NCBI GenBank assembly: GCA_964016885.1 | Contig: OZ024742.1 | Location: forward strand, 226,176,001 to 226,240,000 | DNA length: 64,000 nt | Reading direction: 5' to 3' | Source: Eledone cirrhosa | Taxonomy: Eukaryota | Part shown: in pieces, positions 1 through 64,000 of the stretch | Layout of the letters: each line of letters starts with the position of its first letter | How positions within the stretch are numbered: position 1 is the stretch's first letter | Made by a program: the position numbers and the translations under genes | Notes under the pieces: model-generated | Seen by the model: only the letters and a program-made list of their open reading frames with translations | Told to the model about the DNA's origin: nothing | Databases searched by the model: none

Positions 1-1075
1 AACTATGGGTACACCAAAGATGTAGTGGGATTTCAGGTAGGCTAGCAAAGAACACAGGTTTTATATGTGGTCATTGCACAGGCACAGAAAGTAGAAAGAA
101 CCCACAGGATATTAGCTCCTTTAAATGCCCAGAGGGCTCGGTAGAAGTAGTTGAAACTTTCTGTTACCTAGGTAACTAAATTAACAGTGGAGGTGGGTGT
201 TCCGAAAATACAGTAGCCAGATTGAGAGTGGGATAGAGAAAGTTCAGGAAGCTACTACTACTGCTAACTATAAAAGGTTTTTCCCTGAAAATAAAGGGCA
301 GATTGTATGATGCATGTATATAAACAGCAATATTGCATGGAAGTGATGCTTAGGTGTTGTATGCAGAAGACCTGCAAATATTGGAAAGAAATGATGCTGG
401 CATGCTTCAATGGATGTATAGTAATATATATGAACAGCAAAGCATAAATGAACTGAGAGAGAAACTAGGCATAAGGGAGATGTGCAAGAGAGAAAATTGC
501 ACTCGTATGAACATGTGATGCATATGAAAGATAACAACTGTATAAAAAGGTGCAGGACATTCAAAGATGATGGAAGCTATCGTATAAGAAAACCTAGGAA
601 GACTTGGGATGAGGTGATAAAAGCTGACCTTGCACAATTGCACCTCTCAATGGCGATGACACAAGATCGAGATTTCTGGTGTTATGCAGTAATATGGAAA
701 ACCTGCCTTCCTATGTGCATGGGTTGAAGCATACATTTTGTACACACTACCGTCCCCTCCCCATGTTCTAACACCCCATCCTTCATCCACATCCCTACAC
801 CCCCACTCTTCTCCAGATAAGTCCCCATCCTACATCTACCTCACCAATCCCCATGTACTTCCCCCACCCCAGCCCCAGCCTGCACTGTATAGTGGTCATG
901 TAGGTGTCATGACAAAAAGCACCCAGTTCACTCGGTAAATGTGGTTGGCATTAGGAAGGGCATCCAGCCATAGAAACCAAGCCAGAAGCAGTTTTGTACA
1001 TGCAAGACAACGGGGACGACTCATCTAACCTATGCTAGCATGGAAAATAGACATTAAACAGTGCCATAATTAAAT
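1..1075 (+). mobile_element. Decayed 3' part of RTE-clade LINE (C-terminal coding remnant plus 3' UTR)
   Basis: Frameshifted matches to the RTE ORF C-terminus seen elsewhere in the window (VETFCYLG, HVMHMKD..CIKRCR, KPRKTWDEVIKADL..QDRD), followed by the family 3' UTR motif ggttggcattaggaagggcatccagcc. Confidence 0.8.
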
Positions 1076-1537
1076 GCATCCGGTACATTCTGAACAGTGG
1101 AGGACCACTTGGTCCTACTGAAGACATAACTTCTCTTGGACTGGTGGCATAAAATGTACCCATTATATTTTGTAAAGTTGCTGTCATTAGGAAGATCATC
1201 CAGCCATAGAAACCATACCAAAACATAAAATGCACAAGTGAAATGTTGTTTTCTGACCTGTCTCAGCGGGCAATAAATCTAAATAAGTGTTATTAACTAT
1301 CTAACTGTATAAACCAATAGCCTGATCCCCTAGGCTTTCAGATATTTCTGGCACCCCTCTCACTCTTCGATCTTTTACAGCAAAAAAAAAAATAATAATA
1401 GGTGCTCCCTAGACCCTGTAAGTCCTCTAGTCTTTGTTAACCTTATGAATAATATGGCCATGATTGAAAATAAAGGTAAATGACACCATCATACAGTTAT
1501 TAAAGTTTTAAGCAAAACATATAATTCATAAGAATAA

Positions 1538-1727
1538 TAATTGTTTCTACTTTTGGCACAAGGCCAGCAATTACCCAGTACATTTACTGGTACTTTATTT
1601 TATCGACCCCGTAAGGATGAAAGGCAAAGTTAACCTCGGCGGGATTTGAACACAGACCGTAAAGGGATGTAACTATGCTGGAAAGCATGGCGTCCGACTC
1701 TCTACTGATACTGCCAATCCACCGCCC
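1538..1727 (-). mobile_element. tRNA-derived SINE, family A
   Basis: Reverse complement of the full copy at 16326-16516; A/B-box-like head, central gcctttcatccttacgggg-tcgataaaataaagtaccag block, (ATT)n tail. Confidence 0.85.
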
Positions 1728-2174
1728 TTCATAAGAATAATAATTGTAGATGTTTCGTTATGAATGATTTAAAATCAATACAAATGAAAAATAGCCACTT
1801 TAATGTTGATTCCATGATAAAATATATCCAGTAAATTCAGTATAATGGTTGGTGTTGGGAAGGTCATTCAACCTTAGAAATCATGCCAAGTAAAGGTTGA
1901 AGGACATGAAGGACATAAAGGACATAAAGGTCATGTCAACCTCCCTGGTGCTGGGGCTATAATAAAATGCACCCGATTCATTCTAGGGGGGTTGATGTTA
2001 GGAAGAGCATCCAACCATAGAAACCATGTCAAAAATAGAATGCATTGAGCAAATCATCCAATTCACTCCAGCATGAGTATGGATGTAAAATGATGATGGT
2101 GATGGTATATGTGCAGAGAAAACCCCAGGAAATTGTAAAAAGGACTATTCAAAGTAAATTATATATATATATAT

Positions 2175-4321
2175 CATCATCATCATCATTTTACGTCCGC
2201 TTTTCCCTGCTTGCAAGGGTGGGACGGGTCTTATTCAGCACAGCATCTCTCCACTCATCACGGTCCTTCGCCATCTCCACCGTGAGCTTCAGCGATCTGA
2301 GGTCTGTTCTCACCACCTCCACCCATGTTTTTCGTGGTCTACCTCTACTACATCTTCCTTCCACTGGCATTTCCTGAGCCATCGGTCATCCTCCATGCGC
2401 ATCACATGTCCATACTACCTCAGTCTGCTCTCTTGCATACTACATTCTATCCCTCTCAGACACAGTTTCTCTCTCAACACATTCATGCCGGGTCGTTCAC
2501 GCACATTGACATTGCACATCCAACGGAGCATGCTTGCCTCATTTCTCTCCAGCCGTCACATATCCTCTGCAGTTGCTGCCCATGCCTCACTAACATGCAG
2601 CATCGCGCTCCTCACACAGGCATCATATAACCGACCTTTCGTACACAGGGAGAAACCCTCCTTCGTCAGCAGAGGAAGCAGCTCCCTAAACTTCTTCCAA
2701 CCCGTCCTTATTCTAGATACTATGGCCTCGGAACCCTCCCCCCTCCCATGCTAATCTGATCTCCTAGGTACCGGAAGCTATCAACCACTTCTATAGCACC
2801 CGCCTGCATTTGAAAAATGTGTCTATCAATGCAACTTCTACTGTTTAATTTCCCTGTACATCTACTGCATACATAGTTTTCCCTACCTGTTAGTTTGCCT
2901 GCTATCCCACTACATCTCCTGTGTACCCAGGATCTGCATTGTGTGCATTTTATAGAATTTATGCTAGTTCCTTTTCTGCATATCGAACATGGCCATTTTC
3001 CAGATGGAATCAGAGTTTTGTCCTCTTTTCTACTCATCAACACTTTTGTCTTAGATAGGTTCACTCTCAGTCCTTTTGCTTCCAACTGCTGTTTCCATAG
3101 CCAGAATTTATTCTCTAGCTCCTCTACTGATTCTGCTATAAGAACCAGATCGTCAGCATAGAGAAGTTTCCATGGACAGCCAGTCTTAAAGTGCTCTGTT
3201 ATGGCTTGGAGGACTATAATGAACAAGAGCGGACTGAGGACGGAACCTTGATGTACTCCTACTTGTATCTGGAATTCCTCACAAAATCCATTCCTACTCT
3301 GACTTTACTGACAGTACTTCTGTACAAAGTTTGCACTGTCCTCACAAGCCATTCCTCAACACCTAGTTTCCTTAGGGACCACCAGATGACAGATCGGGGT
3401 ACCCTATCAAAGGCCTTCTCTAGGTCAACAAAGGCTAAGTATAGTGGCTTATTTTTCTCTAAGAACCTCTCTTGTAATTGTCTCACCAAGAAGAGGGCAT
3501 CTGTTGTACTCTTCCCAGGCACAAAACCAAACTGCATCTGATCAAGTTTGACCCTTTCTCTAATTAGTTGTGCTAATATCCTTTCTGCCACTTTCATAAC
3601 CTGATCCATCAGTTTTATGCCCCTATAATTGCTCCTCTCCAGAGCATCCCCTTTACCTTTGTAGCAATTTATGAGAATACTGCTGCACCAGTCTTTGGGT
3701 ATGACACCACCATAAATAGCCTGATTGATGATGCGTGCAACCAGTTTAGTGCCTACGTCCCCTGATGCCTTCAGCATCTCAGCAACTATCCCCGATGATC
3801 CAGCAGCCTTACCATTTTTCATTTCCTTAATCGCCTCTTCGACCCTATATTCGTCAATCTCAATAGCTGGTCTCTCTGTCGGATCTACTAAGGGTAATTT
3901 CTCTCTCTCCCATTCGTTCTCCACATTCATCAGTCTCTCATAATGACATTTCCAGGCCTTCTTTTTCTGATCATTCGTGACACTAAGTACACCGGCATCA
4001 TTCTGAACACATTTATCTCCAACAACATCCTGATTTGCATTGACACACTGCCTTGCAATGTGGAACACCGCACGCCTCTGATCTTCCCGTCGCAGAACAT
4101 TGGCAAACCTCCTACTCTCAGCCTCCCTGCGTGCTAAGTACACCTGACGTCTAGCTTCTCTCTTAGCAGCTGTATATCCTTCTCTACTCCCACCCTTTTT
4201 CCAAGCCTTCCATGCTAGTCTTTTGTCTTTAATGGCCTTATCTACTGTGCTGTTCCACCACCAAGTCACTCTCTGTCTGGTTGGAGCTCTGCTCCAGCCA
4301 CAAGTTTCATCAGTAGCCTGC
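2175..4321 (-). mobile_element. 5'-truncated RTE LINE, short-3'UTR subfamily, frameshifted
   Basis: ORFs 3259-4413, 2720-3226 and 2191-2382 give RT motifs (NYRGIKL, QFGF, AFVDLEKAFDRV, LYADD, FRYLG) and the C-terminal GRPRKTW; (GAT)n tail at 2175-2190; 5' end abuts (TA)n. Confidence 0.93.
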
Positions 4322-4368
<47 letters not shown>

Positions 4369-4849
4369 CAGAGAGAGAGAGATAACACAATGATGATGGT
4401 CAATAGCCCACACTGTAAAGTGGTAGAGGCTAGCAACATGATAAAAAATGCTCAGTCCATTTTGTTACTTGGCAGTGAGGATGCCATGATAAAAACTATG
4501 CGGTATACACTATGAAGTTGTTAGCATTAGGAAAGGCATCAGGCCACAGAAATCATGCCAAAATGGAACATCTGACCAGTCTAATCCATGCAAGCATGGA
4601 AAGTAGATATGAAACAATGATGATGGTGATCATGATTATATATATATATATATTCAGTGAGAGAGAGAGAGATAAAGATAGTTCCACAACAAATTAGGAA
4701 GCCATACTCAAGGACACGAGTTTCACCTAGCGGAATTTCAATCTGAATGAGGTTGTGATTTGAACAAAAGTGTAACTAACTCTATACCGAACTAGTCCTC
4801 TAGACTGAGTGCTCTGCTTACTACGGATATAACCTCCTGTTTTTTTTAC

Positions 4850-4883
<34 letters not shown>

Positions 4884-5356
4884 CACGTTGGTACCCCATT
4901 GCTAAAACTTATCTTTAAACCAAATATGTAGTTGAAACTACCTTAACAGATGAAGCTATTGTCTGGTTGTTTGTTCTGAATTTTACTAAGATTTATATCA
5001 CAAAACTTCCTACACATCTCATGGTGGTGGTGGTGGTGGTGGTGGTGGTAGTAGTAGTAGTAATAGTAGTAGTAGTAGTAGTAGTGTAGTTGTAGTACTA
5101 GTGGGGTAGTAGTAGTTGCAGTAGTAGCAGCAGCAGTATAAGCACATATCTGTACAAAACAACAGAAGTAACTTTCCAAGTTGTCTCCGACATTTCACGA
5201 CATACTAAACAGTAGACATAAATTGTTTATTCCAGTTGTATGAGGGAAGGTTTGACAGAAAACATACAATACTGCTAGAAAGGAAGAAATAGACCCTAAC
5301 TCCTGATAGAGTTATTGGGATGGCATACTGACACAGAGAGAGAGAATCAACTCTAA

Positions 5357-5692
5357 TATTAGTTTCAGATTTAGGCACAAGGCCAGCAATTTTGGGGAGT
5401 GGGAAAGTCAATTAAATCGACCCCAGTACATTGCTGGTACTTTATTTTATCGACCCTGTAAGGATGAAAGATAAAGCTATCCTTGGCAGGATTTGAACTC
5501 AGAACGTAAAGGGACATAACTCTATGCCGTGAATCATAGTGTCCGACACTCTAATGATACTGCCAATCCTTTATCTATTGATCACAAAAGGATGAAAATA
5601 AAGTTGACATTGGTGGGATTTGAACTCAAAGAGCAATGAGCCAGAGCAATTACCAAGTCATTTAATCTGATACTCTAATGATTCTGCCAATT
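5357..5692 (-). mobile_element. SINE family A copy plus adjacent decayed partial copy
   Basis: ggcacaaggccagcaat...ggtactttattttatcgaccc...ggatttgaactcag...gatactgccaatcc, matching 16326-16516 in reverse. Confidence 0.8.
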
Positions 5693-5756
5693 TACCTCCT
5701 TCTAGAAAGATGACTATTGATATAGGCATGTGATTTAATGGTTAAAATATTCAGCA

Positions 5757-6332
5757 TACGATAATCAGAAGAAGGGAGGTAGGCGTAAAAGTCAAATTCG
5801 CTATCTTCAATTTGGTTTTCATGCCAGCCCTTACCTATGGTCATGAATCTTGGGTAATGACCGAAAGAATACGATCCTGAATACAAGCGGCCAAAATGGG
5901 ATTTCTCCGAAGGGTCTTTGGATTAACATTACTCGATAAAGTACATAGCTCAGAGATCAGAGACTCACTCCCGGTACAGTCGCTACTTCCCTGAATTGAG
6001 AGATCACAGCTCCGATACTATGGACATGTGGCTAGAATGTCTCAAGAAAGAATTGCTTGACAGATTTTACGGGCAAAACCAACTGACAGGAAATTCAAGG
6101 AAGACTCCCAAGCAAGATGGCTGGATAACATCCATGAGCTTGGCTGGTCACACTTGGGGGTCCAACTGGATCAGTTGGAAACGGTTGCTTCTGACAGGAC
6201 CCATTGGAAGGAGTGTTTGAGGACTCTGCCTCCGTGACCCTCTCAGGAAGAAGAAGAAGAAGAAGAAGAAGAAGAAGAAGAAGAAGAAGAAGAAGAAGAA
6301 GAAGAAGAAGAAGAAGAAGAAGAAGAAGAAGA
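5757..6332 (+). mobile_element. 3' fragment of a Rex3/Expander-like RTE LINE with (GAA)n tail
   Basis: Translates to LTYGHESWVMTERIRS*IQAAKMGFLRRVFG...IERSQLRYYGHVARM...GRLPKQRWLD-like text typical of RTE/Expander C-termini; ends ctgcctccgtgaccc followed by long (GAA)n. Confidence 0.78.
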
Positions 6333-6707
6333 AGGAGGAGGAGGAGGAGGAGGAGGAGGAGGAGAAGTTCAGCTCATGATTGTATGGTCGTGAGTTTGAG
6401 TCTTGAATACAATGGCACATTATATCCTTTATTTCATGTTTTTCCAATCCATTCAGTTAGAAAAAATGAGTTGCTACAACAGTGGAAAAGTAAAAACTGT
6501 ATCAGCTTTTGCCTTTCCATTGGATAACGTTGTATATAGTGTATATGCAGTGTATATATAGTGTCTATAGTGTGTATATAATATATAGTATACGTATATA
6601 TATGTATGTGTGTGTGGGTATGTGTATATATACACACACGTACATATATATATATATATACAAATAATGTACGAAGTTGAATTTTTGGCCATTTGAAGCG
6701 CTGAGAA

Positions 6708-6767
<60 letters not shown>

Positions 6768-7045
6768 GAGATAGATAGATATGTTTCTTTTATTTGCCAC
6801 TAGGGCATCAAAAGTGGGACAAGTACAAAGGGGGGAGTTTACACAAAAAGGCGTCCTCAATAAGGAGGAGGCAATAACAAAATATAAAAATAAAATAAGA
6901 TATAACAAAAAATAAAATTTATAACAAAATCCTCAATAGAGAGGAGGCGCCTTGGGGGGTCGCACACACCCCCGAAAAAAGTGTGCAACCCTTTTCCTCA
7001 GGAGCACAGAGAGGGGGTGCTCCCTCGTTCCTTCCTCTTTTCCAC

Positions 7046-10000
7046 CTACAGGCTTATGTAAAGAGAAGGCCCATTCACACGGGCCATTCTCGCCACTTTC
7101 ACCCACCTTTCATAAAAATGACTGGGGTGCAGCACCTCTCTCTCCATCCTGATCCTTCTTCCGAAATGATATCGGAAGAAACGGACCAGTTGTTGGCCAG
7201 AGAGAAAGGTGCCTGACCTCAGTCCTTTCAGACGCGTCCACCATACAACCTCTTTCGCCATGGCTATTACGCACAGAAACACCACCTCTGCTTCATCTTT
7301 GAAGGGGGGAGGCGGCTTGATCATTACAATAGACTCGGTGGTCAACCGGATCGGTCCCACCCTTGACAGCAGTTGTTCGACATAGCCCCACAGATCGGCT
7401 ACGCCCGAGCAGTGTACCAATGCGTGTGCAACGGTTTCCTCGTCGCACACGCATCTGGGACAGATCTTTTTGGCGGGGTCCCTACCCGGGCGCCCGTGTC
7501 TGTAGAGCCTTTCTCGAACGGGTAAAGCCCCTCGGTAGCACTGCCAGGCCAGGGACTTCTGGAAGTTGTCCATAGGTCCCGGGCTGAATGTCCTACCCAA
7601 CAGGCTGGCCAGTTCGTCCTCCTCCATGTCTAGGGCTTCTCCGAGGGCGTCGTCGCACCTGCTGCGTACCAGCCCTCTATAGAATGTAGCGGTGGAGTCT
7701 CCACTGATAACCGGATCCGCCTGCCAGAGGGCGGTGAGCGCCTGGGCACACTCAGTGTGCCAGGCGCCCAGTTTTCTCGGTCTTTGCTTGACCCAGGATT
7801 GCAGCTCGGTGAGTGAGACGAGTCTGGGAAAGGTTCGTCTCACAAACGAGGCCCACACCGGTTGTCCGGTGAGGAATACGTAGAGGTGCCGTAGCCTTAA
7901 TGCGTGTTTACGCATCATTAGCCACGGCATCCCCAGCCCTCCTTTCGAAGGGTGTTGACAGCAGATGGATCTCCTCACCATAGGAGCCCGCCTCTTCCAA
8001 AGGAATTGGAAGAGCGCGCGCTCCATCTTGGTGAGGGTTTCCCTTGGGCAGGGCACTACGGTCAGGCGGTAGTAGATGACGGACGCTATGTAGGTGTTCG
8101 CCACCTCCGCCCGACCTTTCAGGGATAGTTTGCAACTGGCCCACTTCTGGGTCAGTGCAAACACCCTGTTCGTAACCGCCGCCCAGTTTTTCTCCACCTG
8201 GAGGTCCGGTCCGAACCAGACCCCGAGCAACTTCACCGGGCCCTCCGTCCAGCGTCCGACGACGCCATCGGAGGGCATCGGTCTGCCCCTCCACGTGCCG
8301 AGTTGCAAACCGATCGACTTGTCCCGGTTCAGCTTAGCCCCTGTGAACTTTTCGTACTCCTCCAGTAAGGTGCCGACCGCCTCGATTTCGGAGGCCGTCG
8401 ACACCATTACTGTCACGTCATCGGCGTAGGCCGACACCGCTTTCCGCAATCCCGGTTCCAAAGGGATGCCCTGCAACAACTCCAACTTCCGCAGTAGTGG
8501 CTCGAGAGTCAACACATACAGAAGGGAGGAGAGAGGGCACCCTTGTCGGATGGACCGCGCGATTTTGAACGGCTCCGAGAGGTAGCCGTTCACCTTGACC
8601 CTAGAGCAGATGCGGCTGCTGTGCATAGCAGTGATCCAGCCCCTGAAAACGGGTCCGAAGCCTGCCACCGCTAGCACCGCATCCAGGTAACCATGGTCGA
8701 CCCTATCGAACGCCTTAGATTGATCCAAGTTGATCAGTGCCCCACCAAAGCCGGGTTCGTTCCCAACCCTCTCTATGATGTATCGCATGAGGTGGAGGTT
8801 GTCATGGATGGACCTGGACGGGATAGCGCATGTCTGCGCATCTCCCACCAAGTTGCCCACGACAAGCGCCAACCTCTTTGCTAGCACCTTGGCCAAAATC
8901 TGTAACTCTGTATTTAGCAGAGTTATGGGCCTGAAGTTACTTATTTCGTCCCCCTTGTTCTCGTCCTTCCTCACTAGCGTGACTACGCCCTTGGTCACAG
9001 TACAGGGAATTCTCCCGTTCTGTTGCCAGTTGCAGTAGACCGCCTCGAGGAGATCGGGGAACAAGTCCGGCATAGCTAGATATAATTCGTAAGGAAGACC
9101 ATCGAGACCCGGGGATTTGCGTTTGCCGCATTGGCTCAGCACGTCCTCTATCTCAGCGGCCGAAATCGGCTCCTCGCAGGACTTCGCCTCCCTGTCCGAG
9201 AGGCGCGGCAGGCCGTCGAGGTATGGACCGAAGTCCACGTTCCCAACCGGCTCCCCACCCCTCCCGAACAGTCGGGCAAAGTGCCTTTGAAAGGCCTCAC
9301 ACATCTGCTTAGGCTCAAGAATCGCCCGTCCATCCAGGTCTCGCAAAGACCGGATGGTGGATTTAGTTCCACTGTTGGCCTCTGTCACGCGGGCCCAGCT
9401 AACAGCTTTGGTCCCCTCGTTCCCTAGAGCACGTATTTTACTTCGGACAACGCAGCCTTCGTGCTTCGTGTCGAAAAACTGGCTCAAAGCCGTTCTCGAC
9501 GCTAGCACTCTGGCCACGTCGCCGCCTCTAATTGCCTCTTCTACTCTATCTATTAGCTCCCTTTCCTTCCTATTCCTATCCGCAGCTAGAACCTTACTAA
9601 ATTCTATCGAGACTACTCTAATCTCTCTCTTTAGAGATACCCACCACCTGCTGTTGACGATCGCTCCAGTCAACCGTTCCTTAACTAACGTACTAATCCG
9701 ATTCCTGTAGGCTCTACTTGCCGGCAAGGACAAGTTGAGCTTCCAGTAACCGGGGCCCTGTCTATGCATTCTATCAAGGTTGACCATGCAGGTCACCAAC
9801 TTGTGGTCTGAATAGCCAACCATGAGCATTTCTGGACAACTTAAAAAGTCCCTGTCCTTATTTCTAACTAAAAATCTATCTAGGTACGATCTAGATGATC
9901 CGCTGCGATTTGACCAAGACCAGGTTGGCACCGTCGGAAAATCTAGTCGAAATCTATCGGCCAGGTCAAATCGGCCGAGTAACCCCTTGAGGCTGTTGCA

Positions 10001-10483
10001 CCCCTCTCTATCGGGACATGCCCCTGCATAGTCCCAACGTGCATCCAGGATACCATTCCAATCCCCCACTAAAAGCAGGGAACGGGACGTCCCTAGAAAA
10101 GACTCCAGACGCTGGAAAAAGTCGGGCCGCTCTGTCCCAAAAGGGGCATATGTGGCTATCAGCCTAAAGGCTCTACCTTCACCACTGCCAAGGTCCAGCA
10201 CCACCAGTCGACCCCCTGGGTCCAAGTGAACTATCTGTGTTGCAAGGCCCATATGTTTTTGCAGCAGAACGACAACCCCACCCCCACCTCCGGGCTGACA
10301 GAGAGATGCGTGCATCTCAAAGTCGTCAAAGGTGGGGGCTAGCTGTCGCATGCTGCTGATCCGGGCCTCGCAGATAACCATCACATTTATAGATTGTGAC
10401 CTGAGGTCATTTAGAAGCATTGCTTGCTTCCAAGACGAGCCCAGGCCACGCGCATTTAGACGCCCTACTCTTAGCACAGCCAT
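7046..10483 (-). CDS. Tx1-type ORF2: AP endonuclease + reverse transcriptase + C-terminal zinc-binding (zf-RVT-like) domain
   Basis: APE motifs LNARGL, ICEAR, GDWNG, YLDRFLV, SDH; GPGYWKLN linker; RT motifs KSPGLDGLP, FRPITLLN, LDQSKAFDRV, RQGCPLS, YADD; C-terminal CPRC..EETVAHALVHC. ATG at 10483 in a strong Kozak context (AACATGG). Confidence 0.95.
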   Translation of the reverse strand: MAVLRVGRLNARGLGSSWKQAMLLNDLRSQSINVMVICEARISSMRQLAPTFDDFEMHASLCQPGGGGGVVVLLQKHMGLATQIVHLDPGGRLVVLDLGSGEGRAFRLIATYAPFGTERPDFFQRLESFLGTSRSLLLVGDWNGILDARWDYAGACPDREGCNSLKGLLGRFDLADRFRLDFPTVPTWSWSNRSGSSRSYLDRFLVRNKDRDFLSCPEMLMVGYSDHKLVTCMVNLDRMHRQGPGYWKLNLSLPASRAYRNRISTLVKERLTGAIVNSRWWVSLKREIRVVSIEFSKVLAADRNRKERELIDRVEEAIRGGDVARVLASRTALSQFFDTKHEGCVVRSKIRALGNEGTKAVSWARVTEANSGTKSTIRSLRDLDGRAILEPKQMCEAFQRHFARLFGRGGEPVGNVDFGPYLDGLPRLSDREAKSCEEPISAAEIEDVLSQCGKRKSPGLDGLPYELYLAMPDLFPDLLEAVYCNWQQNGRIPCTVTKGVVTLVRKDENKGDEISNFRPITLLNTELQILAKVLAKRLALVVGNLVGDAQTCAIPSRSIHDNLHLMRYIIERVGNEPGFGGALINLDQSKAFDRVDHGYLDAVLAVAGFGPVFRGWITAMHSSRICSRVKVNGYLSEPFKIARSIRQGCPLSSLLYVLTLEPLLRKLELLQGIPLEPGLRKAVSAYADDVTVMVSTASEIEAVGTLLEEYEKFTGAKLNRDKSIGLQLGTWRGRPMPSDGVVGRWTEGPVKLLGVWFGPDLQVEKNWAAVTNRVFALTQKWASCKLSLKGRAEVANTYIASVIYYRLTVVPCPRETLTKMERALFQFLWKRRAPMVRRSICCQHPSKGGLGMPWLMMRKHALRLRHLYVFLTGQPVWASFVRRTFPRLVSLTELQSWVKQRPRKLGAWHTECAQALTALWQADPVISGDSTATFYRGLVRSRCDDALGEALDMEEDELASLLGRTFSPGPMDNFQKSLAWQCYRGALPVRERLYRHGRPGRDPAKKICPRCVCDEETVAHALVHCSGVADLWGYVEQLLSRVGPIRLTTESIVMIKPPPPFKDEAEVVFLCVIAMAKEVVWWTRLKGLRSGTFLSGQQLVRFFRYHFGRRIRMEREVLHPSHFYERWVKVARMARVNGPSLYISL

Positions 10484-10507
10484 GTTGGTGGTAAAGAGAA
10501 AAGGCAC

Positions 10508-12150
10508 TTACCTCTCTGCGTCCCGGGAAACGGGCCGCTCAATTTCCATGCTGGTTGGGGATGGGTTGTTGGGTGGGGTGGTGGTTTGTGGAAGTGAAGA
10601 GGCATCGGTGTGTTGTGGAGTTGGGGTGTTTGTGGTTGAGTGGGTGTCTGGGTGGGGTGGGGGGGTGAATTTTTTTAGGAGGACGCGGTTGATTGGTTTG
10701 GCGCAGGGGGGGCCCACGTCCTCCGTGAAATTTATTTTCAGTGTTTTGTACAAGTGCATTGGGACTTTTATCATTTTCAAATGAGGTAGTCCCACAGCAG
10801 TTGTAAAGTTTGGCCCTTCAGTTTGGACCGTAGGGTTTGCTGAAATTGTTTTCCGTAATTCTTTGTTGTCTGTGTTCATGTATGTATATTGTAAAGTCTT
10901 TTTTTGTGTAGCAGTTAGTGTTGTGTGACAGGGAGGGGTGGTTTGTGTGTAGTTTGTGTTCTCTTGGGGGGGGTTAAAGTTAACATGTATGTCTGTGGTG
11001 CATCTCCTCTTCTTTCTTTTTACTTGTTGGAAGGGATCTTTTTCGTCTTGCGACGAAAGAGGTTCGTCTTCCTTGTTGGGTGGGAGGGGTATGTTTTCTG
11101 GTAGTGTTTGCGGTGTGTGTGTTTTTGTATTTGTTTTGGGTGGGGAGGGATTGGGTGGGACAGTATTCTGTGTTATTTTTTCACGTGTTTGTTGTTGTTG
11201 TTGTTGTGGTGGTGGTGGTGGGGTTGTTGGTTTTTGTTGTTGTTGTGGTTGTTTTTGTTGTTGTAGTTGGGGTGGTGTTGGTGTTGGTAGCAGTGTTTTT
11301 TTCTGTGTGAGCTGGGGACAGGCAGCCCTCAGGTGACCTCTATTGCCACAGAGGTAACAGGAGGGACGCCTACCCTCCACAATAATGTTGAGGTGGGTAC
11401 GGTCATCCAGCATGACGCGCTCAGGGATTTGGGCGATGCGTTCTGGCCTTATTTGGGTCAGAACTTCGATGCTCGTTCCACTGAACGCGTCGCCGGATGC
11501 CTTCCCTATTGAAATGAGGTTGTCCTCGTCTAAATTGAGGAAACCGGTTAGTAACCACCAGTAGTTTATGTTTGGGGTGATGGTGGTTATCCATATCCTC
11601 TGGGTTTTTTTACCCATGTAGGTGGGGAAGAAGGTGTAGTGTGTGGACCGAATTGGCGACACAGAGTATTTTTTTGCCGCCAATTCGTCTTTCATCAATA
11701 TGGATAAACTCCCATAGAGTTTATCCTTTTGTATAAAAGTGATATCTCTCATCGCGTCTTTCAAGACTAACTGAATTTCCGCTTGAGATGGTTGCGCTGG
11801 TTTCTTTGTTTTATTTAAAATTGTTCGGAATACGACAGTTCGTAATTCCGTCTGTCTTTTTAGCTCCGGAGGTGAATGTATAGAAAACGAACCGTTTTCG
11901 CCAAAAGACACATATTTCTTGGCTTTTTCCAGCATTTCTTTTGCTTTTGAAATATCTTCCAGCACATAAGCGACTGATAATTTAGCCGTTTGTGCAAAAG
12001 ATATTTTGTTTTCGTTTTGGATTTTAGTATTGTTTTGTTTCTCGTCGTTTGAGTTGTTTTCATCTTTGTTGTTGTTGTTGTCTTTCTCGTTTGGTGTGTG
12101 GATACTTGTGACGTTTGTGTTGTTGTTGTTTTTGTTGTCTTTATTGTTGC

Positions 12151-12181
<31 letters not shown>

Positions 12182-12358
12182 GTTTTCAAATTCTTGTGTA
12201 GTTGTGGCTACATCTAGTGGTCGGTCAACAGGTGAAGGCAATTCTTCCTCTCTCTGACCTCTGTCTTTGGCATCTGCTGCTGTGACAGTGGCAGGGGGAA
12301 GCTGTGAGTATGACTTCCCCTTTCCTTCTTTGATTGATGGTGAAGATGCTTCAGCCAT
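10508..12358 (-). CDS. LINE ORF1 nucleic-acid-binding protein with CCHC zinc knuckle and N/Q/P/T low-complexity tracts
   Basis: ~616-aa ORF directly upstream of ORF2; CYLCGNRGHLRAAC knuckle; basic KRKKRR patch; first ATG at 12358. Confidence 0.88.
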
Positions 12359-12579
12359 TTTTCTCAAAATAGGGTTTTTCGAAGTTTTTCGAAAGTTAAA
12401 ATGTTCACAATACTATTTCGCCCAAAGGCGCAGAATATTTTGAGAGACCGACCAGATCAAAATTTGACCTGGCAGTCCCTCTACAAAATGGTACAAAAAT
12501 GAAAGTTTACAGTTTACAATTTTCGTATGAATTTAAACAAAAACTTACCGAGCGAGCTCAGCACATGTGTCCATCAGAG

Positions 12580-12682
<103 letters not shown>

Positions 12683-12973
12683 ATACATCAGCTGTATCAA
12701 CCTTTGCATTTCCTTAGACAACATCTGTGACTTGGAGAGAAGAGACTGGCATGCATAGGCAACTGCTGATCTTCCACAAAATATCTTGCCAAGGCTTATG
12801 CCTCCTTATGACCCCTGACCAATTATGACAGAAGGGAGTCTATCACTAGATAACAATTGTGACAATGTACTAAACCTCTGTCAGTTCAGATAACAAGTCT
12901 TACAATTGTTCAAACAACAGAGCAGCTTGCTCCTTGTGAAATTAAGATGCAAGTGGTTGAGTATTCTAGAGAT

Positions 12974-13916
12974 GAGAACAATTGCTAGAAAGATAGCAAT
13001 TCTGACAATATTGCTAGAAAATAGCAATTGTGACAATATTGCTAGAAAATAACAATTGTGATAATATTACTAGAAAGAAAGCAATTGAGACAATATTGCT
13101 AGAAAGATAGCAATTGTGATAATATTGCTAGAAAGAAAGCAATTGAGACAATATTGCTAGAGAGATAGCAATTGTGACAATATTGCTAGAAAATAGCAAT
13201 TGTGATAAAATTACTAGAAAATAGCAATTGTGATAATATTACTAGAAGAAAGCAATTGAGACAATATTGCTAGAAAGATAGCAATTCTGACAATATTGCT
13301 AAAAAGATAGCAATTGTGACAATATTGCTAGAAAGGTAGCAATTGTGACAATATTACTAGAAAGATAGCAATTATGACAATTGTGCTAGAAAATAGCAAT
13401 TGTAACTATATTGCTAGAAAATAGCAATTGTGATAATATTGCTAGAAAATTGCAATGATGACAATAGTGCTAGAAAATAGCAATAATGATAATATTGCTA
13501 AAAAATAGCAATAGTGACAACATTGCTAGAAAGATAGCAATTGTGACAATAATACTAGAAAGATAGCAATTATGACAATAGTGCCAGAAAATAGCAATTG
13601 TAACAATATTACTAGAAAGATAACAATTCTGACAATATTGCTAGAAAATAACAATTGTGACAATATTGCTAGAAATGAACAATTGTGACTATATTGCTAG
13701 AAAGATAGCAATAATGACAATATTGCTAGAAAGGTAGCAATTGTGACAATATTACTAGAAAGATAGCAATTGTAACAATATTTCTAGAAAAATAGCAATT
13801 GTGACATTGTTACTAGAAAATAACAATTGTGACAATATTACTTAAATATAGTAATTGTGATAATGTTGCTAAAAAGATAGCAATTGTGACAATATTGCTA
13901 GAAAAAAACAATTGTG
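12974..13916. repeat. AT-rich ~28-29-bp tandem minisatellite (~33 units)
   Basis: Repeated agcaattgtgacaatattgctagaaa(g)at with point variants. Confidence 0.95.
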
Positions 13917-14461
13917 AATGGTATATTTTTGTCTCTGACTGGATGTGTGGATGAATGGCCTTCTAATGACATGGATGATTAGTTTTCCAGATCAATAGAT
14001 AGATAGATAGGATAGGAAATAGGAGTACCCATTTTATGTAGGGTAATACACGTTTGTGCAAAATGAGTGTGTCGAAACAAAAAATGGAAAAGGCAGCTTA
14101 CTGGTTAATTTTGTTCAACTTGCTTGGTGGAGTTGTGTAACATAAGTATCTTGATGGTATGAGACATGTCATTGAGTATGGCACATAGATTCAAAGAATT
14201 CCACAGAGTAATTTAAAGTGAATAGGGTATAAGAAAAAACTAAGCAAAATCTGTTGAAATACAAAGAAAAATGTATTGTATAAATAGAGTCTCTTACACA
14301 TGTTTCAATGCAGATATGAAATCACCTATGAGAGCTGAAAAATTATGTTATAAAATTTACTATTCTTGCAATGCATATATATAAACCCATAGAGCATAAG
14401 ATCCCATTAAGGCTGAAAGCAGTGATTCTTTGCTTAAACTTTAATCTGTTCTTATAATAAA

Positions 14462-14569
<108 letters not shown>

Positions 14570-14820
14570 CTATAGGTAGGTAGGTAGATAGATAGATATA
14601 ACATCATCACAATTTAAAGTCTATTTTCCATGCTTACATGGGTTAGATGGGCTATCATGTTATAAGGCCAGATGGGTTAGGTGACCACATCTTGCACATA
14701 CACTTTATTTTTCATTTGGTTGAATAACCTTCCTAATACAAACCATTTTACAGCATGTATTGGGAGTTTTTTTTTCGTGGCACTAGCACTACTATCTTAT
14801 AAGGTGGACTAGGTGTTTTT

Positions 14821-14927
14821 CGTTGTAGCATCAGTACAACCACCTTGTATTGGTAGACTGAGTGCTGGTGTCACGACAAAAAGCACTCAGTCTACCAATA
14901 CAAGGTGGTTGTACTGATGCTACAACG
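14821..14927. repeat. Perfect 46-bp inverted repeat with 15-nt loop
   Basis: 14821-14866 is the exact reverse complement of 14882-14927. Confidence 0.95.
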
Positions 14928-14998
14928 TGACACCAGCGCTACTACTTTACAAGGAGGACTGAGTGTGTTTTATATCATCAGTGCTACCTCGTTATGAC

Positions 14999-15815
14999 TT
15001 TTAAATGCTTGTCATCCAGCTGGAAAAGCAATGATGTAAGCAAGATGAAAAAGCAAGTATCAAGTTACATATATAAATATAATCATCACCATCATCATTT
15101 AACATCTGTTTTCTCTCTTAGCAAGGATTGGATGAGTTGTCAATACTCAAATGGAGCTACTGACCTCTCAGATAGGTATGCATCTCACTTATGTTCCTGC
15201 ATTGAGTGTGTGTTTACATGTGTACCACATACAAGCTAAAACACCACTCTGCTGCTGCTTTGAGGTACCCCTGGAAGCTGTCACATACTAGCAAGCTGGC
15301 TGTGGACAAGTGTACCACCATGCATTTTGGGAGGAAAAACCCAGTGCTAACATACTGCCCCCACAATACCAATCTTAAGAAGACTTCTTGTGAATGTGAC
15401 CTGGGTATTACTGTCAACAGTGATTTGCATTGGACAAAGCACATCTCTAAACTTGTCAAGAAGGCTGAGGGTGTCTTAACATCACTCAGTAAGACATTTG
15501 TCAGCTGCTCTCCAGCTATCTATTTAAAGCTGTGTTTAACTATGGTGCTTCCACACGTAGAATTTACATCACCAGTCTGGAACCCCTATCTTTCTCAGAA
15601 TATTGATCTCCTGGAAATTGTTTTAAATGCTTGTCATCCAGCTGGAAAAGCAATGATGTAAGCAAGATGAAAAAGCAAGTATCAAGTTACATATATAAAT
15701 ATAATCATCACCATCATCATTTAACATCTGTTTTCTCTCTTAGCAAGGATTGGAGGAGTTGTCAATACTCAAATGGAGCTACTGACCTCTCAGATAGGTA
15801 TGCATCTCACTTATG
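14999..15815 (+). repeat. ~195-bp near-identical direct duplication (14999-15193 and 15621-15815)
   Basis: Both copies run ttttaaatgcttgtcatccagc...catctcacttatg with about one mismatch. Confidence 0.93.
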
Positions 15816-16312
15816 AATACCCTTCATCAGGCATCTACCATACTCTAAATGCCTTGCTTCCCTGGGCATGGATACATTAAAGATTTGATGTTTGGCAACT
15901 GACTTGGTAGACACCCACAAGATTATTAACCATCTTTTCAACAACAACCCTGAACACCTCTTTGAATTCCATGTGTCTAACACCCATGGGCATGCTTACA
16001 AAATCAGAAAACAGTACAGCTCAATGACTTTTGGAAACACTTGTTCATGCTCAGAGTTGCTGAAGCATAGAACAAACTACTTTTTAGCTGTTGAGACACT
16101 GCATCCTTCAAAACTTCCATGCTTCCTGAAATTCACCAACATTACACCTGATACTCCCCCTGCACTCATGTGTGTGTGTGTCTGTTGTATATCATGACTC
16201 ATACACTGTTTACTTTCCTGACATTTGTACATTATTCTATGTGCTATACATGCACCTTTGATGAGTTGTAGTGCACCTGAGCACTGTACACAGTAATTTT
16301 CATTATTATTAT
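15290..16312 (+). mobile_element. 3' fragment of CR1-like LINE, interrupted at 15621-15815
   Basis: VDKCTTMHFGRKNP, CECDLGITVNSDL.W..HI, LPHVEFTSPVWNPY and later NTHGHAYKI are CR1/L2-type C-terminal motifs; (ATT)n tail; sister copy at 38170-38730. Confidence 0.8.
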
Positions 16313-16325
16313 TAAGATCGGTTAG

Positions 16326-16516
16326 GGCGGTGGATTGGCAGTATCAGTAGAGGGTCGGACGCCATGCTTTCCAGCATAGTTACGTCCCTTTACGATCTGA
16401 GTTCAAATCCCGCCGAGGTTGACTTTGCCTTTCATCCTTACGGTGTCGATAAAATAAAGTACCAGTAATGTACTGGGTAATTTCTGGCCTTGTGCCTAAA
16501 GTAGAAACAATTATTA
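16326..16516 (+). mobile_element. tRNA-derived SINE family A, full-length copy
   Basis: A-box-like TGGCAGTATCAGTAG, B-box GAGTTCAAATCC, conserved central block, (ATT) tail; more than ten copies in the window. Confidence 0.88.
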
Positions 16517-16759
16517 AGATCAGAATAGCAGTAGAATGAAAATTTAACTACAAACAAATGGCTATAAGAATTCTATAATACTATTAGCATTAAGTACTTT
16601 TTCTTTTGTCTGCATACCAATAGAATATATACGAGACAAAGAGAAAGTTATGAGGTTAAGCGTGATAATTACTTACAAGTTTAACACCAACTTTACAAGC
16701 ATCACAAAACCAGGGTTCTGTACTTATGAATGACTGTGCTTGCAGCAGACTGGTTATCA

Positions 16760-18885
16760 CTAATTCCATAACAGTCTTCTTCCAAGTAGTTAAAAGAGAA
16801 ACTAGATGACAGGTTTACTTAGCACAAAGTGAAATGGAAAGCATAAGGTTTGCCAACGGATGTCTGAGGTGTTCTGCATTGTGAAGCAATGTGTTAGTGG
16901 GAATCAGAATGTCATTAAAGAAAACTGTGTTCAAAATGACTCTGGTACACAGCCTCTTTGACATTCAGAAGAAAGTGGCATGGAAATGAAAAGAGGTTTG
17001 ATAAATGTGGAGAATGACTACCTCCAGTAGACTTGGTAGAGGGGCCAGTTATCGAAATTTAGTGTTAAAGAGGCAATCAAGGAGATGAAAAATAGAAAAG
17101 CTGCTGGAATGTCAGAACCAGTTGCAGAAATGCTGAAATAATAATTTCTACTATAGGCACAAGGCTAGCAATTTGAGGGGAGAAGAAAGTCGATTAAATT
17201 GACCCCAGTGCATTTCTGGTGCTTTATTTTATCGACTTTGTAAGGATAAAAAGCAAAGCTAACCTCGGCAGGATGAGTTGAGCTAGTCACTCACATAATC
17301 CATCAGATAATACATGATGGTGTCATACACAATGACTGGTGCAGCAGTACACTAATCAACTGCCACAAGGAAAAAATTAATGATCTAGAAAGGAATAACT
17401 ACAGAGGCATAAAACTGGTGGATCAAGTTATGAAAATAATGAAAAGAGTGTTAATAGAATGAATTAAAGAAAGAGTAAAATTTGATGAGCTACAATTTGG
17501 TTTTGTTCCAGGAAGAAGCACAACAGATGTCCTCTTTTTTGTGAGAAGTCCCTAGTTAAGTATAAACTGCTTTATCTAACTTTTGTTGATCTGAGTACTG
17601 TGACCTGTCATTTGGTGGTCATTAAGGAAACTGGATGTAGAAGTGTGGTTTGTAAAGGCAGTGCAAGTTATATACAGAAATCAGTAAAATGAGAATAGGT
17701 AATGAGTTTAATGGGGAATTCAATATACAGGGGTGATTATTCATCAAAGTTCAGTACTCATCTTCCTCCTGTAACTGGGTGCTCATACCTACATTAAGGT
17801 ATTATTCTCAAAATAAATAATATCAAAATCTTGTAGATTCAATATTATGTGAGATAATTATGTAAGATAAAGCCTTTACTGTGAAAATACAATAGTAAAT
17901 ATAGAATAATGTAAATGCTAAAGGTTTAAGACTAGCTGTCAATAAGAAATTCTGTAAGCTGATGATTTTGCTCTTATATCCAAATCTGTAGAAGAGCTTA
18001 AGAAATTTTTTTTGGAATCAAAGAGCTAAGAGTAAACTTTGCAAAGACCAAAGTTTTAGTTAAGTAAGAAAGAGGACAAGACTGATTCCATCAGAGAAGT
18101 GGCCATGCTTGATAAGTAGAAAAGGAATAGGAACTCTAAACGATATACACAATGTAAAGCATACATATGAAAGAGGTGTAGTGGGATTGTAGGCAGACCA
18201 ACAGAAAAGATAGACTTTGCATGTGATTGATGCATAGTAAAAGTGGGTAGTAGAAGGAACAGTGGAATGAACCTTCTCCCCTCTCATAAAGGTACTATCG
18301 AAATAAATGATAATTTCTGTTACTTAGTTGACATAATTAAAAATGGAGGAGGTTGTTCAGAAAGTATAGCAGGTAGAAAAGGAAAAAGCAGCAAAACATT
18401 TAGGGAACTATAACCTCTTGTTGACAACAAAAGAATGTTCTCTACAAGCATAGGATAGATTGTATAATAGAAGCATGAGAAGTGTGATGCTGCAGGGTAG
18501 TAAATACAGAGGATATACGGAGGCTGAAAAGAAATGAAGCAAGCATAATTTATTGGATGTGTAATGTTAGTGTGTATGAATGATAGGATGTGGATGAACT
18601 GAGAGAAAAAATGGGTATAAGAGGAATCAGATGTATTGTGCAAGAGAGAATACTATATTGGTGAGGACATGTGATGCATATAGCTGATGATTGCTTGGTG
18701 AAAAAGTGTCAGAAGTTCCCAATGGAAGGAAGTTGCAGTTAAGAAAGATTAAGAAAAACCTGGGCAAAAGTGTTTAGAGCTGATCTTAATGGAAATGACA
18801 AAGGAATGCTATAATTAGAGGGAAGCTGTGCTGAAAAGGACCCATCCAACCCATGCAAGCTGGAAAAGTCGATGTATGATGATGT
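16760..18885 (+). mobile_element. Old, heavily decayed RTE LINE with a nested partial SINE A (17140-17272, minus)
   Basis: Recognisable remnants AIKEMKNRKAAG, NDWCSS, NNYRGIKLVDQVMK, QFGFVPGRSTTD, ADD, KTKV, SEKWPC, KTWAKV and the 3' tail acccatgcaagctggaaaag..gatgatg. Confidence 0.82.
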
Positions 18886-18954
18886 ATTGAGTTCAAATTT
18901 AGTGATCTTAGTAATCCACAAAAGAGGAAGAATTCAATATTTGTAATTGAGTAA

Positions 18955-18988
<34 letters not shown>

Positions 18989-19021
18989 GTATATGTATAT
19001 ATATATATATATATATATCTG

Positions 19022-19051
<30 letters not shown>

Positions 19052-19052
<1 letters not shown>

Positions 19053-19482
19053 GGTACTCAGTAACAGAGAAGACCCGCCTTACCTAAATATATAGTAAAA
19101 CCTACTCCAGCCAGTAGGCATCTCTAACAAAATACACCCCGTCCCACCACCACCACCCCCACCCCATCCACACCACCCCGTTCTATGTAAAGTTATGTTG
19201 GTGCCGCGCCATCGAGGCCGAAACAAATGAGATCGTGTAGGTGTCACGACAAAAAAACACACAGTCCACGCTGTAATGTGGCCGTGTAGGCAACACGGTA
19301 AAAACCTCCCAGACCCACACTGTAAATGTGGTTGGTGTTAGGAAGGGCATCCAACTGTAGAAAACCCGCCAGACAGTCCTATGCGAGCAAGACAATCACT
19401 CTTGCCTCAAGTGGGACTACCCCCGTCCAAACCCATGCAAGCGTGGAACACGGACGTTAAACGTTGATGATGATGATGATGA

Positions 19483-19484
<2 letters not shown>
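19052..19484 (+). mobile_element. RTE LINE 3' end only (long 3' UTR subfamily) between (TA)n tracts
   Basis: Starts at codons [10 protein letters not shown], full ~390-nt UTR, (GAT)n tail; near-identical to the reverse complement of 61827-62260. Confidence 0.9.
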
Positions 19485-19549
<65 letters not shown>

Positions 19550-19551
<2 letters not shown>

Positions 19552-22543
19552 ACAAAGTGTTGTAGTTTGCTTGAAGTATTGGATAAGATAATAGACGTAA
19601 ATAGAGTGAACGACAGAATAATTAAAATAAGACTTGTCCTCAATAGAACTACGGTGACAGTAATATCTGCGTACGCACCCCAATCCGGACTGCCCAGCAC
19701 TATAAAAGACAGATTCTATGAGACACTGATGCTCACTACCTCCCAAATAACCGACAGTGACTATATAATTATTGCAGGTGACCTAAATGGTCACGTTGGA
19801 CAACATTGTGACGGCTACGACGAAATCCATGGAGGCTATGGGTTTGGTACTAGAAATGAGGAAGGCTCCAGAATCCTGGAATTCTGTGATGCAAATAACC
19901 TAACTATCTGTAACACTAACTTCAAAAAACGTGACAATCACCTGATCACCTATAGATCGGGGGAACACACAAGCCAGGTAGATTATATCCTTACCAGAAG
20001 ACGTGACAGAGTGTCTGTTGTAAACACTAAATCCCTCCCCCATGAAGAATGCACCTCCCAACATAGACTGATAATTAGCGACCTAATAGTCAGGATGAGA
20101 CGTACTAGACAACAGAAGAGGACTATCCTCAGGAGAAAAATATGGAAGCTAAAGGACCCCACAGCCAGAAATAAATTCAAAAGTATACTACTTGATGCTT
20201 TCGACAGTAAGGAAGAGCAATTAGAGTCATACAATATAGAGGAGCAGTGGGAATTCCTGAAAGCAAACCTGCTGATGGCGGCAGACGAAGTCTGTGGCTG
20301 GAGCAGGCCTCTAGGCAGGAGGAGAGTAACATGGTGGTGGAACAGTAAGGTGGAGGGGTCAATTAAGGCCAAAAAGCAGGCTTGGAAAGTATGGCGGGAT
20401 GGGGGAAGCAGAGAAGACTATCAAGTGGCCAGGAGGGAAGCTAGGAGACAAGTGTACTTCGCAAGAAGGGAAGCAGGGGAAAGAAAGTTCAAGCATGTTC
20501 TACAACGCGAGGACAAAAAACGTGAGGTGTTCAGGATTGCTAGGCAATGTGTCAAGGAAAACAGTGATATTGTCGGGGAGAAGTGTCTCCTTAATGATGA
20601 TGGTGTACTTGACATCACTGACGCTGATAAAAAGGTAGCTTGGAAGTGTCACTACGAAAGGCTACTAAATGAGGAGAATAATTGGGAGAAAGACAGTCTC
20701 CCCCACATCGACCCAATAGAGGGACCAGCAGTGTTAGTCGAGGGTTGTATAATAAGTAAGGCAATCAAAGATATGAAGACGGGTAAGGCAGCTGGGCCTT
20801 CGGAAATAGTTGCCGAGATGCTGAAGGCATCTGGTACGGTGGAACACACCATGGTCACCCGGATAGTTAACCAAGTCGTACAGAATGGGGTTGTTCCGAA
20901 GGACTGGCGTAGCAGCATCATCGTTAACTGTTATAAGGGTAAAGGAGATGCCCTAGATAGGAGTAACTATAGAGGCATTAAATTAATCGACCAGGTCATG
21001 AAGGTCACGGAAAAAGTAATAGCGCAACTAATCAGAGAGAGAATTGATCTAGATGAAATGCAGTTCGGGTTTGTGTCAGGCAAAAGTACCACAGACGCTC
21101 TTTTCATTGTACGACAACTACAGGAGAAGTACCTAGCTAAAAGTAAACCCCTATACTTAGCTTTTGTCGACTTGGAGAAAGCCTTCGACAGAGTCCCCCG
21201 TTCCATTATCTGGTGGGCTCTTAGAAAACTAGGTGTTGACGAATGGCTTGTGAGAGCTATACAAGCCATGTATAAAGAAACAGTCAGCAAGGTTAGAATT
21301 AACAACGAATATAGTGAAGAGTTTAGCGTAAAAGTTGGCGTCCATCAGGGCTCTGTTCTCAGCCCCCTACTATTTATTATTGCCCTTCAGGCTATAACAG
21401 AGGAGTTCAAGACCGGTTGCCCATGGGAACTCCTATACACAGATGACCTAACACTCATAGCTGAATCAATGGCCGAGCTAGAGAAGAAATTCCAAACATG
21501 GAAGCACGGCCTAGAATCAAAAGGCCTTAAAATTAACCTGGCTAAGACTAAAGTTCTAGTTTGTAAGAAAGAAAATAAGGCGGCGGTCCCTTCCGGGAAG
21601 TGGCCATGCCCAGTGTGTAGGAAAGGCGTAGGTAGAAATTCCATTTTGTGTCCCAAATGCAAAGTATGGGTGCATAAAAGATGTAGTGGGATCACAGGTA
21701 AGCTAACTAAGAACATAGATTTTACATGTGGCCGGTGCTCTGGTGCAATAAGTAGCAGCAAGTGCCCACAAAATACTAGCTCTTTCAACTGCGCAGAGGG
21801 TTCTATAGAAATAGTGGACAGCTTCCGTTACCTGGGTGACAAAATCAGCAGTGGGGGAGGGTGCTCTGAAAGTACAGTAGCTAGAGTCAGAACTGGATGG
21901 AAAAAGTTCAGAGAGCTTATACCACTATTAGCCGCTAAAGGGTTCTCCCTAAAAATGAAAGGCAGGTTGTATGATGCCTGCATACGAACAGCAATGTTGC
22001 ATAGCAGTGAGACCTGGGCATTGTGTGCAGAGGATATACGCAGACTAGAGAGAAACGAAGCTTGCATGCTCCGCTGGATGTGTAATAGTAATATACGTGA
22101 ACGGCAAAGCATAAACGAACTAAGGAAAAAATTAGAAATAAGAGGGATCAGATGTTGTTTACTCGAGAGAAGGCTACGTTGGTATGGTCACGTGATGCAC
22201 ATGAAGGACGATAGCTGTATAACAAAGTGCAGGGCAATAGACGGTAGCCACGGAATAGGCAGACCCAGAAAAACCTGGGACGAGCTGATAAATTCCGACC
22301 TCACACACTTACACCTCACCAAGACAATGTCACTGGACCGAGTAGGCATCTCTAACAAAATACACCCCAGACCCACACTGTAAATGTGGTTGGTGTTAGG
22401 AAGGGCATCCAGCTGTAGAAAACCCGCCAGATAGTCCTATGCGAGCAAGATAATCACTCTTGCCTCAAGTGGGAAAACCCCCATCCAAACCCATGCAAGC
22501 GTGGAACACGGACGTTAAACGTTGATGATGATGATGATGATGA
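19550..22543 (+). mobile_element. Young 5'-truncated RTE LINE with internal 3' deletions
   Basis: 938-codon open frame plus shortened UTR and (GAT)n tail; 5' end abuts (TA)n. Confidence 0.94.
19567..22383 (+). CDS. RTE ORF (partial APE + RT + PHD-like insert), N-terminally truncated, no ATG start
   Basis: SAYAPQ, AGDLNGHVG, QVDYIL, SQHR (APE); NYRGIKL, DLEKAFDRV, GVHQGSVLSPLLF, YTDD (RT); CPVC..CPKC..VHKRC..CGRC; LRWYGHV, GRPRKTW. Confidence 0.9.
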   Translation: MLEVLDKIIDVNRVNDRIIKIRLVLNRTTVTVISAYAPQSGLPSTIKDRFYETLMLTTSQITDSDYIIIAGDLNGHVGQHCDGYDEIHGGYGFGTRNEEGSRILEFCDANNLTICNTNFKKRDNHLITYRSGEHTSQVDYILTRRRDRVSVVNTKSLPHEECTSQHRLIISDLIVRMRRTRQQKRTILRRKIWKLKDPTARNKFKSILLDAFDSKEEQLESYNIEEQWEFLKANLLMAADEVCGWSRPLGRRRVTWWWNSKVEGSIKAKKQAWKVWRDGGSREDYQVARREARRQVYFARREAGERKFKHVLQREDKKREVFRIARQCVKENSDIVGEKCLLNDDGVLDITDADKKVAWKCHYERLLNEENNWEKDSLPHIDPIEGPAVLVEGCIISKAIKDMKTGKAAGPSEIVAEMLKASGTVEHTMVTRIVNQVVQNGVVPKDWRSSIIVNCYKGKGDALDRSNYRGIKLIDQVMKVTEKVIAQLIRERIDLDEMQFGFVSGKSTTDALFIVRQLQEKYLAKSKPLYLAFVDLEKAFDRVPRSIIWWALRKLGVDEWLVRAIQAMYKETVSKVRINNEYSEEFSVKVGVHQGSVLSPLLFIIALQAITEEFKTGCPWELLYTDDLTLIAESMAELEKKFQTWKHGLESKGLKINLAKTKVLVCKKENKAAVPSGKWPCPVCRKGVGRNSILCPKCKVWVHKRCSGITGKLTKNIDFTCGRCSGAISSSKCPQNTSSFNCAEGSIEIVDSFRYLGDKISSGGGCSESTVARVRTGWKKFRELIPLLAAKGFSLKMKGRLYDACIRTAMLHSSETWALCAEDIRRLERNEACMLRWMCNSNIRERQSINELRKKLEIRGIRCCLLERRLRWYGHVMHMKDDSCITKCRAIDGSHGIGRPRKTWDELINSDLTHLHLTKTMSLDRVGISNKIHPRPTL

Positions 22544-22558
22544 TTGGGGAATAAGAAA

Positions 22559-23045
22559 TACAAATTTAACTAGGAAATAAGTTTAATTATTTGGAAGCTT
22601 GAAAAGTGCCAAAGTAGTAGGATTGAGAGAAAATAGGATAAAAGGACTGAGAAAAGAGTGAGAACGGTAGAATTTTACCTTAGCAATTTTAATGATCGCA
22701 AGTATTTTCGGATTTACCAATCCATTATCGGGTATGGGGGGGGGGGGGGGGTATCTGATGAGGGGGTCAGAGAGCAGTTTGCGAAGAGTAAATTAAATCT
22801 ACTAGCCATCAATAACTCTTCTCAGATTGCTCTCTGAACCCCTACCCATCACCCCTCTGATAATGAATGGTAAATCCAAATATATTTTGGATCATCAAAA
22901 TTGCTTAGGTAAAATTCTAGCGTTCTCACTCCTTTCTCAGTTCTTTTGTCCTATTTTCTCTAATTCCTATTACCTTGGCACTTATAATCTCACACGCATT
23001 GTCGGGCTTCCAAATAATTAAACTTATTTCCTAATTAAATTTGTA
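22559..23045. mobile_element. ~490-bp fold-back MITE
   Basis: tacaaatttaactaggaaataagtttaattatttggaagc is mirrored by gcttccaaataattaaacttatttcctaattaaatttgta; imperfect complementarity continues inward to ~22790/22815. Confidence 0.85.
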
Positions 23046-23228
23046 CATATTTATATATATATGTGTGTGTGTGTGTGTGTATACACATATACAAACGCAC
23101 ACACACACACATTCGTGAAACAATGGCATAAAGCGATGATGATGATCAGGCAAATATATTTATATATTCATAAATATATAAAAATGTGTCATATACAATT
23201 ACGTGAGGATGAATAAATACGCATATTT

Positions 23229-23267
<39 letters not shown>

Positions 23268-23583
23268 CTGACATATACACGAAACAAAGTCTCTCCCCCC
23301 CCTCTCTCTCTCTCTTTCTCTCTGTATATGTGTGGGTATATATATATATATATATATGTGTGTAAATATCTGTATGGATGAGTATATTGTATACATATAT
23401 GTATGTGTTTATCTATATACCTCTCTATGTGGGTGTGTGTGTGCACATATGTACATAGACATGAGTATACATTGATTTGTATGTCAGTTACAACAGACAT
23501 TAAACAATGATGACAAAGATGTTTCTACCAAGAAATCACATGTGGAGAAAACAACAGGGCTGCCATAGAAGAAATACAATAAT

Positions 23584-24476
23584 GATTGTTTCTACTTTAT
23601 GCACAAGGCCAGCAATTACCCAGTGCATTACTGGTACTTTATTTTATCGACCCCGTAAGGATGAAAGGCAAAGTTAACCTCGGCGGGATTTGAAGTTAAC
23701 TTTGCCTTTCATCCTAAAATAATAATAATAATAATGGTTTCTAATATAGGCACAAGGCCAGCAATTTGGGGGAGAGGGGAAAGTCGATTAAATCGACCCC
23801 AGTGCGTGACTGGTACTTTATTTTGTCAACACCATAAGGATGAAAGACTAAGCTAATCTCAGCAGGATTTAAACTCAGAACATAAAGGGCCGTAAATAAA
23901 TACTCCAAAGCATTTTGTCTGATGCTCAACCGATTCTAATAATAATAATTGTTTCTACTTTTGGCACAAGGCCAGGAATTTATTCCAGTGTATTACTGGT
24001 ACTTTATTTTATCGACCCCGTAAGGATGACAGGCAAAGTTAACCTCGGCGGGATTTGAACTCAGAATGGCAAGGGCCGTAACTCTATGCGTCAAAGCATG
24101 GCGTCCGACCCTCTTCCGATACTGCCAATCCACAAAAATAATTGTTTCTACTTTTGGCACAAGGCCAGCAATTATACCAGTGCATTACTGGTACTTTATT
24201 TTATCGACCCCCCGTAAGGATGAAAGGCATAGTTAACCTCGGCGGGATTTGAACTTAGACTGTAAAGGGACATAACTATGCTGGAAAGCATGGTGTCCAA
24301 CGCTCTACCGATACTGCCAATCCACCAGCAGTTTCTGATTTAGGCACAAGGCCAACAATTTTTTGGGAAAGGGTAAGCCAATTAGATTGACCTCATAAGG
24401 ATGAAAGGCAAAGCTAACCTCGGCAGGATTTGAACTCAGAATGTAACGGGCCGTAACTCTATGTTTCACTAATCCA
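23584..24476 (-). mobile_element. Cluster of five head-to-tail SINE A copies (full and partial)
   Basis: ggcacaaggcca...ggatgaaaggcaaag..aacctcggc.ggatttgaac recurs at ~23600, 23750, 23962, 24156 and 24342. Confidence 0.88.
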
Positions 24477-24509
24477 CAATAATTGTAATACAATGATTTC
24501 CCCCCACTC

Positions 24510-24950
24510 TAAAAGGTGGTATGAGCATAAGCCAAAGTCTGTGATAGAAAATTATTGGAGGAAGAAGCTGTGGGATTTCAGGATACTAACAGATAAAGGA
24601 ATAGAACACAATAGGCATGACCTGGAAAAAAACATCTTGCTTGATTATAGATGTAGCTTTCCCCTTTGACATAAGAGTGCAAGAAAAGGAGAAGGAAAAA
24701 ATTAACTGTTACCAGGATCTAAAGTGGTAACTAGAAAGGATTTGGCACTCATGAAATCAGAGTTATGCTCATCATCATAGAAGCACTAGGTACTGTCTCG
24801 AAGAGTTTACAAGGCTAGTTCATCCATCATCAATGATAAAAAATACACAGCTACATAATCAAAGCCCTTGGACATATATACAATACAGAAAATATATACA
24901 CAACATACAGAAAATAGCATTACAAGCATTGTGAAAACATTACATACTAT
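24510..24950 (+). mobile_element. Decayed restriction-like endonuclease domain of an R4/Dong-type non-LTR retrotransposon
   Basis: WYEHKPKSVIEN, KLWDFRILTDKGIEHNRHDL, CLIIDVAFPFDIRVQEKEKEKINCYQDL, IIIEALGTVSK, YNIQKIAL. Confidence 0.8.
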
Positions 24951-25319
24951 GTGCACAGTACATATGTAATGTGTCTTTTCCTGTTTGTTTTTAAACAATT
25001 GACAAGTTTCCAGACCTCACTCGCTTACCGAGTTGGGTGGAACTTGTCAAATTGGACCAAAGAAACAATGTTTCCATTGGTCTTTCCATTGCTGATACTA
25101 TCCACCAGTCGCAACTTTTGGCAGAAAGGGCAACATGAAATATAATGTCTTGCTCAAGGACCTTGTCCAGGAATCAAACTCACAACCTTATGATTGCAAA
25201 TCTTATTCTCTAACCATTAAGCCATGGTGTTTTGGACAGTGTAAATACCTATTAGACCAGACTTCATGGTCTAGGATGAGAAGCATTCTTGTTCTGTCTT
25301 CTATTAATGTTCCTAAAAT

Positions 25320-25560
25320 GCAAAGTTGACTTTAGCAGGGTTTGAACTCACAATGTAAAGAGCTGAAATAAATAATTGTTTCTACTTTAGGCACAAGGCC
25401 AGCAATTATCCAGTGCATTACTGGTACTTTATTTTATCGACCCCGTAAGGATGAAAGGCAAAGTCAACCTCGGCGGGATTTGAACTCAGATCGTAAAATG
25501 ACGTAACTATGCTGGAAAGCATGGCGTCCGACCCTCTACTGATACTGCCAATCCACTGCC
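25320..25560 (-). mobile_element. SINE A copy nested in an older SINE A remnant
   Basis: Full reverse-complement match to 16326-16516 at 25373-25556; agagctgaaataaataat is duplicated on both sides. Confidence 0.82.
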
Positions 25561-25629
25561 AATCCAGAGCTGAAATAAATAATACATGGTATTTTGTCCA
25601 ATGCTCTAACAGTTCTGCCAATTCAGCAA

Positions 25630-25850
25630 ACTATTATTATTGTTGTTGTTGTCATCATCATCAGTCTTATTTGCGTGGCATTCTGTCACTACATTACTGA
25701 GCACAGTTCTCTGGACCTTGGGTATGTGAAGTGTTGTTTTTGGTGTTATTTCTATTGTATTGAGAATACTATTCGTAATGTGAGTGCAGTGTCTAGTAGA
25801 GCTATTTTCTGTATGTTGTATATATATGTAAATCCTGGGGTACATTCAAT
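25630..25850 (-). mobile_element. R4/Dong-like 3' terminal fragment
   Basis: Minus strand reads YNIQKIALLDTALTLRIVFS* followed by a UTR and (AAC/AAT)n tail. Confidence 0.6.
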
Positions 25851-26446
25851 GATTCTGAAAAGGTCAGCTTTGTTTTCTCAGATGAAAAGTAAAGTCTACC
25901 ATGAGGAGATTTGAACTCAGAACATAAAGACACACCATTCCATATCACAATGCCATTACATCTAACATCCTGGTAATCATAATAATTATATTGCTAACTA
26001 ACATTGGGAAAAGGCTAGAAATTCAAGAGTTGAGTCACATTCATTGACTAAACCCTAATATATTACTGGTATCTTATATAAATATTATCTAGGTCTTAAA
26101 CACTACAATTTAAGTCTACATCACACACTATGTTATCTAGGATTATTTGTGTATATCTGAGCTGGAATATTTTTGTGTGTGTGAATGGTTGCATGTCTCT
26201 TTGTGTGTCTCCCTCCATATGTGTATGTAAGTCAATATGTGCATCTGTATATATCTGTATATGTGCAAGTACACGTATGTATGTCAATATGTGTGTGTGT
26301 GTGAGTGAGTGTGTGTCAACTTCCTATGCGCTTACCACCCTATCTGTATTCCATCTGTTGTCTATGTTCTCATATGTTTGTATATGTCTGTATGTCAATG
26401 TCTGTATGTCTGTGTCTATATATTTGCCAATGCCTATTACATATAC

Positions 26447-26477
<31 letters not shown>

Positions 26478-27090
26478 TGTATGTATGTATGTATGTATGT
26501 ATGTATGTATGTATGTATGTATGTCAGTCTACACTAACTTGTATGTCCCTACCACCTTACAGTTGTCCATCGGAGGTCTCTTTGTATATATGTGTGGTGT
26601 GTGTGTTTATGTGTGTGTGTGTATGTGTGTGTGTGTGTGTGTGTGTGTACACCTGTCAATGTATGTGTATATCTATGTGTATTTGTCATGATAAAAGTAC
26701 CCAGTACACACTCTAAGGTGGTCATCCAGCCATAGAAACCTAAGCCAGTAACAGAGCCTATGAGCAAGACATGGTCACCTGACCTGTCTGACCTCATAAC
26801 TTGATAGTCTGTCTAACCCATGCGTACATCTGCCAATGTCATATACATATGTCATATACATACTGCCAATGTCATATACATATTATATATAGTGGAAACT
26901 CTATGATATATTCATAGAGGAAAATAAAGAAAAATAAACATCTTTTGTTTCATTTCATTTCATTTTTGTTTCCTTATGGAAAAATATTTTTTTCCGGCAA
27001 CAAGTCTACCCATATGTTTATTGTATATAAACGTATTATATCTTCACATACACCTCTTTTAAGCTTAAGCACTGTCTTAATACTACCACC

Positions 27091-27137
<47 letters not shown>

Positions 27138-27218
27138 TAAAATTAGTCCTTCATCAGTGATCTTCCAACCTTCATTGATATTTCATCGCTTTTCTTATAT
27201 TTATATATATATATATAT

Positions 27219-29523
27219 AGCTAGGAGACAAGTGTACTTCGCAAGAAGGGAAGCAGAGGAAAGAAACTTCAAGCATATTCTACAACGCGAGGACCAAAAA
27301 CGTGAGGTGTTCAGGATTGCTAGACAATGTGTCAAGGAGAACCGTGATATTGTCGGGGAGAAGTGTGTCCTTAATGATGATGGTGTACTGACCATCACTG
27401 ACGCTCATAAGAAGGTAGCTTGGAAGTGTCACTACGAAAGGCTACTAAATGAGGAGAATAAATGGGAGAAAGACAGCCTCTCCCACATCGATCCAATAGA
27501 GGGACCAGCAGTGCAAGTTGAAGGTAGTATAATAAGTAAGGCAATCAAAGATATGAAGACGGGCAAGGCGGCTGGGCCTTCGGAAACAGTTGCTGAAATG
27601 CTGAAAGCATCTGGAACGGTGGGACACACTATGGTCACTCGGATAGTAAACCAAGTTATACAGAATGGAGTCGTACCAAAGGACTGGCTTAGCAGCATCA
27701 TCATTAACTGCTACAAGCGTAAAGGAGACACCCTAGATATTTGAAACTATAGAGGCATTAAATTAATTGACCAGGTCATGAAGGTCACAGAAAAAGTAAT
27801 AGCGCAACTAATCAGAGAGCGAATTAATCTAGACGAAATGCAGTTCGGGTTTGTGTCAGGTAAAAGTACCACAGACATTCTTTTCATTGTACGACAACTA
27901 CAGGAGAAGTACCTAGCTAAAAGTAAACCCCTCTACTTAGCTCTTGTAGACCTGGAGAAAGCCTTTGACAGAGTCCCCCGCTCCATTATCTGGTGGGCTC
28001 TTAGAAAACTAGGTGTAGATGAATGGTTTGTGAGAGCTATACAAGCCATGTAAGAAACAGTCAGCAAGGTTAGAATTAACAACGAATATAGTGAAGAGTT
28101 TAGCGTAAAAGTTGGTGTTCATCAGGGCTCCGTCCTTAGCCCTTCCTATTTATTATCGCCCTCCAAGCTATAACGGAGGAGTTCAAGACCGGCTGTCTAT
28201 GGGAACTTCTATACGCAGATGATCTAACGCTCATAGCCGAATCAATGGCTGAACTAGAAAAGAAATTCCAAAAATGGAAGCATGGCTTAGAATCAAAAAG
28301 CCTTAAAGTTAACTTGCCTAAAACTAAAGTCCTAATATGTAGGAAGGAGAATAGGGCACTGGTCCCATCTGGGAAATGGCCATGCTCAGTGAGTAGGCAG
28401 AAACTCCATTTTATGTCCCAAATGCAAAGTATGGGTGCATAAAGGATGTAGTGGGATCACAGGTAAGCTAACTAAGAATATAGATTTTATATGTGGCCAG
28501 TGCTCTGGTGCAATAAGTAACAGCAAATGCCCACAGAAATCTAGCTCATTCCATTGCCCAGATGGTTCTATAGAAAAAAATGGGTGACAAAATCAGCAGT
28601 GGTGGAGGGTGCTCTGAAAGTACAGTAGCTAGAGTTCAAACGGGATGGAAAAAGTTCAGAGAGCTTACACCACTATTGGCCGCTAAAGGTTTCTCTCTAA
28701 AAATAAAAGGCAGGCTGTATGATGCCTGCATACAAACAGCGATGTTACATGGCAGTGAGACATGGGCCTTGTGTGCAGACTGGAGAGGAACGAAGCTTGC
28801 ATGCTCCGCTGGATGTGTAATAGTAATATACGCGAACGGCAAAGTATAAATGAACTAAGTGAGAAATTAGGAATAAGAGGGATCAGATGCTGTTTACTCG
28901 AGAGAAGACTACGTTGGTATGGTCACGTGATGCGCATGAAAGATGACAGCTGTATAAAAAAGTGCAGAGCGATCAAAATAGACGGTAGCTACGGAGTAGG
29001 CAGACCCAGAAAAACTTGCGACGACTTGATAAAATCCGACCTCACACACTTACACCTCTCCAAGACAATGTCACTGGACCGAGATCTTTGGCGCTACATA
29101 GTAATACAGAAGACCCGCCTTGCCTGAGTACAAAGTGAAACCTACAGTCAGTAGGCGCCTCTTAACCAAAATACACCCCCGTCCAACCCTACCCCCACCG
29201 CCATCTACACCACCCCTTTCGATGTAAAGCTATGTTGGTACCACAACATCCAGTCCTAAATAAATGTGGTCGTGTAGGTGTCACGACAAAAAAAACACAC
29301 AGTCCACGCTGTAATGTGGCCGTGTAGGTAACACGGTAAAAACCTCCCAGTCCACACTGTAAACGTGGTTGGTGTTGGGAAGGGCATCCAGCCGTAGAAA
29401 ACCCGCCAGACAGTCCTGAGCAAGAAAACCAATCTTGCCTCAAGTGGGACAATTCCCGTCCAGACCCATGCTAGCGTGGAAAATGGACGTTAAACGAAGA
29501 TGATGATGATGATGATGATGATG

Positions 29524-29524
<1 letters not shown>
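27219..29524 (+). mobile_element. 5'-truncated RTE LINE pseudocopy (stops and frameshifts)
   Basis: ORF pieces 27133-27744, 27778-28053, 28245-28442, 28580-29127 are colinear with 20440-22380; long UTR and (GAT)n; flanked by (TA)n. Confidence 0.93.
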
Positions 29525-29559
<35 letters not shown>

Positions 29560-29560
29560 G

Positions 29561-29607
<47 letters not shown>

Positions 29608-29634
29608 ATATATATACATTTATATACACACACA

Positions 29635-29713
29635 CAGTGTCCCCCAACAATGTATATACACTTCAATAAGATTCTAATGAAAATGTGTATATATTTTTGG
29701 GGACACCCTGTAT
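29635..29713. mobile_element. ~80-bp Tc1/mariner-type mini-MITE
   Basis: cagtgtcccccaacaatgtatatacac ... gtgtatatatttttggggacaccctgta; TIR-like arms ending in TA. Confidence 0.6.
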
Positions 29714-29719
29714 ATACAA

Positions 29720-30195
29720 ACAGTGCATTCCAGAAGTTTTGAGACGTTTTTAGGAGAGGCAGTTAAAATTATCCAAGGTGATTGTAATTTTGTATACTAT
29801 TACCATGCATTTAATACTTTTGTTATTCAAAATTGAAGGAGACAACTGTAACAGCACTTTGAACACTTCCTCCTGAACACTGCTTTGTCACAGCTAACTA
29901 GTTCGCAGAATGCAGTCAGGACGTTAAGACAATGTGATAAAGTTTTGCGTTAAACTGAGCAAAAACACTACAGAAACTTATGAAATGTTCCTGACAGTAG
30001 AAAGGAGTTGAGAGGTATTGATATGTCAGACATCAGAGCTGGTTGAGAAAATTCACAATTTTCTGGATGAAGACCTTCAGGTGTCTATAAAGCCAATAAG
30101 CATACAGTTTGGAGTTGGTGTGGCAACTGTGCACAGAACACGTGCAAAATTTGTGCAAAGTTTGTCCTCAGGATGCTCAGTGATAAACGGAACCA
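29720..30195 (+). pseudogene. Mariner transposase 5' remnant
   Basis: IKFCVKLSKNTTETYEMF and SELVEKIHNFLDEDLQVSI..I..QFGVGVATVHR..AKFV match the mariner N-terminal HTH region and a WVP-equivalent motif. Confidence 0.75.
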
Positions 30196-30204
30196 AAATC
30201 GAGA

Positions 30205-30630
30205 TGTAGTGGGATAACGGGTAGACTAACGAGAGGGGAGGAATTTGTATGTGCAGGAGTAATTGAGAGGAAAAGTGCCAGTGATACATCTCTTCAAGTC
30301 ACAGGCAGGGTCCATAGAAGTGGTCGATAGCTTCTGCTATATAGGTGACTTAATTAGCAGTGGAGGAGGGTGCTTTGCGAACATAATAACTAGAATAAGG
30401 AAAGGACTGAAAAAGTTTAGAGCTACTCCCACTGTTGACAACAAAAGGTTTCTTCCTATGATAAAAGGATAACTGTAAGGTGACTGCATGTGAAGTGCGA
30501 TGCTGCATGATAGTGAAACATGGGCAGTGACAGCAGATGACATGCATAGACTGGAGAAAAATGAAGCAACTATGTTCCATCAGATGCGCAATGGAATTGT
30601 GAGAGAAAAGTAGAGCTTGGACGAGCTGCA
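30205..30630 (+). mobile_element. Decayed RTE coding fragment
   Basis: RCSGITGRLT, GSIEVVDSFCYIGDLISSGGGC, MLHDSETWAV. Confidence 0.8.
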
Positions 30631-30754
30631 TATGACAATAATTTCGATATCAATCAGCTCAGGGTTTGATCATATTGTTCAGGGCCCATAACAGCATTGA
30701 GAGCTTTAACCAATGAACCTCCTGTAACTATAGTTCTACACATATTTACCGTAT

Positions 30755-31561
30755 ATTCATTGACTTGTCTCTCTTTTCCTCTCTTTAAGTTGCATTACTA
30801 CCATGTTGTTTGTTTACTTTCCTCTGTCCCGATAACTTAATTTAGTTATCGCTCGCACTGATTTTAGGTATCTAGTCTTTAATGCGAAGAAATACCAATG
30901 ATAATCAGCAGGCTACTGATGAAGGACATTCCTGATTCTCGGTCTATTTTCATTCATACGTTAAACGATGATGATGATGATGATGATGTTCATATTCGCA
31001 ACAACGCAGCACGCCATTTTTCATTCACATATATTTTTTTCCCTTCACTGTGGTTCGTATTTTTTCTGTCACCTTACTGCTATCCTCTTTCTCTCTTCCC
31101 CTTCTCTCTCCTTTACCTCTTGCTTTCTTTCACCCCCTCTGCTGGTCACACACTCTCGGCTGGCCCCTTCCTCACACTTTCACTCACTCACTCTCTGCTA
31201 CTCCCCTCTCTCACTTCCTCCCGTCTGACTTACGTGAAATTCTTTCCTCTCTCATTTTTCGCGTGGCTCGGACACGTCTGTTTCTTCTCGTCATTTGATT
31301 TGTCGGACTTAAGTCCACAAGATTCATTGACTTGTCTCTCTTTTCCTCTCTTTAAGTTGCATTACTACCATGTTGTTTGTTTACTTTCCTCTGTCCCGAT
31401 AACTTAATTTAGTTATCGCTCGCACTGATTTTAGGTATCTAGACTTTAATGCGAAGAAATACCAATGATAATCAGCAGACTACTGATGAAGGACATTCTT
31501 GTTTCTCGGTCTATTTTCATTCATATGTTCATATTCGCAACAACGCAGCATGCCATTTTTC

Positions 31562-31565
<4 letters not shown>
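30755..31565 (+). repeat. ~240-bp direct repeats (30755-31030 and 31322-31565), possibly Penelope pseudo-LTR-like
   Basis: attcattgacttgtctctc...ctactgatgaaggacatt...catattcgcaacaacgcagca occurs twice; first copy interrupted by an RTE tail stub cgttaaac(gat)n. Confidence 0.85.
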
Positions 31566-31646
<81 letters not shown>

Positions 31647-31753
31647 AAGTTAATTTTAGGTTTATTCAATACATATAAAATATATATTGATAATGTTTCT
31701 CAGTAAAAAAGCTCAATAAGCTTCTGTTCAGAGCATCTATAATATAATATAAG

Positions 31754-32114
31754 TGTAAATGATATATATATGTGGATATATCAATTGAGAAACAAACAAG
31801 TATTTTGGACATATATAGAGAACAAATGATATGTTGATTTAAAAACAAATTTAAAAACATACTCTTAGGTGTTAAAATAGTGCTGTACTTACATAAAGAT
31901 TATGCTGTACAGCATAATCCTTATGTTAATACAGCTCTATGATATATGTAAGTACAACATATTCTTTATGTAAGTACAGCACAATTCTAACACCTAAGAG
32001 TATATTTTTTAATTTGTATTTAAATCTACATATCATTTGCTCTCTCTTTATATATATATGTACAAAATACTAGTTTGTTTCTCAATTGATATATCCACAT
32101 ATATATCGTTTACA
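31754..32114. mobile_element. AT-rich fold-back element (~160-bp arms)
   Basis: tgtggatatatcaattgagaaacaaac...actcttaggtgtta...gctgtacttacataaaga is mirrored by tctttatgtaagtacagc...taacacctaagagt...gtttgtttctcaattgatatatccaca. Confidence 0.85.
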
Positions 32115-32134
32115 AATATATATATATTCATATG

Positions 32135-32948
32135 TGAACCAAAGGCTTGATGGAGTTCAAATCATTTATTCATTTCTACGATTGTTTTGATTTATTGAAA
32201 TGTAATTGTAGTCATCTATAACAATTTGCCAATTAATTAATTAATTAATTATATTAACAAATATGTTAATTATATTTCAAGAATCTCTTCTTATGGTGTG
32301 CCTTTGGATGTTGACATTTTGAAAGTACTTTATATTTGAAGATATGAAGAGATATTACAGCATGTGGACTAATATCCAGAACACCTTTTACTTCTGTACT
32401 GCTTAACATCACAGTGCTATAATGCTTAATATTAATGTTTTTCTTGACTATATTTGCATCTCTCTCACCTTTGCTATTTGAAACTTCATGTGGCTTTTAT
32501 CGTCACATGCCTACATGGTAACAGGACAATGTTTATATGTTCATTCTGAAAGAATTGTATCTGATAGTGTTTGTGGTGCGTGTATGTGTGGGCCTATCTA
32601 TTTTGCAGTAATAGGTTTCACGAAACTGAGCAAGTTGTCTGTAGCTATATGTAACAACTATTATCATGAAACATATACATATACACCAGGTTTGAACACA
32701 AAAGAACCAAACTCCCACTGTTACTGCATCCGTCTCGCCCACTCTCCCATCTATTACGAGCAAATGGGGACCCACACACTGGCTGCCCCACTAGAAGTTT
32801 ATTTCATGAGGAGAATTTTTAATATAATCACCATGTTTGTCGATATAATTAACTAATTAATTGGCAAATTGTTATAGATGACTACAACTGCTTTTCAATA
32901 AATCAAAACAATCATAAACGATTTGAACTCCATCAAACCTTTGGTTCA
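32135..32948. mobile_element. Non-autonomous element with ~140-bp terminal inverted repeats and ~540-bp unique interior
   Basis: tgaaccaaaggcttgatggagttcaaatc...gtagtcatctataacaatttgccaattaatta versus taattaattggcaaattgttatagatgactac...gatttgaactccatcaaacctttggttca. Confidence 0.85.
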
Positions 32949-33243
32949 TCACCTGAATTGAATTATTATGCTCTGAGATTTTCTATATGTGACAAAATAT
33001 ATATGTGACACATTGAGCATTAATGCACTCGGTAATAAATGAGTGTCATATCAACTTCTATTGATCTGCTTTACATACATATTTATTTTGTTGTGTCTCG
33101 ATGTGCACTGGAATGAATGGTATTGACCTTAATGCACCAAAACTGTAGTGATTTCCAGAGGTTGATTGAGGAGATAGGACTGTCCATCTTCTGTTGTTTT
33201 TTTTCCATTGCCTTTGTCTTGTGTGCTCCCTATTTTGAATATA

Positions 33244-33797
33244 TCATCATCATCATCATCATCACCATTTTATGTCCGTTCTTCCACGCTTAGCATGGGT
33301 TAGACGGGTTATCCTGTTGTGGTCAGTATCCGGTCGGCTGACCATGTCTTGCTCATACAAGAACTGACTCTGGCTTGATTTTTACAGCTGGATGCCCTTC
33401 CTAACACCAACCTCATTTACAGTGAGTGCTGGGTGCTTTTTTGCACTTTCACGACCAGGAGGAGGTGGGGGCATAGTCTCTATATGCTTCAGCTTCGGCT
33501 TGTACCGGTGGGGAGTCGAGTCTTCTGTAAAACTGCGTGACACCAGAGGTCATGACCGTGTGTCATTGCCTTTGAGAGGTGCAATTGGGTAAGGTCGGCT
33601 TTTATCACCTCATCCCAGGTCTTCTTGGGTCTCCCCACTCCGCAGCTTCCATCGGCTTCTAGTGCTCTGCACCTTTTTATGCAGCTGTCAGCCTCAAACG
33701 CATCACATGTCCATACCAACACAACCTCCTCTCCTACACACAGCATTTGATTCCTCTTATGCTCAGTCTCTCTCTCAATTCGTTTATATATATATAC

Positions 33798-33828
<31 letters not shown>

Positions 33829-34515
33829 ATATATATCATATATATATATCATAATCATCATCATCATTTAACATCCATCTTCCACACTAGCATGGGTTAG
33901 ACGGTTTTGTTCCATTTGATGTGGGATTGTTCGGGAGACCGTGTTGCGCTCGTATGGAAGTCTCTGTGGCAGGTTGTCTATGGCTGGATGACCTTCCTAA
34001 CACCAACCACTTTTACAGTGTGGACTGGGAGCCTTTTTACCGTGTCTCCTACACGACCACTTTACAGTGTGTACTGGGTGCTTCTTGTTGTGTCACCAAC
34101 ACAGTGGACGGGAATGGGAGGATGGAGAAGGGTGTGTGGGGTGGGGTGTATATTGGGTTAAGAGGTGACTGTAGGTTTGTATCTGTACAACTGCATGGCA
34201 CCAAAGATCTCGATCCAGTGTCATTGTCTTAGAGAGGTGTAAGTGAGCAAGGTCAGTTTTTATCACCTTGTCCCAGGTTTTTCTTGGTCTACCCACTCCG
34301 TAGCTTCCATCAATTTTCATTGCTCTACACTTTTTTTCATACAGCTGTCGTCCTTCATACACATCACATGGCCATACCAACGCAATCTCCTCTCCAGAAC
34401 ACAACATTTGATACCTCTTATGCTTAGTCTCTCTCTCATTTCGTTTATGCTTCACCATTCATGCACATCCATCTATTACACATCCATCAGAGCATGTAAG
34501 CTTCATTTCTTTCTA
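33244..34515 (-). mobile_element. Two tandem RTE 3' fragments (33244-33785 and 33848-34515)
   Basis: CIKRCRA..DGS.GVGRP.KTWD.VIK.DL motifs, family UTR and (CAT)n tails on the plus strand. Confidence 0.88.
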
Positions 34516-34784
34516 ATGTACTCAATAATATATATGTGTGTGTGTGTAAATAAATAAGATTCTGTAATACGACACATGTAACCTGATGACATCCATCATA
34601 CTCATATCAGTAACTAGAACAGGTTGGGGAATGGTTTTGAAGGATATATTTGAATTTATTTTTGATGTGGTATGGCTTTGTGGGTAGGATTGATTGTAGG
34701 ATTGTGGTTTATGTTTGCTTGTGTCCATGGATGGCATGGTCTTGGTTTAGATGAATTTACATTCTAATTGAGACATATATGTAT

Positions 34785-35765
34785 ACTAGCAGAGGTACCC
34801 GGCGTTGCTCGGGTATTAAATAGTAGTTGTGTATACCATTTATGTCAATACTTCAGTGCTGCTTCGAAAACTATACTTTTACAAAATCACTGGCTTTTTC
34901 CAAAAAGGGGTTCCTGCCCCCAGGGGTCCTCTACTCAATATGTGCCAATTCTGAGAGTTCACATTCATCTGTAGGACAAAAGTAGCCCATGTGTCAAGTT
35001 TTGTGAAAATCGGTTGCGAACTCCAGAAGTTATGACGTTTTGTTGCATTGCACTGCTTCAGTCGACTCCAAGGAAGTGATTAAAGGGGGTTATCTGCCGG
35101 GAGGCGCTATAATCAATACCTGGAAAAATGAAAGTGCCCATGACCATCTAGAGTACATAAGTAACCTATGTCTTAAATTTGGTGAAAATACTGTAGAAAT
35201 GCATAAGGTTTATATATGCGTGTGCGCGTGTGTGTGTGTGTGTGTGTGTGTGAGTTTGTGGGTGTGTATGTATTTGTGTGTGCGTATGTGTGTGTGTGTG
35301 TGTGAGTGTGTATGTATTTGTGTGTGTGTATGTATGTGTATGTCCGTCGGCGCATACGTATGTACTGGCCTAAATCTTCACTATTTACTTTTACTATTTT
35401 AATAACCTCTGTCATTTTCGTTTTCAATTTTATTTACATCATTCTTAAACTCCAGAGCTGGAAATCATTCGGTTATTTTAAATAGAACATTAGTCTAACG
35501 ACTCCATTTATACCATAAACTTGGTTTTGTCTTTGCATGAAATTGTTCTTCTCGGTCCACATAACGACGTATTATCCTCGCTTTTTTTCCGTTCATTACC
35601 AGGGAACGTCTTCACGAACCAAAATATTGTCTTCCTGTTTTCCTTCGGTTGCAACGTTTTTCAAAATATTTACTTCTGCATTCACAGATTAAATTTTTTA
35701 GTTTCAGAAGATCCCGTTAATGTTGAAAGCAATTCTTTGCTTAAACTTTAATCTGTTCTTATAAC
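34785..35765 (-). mobile_element. Non-autonomous Helitron-like element with internal (TG)n
   Basis: Minus-strand 3' end acccgagcaacgccgggt (GC hairpin)-acctctg-CTAGt; the far end ttataagaacagattaaagtttaagcaaa is shared with a stub at 14430-14457; both abut (TA)n. Confidence 0.7.
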
Positions 35766-35797
35766 ATATATATATATTATATATATATATATATATA

Positions 35798-36194
35798 TCA
35801 TCATCATCATCATCATCATCATCAACGTTTAACGTCCGTGTTCCACGCTTGCATGGGTTTGGACGGGGGTAGTCCCACTTGAGGCAAGAGTGATTGTCTT
35901 GCTTGCATAGGACTGTCTGGCAGGTTTTCTACAGTTGGATGCCCTTCCTAACACCAACCACATTTACAGTGTGGGTCTGGGAGGTTTTTACCGTGTTGCC
36001 TACACGGCCACATTACAGCGTGGACTGTGTGTTTTTTTGTCGTGACACCTACACGATCTCATTTGTTTCGGCCTGGATGGTGTGGCACCAACACAACTTT
36101 ACATAGAACGGGGTGGTGTGGATGGGGTGGGGGTGGTGGGACGAGGGGGGAGGGTATTTTGTTAGAGATGCCTACTGGCTGTAGTAGGTTTTAC

Positions 36195-36197
<3 letters not shown>
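35798..36197 (-). mobile_element. RTE 3' UTR-only insertion between (TA)n tracts
   Basis: Reverse complement of 19090-19484. Confidence 0.9.
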
Positions 36198-36229
<32 letters not shown>

Positions 36230-36358
36230 AGAGAGAGAGAGATGCTTTGTGCGTCTTTTGGAGGAAGGAGTGACCAGCAGTACGTTGTTCGGTATTATTA
36301 CGAAAAGGTGTAGCAGAGAATCCCGCGGGAACTAACAGCTCGGGAGGAAATTGCTTAC

Positions 36359-36440
36359 CTCGAAGATTCATTCGCCATCGTTCTTGTCAATGCTCCGTTT
36401 ACTTGGTATTTGTTGGTCTACAGTTAGATGAATGGCGCAC
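36359..36440 (-). other. Candidate first exon of a host gene (ATG GCG AAT GAA TCT TCG AG|gtaagc)
   Basis: Unique CpG-retaining island 36245-36500; ATG at 36378 followed 20 nt later by a consensus donor AG|GTAAGC. No protein homology recognised. Confidence 0.35.
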
Positions 36441-36563
36441 AAAGGGTTAATGTTTATTGCCAAGAAGTTTTTTGAATAATAAAAGACGGGTTAAAGCGAC
36501 CTACAATTTATCTGTGTGTATATATATATATGTATATGTATATGTGTTTATATGTGTGTGTAT

Positions 36564-36597
<34 letters not shown>

Positions 36598-36943
36598 AAG
36601 TATATATGTATATATATGTGTGCGTGTGTATGTGCGCACCATGCGCGTGTGTGTGTGCGCGCACGTGTCTGTGTGTGAATGTAGCGAAGATAATACGTCA
36701 GCAATGACGGTATGAAGACAGCCAGGCATACAGACAGATATTATAAGACCGCAACGGATATGGATAACCAGCGCCTAACACCCTTTAACAACAGAAAATT
36801 GAAAAAAAAGCAGTTAATATCTTTAGACCGCAAGGAATATATAAATTCAAGTTTGAAGTCAATCGGAGTAGAAATGTGGATTTGTATAGACTTTGCAAAA
36901 ATGAGGACACACAGACAACATCAGTTTTATATATATAGATTAT

Positions 36944-37332
36944 GGCGGCACATGGCTTAGTGGTTAGAGCATTGGCCTTGCAATCAAAAGGTTGCGAGTT
37001 CAATTCTCAGACTGGGTGATATGTCGTTTTCTTGAGCAAGACACTTTATTTCACATTGCTCCAGTTTACTCAGCTGTAGAAATGAGATGATAGGGACTGG
37101 GGTCCCTATCATTCCACTGCAAAGAGGACGTGTAGGTGCAACAGCAAAAAAGCACCGAGCCCACACTGTAAAGTGGACGTGTAGACGCCATGTAAAAAAA
37201 GCACCCAGCACTCACTGTAAATGAGGTTGGTGTTAGGAAGGGCATCCAGCTGTAGAAATCAAGCCAGAATCAGTTCCCGTCCTACCCTTGCAAGCAGGGA
37301 AAAGCGGACATAAAATGATGATGATGATGATA
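36944..37332 (+). mobile_element. tRNA-derived SINE family B with RTE-derived 3' tail
   Basis: A box TGGCTTAGTGG, B box GAGTTCAATTC, CORE-like ttgagcaagacacttta block, then RTE UTR motifs and tail acccttgcaagcagggaaaagcggacataaaat(gat)n; decayed heads at ~6372, 25130, 47965 and 57610. Confidence 0.8.
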
Positions 37333-37561
37333 TAAAAGGATAAAAAATTGAATATGACAAAGCCAGCCATTAATCGCTCGTATACAGGAATCTGACTGGC
37401 CAGTCTGCTGATATGCAAATCTGGCTGATCAGTGGATCTGCTAATATACAGATCTGACCGATCAGCCAGTCTACTAATATGCAAATCAAGCCGTCATCCA
37501 CTGTATATTTTAGAAAATATCATATATTTTCACTAGCTCTGACAGTTGGTAGGTGAACAGT

Positions 37562-37611
37562 GAATTGTACTGATGAAGGGTATAACCCAGAAACATTAGT
37601 GTCTGCAGTTC
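37562..37611 (+). ncRNA. Minimal type I hammerhead ribozyme (Penelope-type), slightly degenerate
   Basis: Stem I gaattgta/tgcagttc, core CTGATGA, stem II ggg-tataa-ccc, GAAA, stem III ca-ttag-tg, cleavage triplet GTC at 37601-37603. Confidence 0.6.
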
Positions 37612-37740
37612 TGTTTACATGCCAACACAAGAGCAAGAATGAGGGGCACATTCTACTGACATGGCTTTAAAAATGAGGCTTGTTTGCATAATTGCAAACG
37701 AATCAAATATTTTTATTAATATTCGAAAAATTCAGATTAC

Positions 37741-37783
<43 letters not shown>

Positions 37784-38169
37784 CATCATCATTGTTTAAT
37801 GTCTACTTTCCCTGTTAGCAAGAGTTGAACACGTCCACATAGGTCAAGTCAGTACTGTAGCAGGGCTACTAAATTCCCAGACAAGCCAGGGAGTCTGCAT
37901 CTCACTTTCATACAGTCTCACAGAAGTGATTGTCATATATTTGATACAAGTAAAAGGTCCTCCCATCCATTTGTTTGGCAAGCTTTCTACGGCTAAATGC
38001 ACTTCCTATTATCAACCACTTTATATTATCCACTTTATAGCATGTAGTGGGTGCATTACTCGGGTAGATCACCAACACTAGAGAGGTTGTCGTACCATGA
38101 CAAAACTGAAGGGTCTTCTCAATCCTTATATATATATATATATAATAATTGTTTCTACTTTTGGCACAA

Positions 38170-38730
38170 ATAACAATGAAATTATTGTGTAAAGTGCTCA
38201 GGTGCACTACAATTCGTTAAAGGTGCATGTATAGTACATAGAATGATATAAAATGTCAGGGAAGTGAATAGTGTATGAGTCATGATATACATGTGTGTAT
38301 GTGTATGGAGGGGGAACATTAGGTGTAGTGTTGGCAAATCTCGGGGAGCATGGAGGTTTTAAAGGATGCAGTGTCTCGACAGCTAATAACTGATGCAGGT
38401 AGTTTGTTCCATGCTTCAGCAACTCTGAGCATGAAAAAAGGTTTCCGAAAGTCATGGGAACTGTGCTATTTTCTGACTTTGTGAGCATGCCCACGTGTGT
38501 TAGACACATGGAAATCAAAAAGGTGCTCAGGGTTGTTGTTGGCAAGAGGGTTAACAATTTTGTGGGTGTTTACCAAGTCAGTTGCCAGACGTCGGAGCTT
38601 CAATGTATCCATGCCCAGGGAAGCAAGAATATGGTAGCTACCTGATGGAGGGTATTCGCTTGGTTGCACGTCTCTGAACAGTTTCCAGGAGGTCAATGTT
38701 CTGAGCAAGTTAGGAGTTCCAGACTGGTGA
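38170..38730 (-). mobile_element. CR1-like LINE 3' fragment
   Basis: Reverse-complement homolog of 15575-16310; LASLGMDTLKLRRLATDL..HKIV...NTRGHAHKVRK. Confidence 0.8.
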
Positions 38731-39277
38731 TGCAAATTATATATATATACATAAAGTACAAAGACGGTGTGGTCAGATACCAGGTGGACAATAACGCACC
38801 AGAGTATGTGGTTGGTATTAGGAAGGGCATCCAGCCGTAGAAAACCTACCATATAGTCCTATATGAGCGTGACACAGTCACCTGATCAATCTTGCCTCAA
38901 ATGGGACAATACCACTCTAACCCATGCTAGCGTAGAAGATAGACATTAAACGATGATGATGATGATATATGCCCCGCCCTGCCCCTACGATCTACTATCC
39001 TTCTGTCTCTCTATCACATACATAATAAACTATATGCAATTCTCCTTTCCTGTCCTTCATATTTACTCACGCACACACACACTCATACATAAACACACAC
39101 ATATACATAAATACACACTCACATAAATAAACACACTATCATATGCACGTCTCTTTACATCGCCTCTTCCCCCTATTCACATATTATCCACCATATTATA
39201 TATATATATATATATACATGTATATATGTGTGTGTATGTATTATGTCACACACACTGTAAAACAGGTAACGTAGACT

Positions 39278-40306
39278 GAGTGTCATAACCTATGACTGGC
39301 TAGTAGCAGTTTCATTGTCAACTCATTTCCTAGGGTAAAGAAACAGAGGTATCATATCTAATGACTGGTGTAGTAGTATCATTGTCAACTGTTACCTAGG
39401 GTAAAGAGAGAGAGAGAGAGCTATCATATCTAATGACTGGTGTAGTAGTATCATTGTCAACTGTTACCTAGGGTAAAGAGAGAGAGAGAGAGAGAGGTAT
39501 CATATCTAATGACTGGTGTAGTAGTATCATTGTCAACTGTTACCTAGGGTAAAGAGAGAGAGAGAGAGAGAGGTATCATATCTAATGACTGGTGTAGTAG
39601 TATCATTGTCAACTGTTACCTAGGGTAAAGAGAGAGAGAGAGAGAGCTATCATATCTAATGACTGTGTAGTAGTATCATTGTCAACTGTTTACCTAGGGT
39701 AAAGAGAGAGAGAGAGAGAGAGGTATCATATCTAATGACTGGTGTAGTAGTATCATTGTCAACTGTTACCTAGGGTAAAGAGAGAGAGAGAGAGAGAGGT
39801 ATCATATCTAATGACTGGTGTAGTAGTATCATTGTCAACTGTTACCTAGGGTAAAGAGAGAGAGAGAGAGAGCTATCATATCTAATGACTGGTGTAGTAG
39901 TATCATTGTCATCTGCTACCTAGGGTAAAGAGAGAGAGAGAGAGAGAGGTAATCATATCTAATGACTGGTGTAGTAGTATCATTGTCAACTGTTACCTAG
40001 GGTAAGAGAGAGAGAGAGAGAGAGGTATCATATCTAATGACTGGTGTAGTAGTATCATTGTCAACTGTTACCTAGGGTAAAGAGAGAGAGAGAGAGAGAG
40101 CTATCATATCTAATGACTGGTGTAGTAGTATCATTGTCATCTGCTACCTAGGGTAAAGAGAGAGAGAGAGAGAGAGAGAGGTATCATATCTAATGACTGG
40201 TGTAGTAGTATCATTGTCAACTGTTACCTAGGGTAAAGAGAGAGAGAGGAAGGTATCATATCTAATGACTGGTGTAGTAGTATCATTGTCAACTGTTTCC
40301 TAGGGG

Positions 40307-40345
<39 letters not shown>

Positions 40346-40397
40346 CATATCTAATGACTGGTGTAGTAGTATCATTGTCAACTGTTTCCTAGGGTAA

Positions 40398-40459
<62 letters not shown>

Positions 40460-40765
40460 TGGTATCATATCTAATGACTGGTGTAGTAGTATCATTGTCA
40501 ACTGTTACCTAGGATAAAGGGAGAGAGAGAGAGAGAGAGAGGTATCATATCTAATGACTGGTGTAGTAGTATCATTGTCAACTGTTACCTAGAGTAAAGG
40601 GAGAGAGAGAGAAAGAGAGAGGGTATCATATCTAATGACTGTTGTAGTAGTATCATTGTCAATTGTTACCTAGAGTAAAGGGAGAGAGAGAGAAAGAGAG
40701 AGGTATCATATCTAATGACTGGTGTAGTAGTAGTCATCGTCAACTGTACCAAGGGTAAAGAGAGA

Positions 40766-40800
<35 letters not shown>

Positions 40801-40925
40801 CATATCTAATGACTGGTGTAGTAGTGTCATTGTCAACTGTTACCTAGGGTAAAGAGAGAGAGGGAGAGAGAGAGGTGTCATATCTAATGACTGGTGTAGT
40901 AGTATCATTGTCAACTGTTACCTAG

Positions 40926-40982
<57 letters not shown>

Positions 40983-41034
40983 CATATCTAATGACTGGTG
41001 TAGTAGTATCATTGTCAACTGTTTCCTAGGGTAA

Positions 41035-41068
<34 letters not shown>

Positions 41069-41575
41069 TGAGAGAGAGAGAGAGAGAGACAGAGAGAGAG
41101 AGGTATCATATCTAATGACTGGTGTAGTAGTATCATTGTCAACTGTTACCTAGGATAAAGAGAGAGAGAGAGAGAGAGGTATCATATCTAATGACTGGTG
41201 AAGTAGTATCATTGTCAACTGTTACCTAGAGTAAAGGGAGAGAGAGAGAAAGAGAGAGGGGTATCATATCTATGACTGGTGTAGTAGTATCATTGTCAAT
41301 TGTTACCTAGAGTAAAGGGAGAGAGAGAGAGAAGAGAGAGGTAGCATATCTAATGACTGGTGTAGTAGTATCATCGTCAACTGTTACCAAGGGTAAAGAG
41401 AGAGAGGGAGGGAGAGAGAGAGAGAGAGGTATCATATCTAATGACTGGTGTAGTAGTATCATTGTCAACTGTTACCTAGGGTAAATGGAGAGAGAGAGAA
41501 AGAGAGAGGAATCATATCTAATGACTGGTGTAGTAGTATCATTGTCAACTGTTACCTAGGGTAAAGAGAGAGAGG

Positions 41576-41641
<66 letters not shown>

Positions 41642-41924
41642 ATCATATCTAATGACTGGTGTAGTAGAATCATTGTCAATTGGTACCTAGGGTAAAGAGA
41701 GAGAGGGAGGGAGAGAGGTGTCATATCTAATGACTGGTGTAGTAGTATCATTGTCAACTGTTACCTATGGTAAAGAGAGAGAGAGAGAGGTATCATATCT
41801 AATGACTGGTGTAGTAGTATCATTGTCAACTGTTACCTAGGGTAAAGGGAGAGAGAGAGAAGAGAGAGGAATCATATCTAATGACTGGTGTAGTAGTATC
41901 ATTGTCAACTGTTTCCTAGGGTAA

Positions 41925-41999
<75 letters not shown>

Positions 42000-42459
42000 A
42001 GAGAGAGGAGGAGAGAGAGAGAGAGAGAGAAGAGATGAGAGAGGAGAGAGAGAGAGAGGAAAGAGAGAGAGAGAGAGCGATCATATCTGAATGACTGGTG
42101 TAGTAGTATCATTGTCAATTGGTACCTAGGGTAAAGAGAGAGAGGGAGAGAGAGTGGTGTCATATCTAATGACTGGTGTAGTAGTATCATTGTCAACTGT
42201 TACCTAGAGTAAAGGGAGAGGGAGAGAAAAAGAGAGGTATCATATCTAATGACTGGTGTCAGTAGTATCATTGTCAACTGTTACCTAGAGTAAAGGAGAG
42301 AGAGAGAAAGAGAGAGGTATCATATCTAATGACTGGTGTAGTAGTATCATCGTCAACTGTTACCTAGGGTAAAGAGAGAGAGAGAGAAAGAGAGAGGATC
42401 ATATCTAATGACTGGTGTAGTAGTATCATTGTCAACTGTTACCCTAGGGTAAACAGAGA

Positions 42460-42498
<39 letters not shown>

Positions 42499-43436
42499 AT
42501 CATATCTAATGACTGGTGTAGTAGTATCATTGTCAATTGGTACCTAGGGTAAAGAGAGAGAGGGAGAGAGAGAGGTGTCATATCTAATGACTGGTGTAGT
42601 AGTATCATTGTCAACTGTTACCTATGGTAAGAGAGAGAGAGAGAGGTATCATATCTAATGACTGGTGTAGTAGTATCATTGTCAACTGTTACCTAGGGTA
42701 AAGGGAGAGAGAGAGAAAGAGAGAGGAATCATATCTAATGACTGGTGTAGTAGTATCATTGTCAACTGTTACCTAGGGTAAAGAGAGATGAGAGAGAGAG
42801 AGGTATCATATCTAATGACTGGTGTAGTAGTATCATTGTCAACTGTTACCTAGGGTAAAGAGAGAGAGAGAGAGAGAGGTATCATATCTAATGACTGGTG
42901 TAGTAGTATCATTGTCAACTGTTATCTAGGGTAAAGAGAGAGAGAGAGCAGAGCTATCATATCTAATGACTGGTGTAGTAGTATCATTGTCATCTGCTAC
43001 CTAGGGTAAAGAGAGAGAGAGAGAGAGAGGTATCATATCTAATGACTGGTGATAGAGTATCATTGTCAACTGTTACCTAGGATAAAGAGAGAGAGAGAGA
43101 GAGAGAGAGGTATCATATCTAATGACTGGTGTAGTAGTATCATTGTCAACTGTTACCTAGAGTAAAGGGAAGAGAGAGAGAAAGAGAGAGGTATCTTATC
43201 TAATGACTGTTGTAGTAGTATCATTGTCACTTGTTACCTAGAGTAAAGGGAGAGAGAGAGAAAGAGAGAGGTATCATATCTAATGACTGGTGTAGTAGTA
43301 TCATCGTCAACTATTACCAAGGGTAAAGAGAGAGAGGGAGGGAGAGAGAGAGAGAGAGAGGTATCATATCTAATGACTGGTGTAGTAGTATCATTGTCAA
43401 CTGTTTCCTAGGGTAAAGAGAGAGAGAGAGAGAGAG

Positions 43437-43473
<37 letters not shown>

Positions 43474-43703
43474 CATATCTAATGACTGGTGTAGTAGTAT
43501 CATNNNNNNNNNNNNNNNNNNNNNNNNNNNNNNNNNNNNNNNNNNNNNNNNNNNNNNNNNNNNNNNNNNNNNNNNNNNNNNNNNNNNNNNNNNNNNNNNN
43601 NNNNNNNNNNNNNNNNNNNNNNNNNNNNNNNNNNNNNNNNNNNNNNNNNNNNNNNNNNNNNNNNNNNNNNNNNNNNNNNNNNNNNNNNNNNNNNNNNNNN
43701 NNN

Positions 43704-43739
<36 letters not shown>

Positions 43740-43793
43740 GAGGTATCATATCTAATGACTGTTGTAGTAGTATCATTGTCAACTGTTACCTAG

Positions 43794-43824
<31 letters not shown>

Positions 43825-43897
43825 CTATCATATCTAATGACTGGTGTAGTAGTATCATTGTCAACTGTTACCTAGGGTAAAGAGAGAGAGAGAGAGT

Positions 43898-43936
<39 letters not shown>

Positions 43937-44191
43937 CATGTCTAATGACTGGTGTAGTAGTATAATTGTCAACTGTTACCTAGGGTAAAGGGAGAGAGAG
44001 AGAGAGAGAGGTATCATATCTAATGACTGGTGTAGTAGTATCATTGTCAACTGTTACATAGGGTAAAGGTAGAGAGAGAGAGAGACAGAGAGAGAGGTAT
44101 CATATCTAATGACTGGTGTAGTAGTATCCTAGTCAACTGTGACCTAGAGTAAAGGGAGAGAGTGAGAGTGAGCGAGAGATAGAGAGTGAGT

Positions 44192-44248
<57 letters not shown>

Positions 44249-44469
44249 ATCATATCTAATGACTGGTGTAGTAGTATCCTTGTCAACTGTTACCTAGAGT
44301 AAAGGGAGAGAGAGAGGTATCATATCTAATGACTGGTGTTGTAGTATCCTTGTCAACTGTTACCTAGGGCAAAGAGAGAGAGAGAGAGAGAGAGAGCTAT
44401 CATATCTAATGACTGGTGTAGTAGTATCATTGTCAACTGTTACCTAGGGTAAAGAGAGAGAGAGAGAGT

Positions 44470-44506
<37 letters not shown>

Positions 44507-44634
44507 CATGTCTAATGACTGGTGTAGTAGTATAATTGTCAACTGTTACCTAGGGTAAAGGGAGAGAGAGAGAGAGAGAGGTATCATATCTAATGACTGG
44601 TGTAGTAGTATCATTGTCAACTGTTACCTAGGGT

Positions 44635-44682
<48 letters not shown>

Positions 44683-45250
44683 ATCATATCTAATGCCTGG
44701 TGTAGTAGTATCATTGTCAACTGTTACGTATTGGTAAAGGGAGGAGAGAGAGAGAGAGAGGGATAGAGGTATCATATCTAATGACTGGTGTAGTAGTATC
44801 CTTGTCAACTGTTACCTAGGGTAAAGAGAGAGAGGGAGAGAGACAGAGGTATCATATCTAATGACTGGTCTAGTAGTATCCTTGTCAACTGTTACCTAGG
44901 GTAAAGAGAGAGAGGGAGAGAGAGAGAGGTATCATATCTAATGACTGGTCTAGTAGTATCCTTGTCAACTGTTACCTAGGGTTAAGAGAGAGAGGGAGAG
45001 AGAGAGAGGTATCATATCTAATGACTGGTGTAGTAGTATCATTGTCAACTGTTACCTAGGGTAAAGAGAGAGAGGGAGAGAGAGAGAGGTATCATATCTA
45101 ATGACTGGTGAGCAGTATCCTTGTCAACTGTTACCTAGGGTAAAGAGAGAGAGGGAGAGAGAGAGAGGTATCATATCTAATGACTGGTGTAGTAGTATCA
45201 TTGTCAACTGTTACCTAGGGTAAAGAGAGAGACACAGAGAGAGAGAGAGG

Positions 45251-45324
<74 letters not shown>

Positions 45325-45641
45325 CTATCATATCTAATGTCTGGTGTAGTAGTATCATTGTCAACTGTTACCTAGGGTAAAGGGAGAGAGAGAGAGAGAG
45401 AGAGAAGTATCATATCTAATGACTGTTGTAGTAGTATCATTGTCAACTGTTACCTAGGTTAAAGAGATAGAGGGGAGAGAGGGAGGTATCATATCTACTA
45501 CTGGTGTAGTAGTATCATTGTCAACTGTTACCTAGTGTAAAGAGAGAGAGAGAGAGAGAGAGGGAGAGAGGTATCATATCTAATGACTGGTGTAGTAGTA
45601 TCATTGTCAACTGTTACCTAGGGTAAAGAGAGAGAGAGGAG

Positions 45642-45690
<49 letters not shown>

Positions 45691-45753
45691 GTATTATATC
45701 TAATGACTGGTGTAGTAGTATCCTTGTCAACTGTTACCTAGGGTAAAGAGAGA

Positions 45754-45784
<31 letters not shown>

Positions 45785-45838
45785 GTATTATATCTAATGA
45801 CTGGTGTAGTAGTATCATTGCCAACTGTTACCTAGGGT

Positions 45839-45879
<41 letters not shown>

Positions 45880-45981
45880 GAGAGAGAGAGAGAGAGAGAG
45901 AGAGAGTGAGAGAGAGAGAGAGAGAGAGAGGTATTATATCTAATGACTGGTGTAGTAGTATCATTGTCAACTGTTACCTAG

Positions 45982-46020
<39 letters not shown>

Positions 46021-46074
46021 GTATCATATCTAATGACTGGTGTAGTAGTATCATTGTCAACTGTTACCTAGGGT

Positions 46075-46138
<64 letters not shown>

Positions 46139-46269
46139 CTCATATCTAATGACTGGTGTAGTAGTATCATTGTCAACTCTTACCTAGGGTAAAGAGAGAG
46201 AGTGAGAGAGAGAGGTATCATATCTAATGACTGGTGTAGTAGATCCTTGTCAACTGTTACCTAGGGTAA

Positions 46270-46308
<39 letters not shown>

Positions 46309-46405
46309 GGGGGAGAGAGATAGAGAGAGACAGAGAGAGAGAGAGAGCTATCATATCTAATGTCTGGTGTAGTAGTATCATAGTCAACTGTTACCTAGGT
46401 AAAGG

Positions 46406-46462
<57 letters not shown>

Positions 46463-47032
46463 CGAGAGAGAGTGAGAGGTATCATATCTAATGTCTGGTG
46501 TAGTAGTATCATTGTCAACTGTTACCTAGGGTAAAGGTAGAGAGAGAGAGAGAGACAGAGGTATCATATCTAATGACTGGTCTAGTAGTATCCTTGTCAA
46601 CTGTTACCTAGGGTAAAGAGAGAGAGGGAGAGAGAGAGAGGTATCATATCTAATGACTGGTGTAGTAGTATCATTGTCAACTGTTACCTAGGGTAAAGAG
46701 AGAGCAGTGAGAGAGAGGTATCATATCTAATGACTGGTGTAGTAGTATCCTTGTCAACTGTTACCTAGGGTAAAGAGAGAGACACAGAGAGAGAGAGAGG
46801 GAGAGAGAGAGAGAGAGAGAGAAGTATCATATCTAATGACTGTTGTAGTAGTATCATTGTCAACTGTTACCTAGGGCAAAGAGAGAGAGAGAGAGAGAGA
46901 GGTATCATATCTAATGACTGGTGTAGTAGTATCATTGTCAACTGTTACCTAGGTTAAAGAGAGAGAAGGAGAGAGGGAGGTATCATATCTACTACTGGTG
47001 TAGTAGTATCATTGTCAACTGTTACCTAGTGT

Positions 47033-47070
<38 letters not shown>

Positions 47071-47212
47071 GTATCATATCTAATGACTGGTGTAGTAGTA
47101 TCATTGTCAACTGTTACCTAGTGTAATGAGAGCGAGAGAGAGAGAGAGGGAGAGAGGTATCATATCTAATGACTGGTGTTATAGTATCATTGTCAACTGT
47201 TACCTAGGGTAA

Positions 47213-47258
<46 letters not shown>

Positions 47259-47430
47259 CATATCTAATGACTGGTGTAGTCGTATCATTGTCAACTGTTA
47301 CCTGAGGTAGAGAGCCAGAGGGAGAGAGAGAGAGAGAAAGAGAGAGAAAAAGAGAGAGAGAGAGAAAGAGAGAGAGATAGACAGGCAGATAGACAGAGAG
47401 AGAGAGATATCTTATGTAATGACTGGTAAA
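39278..47430 (+). repeat. Satellite array: ~58-bp RTE-derived unit + variable (GA)n spacer, roughly 90 units, spanning an N gap
   Basis: GGTATCATATCTAATGACTGGTGTAGTAGTATCATTGTCAACTGTTACCTAGGGTAAA(GA)n repeated throughout. Confidence 0.97.
43504..43703. other. Assembly gap (200 N)
   Basis: Run of N inside the satellite; true array length unknown. Confidence 1.
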
Positions 47431-48224
47431 GTATAATATGTATGTATAAAGAATAGTTTTCCAGAAAGGAATGGAAAGGGACCACAGTTAGATAAGGAAC
47501 TCAATACATTAAGTAGAGAAGATATATGATTTATTTCATATAGAAATTACAGGATTAGCAATGTTTCAGCGCTTTGAAATCATCAGAAAATATGTGTATC
47601 AAATATCAACCAAGATATAAAAAAAAATTCTATATGCGATAAACATAACATGTACATAAATCCTAGCGCATATACAAATAGATGTGTGTTTTGGTAGGTT
47701 GGGGAGAAAAATATAATTATGGGGATGGGGACATGCCCTCCCCGCTTTCCCGGCCACCTCCAGTTCCACTGTCCCTGTGTGTACATATATGGGTGTATGT
47801 GTGCAGGTGTTATTGGACTTCCATCAATGTCGACAAAAAGTCTTCCAGTTGTTTGATCAACGGAACAGCCTACTCATGAAATCAACCTGTAGGTAGCTAA
47901 GAATTACACAGACATTGTGATAAGGCTGGCTTTTCGAATCAGGTATAACTTAGGTTTTTGAGATGAGTGGACTGGAGCAACATGAAATAAAGCATCCTGA
48001 GATGCATCAAAGAGAACACACTGCCAGGTCTGAGAATTGAACTTACAACTTTATGAACATGACCCTAACATCCTAACAACTAAGCACTGTGCCTTCACAC
48101 ACACACATACATACATATATAAGTATATGTATATTATCATTTAACATGTTTTCCCTGCTTATATATATGTGTGTGTGTGTATTGCTTGTATGTGTGTGTG
48201 TGTGTGTACATATACACATATATA

Positions 48225-49350
48225 TAATATCTTTTGTTATCAGCAGATGTAACAGCTCTCTTAACTTTTTCCACTCCATTCTTATTCTGGCTATTATGCT
48301 TTTAGAATACCCATCTCTACAGCTAATTAGGTCATTGAGGTAACAAAAGCAATCAACCACTTTTAAAGCGCCTTCTGAAGATTTGAAGGAAACCATTACA
48401 TATGTACTTTTACGGTTGACTGTTCATGTGCATCTGTTGCAAACCAAATCTGCCTTCTTTACCAGCCTGTCTGTGATCCTACATCTCTTGTGTGTCCAGA
48501 ATTTACACTGGGTACACTGTTCCCGCCGAGGTTAACTTTGCCTTTCATCCTTACAGGGTCGATAAAATAAAGTACCAGTAATGTACTGGGATAATTGCCG
48601 GCTTCGTACCAAAAGTAGAAATTATAATCCTCATTTTATGCATGCTTTTCTATACCAGCATGGATTGGACTGGTTATTACAGACCAAGCCAATACTTAAT
48701 CAAGGCTACTGTCCTCCAGGTGAGCCAGGAAACCATGCCTTGCTTACATACATTCAACTTTGGGAAGGGTTTCTATGCTTTTCTATATATCAAGCATGAC
48801 CATAACTTACTTTCTTACTGAATAAAACCTTAGTCTTTGTTAAGTTTACTTTGAGGTCTCACAATTTTAGATTTTGCTATTGTTTGGAATTTCATCTGTA
48901 AATCTTCTGCAGATTCAGCTATGAAGAACTAAATCATCAACATACAGGAATCATGATGGATAGCCAGTCATGAATTCCACTGTTATGGCCTGGAGGGAGC
49001 TGAGAACTTAGCCCTGATAAACACTTGTTTGTATATTAAATTCATCACTAAACTCCTTATTAACTTCCACCAAGCTAACAACCCCTTGATATATAGCTTG
49101 TGAGACCCATACATGCAAGTCATCTCCTTAAAAACCATCACTTTTCAGAATGTAGAATGCTGTAAAAGCCCTTCTCCAGGCTAACAAAAGTCAAATGGTA
49201 GGGTTCACTCCTAGTTCAGTATTTCTACAGTTGTACTATAATTCTCCATAACTTTCATAACCTGGTTCAACAATTTCATGTGCCTGTAATTGCCTCTATG
49301 TAATTGCCTTTCTTTCCCTGTAATAGTTGACAATAACAGTGGATATGACA
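48225..49350 (-). mobile_element. Decayed RTE LINE, parent of the satellite, with nested SINE A fragment (48521-48625, plus)
   Basis: Minus strand reads IVNYY, GNYRHMKLLNQVMKVME, LTFVSLEKGF, YVDDL, IAESAEDL, KVNLTKTKV, WTHKRCR, VVDCFCYLNDLIS in RTE order. Confidence 0.8.
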
Positions 49351-49716
49351 CTCTCCTCTTTCCACAGTTGACAGTGATACCACTACAATACCAGTCACTG
49401 GATATGATGCCCCCCCCTCTCTCTCTCTCCCTTTACCCTAGGTAACAATTGACAATGATACTACTACACCAGTCATTAGATATACCTCTCTCTCTCTCCC
49501 TCTCGCTCTCTCTTTACCCTAGGTAACAGTTGACAGTGATACAACTACACCAGTCATTAGATATGATACCTCTCTCTCTCTCTCTCTCTACCTCAGGAAA
49601 CAGTTGACAATGATACTACTACTACACCAGTCATCAGATATGATACCTCTCTTTATTTACCCTAGGTAACAGTTGACAGTGATACCACTACAATACCAGT
49701 CACTGGATATGATACC

Positions 49717-49757
<41 letters not shown>

Positions 49758-50204
49758 CTCTCTCTCTCTCTTTACCCTAGGTAACAGTTGACAAGGATAC
49801 TACTACACCAGTCATTAGATATGATACCTCTCTCTCTCTCTCTCTCCCTTTACCCTAGGTAACAGTTGACAATGATACTACTACACCAGTCATTAGATAT
49901 GATACCTCTCTCTCCCTGCCTCTCTCTCTTTACCTTAGGTAACAGTTGACAATGATACTACTACACCAGTCATTAGATATGATACCTCTCTCTCCCTGCC
50001 TCTTTCTCTTTACCCTAGGTAACAGTTGACAATGATACTACTACACCAGTCATTAGATATGATAGCTCTCTCTCTCTCCCTTTACCCTAGGTAACAGTTG
50101 ACAATGATACTACTACACCAGTCATTAGATATGATACCTCTCTCTCTTTCTTTACCCTAGGAAATGAGTTGACAATGAAACTGCTACACCAGTCATTAGA
50201 TATG

Positions 50205-50238
<34 letters not shown>

Positions 50239-51405
50239 ACCCTAGGTAACAGTTGACAATGATACTACTACACCAGTCATTAGATATGATACCTCTCTCT
50301 CTCTCTCTCTTTACCCTAGGTAGCAGATGACAATGATACTACTACACCAGTCATTAGATATGATAGCTCTCTCTCTCTCTCTCTTTACCCTAGGTAACAG
50401 TTGACAATGATACTACTACACCAGTCATTAGATATGATACCTCTCTCTCTCTCTCTCTCTTTACCCTAGGTAACAGTTGACAATGATACTACTACACCAG
50501 TCATTAGATATGATACCTCTCTCTCTCTCTTTACCCTAGGTAACAGTTGACAATGATACTACTACACCAGTCATTAGATATGATACCTCTCTCTCTCTCT
50601 TTACCCTAGGTAACAGTTGACAATGATACTACTACACCAGTCATTAGATATGATACCTCTCTCTCTCTCTCTCTCTCTTTACCCTAGGTAGCAGATGACA
50701 ATGATACTACTACACCAGTCATTAGATATGATAGCTCTCTCTCTCTCTCTCTTTACCCTAGGTAACAGTTGACAATGATACTACTACACCAGTCATTAGA
50801 TATGATACCTCTCTCTCTTTCTTTACCCTAGGAAATGAGTTGACAATGAAACTGCTACACCAGTCATTAGATATGATACCTCTCTCTCTCTCTCTCTCTC
50901 TCTCTTTACCCTAGGTAACAGTTGACAATGATACTACTACACCAGTCATTAGATATGATACCTCTCTCTCTCTCTCTCTTTACCCTAGGTAGCAGATGAC
51001 AATGATACTACTACACCAGTCATTAGATATGATAGCTCTCTCTCTCTCTCTCTTTACCCTAGGTAACAGTTGACAATGATACTACTACACCAGTCATTAG
51101 ATATGATACCTCTCTCTCTCTCTCTCTCTCTTTACCCTAGGTAACAGTTGACAATGATACTACTACACCAGTCATTAGATATGATACCTCTCTCTCTCTC
51201 TTTACCCTAGGTAACAGTTGACAATGATACTACTACACCAGTCATTAGATATGATACCTCTCTCTCTCTCTCTCTCTTTACCCTAGGTAACAGTTGACAA
51301 TGATACTACTACACCAGTCATTAGATATGATACCTCTCTTTCTTTACCCTAGGAAATGAGTTGACAATGAAACTGCTACTAGCCAGTCACAGGGTATGAC
51401 ACTCA
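49350..51405 (-). repeat. Same satellite in opposite orientation (~27 units)
   Basis: TTTACCCTAGGTAACAGTTGACAATGATACTACTACACCAGTCATTAGATATGATACC(TC)n. Confidence 0.97.
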
Positions 51406-51458
51406 GTCTACATTACCTGTTTGACAGTGTGTGTGACATAATACATACACACACATAT

Positions 51459-51490
<32 letters not shown>

Positions 51491-51690
51491 AATATGGTGG
51501 ATAATATGTGAATAGGGGGAAGAGGCGAAGTAAAGAGACGTGTATATGATAGTGTGTTTATTTATGTGTGAGTAAGTATGAAGGACAGGAAAGGAGGATA
51601 GCATATGGTTGATTATGTATGTGATAGAGACAGAAGGATAGTAGATGGTAGGAGCGGGGCAGGGTATATATATATATATATATATACACG

Positions 51691-51746
<56 letters not shown>

Positions 51747-52182
51747 CAGACAGACACACAGAGTGACCAGACAGAGACAGGCTGGCTGACATACAGTCAT
51801 GTATACAGACACACTGGCAGGCTGACGAACAGACATACATACAGACACACAGACAGACTGACTGACACACTGACAGATGGTAGACAAACAAAAGAAAAAA
51901 AAAGTGTGTGTATATGTATGTGACTGCCTGTGTGTTTGTGCATGTATATGTATGTTCGTGTGTGAGAGAGTATATATGTATGGCAGTGTATGTATGCGTG
52001 TGTTTACCGATGTGAGAAACAATAAGCACCTTTTGATCTTAAAAAAATTTAACCAGAAATAATTAGAGGGGGGGACAATACACACACACAGACACACAAT
52101 GCATATGTATATATATATACACATATATATATAAGCAGAATAAATGGAGAAGGCAATACATTCAAAAACAAAATTTACTTCT

Positions 52183-52218
<36 letters not shown>

Positions 52219-52339
52219 TGTATCTCTCATTCCCTGTCCCCTCTCTAATTATTTCTGCTTAAATAGAGAGAGAAATACTCATTATATATAATGAGTATTT
52301 CTCTATTTACAGAGAGAGAGAGAGGTGTATACGCACGAG

Positions 52340-52387
<48 letters not shown>

Positions 52388-52396
52388 ATATATATC

Positions 52397-52427
<31 letters not shown>

Positions 52428-52454
52428 ATATGTATATGTGTGTGTGTGTATATA

Positions 52455-52509
<55 letters not shown>

Positions 52510-53199
52510 GTGTGTGTGTGTGTGTGTGTATATACACATATATATGTGTGTGTGTGTGTATATGTGTGTATGTATATATACTACCTTTTACATACATATA
52601 TATATAGAGATAGGTAAATGTATACAAAATATATAGAGATGTATACGCATTATATATAAATATATCGAGAGAGAGAGAGAGAGAGAGAAAACAAGATGTA
52701 TACACAATATAGAGAGAGAGAGAGAGAAAGAGAGGAGGGAAAGGTATTGGTGAGAATAGAGAACAAAGATATGGTGTTTGTGTGGGAGAGAGAGAGAGAG
52801 AGACGGAAAGACAGACAGTCTGAAGAAAAGACAAACTGAGAGAATGTCTGAGTGTGAAAGAAAGACAGAAACAGAGACAGGCAGACAGGATGTGTAAATG
52901 GGAGAATGTGAAAGACAGAGAGAGAGAGAGACAGACAAGCAGAGGGTAAGCATACGTGAGAGATACGGTGTGCGTGTGTATGTATATAAGCCAAACAGAT
53001 AGAGAGTGTGTGTGTGTGTACACGTGTAAGACAGGCAATGTGTGTGCGAGAAAGAAAGCGAAACTGGCAGACGTGGAGAGAGAAAGAGTGTGTGTGTGTG
53101 TATGTGTGTAGGAGTGAGAAATATGAGGCCTGTTTCTGTTATATAGATTGTAATAGAGATAGACATGAAGAAAGATAGTCAATGTGTGTGTATCAATGT

Positions 53200-53221
53200 A
53201 TACAGTATACATGAGTGTCAG

Positions 53222-53256
<35 letters not shown>

Positions 53257-54380
53257 CGGTATATATGTCCTTATGTATGTGCGTGTGTGTGTGTGTCAGT
53301 ATAATGTCTTTGTGTGTGTGTCAAAGTGAATGCGGTTGTGTATGTGTCAGTATCTACATGTATATGTGTGTGTGTGTGTGTGTCAGTATAATGTCCTTGT
53401 GTATGTGTCAGTGTGTATGTGGTTGTGTATGTGTCAGTATCTATATGTATGTGAGTGCGCGCGTGTATGTCAGTATAATGTCCTTGTGTATGTGGTTGTG
53501 TGTGTGTGCCAGATTCTATATGTATGAGTGCGTGTACGTATGTGTGTGTGTGTGTGTCAGTATGTATATGTATGTGTGTGTGTATGTGTGTATGTCCTTG
53601 TGTATGTGTTTGTGAATGCGCGCGTGTGTGTGTGTCAGTATCTATATCTATGTGAGTGTGTGCGCGAGTATGTCAGTATAATGTCCTTGTGTATGTGTCA
53701 GTGTGTGTGCCAGTATCTATATGTATGTGAGTGCTTGTCTGTGTGTCAGTATAATGTCCTTGTGTATGTGGTTGTGTGTGCCAGTATCTATATGTATGAG
53801 TGCGTGTGTGTGTGTGTCAGTATGTGTATGTATGTGAGTGTGTGTGTGTATGTGTGTCGGTATATATGTCCTTGTGTATGTGTTTGTGTATGCGCTTGTG
53901 TGTGTGTGTGTCAGTATCTATATCTATGTGAGTGTGTGCGCGAGTATGTCAGTATAATGTCCTTGTGTATGTGTCAGTGTGTGTGCCAGTATCTATATGT
54001 ATGTGAGTGCTTGTCTGTGTGTCAGTATAATGTCCTTGTGTATGTGGTTGTGTGTGCCAGTATCTATATGTATGAGTGCGTGTGTGTGTGTGTCAGTATG
54101 TGTATGTATGTGAGTGTGTGTGTGTATGTGTGTCGGTATATATGTCCTTGTGTATGTGTTTGTGTATGCGCTTGTGTGTGTGTGTGTCAGTATCTATATC
54201 TATGTGAGTGTGTGCGCGAGTATGTCAGTATAATGTCTTTGTATATGTGTCAGTGTGTGTGCCAGTATCTATATGTATGTGAGTGCTTGTGTGTGTGTGT
54301 GTGTGAGTGTGTCTGTCAGTATAATGTCCTTGTGTATGTGTTGGTATGTATGTGTGTGTAGCTATGTGTGTCAGTATTTA
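53200..54380. repeat. (TG)-rich minisatellite with ~282-bp higher-order duplication
   Basis: Recurring gtcagtataatgtccttgtgtatgt; block ~53625-53905 repeated at ~53905-54190. Confidence 0.85.
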
Positions 54381-54479
54381 TGTGTATATCTGTATGTAGG
54401 TGTGTGTATCTGTATGTATGTGTGTAGAAAAAAAATGTAAGCATGTTTTTTCTGATAAAAATATAAAGATTAAAGCCGA

Positions 54480-56070
54480 GATTGTGTAGAAAGAAGAGGA
54501 GAATACAGGAGGAGGTGTTTGTATGTATGAGAGAGTGTATGAGTACAGATGTGTTTACGTGTATGCGTGTGTGAGTGTACAGGAGTGTATGTGTATGTTT
54601 GTACAGGAGGATGTGTACAAGAGAATGTATGTATATGTATGTACCAGAGAATGTGTATATGTGTGTGTATAGGAGAGTAAGTATATGTGTGAGTGTTCAG
54701 GAGTGTATGTGTGTACAAGAGAGTATGTGTTTGAACAGGAGAGTGTGTATATGTACATGTGTACAGAAGAGTGTATATGTTTGTATGTGCAGGAAAGTAT
54801 ATATGTATGTCTACAGGAGAGTATGTATATGTGTGCGCACAGGAGAGTGTGTATATGTGTGTGTACACAATAGTATGTATATGTGTGTGTGTGTACAGAA
54901 GAGTGTGTATATGTATGTGTACAGAGTATGTATATGTGTGTGTACAGGAGAGTGTGTATATGTGTGTGTACAGAAGAGTGTGTATATGTGTGTGTACAGG
55001 ATAATGTGTATATGTGTGTGTGTCGGGAGTATGTATATGTGTGTGTACGGAAGATTGTGTATATGTGTGTACGTGTGCGTTCAGGAGAGTATGTATATGT
55101 GTGTGTGTGTACAGATATGTGTGTACAAGAGTGTGTGTTGTGTGTGCAGGAGAGTGTGTATGTGTATATGTGTGTGTATAGGAAAGTGTATGTATGTGTG
55201 TTTACAAGAAAGTCTGTATATGTGTATGTACAGGAGTGTGTATATATGTGAGTATGCAAGAGAATGTATATGTGTGTACAGAAGACGGTGTGTATATGTG
55301 TATGTGAAGGAGGGAGTTTATGTTTGTGTGTGTGTGTATGTTTACAGGAGTGTGTAATATATTGTACAAGAGGGAGTGTGTATGTGTGTGTGTGTGTGTC
55401 CAGGAGAGTGTATATGTGTGTGTATAGAAGAGTGCATATGTGTGTGTGTGTACAGAGGACGAGTGTGTAGGTGTATATGCGTATTATGCAGTAGTGTGTG
55501 TGTGTGTGTGTGCAAGAATATGTGTGTATGTGTACAGCAGACATGAAAGTATGTCTGTGTAAGTTCAATAGACAAAAGAGTTGGAGGGGGTGTACAGAAG
55601 ATTGTATTTGTGTGTATCTGTACGCAAGAGACAAGAGTGTATTATGTGTGTGTTTGTGTAGCTACTAAAGAGTATGTGTATGTTCAAGGAAGATGAGTGT
55701 GTATATACAATGGATAGTGTGTATGTGTGTCTACAACAAACAAGAGAATGTGTGTGGTTGCATGCATTCTTTTATGTGTTTGTGTCTCTGTATGTGTATG
55801 AGACTCTACATTCATATAAGGGCGACTGAGAGAGTATGTTTCTATGAATGTGTGAAAGAGAAAGTGTGTTTATATGAAAATGTGGGAGAGAGAGTGTGTG
55901 TCTTTATCTGAGAATGTAGGAGAGAGAGAGTATGTGTTTATATGAGTGTGGGGGAAAGTATGTGTTTATGTGAGTGTGGGAGAGAGAGTATGTGTTTATG
56001 TGAGTGTGGGAGAGAGAATGTGTGTTTATGTGAGTGTGGGAGAGAGAGAGTGTGTGTTTATGTGTGTGTT
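54480..56070. repeat. Degenerate ~26-bp tgtacaggagagtgtgtatatgtgtg and gtgggagagagagtatgtgtttatgtga tandem repeats
   Basis: Visible periodic motifs in (TG/TA)-rich sequence. Confidence 0.8.
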
Positions 56071-56994
56071 TGGTCGATCTTTTAGAGATCCCTTAATGTT
56101 CCTAAAAATGAGAAAACAAAGACATTATCTAGAGATGAACTTTTCTGAACACACCATTGCATGGGTGGTAATACACCACTATATTAGTGGTAGATTTATC
56201 CCTTCTGAAATCAACCAACACAAAAACTAGCTCTGGTTTTAAGAAATAAGACCAGCCATTTTAAAGTATTCCTATTTAAATTAAAATCCACCAATATCAT
56301 TTGATATTAGGACTCTTTGTTAAGTTGTTACAAATACTATCAAATAGAGTGTATTTCCATAGAAATGTGTTAAAAAAAAATCTTTCAACATAATTTGCTA
56401 TATGAACCCTTTGTTCACTTTTAACATCCTGTAATAATTCAGCAGAAAATATCTAAAAACAGGTTTGTTTATTTATATGCTTATAGTATATTTACTAGTG
56501 GACAGACTGTTGTGGAAATTTGCAGCATTAAAGTAAGACTTTTATGTGTTGTAGTCACTGTGCTGTTTTGTACTTTTCAAGAATGTCTTGCTAGTGTGGT
56601 TTCATGTGGTACAAGACATTGAGAATTATGATACCAATGCCATCTGAATAATAAAATAATTATTTTAGTAGTTCCCTTGAAATTTTTCATTAACTAATTT
56701 TAAATACAGTGTATGTGTTGTAAAGGAAAAAGCGTAGCTCCCCATACAGGTCCTCTCCTGTCATTAATCTTGTTCAGATGGTATATATTCATGAGAGTCC
56801 TACCTACCTAATATCTGGCTAGAACCTAGCGACATTTACCTGAGCTCACATGGCAATCATATCCATTCCACACAACAGCCAAAGGGGAAGGGCCACACAG
56901 GTTGTCCTTCAGCTTATGTGATATCACTGACCCCTACACTTCCAACAAGGCCCTCAGTCCCACAGTATGTCATAGAAATATGGTCACAAAATGG

Positions 56995-58060
56995 TAAATT
57001 CTATCATAGTTTTATGTAAGCACCTTTGTTAAGTTATGTTCCAGACACCAGCTTAATACTGCAACCTCCAAATTTTGGATTATTAAAAAAATTAACTGGA
57101 AATCACAATGTCTTTCATTGGCAATATGGTAGTAAAAGGGTTAAAGTGTTTATATATAAAAACCCTCCATGATAATTCTATGTAAGAACCTTTATTAATT
57201 TATGTTCTAAACACCTTTTTAATAATGATTTCTAGTATAAACACCTTTTTAATAATGAAAAAAGTTTATTAGTAAATCTCTCCAAATATGTGATTATTTA
57301 AAAAATTATTTGAAAATCATAAAAAGTGTCTTTCATTAGAAATATGGTTATGAAAGGGTTAGCAGTACCTCCTGGCTCTTGGTTATCCTTAGTGAAATCC
57401 ACTCTGTTGCAAGTATTTGGATTAGGTCACTGGTTTGAAGATACCTTCCTCATTTCCTACCATCTATCTTGAAGGCCTCTGGAAACATTTTACCTAGAGG
57501 CTCATGAGCTCAGTTACATTAGTGTTAAAAGACTGAGAATATAAGACTTCCTCCTAGCAAGCATGGCAGCCTGTAGCAGGGTTAACCCATCAGCTGTGTA
57601 TACTGTAACAACATGAAATGAAGTGTCTGGCTCAAGAACAAATCATGCTGCCCAGTTTAGGATTGGAATCTATTATGTTATAATAGTGAATACAACACCT
57701 TAACAACTAAACATAACACCTTTCTTCCAAGTAATAAAAAAATACATGAAATGAGTGATAATATATATTTCATATAACTCTTTCATTACATTACAACAAG
57801 TCTAATGGAAGACATTGTTGATGATTTTAAAATGGATAGATTTACTAAGAACTTTTTCTATTATTAAGCTGGTGCTTGAAAAAGGTTTATAGATAAATAT
57901 AGACTAACACTTTCATTACCATATTTCTCATGAAAAGACACTGCCTATTATTTTCAGATAATTTTGAAAATAATCAAGAATTTTATAACTAACTTTCTCA
58001 TTATCAAGCTGGTGTCAGCACCATAAAGGTTTTACACAAAATTATGGTGGAAGATGTTTA
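56995..58060. mobile_element. Three decayed copies of a short element ending AAGGGTTAA (piggyBac-like terminus)
   Basis: tgtctttcatt.g.aatatggt..t.aaagggtta at ~57110-57143 and ~57328-57361; reverse copy at ~57905-58055. Confidence 0.45.
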
Positions 58061-58650
58061 GATAAATATAAACACTTTAAAACAAATAGTTTTGCATTGT
58101 AGAACCAGTGACAATCATCATCATCATTTAACATCCATTTTCCATGCTAGCTTGGGTTAGATGGGTTGTTTCATTAGAGGCAAGTTGTGTCAGGTGACTG
58201 TGTCTTGCTCATACAAATAATTATTATCGGTAATATTTATTGATTAAAATGACACTGTAGAGAGAAGAAACATATGTCTGCGTGAGTGAGTATGTGAGTT
58301 TGTATGAGTGTGTGTGAGTATGTGAGTTTATGTGGTATGTGTGTATGTGTGTGTGTGTTCGTAAGTGTGTACTGTGCTATCTTAAGGCATGAACATGCTG
58401 AGCATTTGCCTTGGCGACCCACCAGATCTAGAGACCCCAGTATATTGCTCTGTTTGGCGACCTACCATGTCTAAGAGTTCAACGCCGATCCATGTATGTT
58501 GCGGTTATGTATGTAGAGGCCCCCAGTACATTGCTTTGTTTTGGAGGTTTGGGGTCACTTTTTTTTGGTGTGTGTGTGGGGAGGGGGGGGGGGTAATGCT
58601 GTTAAGATGGCCTTGTGTATGTGACTGTATTTATAGGTGTGTGTATATAT

Positions 58651-59988
58651 GTATATGCTGATGATCTAACGCTTATAGCTGAATCAATGGCTGAACTAGA
58701 GAAGAAATTCCAAACATGGAAGCAGGGCCTAGAATCAAAAGGCCTTAAAATTAACCTGTCTAAGACTAAAGTTCTAGTATGTAGGAAGGAAAATAGGGCA
58801 CTGGTCCCATCTGGGAAATGGCCATGCTCAGTGTGTAGGAAAGGAGTAGGCAGAAACTCCATTTTATGTCCTAAATGCAAAGTATGGGTGCATAAAAGAT
58901 GTAGTGGAATCACAGGTAAGCTAACTAAGAATATAGATTTTATATGTGGCCGGTACTCAGGTGCAATAAGTAGCAGCAAGTGCCCACAGGATACTAGCTC
59001 ATTCCATTGCACAGATGGTTCTATAGAAATAGTGGACACCTTCTGTTACCTGGGTGACAAAATCAGCGGTGGTGGAGGGTGCTCTGAAAGTACAGTAGCT
59101 AGAGTCAGAACGGGATAGAAAAAGTTCAGAGAGCTTATACCACTATTGGCTGCTAAAGGTTTCTCTCTAAAAATGAAAGGCAGGCTGTATGATGCCTGCA
59201 TATGAACAGCAATGTTACATGGCAGTGAGACTTGGGCATTGTGTGCAGAGGATCTACGCAGACTGGAGAGGAACGAAGCTCGCATGCTCCGCTGGGTGTG
59301 TAATAGTAATATACGTAAACGGCAAAGCATAAATGAACAAAGTGAGAAATTAGGAATAAGAGGGATCAGATGTTGTTTACTCGAGTGAAGACTATGTTGG
59401 TATGGTCATGTGGTGCGCATGAAAGACGACAGCTGTATCAAAAGTGCAGGGCGATCAAAATAGACAGTAGCCACGGAGTAGGCAGACCCAGAAAAACCTG
59501 GGACGATTTGATAAATTCCGACCTCACACACTTACACCTCTCCAAGACAATGTCAATGGACCGAGATCTTTGGCACTACACAGTAATACAGAAGACCCGC
59601 CTTGCCTAAGTGCAAAGCGAAACCTACAGTCAGTAGGCACCTCCTAACCAAAATACACCCCCATCCCACTACCCCCACACCATCCACACCACCCCTTTCG
59701 ATGTAAAGTTATGTTGGTACCACAACATCCAGTCCTAAACAAATGAGGTCGTGTAGGTGTCATGACAAAAAAAACACACAGTCCACGCTGTAATGTGGCC
59801 GTGTAGGTAACACGGTAAAAACCTCCCAGTCCACACTGTAAACGTGGTTGGTGTTAGGAAGGACATCCAGCTGTAGAAAACCTGCCAGATAGTCCTATAC
59901 GAGCAAGACAACCAATCTTGCCTCAAGTGGGAAAATTCCCGTCCAAACCCATGCTAGCGTGGAAGATTAAACGATGATGATGATGATG
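58651..59988 (+). mobile_element. 5'-truncated RTE LINE pseudocopy
   Basis: Starts at YADD; PHD-like insert, FCYLG, GRPRKTW, long UTR, (GAT)n. Confidence 0.93.
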
Positions 59989-59990
59989 TA

Positions 59991-60152
59991 GGTGGCGAAT
60001 TGGCAGAGTTGTTAAGACGTCATATAGAATGCTTTACGGTATTTGTCCCACCTCATTGCGTGCTCTGAGTTCAAATCCCGCCGTGGTCAACTTTGCCTTT
60101 CATTCTTTCAAGGTCGATAAAAAAAAAAGTACCAGTCTCGTACTGGGGGTTG
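59991..60152 (+). mobile_element. SINE A-related copy
   Basis: ggtggcgaattggcagagttg...gagttcaaatcccgccgtggtcaactttgcctttcat...gtcgataaa..agtaccag. Confidence 0.8.
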
Positions 60153-60588
60153 ATTCTTCCTCTATAGAAAAAAATCAGCTGTTTTCAGACCTGGAGAGGG
60201 TTGGGTTCCACCAGGTTTAAAAGTGCCCTAGACCATATGACAGTGCCTCTATGACTCCACAAGGATTTATGGGATCTTTATCCTTTATCTTTATATATGT
60301 ATGTGTGTGAGTGACTGTGTAAGTGTGTGATTGTGTGTCAGTGTGTGTCTGTGTGTGTTACAGTGTGATGGCGTGTGTTAGTGTGTATATGTGTCTTAAA
60401 AGTACATTGTGTGAGAGCAACAGGAAGAGTGAAATGTAAGCCAATGACTCAATTAATGAGGGTTTATAGTAAAAGTCAATGACTGTTTCAGTTTATTGTT
60501 GAGGTCAGTCATTTAGTGTTTTGACTCTTGTTCTTCTATATTACTGTATATATATATATGTGTGTGTGTGTATGCGTGTGTGCGAGTA

Positions 60589-60619
<31 letters not shown>

Positions 60620-61567
60620 TTGTGTGTGTGTGTATGTGTGCATACGAGAGCATGTGTGCATGTGTGTGTGTGTGTAGCAAAATTATCACTGGTAAATCTG
60701 TGGATATGAAACGCAGACCAAAATTGCTGTAATATCCTCACCAGAAATATAGCTATCATGAAACCTAATCAGCCCATCTCCAGTTTCTTTTCTCTCTGAT
60801 CTGTTCATGTTCCCTGTTCCCTCTCAGACACAGGACAAGAGACTTTGGTAGTAGCAGTCACTGATATCCAGTGCTGTCACAGTGAAATCAAGGCATGGTA
60901 CTCACCAAGGTGCTATCTTATCTCAACCAACATCTCTGCATGCACACATTCGCTCACAAATTCCAACACATCACAACAAAATACTCTTATCTATGAACAC
61001 CACATTTAACAAAATGCCCACAAAACACTGTTATAACAAACCTTTTACATATTCCAGTTGCTTCATGGTCTTGTAGAAATCTTGCTAAACAAACAGTTGG
61101 GATGACCCTCAGTTGGGTCAAAAGCATTACAACCTCGCCTGAGCCCTTAATAGAATGTGTGACTATACATAATCACACAAGTCCCTAGCCTGCCTGGAAA
61201 ATTGGTGGCTCTGCTTTGGTACTGACTGGTCTATATGGAACCGTCCAACCCTTGCTAGCAGGGAAAGTGGACATTAAAATGACAATGATAATCATGATCA
61301 TGGTATATATATGTATGTGTATATATATATACATATACATATATGTTAGTTACGTATGTAACTACAGTTACAGACGGATGTGTCACTGCACATATAAACT
61401 CGCATATCTGAGAAGATATCAAAGAAGAGTTGGGCCCCAGTCATTATAATTGTGCCCTGAGCTGATCGATATTGAAATGATTGTAATATGCCAATAAAGT
61501 TTATATATATGCTGCAACAGTGACTTTCATTCTACTTACTTTATATATATATATATATATACATAAT

Positions 61568-61785
61568 ATCATCATCATCATCATCATCGTTTAACGTCCA
61601 TCTTCTACGTTAGCATGGGTTAGACGGGTTTGTCCCACTTGAGGCAAGATTGGTCGGGTGACCATGTCTCATTCATATAGAACTGTCTCTGGCTGGTTTT
61701 CTATGGCTGGATGCCGTTCCTAACCTCAACCACATTTACAGTGTGAACTGGGAGCCTTTTCACCACCGTGTCTCCTACACGACCA
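61568..61785 (-). mobile_element. RTE 3' UTR fragment
   Basis: (CAT)n-cgtttaacgtcc...gcatgggttagacggg, family tail in reverse. Confidence 0.82.
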
Positions 61786-61826
61786 ATATATATACATATA
61801 GATAGATAGATATAGATAGATATAGA

Positions 61827-63943
61827 TCATCATCATCATCATCATCATCAACGTTTAACGTCCATGTTCCACGCTTGCATGTGTTTGGACGGGGGTATTC
61901 CCACTTGAGGCAAGAGTGATTGTCTTGCTCGCATAGGACTGTCTGGCAGGTTTTCTACAGTTGGATGCCCTTCCTAACACCAACCACATTTACAGTGTGG
62001 GGCTGGGAGGTTTTTACTGTGTTGCCTACACGGCCACATTACAGCGTGGACTGTGTGTTTTTTTGTCGTGACACCTACACGATCTCATTTGTTTCGGCCT
62101 GGATGGCGTGGCACCAACATAACTTTACATAGAACGGGGTGGTGTGGATGGGGTGGGGGTGGTGGGACGGGGTGTATTTTGTTAGAGATGCCTACTGACT
62201 GTAGTAGGTTTTACTTTGTATTTAGGTAAGGCGGGTCTTCTCTGTTACTGAGTACCGCCAAAGGTCTCGGTCCAATGACATTGTCTTGGAGAGGTGTATG
62301 TGTGTGAGGTCGGAGTTTATCAGCTCGTCCCAGGTTTTTCTAGGTCTGCCTATTCCGTGGCTACCGTCTATCTTTATTGCCCTGCACTTTGTTATACAGC
62401 TATCGACTTTCATGCGCATCACGTGTCCATACCAACGTAGCCTTCTCTCGAGTAAACAACATCTGATCCCTCTTATTTCTAATTTTTTCCTTAGTTCGTT
62501 TATGCTTTGCCGTTCACGTATATTACTGTTACACATCCAGCGGAGCATGCAAGCTTCGTTCCTCTCTAGTCTGCGTATATCCTCTGCACACAATGCCCAG
62601 GTCTCACTGCCATGCAACATTGATGTTCATATGCAGGCATCATACAACCTGCCTTTCATTTTTAGGGAGAACCCTTTAGCAGCTAATAGTGGTATAAGCT
62701 CTCTGAACTTTTTCCAACCAGTTCTGACTCTAGCTACTGTACTTTCAGAGCACCCTCCCCCACTGCTGATTTTATCGCCCAGGTAACGGAAGCTGTCCAC
62801 TATTTCTATAGAACCCTCTGCGCAATTGAAAGAGCTAGTATTTTGTGGGCACTTGCTGCTACTTATTGCACCAGAGCACCGGCCACATGTAAAATCTATG
62901 TTCTTAGTTAGCTTACCTGTGATCCCACTACATCTTTTATGCACCCATACTTTGCATTTGGGACATAAAATGGAGTTTCTACCTACGCCTTTCCTACACA
63001 CTGAGCATGGCCATTTCCCAGAAGGGACCGCCGCCTTATTTTCTTTCCTACAAACTAGAACTTTAGTCTTAGCCAGGTTAATTTTAAGTCCTTTTGATTC
63101 TAGGCCGTGCTTCCATGTTTGGAATTTCTTCTCTAGCTCGGCCATTGATTCAGCTATGAGTGTCAGGTCGTCTGCATATAGGAGTTCCCATGGGCAGCCG
63201 GTCTTGAACTCCTCTGTTATAGCCTGAAGGGCAATAATAAATAGTAGGGGGCTGAGAACAGAGCCCTGATGGACGCCAACTTTTACGCTAAACTCTTCAC
63301 TATATTCGTTGTTAATTCTAACCTTGCTGACTGTTTCTTTATACATGGCTTGTATAGCTCTCACAAGTCATTCGTCAACACCTAGTTTTCTAAGAGCCCA
63401 CCAGATAATGGAGCGGGGGACTCTGTCGAAGGCTTTCTCCAAGTCGACAAAAGCTAAGTAGAGGGGTTTACCTTTAGCTAGGTACTTCTCCTGTAGTTGT
63501 CGTACAATGAAAAGAGCGTCTGTGGTACTTTTGCCTGACACAAACCCGAACTGCATTTCATCTCGGTCAATTCTCTCTCTGATTAGTTGCGCTATTACTT
63601 TTTCCGTGACCTTCATGACCTGGTCGATTAATTTAATGCCTCTATAGTTACTCCTATCTAGGGCATCTCCTTTACCCTTATAACAGTTAACGATGATGCT
63701 GCTATGCCAGTCCTTCGGAACAACCCCATTCTGTACGACTTGGTTAACTATGTGGGTGACCATGGTGTGTCACACCGTGCCAGATGCCTTCAGCATCTCA
63801 GCAACTATTTCCGAAGGCCCAGCCGCCTTACCCGTCTTCATATCCTTGATTGCCTTACTTATTATACTCCCCTCGACTAACACTGCTGGTTCCTCTATTG
63901 GGTCGATGTGGGGGAGACTGTCTTTCTCCCATTTATTCTCCTA
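61827..63943 (-). mobile_element. Young 5'-truncated RTE LINE (in-frame stops), same subfamily as 19550-22543
   Basis: ORFs 63368-63763, 62627-63364 and 62222-62620 are nearly identical in protein to the 938-aa ORF; complete UTR and (GAT)n tail. Confidence 0.94.
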
Positions 63944-63964
63944 GATAGATATAGATATATATAA

Positions 63965-64000
<36 letters not shown>

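Follow-up and report, generated by a model that had tools for sequence, protein, structure and literature searches.

Two tandem arrays of retrotransposon sequence face each other in the 64-kb window of Eledone cirrhosa DNA that we analyzed (the whole stretch, not the inverted structure within it), and the question is what brought them into this arrangement. The sequence-only reading had proposed a 12.7-kb fold-back whose read-through transcript could supply kilobases of double-stranded RNA (dsRNA) against the dominant RTE family, or else a foldback transposon; the neutral local inversion-duplication that it named as a fallback is the best fit among the readings. We put at roughly two in three the probability that a minisatellite born in a retrotransposon underwent a neutral, local inverted duplication, the arms being partly kept similar by gene conversion between them. 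An ordinary local rearrangement is most likely because the match to live retrotransposons is weak and transcription is hypothetical; that the locus is most likely neutral is argued from the absence of evidence for function.

Table 1. Features of the inverted structure and its surroundings (window coordinates)
Feature	Position	Strand	Evidence or content
RTE-like LINE 3′ end fragment with (GAT)n tail	38742..38970	+	Best nhmmer E 6e-33, against RTE 3′ ends elsewhere
Left copy of common flank	38965..39348	+	17 substitutions in 332 columns vs. right copy
Left array before gap, 48 whole units	39349..43503	+	
Assembly gap of nominally 200 N within left array	43504..43703	.	
Left array after gap, 38 whole units; inner marker at 47301	43704..47441	+	
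Single-copy spacer, about 1.9 kb	47442..49352	.	Unrepeated DNA, SINE pieces, decayed RTE body
Decayed RT-to-PHD part of RTE-like copy	48232..49408	-	Three local copies are 66-69% identical (tblastn, DNA alignment)
Right (ancestral-position) array	49353..51402	-	Inner units degenerate; cctgaggtag marker at 49588
Right copy of common flank	51334..51671	-	Outer end is a (TA)n run

The opposite orientation of the arrays was confirmed, with 86 whole units at 39349-47309 (plus strand) on the left and 25 at 49434-51333 (minus strand) on the right, in addition to edge units (the right one at 51345-51402). All 111 whole units run head-to-tail with a period of about 70-80 bp, and each joins a 55-bp piece of LINE reverse transcriptase (RT), corresponding to residues 468-485 of the local RT frame, to a variable (GA)n run. 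The arms had been described as kilobases of RTE-homologous sequence, which does not hold: they repeat one 55-bp RT segment, which makes up 4728 of 7761 bases of the left array and 1383 of 1900 bases of the right, the rest being (GA)n. With a short tandem unit and a traceable parent LINE, this is a LINE-derived minisatellite. The variant cctgaggtag does mark both inner ends, with a single occurrence on each strand of the 64 kb. It is one of several markers colinear across the arms: the edge unit, a three-site haplotype common to three left and three right units, the variant 33C (present in 11 left units after the gap and in a single inner unit on the right), and the inner marker, which each arm carries once. 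On the left, the outer 12 units are homogeneous, the remainder of the array before the gap consists of higher-order blocks of variants, and the inner junction is a degenerate partial unit (47407-47441).

The alignments indicate that the array is born within an old, dead, 5′-truncated RTE-like copy on the minus strand. LINE sequence is colinear on both sides of the right array, and the RTE continuation, said to lie beyond the right array only, was recovered there from 49408 down to 48232 (tblastn E 4e-22 and 6e-19). This decayed body covers roughly residues 469-818 in the local RTE frame, contains stops and frameshifts, and lacks its 3′ end; the spacer also holds a tRNA-like SINE (about 47955-48140, minus strand) and a second SINE piece (48521-48621). 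The left arm has the same 5′-truncation junction as the right, without the 3′ continuation. Since the parent RTE runs on beyond the right array alone, the left arm is a copy made at the level of DNA, in agreement with the earlier view of it as the derived copy. A local RTE element has Pfam Exo_endo_phos_2, RVT_1, and PHD domains within 19552-22380, and local RTE 3′ ends carry (GAT)n tails; an endonuclease and RT in one frame and a microsatellite 3′ tail were thus both found. For the parent LINE we keep the RTE label of the sequence-only reading, which agrees with the element description in the extract of PMC9115989. The 3′ end fragment to the left of the structure (77-84% identical to other RTE 3′ ends) stops in a short TA run adjoining the left arm, which is the outer junction. 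Transduction by this RTE tail was ruled out as an origin, since no such tail lies upstream of the right flank.

The inverted flank pair that caps the arrays was likewise confirmed, with substitutions at 5.1% of aligned columns and one 50-bp indel. It had been called unique, which stands within the 64-kb window only (no third copy there except low-complexity matches) and fails for the inner ~100 bp, which are RTE-derived. The left flank comprises about 280 bp of microsatellite-rich DNA followed by the RTE 5′-truncation point (about 39245; 51437 in the right flank) and includes a diverged edge unit at 39280-39337. In the right flank, the 34 nt upstream of the edge unit are colinear with two RTE families (21/34 and 22/34 identical; binomial p 4e-5 and 9e-6). 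An unanchored comparison of the upstream 48 bp with one RTE copy was borderline, since 48 of 1000 shuffles reached the score and the match fell at another position, so of the two tests it is the colinear one that argues for an RTE origin of this DNA. Homology between the arms breaks off sharply in TA runs, and the sequences beyond the two flanks (11 kb vs. 7 kb) are unrelated except for RTE-tail matches (four short matches). As first reported, no target-site duplication (TSD) is evident: every boundary pair tried gave TA-run matches only, and no direct repeats longer than 5 bp bracket the left arm alone. At the inner junction, a degenerate unit, a clean inverted microhomology could not be fixed. 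The arms also share a 238-nt exact inverted match, for which no null was computed and to which we hence give no weight as evidence.

Divergence within the flank rises outward, from 7 of 229 columns in the inner part to 10 of 103 in the outer part (Fisher p 0.015, with the cut picked after inspecting the data). The tips are the most diverged, with differences in 5 of the first 25 columns vs. 12 of 307 elsewhere, in a pair 94.9% identical overall. The units behave otherwise: 17 right units carry no private changes, vs. 14-45 expected from flank divergence, and 11 of the 12 outer left units have an identical right counterpart, compared with 5/36 and 11/38 further in. Pure GA spacers account for 10/11 and 14/16 in the outer domains vs. 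7/35, 5/37, and 0/7 inside. Under a rough model, the chance that both unit types stay identical in independent arms is 0.03, 0.003, and 1e-5 for d = 3.1, 5.1, and 9.7%, respectively, and arm identity in the outer domains comes out above that expected from age. Because these homogenized domains match across the arms while the flank tips diverge most, the pattern is suggestive of conversion between the arms at a later time. Instead of conversion, the common outer domains could stem from a third copy elsewhere in the genome.

A neutral duplication would have proceeded in four steps. The starting point was a 5′-truncated RTE-like LINE of minus-strand orientation, located behind a run of TA/TG and still visible there, within which a 55-bp piece at the start of the RT domain and the (GA)n following it were amplified in tandem. 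The array, the 5′ junction of the LINE, and some 280 bp of flank were then copied in inverted orientation about 1.9 kb away, in an order legible from the DNA. Fold-back or a template switch at a (TA)n run is the probable origin of the left arm: most simply, a broken or stalled DNA end may have folded back into the array, and a later template switch may have occurred at this self-complementary run. Human fold-back duplications have spacers of 766-70,466 bp in the extract of PMC3907307, a range that includes the 1.9-kb spacer here. The left array next grew to at least 8 kb with variants of its own, and finally the outer array domains may recently have been overwritten arm to arm, conversion fading outward through the flank. 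Any dsRNA would arise incidentally, one among many such by-products in a repeat-dense region.

The assembly bears directly on this account. Of the proposed 12.7-kb fold-back, the inverted structure is real, and its inner inversion sits on unbroken sequence; the length is unproven because the 200-N gap, which the sequence-only reading did not mention, interrupts the left array, and no sequence joins the left flank to the remainder of the structure. The part before the gap might be a paralogous copy of flank and array scaffolded here, leaving only the inner inversion (43704-51671) real at the locus. We consider this unlikely: the gap, the lack of any common multi-site haplotype between units before and after it, best matches between these two parts (at least 95% identity) of at most 127 bp, and a 5% diverged flank beside identical outer units would all suit it, but the same array in the same orientation meets both gap edges, and outer markers precede the gap while inner markers follow it, the order expected of one duplicated arm. 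An outright artefact, a mis-joined alternate haplotype or fold-back chimeric read, would explain a gap in a long GA-rich array and the 10 single-base indels in 2640 bp of unit cores before it. It is nonetheless highly improbable, given that the array after the gap shows no mirror register with the right array (at offsets -10 to +10, at most one non-consensus unit matches), that the arms differ by real substitutions, and that sequence outside the flanks is, save for the RTE-tail matches, unrelated, unlike an allele. In non-autonomous foldback and Galileo copies the middle domain lacks a transposase, and a non-autonomous foldback DNA transposon (FB-, Galileo-, or Tetris-like) with an internal RTE-derived array taken up into its inverted repeats would look similar in outline. 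Long terminal inverted repeats (TIRs) with internal tandem repeats are present, the layout resembles the flanking, tandem outer, and middle domains of Tetris (PMC4079207, in extract), Galileo lengthens its TIRs by recruiting internal sequence (PMC3573991, in extract), and both ends lie in TA runs compatible with a TA-type target duplication. Yet the middle domain is LINE and SINE debris in which none of 15 spacer ORFs matched Pfam at E 0.05, leaving no sign of a transposase or remnant, no 7-10 bp non-TA duplication was found, the window holds no third flank copy beyond low-complexity matches, and the tips are the most diverged part, whereas Galileo TIR pairs are 98-100% identical in the extract of PMC3573991. 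With no transposase, diverged tips, and TA-run matches only as TSD candidates, the FB/Galileo proposal fares poorly, and we regard it as improbable.

A read-through RNA would, as had been supposed, form a duplex of about 2 kb, predicted at 2096 and 1685 pairs and with helices of up to 127 bp. Its content is a single 55-nt RT segment, 2% of the ORF. The core is identical to five local RTE copies at 36-39 of 55 positions (65-71%), shares none of its 41 15-mers with them, and pairs over at most 12 nt, G:U allowed. The suggested siRNA action against the dominant RTE family was not supported: 3 of 35 core 21-mers pass a published siRNA rule, none against that family, and all 35 have at least four mismatches to the rest of the window. 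Under a permissive PIWI rule (up to six mismatches), 22 of 30 core 26-mers pass, covering four of five cognate local copies, compared with 0 of 40 shuffled 26-mers. piRNA production does not require a fold-back. A functional small-RNA or ADAR locus, with read-through dsRNA or antisense guides silencing RTE in the manner of an hpRNA or piRNA cluster, would draw on the predicted duplex and these PIWI matches, on the antisense arm included in a transcript of either strand, and on the precedent of a Jockey-derived hpRNA in Drosophila simulans (PMC10317233, in extract). We think it very unlikely. The longest pairing run is shorter than the 15 pairs in unbroken succession that are reported for slicing by PIWI (PMC10338343, in extract), 15-mer sharing and siRNA matches fail as above, and a control RTE arm scores 74/75, 61/75, and 371/900 on the same tests; a better source of dsRNA lies 7 kb away, in an ordinary inverted pair of RTE copies. 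AATAAA signals in the spacer, three on the plus strand and one on the minus, are weak evidence in the same direction. A Rfam scan of the whole window gave no matches, ARAGORN found no genes, and among the 150 longest of 252 non-repeat ORFs, Pfam gave 16 weak matches, none at the curated cut-off, and no host exon, although short exons would escape this search. Equally doubtful is a self-maintaining, satellite-built anti-LINE locus, in which more than 110 copies of a conserved RT-start motif in both orientations, maintained by conversion and transcribed, would yield piRNA-type guides that act on multiple RTE families through relaxed PIWI pairing, or a 2-kb ADAR duplex. The lineage in which that reading is set has an RTE element expressed in neurons.

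The inverted duplication that we favor has partial counterparts, compared here with extracts of the cited accounts. Satellites and minisatellites from LINE ORF2 (PROsat, HinfI/CR1, and Pvc 20; PMC9659126) likewise have a tandem unit from a non-LTR retrotransposon ORF; here the parent copy is still on both sides of one array, the unit includes variable (GA)n, and a second array faces the first. Fold-back inverted duplications (PMC3907307) also place an inverted copy beside the original across a spacer of about 2 kb, but this one is interstitial and of kilobase scale, shows no terminal deletion, requires a further template switch, and has junction microhomology that is not cleanly resolved. As in Caenorhabditis and primate Y palindromes (PMC1803023), the arms are partly more similar than age predicts, whereas here they are noncoding minisatellite of very unequal length with homogenization confined to the outer domains. 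Tetris, FB, and Galileo (PMC4079207, PMC3573991) share the nonrepetitive outer domain, tandem repeats, and short middle; this locus has no clear TSD, no transposase, diverged tips, and repeats whose source LINE extends into the middle. Inverted repeats of LINE sequence also make up Drosophila hpRNA loci, hp-ODox2 among them (PMC10317233); for these, transcripts and siRNAs that depend on Dicer-2 have been demonstrated and the guides are fully complementary, whereas here a transcript is hypothetical and its guides would have at least four mismatches per 21 nt to local copies.

The locus is a small example of three known processes together: birth of a minisatellite in a LINE, inverted duplication, and probable conversion between arrays. 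The parent LINE is still visible beside the minisatellite, and the apparent conversion shows a positional gradient, so the locus could test how far conversion tracts extend from a tandem array. If the arms did give guides or editing substrates, they would represent a way in which an expanding satellite comes to control several retrotransposon families.

The inverted structure is real. Our preferred reading, at odds of roughly two in three, is that a LINE-born minisatellite underwent a neutral inverted duplication and that conversion between the two arms followed. In a self-comparison of the window, 38965-41303 matched 51671-49364 in inverted orientation (85% over 2448 columns). Units were parsed against the reference 39497-39551; each joins a 55-bp core to (GA)n, the latter 11-154 bp long. 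The assembly gap divides the plus-strand array into 48 and 38 whole units, and the minus-strand array has 25; edge, partial, and degenerate units at 39280, 43470, 47407, 49353, and 51345 are not counted. The sequence-only reading had described opposed arrays, capped by inverted, diverged flank copies and carrying the rare cctgaggtag at both inner ends. All of this was borne out: there are 86 plus-strand vs. 25 minus-strand units, the flanks differ by substitutions in 17 of 332 aligned columns, and the motif is found once per strand in the window (47301 and 49588). Its 12.7-kb fold-back stood in part: the inversion is carried by unbroken sequence (post-gap 43704-47441 vs. 49353-51402), but the length is a lower-confidence scaffold figure because of the gap in the left array, which that reading did not mention.

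Features of the inverted arrays and of the surrounding window
Feature	Position	Strand	Details
Two-ORF LINE	7046-12412	-	Intact-looking; zinc-knuckle frame of 634 aa; endonuclease, RT, and zf-RVT in a frame of 1153 aa; GC up to 57% vs. ~39% background
29-bp minisatellite	12981-13917		~33 copies; ~570 bp upstream of first frame of the two-ORF LINE
Direct duplicate	14999-15193 / 15621-15815		195 bp, 99.5% identity; brackets a presumably CR1-like fragment
RTE-like open frame	19486-22383	+	943 aa after TA run; endonuclease, RT, PHD finger; RT motif YTDD (YADD in other local copies)
190-bp SINE-like repeat	23576-24463		Head-to-tail copy cluster; further copies at 1533, 16302, 25363, 48521
Left array	39349-47309	+
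Higher-order blocks	40342-43415		Pre-gap left array; 4-5 variant units, repeated ~3x
Assembly gap	43504-43703		200 N, inside left array
Degenerate partial unit	47407-47441		Left-arm inner end
Right array	49434-51333	-
TG-rich nested tandem repeats	53276-56070		Right of inverted arrays; periods 276, 87, 26; strong G skew
Control inverted RTE pair	58652-59988 / 61837-63180	+ / -	90% identity over 1348 bp; 1848-bp loop
LINE frame used in protein search	62627-63367	-

In the local RT frame, the unit corresponds to residues 468-485. Beyond the right array, LINE homology spans minus-strand positions 49408-48232 (E = 4e-22 and 6e-19), which are 66-69% identical in DNA to three local copies. On the upstream side of the outer edge unit (the diverged unit at the array's outer end), 34 nt match two LINE families in register (21/34 and 22/34), beginning at 51437 behind a TA/TG run. 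Since LINE homology lies on both sides, the right array must have arisen within an old 5′-truncated copy. Satellites derived from LINE ORFs are already known (PMC9659126, available text). The left arm repeats the flank and the 5′-truncation junction and has no LINE past its terminal partial unit; it is therefore a DNA-level duplicate rather than a second retrotransposition. The earlier view of this arm as the derived copy, lacking the downstream RTE continuation, thus held.

At the outer junctions, homology stops in TA runs, with an RTE 3′ tail adjoining on the left; being their own reverse complement, such runs would be natural template-switch points. The inverted copy was probably made by fold-back repair that left the 1.9-kb spacer; the inner junction showed no clean microhomology. 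In human inverted duplications made by fold-back, single-copy DNA likewise separates the original from its copy (766-70,466 bp, with microhomology of 2-8 bp; PMC3907307). After the duplication the left array expanded and accumulated variants of its own, at means of 1.5 and 1.8 substitutions per unit, a level that agrees with the 5% divergence of the flanks. Recent arm-to-arm conversion would then have overwritten the outer domains, the homogeneous stretches near the flanks. The 17 outer right units carry no private changes, against 14-45 expected; an identical right counterpart exists for 11 of 12 outer left units vs. 5/36 and 11/38 deeper in the array; and pure GA spacers account for 10/11 and 14/16 of those in the outer domains vs. 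7/35, 5/37, and 0/7 elsewhere. A rough model puts at 0.03 to 1e-5 the chance that both unit types would still be identical between two domains that had re-expanded independently. Flank divergence falls from 10/103 at the tip to 7/229 near the array (P = 0.015, the cut being chosen after looking). Conversion would explain the homogeneity, the identity of the unit types between arms, and this gradient, and has been described in other palindromes (PMC1803023, in the text available); a third copy elsewhere in the genome is the alternative.

A fold-back chimera should make the post-gap and right arrays mirror images; at most one non-consensus unit coincided at any offset from -10 to +10. An alternate haplotype should continue the shared sequence past the flank; only four short RTE-tail matches linked 11 kb on the left with 7 kb on the right, which speaks against the suggestion that the left arm is a mis-joined alternate haplotype. 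It is possible that the pre-gap part is a mis-scaffolded paralogue, because pre-gap and post-gap units have no multi-site haplotype in common. However, marker order is colinear between the arms across the gap: the pre-gap part has the edge unit in common with the right arm, as well as a haplotype of three sites (three left and three right units), and the post-gap part shares variant 33C (11 post-gap units, 1 right unit) and the inner marker. The locus also looks like the FB/Galileo-style element proposed earlier, though we do not file it as one. Its flanking, tandem, and middle layout is that of Tetris (TSD 8-10 bp; PMC4079207, available part), and in Galileo, internal sequence is recruited to extend the TIRs (PMC3573991). 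Yet none of 15 spacer ORFs matched Pfam, and the tips are least conserved (5/25 columns differ vs. 12/307 in the rest, P = 0.005), whereas PMC3573991 gives Galileo TIR pairs as 98-100% identical. Matches across the ends are confined to TA runs, which may include a TA-type target duplication.

The sequence-only reading had a read-through RNA folding into at least 2 kb of dsRNA that could feed siRNA/piRNA or ADAR pathways aimed at the dominant RTE family. The pairing was supported by duplex folding, which predicted 2096 pairs for the outer arms (helices up to 127 bp) and 1685 for post-gap vs. right array (up to 78 bp), with both strands giving a duplex where tested; any read-through RNA would therefore form a long duplex. 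From what is generally known of repeat-derived dsRNA editing in metazoans (PMC9989829, in part), it would likely be an ADAR substrate. The arms hold 55 of the 2832 nt of the RTE frame, and the core is identical to five local RTE copies at 36-39 of 55 positions. Against the rest of the window, every one of the 35 core 21-mers has four or more mismatches; the longest core run to window targets is 12 nt with G:U allowed, and none of 41 core 15-mers is shared with local RTE copies. Under simulation rules from PMC10338343, 3/35 core 21-mers passed for siRNA, none on the dominant family (shuffled, 1/48 somewhere), and 22/30 core 26-mers passed for piRNA on four of five cognate copies (shuffled, 0/40). 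The claimed aim is thus not supported for siRNA against the copies in the window; the 26-mer result favors the earlier reading and keeps a possible piRNA role open, although PMC10338343 reports that 15 contiguous pairs are needed for PIWI slicing. piRNA production does not need a hairpin.

As a source of RTE dsRNA and as an editing substrate, the control RTE pair is the stronger candidate, with 1259 predicted pairs and 61/75, 74/75, and 371/900 on the core's guide tests. Because it outscores the arrays, and 17 other inverted pairs (≥150 bp, ≥80% identity) lie in the window, the arrays are no privileged RTE dsRNA source. No Rfam family matched in a scan of the window, and none of the 150 ORFs examined, from 252 candidates, reached the Pfam cut-off. 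A satellite-built, multi-family anti-RTE RNA locus is very improbable.

GC is ~39% across the window, and LINE fragments, SINEs, and microsatellites abound. In the dominant LINE a single frame carries endonuclease, RT, and PHD domains, and the copies have (GAT)n tails; we keep the earlier RTE label for it as a putative one. In the protein search, the top animal-named match was an Octopus vulgaris protein (64% identity), ahead of Hydractinia proteins (53-57%); the sole better match (72%) is labeled as a bacterial MAG, a record that probably contains host DNA. Together with SINE and tail features of the kind known from octopus genomes, these matches point to cephalopod DNA. The two-ORF LINE, presumably of L1/Tx1 type, is possibly young, and the 29-bp minisatellite may belong to its 5′ region. 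(TA)n runs commonly adjoin LINE and SINE (GAT)n tails (e.g., 33882, 37810, 61263, 61605), which suggests an insertion preference for TA microsatellites. The 195-bp direct duplicate is either a recent tandem duplication or an assembly slip.

A full-text literature search, octopus included, returned no description of the array in listings and abstract starts, with subscription papers mostly outside its coverage. A brain-expressed RTE element is reported for O. vulgaris (PMC9115989).

What the first reader, a model, noticed from the sequence alone, without database searches (positions are those of the whole stretch)
39278..51405. Satellite born from RTE reverse-transcriptase coding sequence, with constant units and variable (GA)n spacers
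Seen: the ~58-bp unit translates GIISNDWCSSIIVNCY-(extra nt)-GK, matching GVIPKDWCSSILINCYKGKG (RTE at ~3650-3712, minus) and GVVPKDWRSSIIVNCYKGKG (~20887-20946). On the minus strand the right array is preceded by tgtcacacacactgtcaaacaggtaatg (51437-51410, like RTE VTHIVNQV). It is followed at 49340 by IVNYY...GNYRHMKLLNQVMKVME and the rest of a decayed RTE. Inference: one short RT segment bounded by GA-rich sequence was amplified in place over 100 times, and the junction became an expanding (GA)n microsatellite. TE-derived satellites are known in general, but an array still embedded in its parent ORF with a repeat/variable-spacer layout is unusual.
Basis: partly seen in the sequence, partly recalled or inferred. 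Interest (0 to 1): 0.85.

Follow-up and report, generated by a model that had tools for sequence, protein, structure and literature searches.

The report
Minisatellite grown inside a dead retrotransposon
A 58-base piece of an old, broken jumping gene is repeated about 115 times at one spot, with a variable GA stutter between copies and in two blocks facing each other, most likely through ordinary local duplication and slippage; it is a clear example of a known way that repetitive DNA is born, and no function is shown.

Summary
The 58-bp unit is a piece of an RTE-type LINE at the N-terminal edge of its reverse transcriptase (0 of 1000 shuffles match as well). There are 114 parsed units with pure GA-type spacers of 8-151 bp, in two arrays that face each other. 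Only the right array (27 units) lies inside the decayed LINE, colinear on both sides. The left array (87 units, crossing a 200-N gap) belongs to an inverted copy that includes about 310 bp of outer flank. The array occurs at this locus only; 20 of 20 off-locus hits fetched are single LINE copies. The parent has no microsatellite, so the (GA)n likely arose at the duplication junction. Likely order: LINE decay, short duplication, slippage plus unequal exchange, inverted duplication, further growth. Each part has precedent: SINE-derived satellites still attached to their parent, ORF2-derived satellites, and the (CT)n inside RNU2. An unrelated array with the same GA-spacer layout lies about 60 kb away. 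Nine of 24 sampled arrays in this genome derive from dispersed repeats, and this scan found LINE-born satellites on other DNA of this genome before. Most likely neutral.

The parts
38968..39244 (+). Left arm, outer non-array flank; inverted copy of 51668-51438; starts beside a short TA run after a LINE-tail fragment
   Evidence: only two copies in the genome, both here
39245..39279 (+). Left copy of the 35-nt LINE 5' stub (VTHTV.QV.)
39280..47438 (+). Left array: 87 parsed 58-bp units plus 2 partial units, (GA)n spacers 8-151 bp, multi-unit repeat blocks; first unit equals the right array's first edge unit, last full unit shares 3 variants with right unit R23
43504..43703 (.). 200-N assembly gap inside the left array
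47439..48231 (.). Single-copy middle segment of mixed unique, simple-repeat and dispersed-repeat DNA
48232..49311 (-). 3' part of the decayed host LINE (hits up to aa 813 of the 950-aa relative), with a deletion of about 90 nt near 49242 and a SINE-like insert near 48521-48621; best other copies in the genome 67-79% identical over 123-378 bp
   Evidence: an orthologous contig of organism B shares the deletion
49312..51402 (-). Right array: 27 parsed units plus one internally deleted edge unit (49351-49312) that runs on in the LINE sequence; spacers 8-54 bp; a 6-unit block repeated at a period of 9 units
51403..51437 (-). 35-nt LINE 5' stub (VTHTVKQVM), colinear with the first unit
51438..51668 (-). 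Right arm, outer non-array flank, ending at a (TA)n run

Best explanation
This is a single-locus minisatellite made of a 58-bp piece of a decayed RTE-type LINE, likely born by a short tandem duplication whose junction slipped into a (GA)n microsatellite, likely amplified by unequal exchange, and likely copied once as an inverted duplicate that then grew larger; it is most likely neutral. Shown: unit homology, colinear LINE sequence on both sides of the right array, absence of a microsatellite in the parent family, pure GA-type spacers, repeated multi-unit blocks, a two-copy inverted arm, single-locus occurrence. Inferred: (1) An old 5'-truncated LINE decayed here before the split from organism B. 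(2) About 57-63 nt duplicated, possibly helped by 3-4 nt of microhomology (the parent has (G/A)ATG or AAG-G motifs at both ends); the junction kept the parental GGAGA. (3) Slippage lengthened this to (GA)n while unequal exchange copied units with their spacers and homogenised the interior, leaving diverged edge units. (4) About 310 bp of flank plus most of the array, through about unit R24, was duplicated in inverted orientation. I slightly prefer a staggered-break inversion of the 1.9-kb middle over a replication template switch; the data do not separate them. (5) Both arrays kept growing, the left one more.
For: Unit vs LINE: 0 of 1000 shuffles; 38-46 of 57 matches to 13 paralogs collected by protein search. 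Colinear LINE hits aa 464-813. Single locus: 112 of 148 matches are here; the top 20 of the 36 off-locus hits were fetched and 20 of 20 hold one copy. No GA microsatellite in 20 paralogs. Edge spacers are the shortest, 8 nt; the innermost junction keeps AGGAGA. Block copies: right units 3-8 equal 12-17 in 6 of 6 units while 3 of 6 spacers differ by one GA. Interior hybrids R7 and R16 carry the 3' half of the edge unit. Arms: 17 of 326 substitutions, two copies in the genome. Variant order is kept between arrays: edge unit L0=R0, type 1C/40T/44C, 33C, and L86 with R23; 23 shared variants, rho 0.49, p 0.017. The post-gap left units and the right array lie in one gap-free stretch. An organism B contig matches the host LINE at 88-92% and has no gap across its private deletion.
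Against: No unamplified ancestral allele was seen: the first 128 bases of the organism B contig were not placed (table cut), and laid nothing. Microhomology of 3-4 nt is common by chance and the founding junction is overwritten. The order correlation rests partly on single-base variants that could recur. Edge units keep parental letters at only 1-3 of the diagnostic columns, and some interior units do too. The genome search scored 40 of 158 candidates, so a second array is not strictly excluded. The left array crosses a scaffold gap. The RTE clade was not tested by phylogeny.
Confidence: 0.8

Rival explanations
1. The junction (GA)n is a driver, not a passenger: once long enough, it promotes slippage, stalling or recombination, so that GA-junction duplications grow into arrays more often than others. 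This can hold together with the best explanation.
For: The larger left array has longer spacers (median 22 vs 16, p 2.6e-5) and spacer length rises along it (rho 0.42). A second, unrelated GA-spacer array of 86 units lies about 60 kb away. Roles in recombination were proposed for the RNU2 (CT)n (PMC5687341 passages) and for GA repeats around sea urchin Sp185/333 genes (PMC3091723 passages).
Against: In the second array about 20 near-identical units amplified with a fixed purine-rich spacer lacking (GA)5. None of 47 arrays in 54 sampled 10-kb stretches had GA-type runs among its commonest runs, so arrays grow here without them. Longer spacers may simply reflect time.
Confidence: 0.2
2. The left arm is an assembly artefact: the other haplotype of the right array joined in reverse.
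For: 200-N gap inside the left array; proximal arm only 7 of 226 columns different; no laid contig was listed across the arm junctions.
Against: 38 left units lie after the gap, in the same gap-free stretch as the opposite-strand right array. The distal arm differs at 10 of 100 columns plus a 50-nt indel, and similarity stops at the TA runs on both sides. The left inner edge has its own old, diverged unit and spacer. Indel-bearing units are as common after the gap as before it (6 of 38 vs 8 of 48).
Confidence: 0.07
3. The whole 12.7-kb structure is a foldback-type or two-armed mobile element with tandem repeats in its inverted arms.
For: Long inverted arms with inner tandem repeats, both ending at TA runs. 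Earlier notes describe two-armed arrays in TA microsatellites in this genome (e1-8671497, unchecked).
Against: The arm has two copies in the genome, both here; the array is at one locus. The middle is an old LINE remnant continuous with the right arm and has an ortholog in organism B. No Rfam match in 37000-53000.
Confidence: 0.03
4. The inverted arms are transcribed as a long hairpin that gives double-stranded RNA, an editing substrate or small RNAs against RTE reverse-transcriptase transcripts.
For: About 2.3 kb of inverted arms only 1.9 kb apart; the unit is up to 85-94% like dispersed LINE copies; a near-intact family member lies in the window.
Against: No host gene domain was found among 7 other window ORFs scanned. 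The unit carries a frameshifting extra base and private changes. Nothing indicates selection on the array.
Confidence: 0.05
5. A CRISPR-like repeat-spacer array that stores acquired sequences.
For: Only the look of constant units with variable spacers.
Against: Spacers are 98-99% purine: 49 pyrimidines in 3134 bases, nearly all single interruptions of GA runs. They are copied along with their units. The unit forms no notable hairpin (z +0.85).
Confidence: 0.01

Closest known systems
SINE-derived satellites (sSat) of squamates, PMC10702118 (abstract, sections 5 and 19 read)
   Same: Tandem units cut from inside a retroposon, 67-215 nt, still attached to a longer terminal piece of the parent, in minor variants on both ends; longer loci more homogeneous; locus-specific subvariants alternate.
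   Different: The parent here is LINE coding DNA; one locus, not many; the paper states that the (TC)n of Squam3 does not vary within sSat3, whereas here every junction holds a variable (GA)n; inverted duplicate.
LINE ORF2-derived satellites: chicken HinfI from CR1, hamster PROsat and seal Pvc20 from L1, as reviewed in PMC9659126 (passages)
   Same: Satellite unit taken from the coding region of a non-LTR retrotransposon.
   Different: RTE-type parent ('RTE' occurs 0 times in that review's main text); short unit; parent still in place; microsatellite at each junction.
RNU2 macrosatellite with embedded (CT)n/(GA)n, PMC5687341 (passages)
   Same: Units near-identical while an embedded GA/CT microsatellite varies in length.
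   Different: RNU2 units are kilobases long and encode U2 snRNA; here the unit is 58 bp, non-coding, and the microsatellite appears to have arisen at the junction.
Microhomology-mediated tandem duplication, PMC13167724 (abstract); staggered-break inversions with inverted duplications, PMC1885836 (abstract)
   Same: Supply known routes for the first duplication and for the inverted arm.
   Different: Neither is shown for this locus; no ancestral allele was seen.

Membership tests
TE-derived satellite / minisatellite | Head-to-tail tandem units | tested here: met
   87 and 27 parsed units; TRF
TE-derived satellite / minisatellite | Unit homologous to a dispersed element | tested here: met
   0 of 1000 shuffles; 20 of 20 off-locus hits are single LINE-type segments
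TE-derived satellite / minisatellite | Units more alike than the parent copies are (homogenisation) | tested here: met
   mean 96-97% to a reference unit vs 38-46 of 57 matches to 13 paralogs
TE-derived satellite / minisatellite | Spread to many loci or large heterochromatic blocks (classical satellite DNA) | tested here: not met
   one locus, about 10 kb assembled; 40 of 158 candidates scored
RTE-clade LINE (parent family) | Single ORF with endonuclease and reverse transcriptase, zinc-finger in some members | tested here: met
   950-aa frame with Exo_endo_phos_2, RVT_1, PHD; PMC9115989 passages describe octopus RTE as single-ORF EN-RT-Znf
RTE-clade LINE (parent family) | 3' tail of short tandem repeats (feature recalled, not from a call) | tested here: met
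   (GAT)n tails after the copies ending at 22544 and 2170
RTE-clade LINE (parent family) | RT phylogeny places it in the RTE clade | tested here: inconclusive
   none of the 120 listed homologs or Atlas clusters bears a clade name; no named reference set on hand
Foldback / MITE-type DNA transposon | Long terminal inverted repeats | tested here: met
   arms 38968-47438 and 51668-49550
Foldback / MITE-type DNA transposon | Dispersed copies with the same ends | tested here: not met
   2 matches, both at this locus
Foldback / MITE-type DNA transposon | Target-site duplication | tested here: inconclusive
   both ends lie at TA runs
CRISPR-like array | Unique, acquired spacers of even length | tested here: not met
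   GA-only spacers of 8-151 bp
Retrozyme / ribozyme satellite | Ribozyme motif in the unit | tested here: not met
   0 Rfam matches at gathering score in 37000-53000

The most novel reading that the evidence does not exclude
A microsatellite born at a duplication junction acts as an engine of satellite birth: purine-rich junctions turn into (GA)n, which then drive local amplification and rearrangement. This locus preserves every stage in order (parent LINE, diverged edge units, homogenised interior, inverted duplicate), and an independent GA-spacer array 60 kb away repeats the pattern.
Probability: 0.2. Interest if true: 0.55.

Novelty: new variant of a known kind. Interest (0 to 1): 0.32.

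Why it matters
As it stands, it is a well-preserved natural record of satellite birth. Parent, junction, edge units and a datable duplicate are all in place, and copied blocks give a direct comparison of microsatellite slippage with point change (3 of 6 spacers changed against 0 of 6 units in one block pair). It would matter more if junction microsatellites proved to drive amplification, a role proposed for RNU2 but, in the passages I read, not settled. No function for the organism is shown.

Tried and rejected
Pattern search for a parent-type tandem junction elsewhere in the genome: 0 matches, control also 0; exact and narrow, so weak. Laying three runs on the right outer arm gave nothing, even for the two runs of the best-holding sample: uninformative. 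No RNA holder listed. A by-eye likeness of the L027 unit to this unit or to the LINE failed shuffles (29-232 of 500 reached the score), and L027's array has no match elsewhere. Unit hairpin: not supported. Rfam: none. Homolog and Atlas searches gave no clade name. Loci L012-L022 mostly did not cover the unit segment (2 of 11 did). Sharing of variants by lag showed only weak periodicity. Look-ups of earlier findings near this place and by words returned nothing. Paper searches listed no report of an RTE RT-derived array with GA spacers; I saw listings only for most hits, the library lacks most subscription papers, and no supplements were opened (Supplementary Fig. 8B of PMC10702118 and the repeat library of PMC13282606 may bear on novelty).
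Full report
Setting. The window lies on a 379-Mb contig of a 3.0-Gb animal genome. It is full of LINE fragments and simple repeats. Earlier scan notes call the genome octopus-like; I did not test this.

What is there. Two arrays of one 58-bp unit face each other. The left runs on the plus strand from 39280 to about 47438 (87 parsed units). The right runs on the minus strand from 51402 to 49312 (27 parsed units). Three partial units are visible: one at the gap, one at the left inner edge, and one internally deleted unit at the right inner edge. Units average 96-97% identity to one reference unit; 16 of 87 and 13 of 27 are exact. Spacers are 8-151 bp on the left (n=85) and 8-54 bp on the right (n=26). 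They are 98-99% purine, with 49 pyrimidines in 3134 bases. A 200-N gap lies at 43504-43703.

Origin of the unit. The unit aligns to the window's LINE copies better than 1000 of 1000 shuffles. It matches 38-46 of 57 bases in 13 paralogs collected by protein search. It corresponds to aa 463-481 of a 950-aa frame with endonuclease, RVT_1 (487-687) and PHD matches, so it lies at the N-terminal edge of the RT. That architecture fits the single-ORF octopus RTE described in PMC9115989 (passages). The array unit has one extra base absent from 19 of 20 paralogs.

Embedding. On the minus strand the right array is preceded by a 35-nt stub (VTHTVKQVM) and followed by decayed LINE sequence, with colinear hits from aa 464 to 813. 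The host copy is old: the best other copies are 67-79% identical over parts of it (40 of 1324 candidates scored). A contig of a second organism (run X3) matches 48620-48994 with 29 differences and 49144-49285 with 17 differences and no gap, across a deletion of about 90 nt relative to four family members. Of 11 listed differences, 6 agree with the 950-aa relative in X3 and 5 in the window. I read it as an ortholog, so the insertion predates that split. Whether that organism has the array is open: the first 128 bases of its contig were not placed, and laid nothing.

One locus. Of 148 genome matches to the unit, 112 are here and 36 elsewhere (40 of 158 candidates scored). I fetched the top 20 of the 36, and each holds one copy in LINE-like context (second-best score 31 or less against 78-88).

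The microsatellite. In those 20 paralogs the longest GA run is 2-4 nt before the unit and 4-5 nt after it (8 nt in one). The usual 3' context is GGAGATG. Edge spacers are the shortest (8 nt), and the innermost junction keeps AGGAGA. So the (GA)n most likely grew from the parental GGAGA at the new junction. Short motifs shared by both ends could have seeded the first duplication, as in microhomology-mediated duplication (PMC13167724, abstract), but 3-4 nt is weak evidence.

Amplification. Right units 3-8 equal units 12-17 in 6 of 6 cases while 3 of 6 spacers differ by one GA; the left array has similar blocks. Units R7 and R16 join an interior 5' half to the edge unit's 3' half and spacer. This fits unequal exchange with faster slippage on top. 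Edge units are the most diverged, but they keep parental letters at only 1-3 diagnostic columns, and some interior units do too.

The inverted arm. 38968-39345 aligns to 51668-51337 with 17 substitutions in 326 columns (10 of 100 distal, 7 of 226 proximal) and a 50-nt indel. The arm occurs twice in the genome, both here. Variant types keep their order between the arrays: L0 equals R0, then 1C/40T/44C, then 33C, and the last left unit shares three variants with R23 (rho 0.49 over 23 shared variants, p 0.017). So flank plus most of the array was duplicated once. The left copy then grew, with longer spacers (median 22 vs 16). Thirty-eight left units lie after the gap in the same gap-free stretch as the right array, which argues against a mis-join. 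A staggered-break inversion (PMC1885836, abstract) and a template switch give the same layout; both sets of junctions are TA-rich, and I could not separate them.

How unusual. In 54 stretches of 10 kb, taken at round coordinates on 15 contigs, TRF after collapsing dinucleotide runs found 47 arrays; none had GA-type runs among its two commonest run types. I dropped 23 low-complexity or redundant rows and tested 24: 9 match dispersed repeats in other stretches. So TE-derived arrays are common here and GA spacers are not. Yet 1 of 6 neighbouring stretches holds a second GA-spacer array: 86 units, about 60 kb from the left array, unrelated to this unit or the LINE and single-locus. About 20 of its units amplified with a fixed spacer lacking (GA)5, which suggests that the microsatellite is a passenger.

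Known relatives. SINE-derived satellites keep parental ends, sometimes both (PMC10702118, sections 5 and 19). Satellites from LINE ORF2 are reviewed in PMC9659126 (passages). PMC12628747 (passages) and PMC11121367 (abstract; a limpet SINE-derived satellite) show the process is general. RNU2 has identical units with a variable (CT)n (PMC5687341, passages). PMC13282606 (passages) does not use the word satellite in its main text. Searches listed no report of this exact combination. Earlier notes of this scan describe LINE-born satellites elsewhere in this genome.

Verdict. It is a new variant of a known kind, most likely neutral. Interest 0.32.

Noticed in passing
L027:3756-8744 (G000:C3, about 60 kb before the left array): Second single-locus array with a constant core and GA-type spacers, 86 units; it shifts from a fixed purine-rich spacer to variable (GA)n along its length; no LINE match.
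   Followed up: partly
window 7046-12412, minus: Two long adjacent frames (634 aa, then 1153 aa with endonuclease, RVT_1 and zf-RVT): an apparently intact two-ORF LINE of another kind.
   Followed up: partly
window 19486-22544, plus: RTE-type copy with an unbroken 965-aa frame (endonuclease, RT, PHD) and a (GAT)n tail; 96.7% identical to the copy at 63942-62266.
   Followed up: partly
window 22559-23045, 31741-32128, 14821-14927: Three self-inverted (hairpin-like) segments, 73-93% arm identity; possibly MITE or foldback remnants.
   Followed up: no
window 12981-13917 and 53276-56070: A 29-bp minisatellite (33 copies) and a TG-rich compound array.
   Followed up: no
window 37746-38965: Nested LINE fragments separated by TA runs directly outside the left arm, suggesting repeated insertion into TA microsatellites.
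   Followed up: no
L045:3-10000; L082:3766-4286; L035:327-1291; L081: Sampled arrays whose units match dispersed repeats also present in the window (38365-38398; 48557-48595; LINE-tail repeats), including a block of at least 10 kb with a 27-bp unit.
   Followed up: partly
L029:5925 to L030:10000 (about 16 kb after the window): A 21-bp satellite of at least 14 kb.
   Followed up: no
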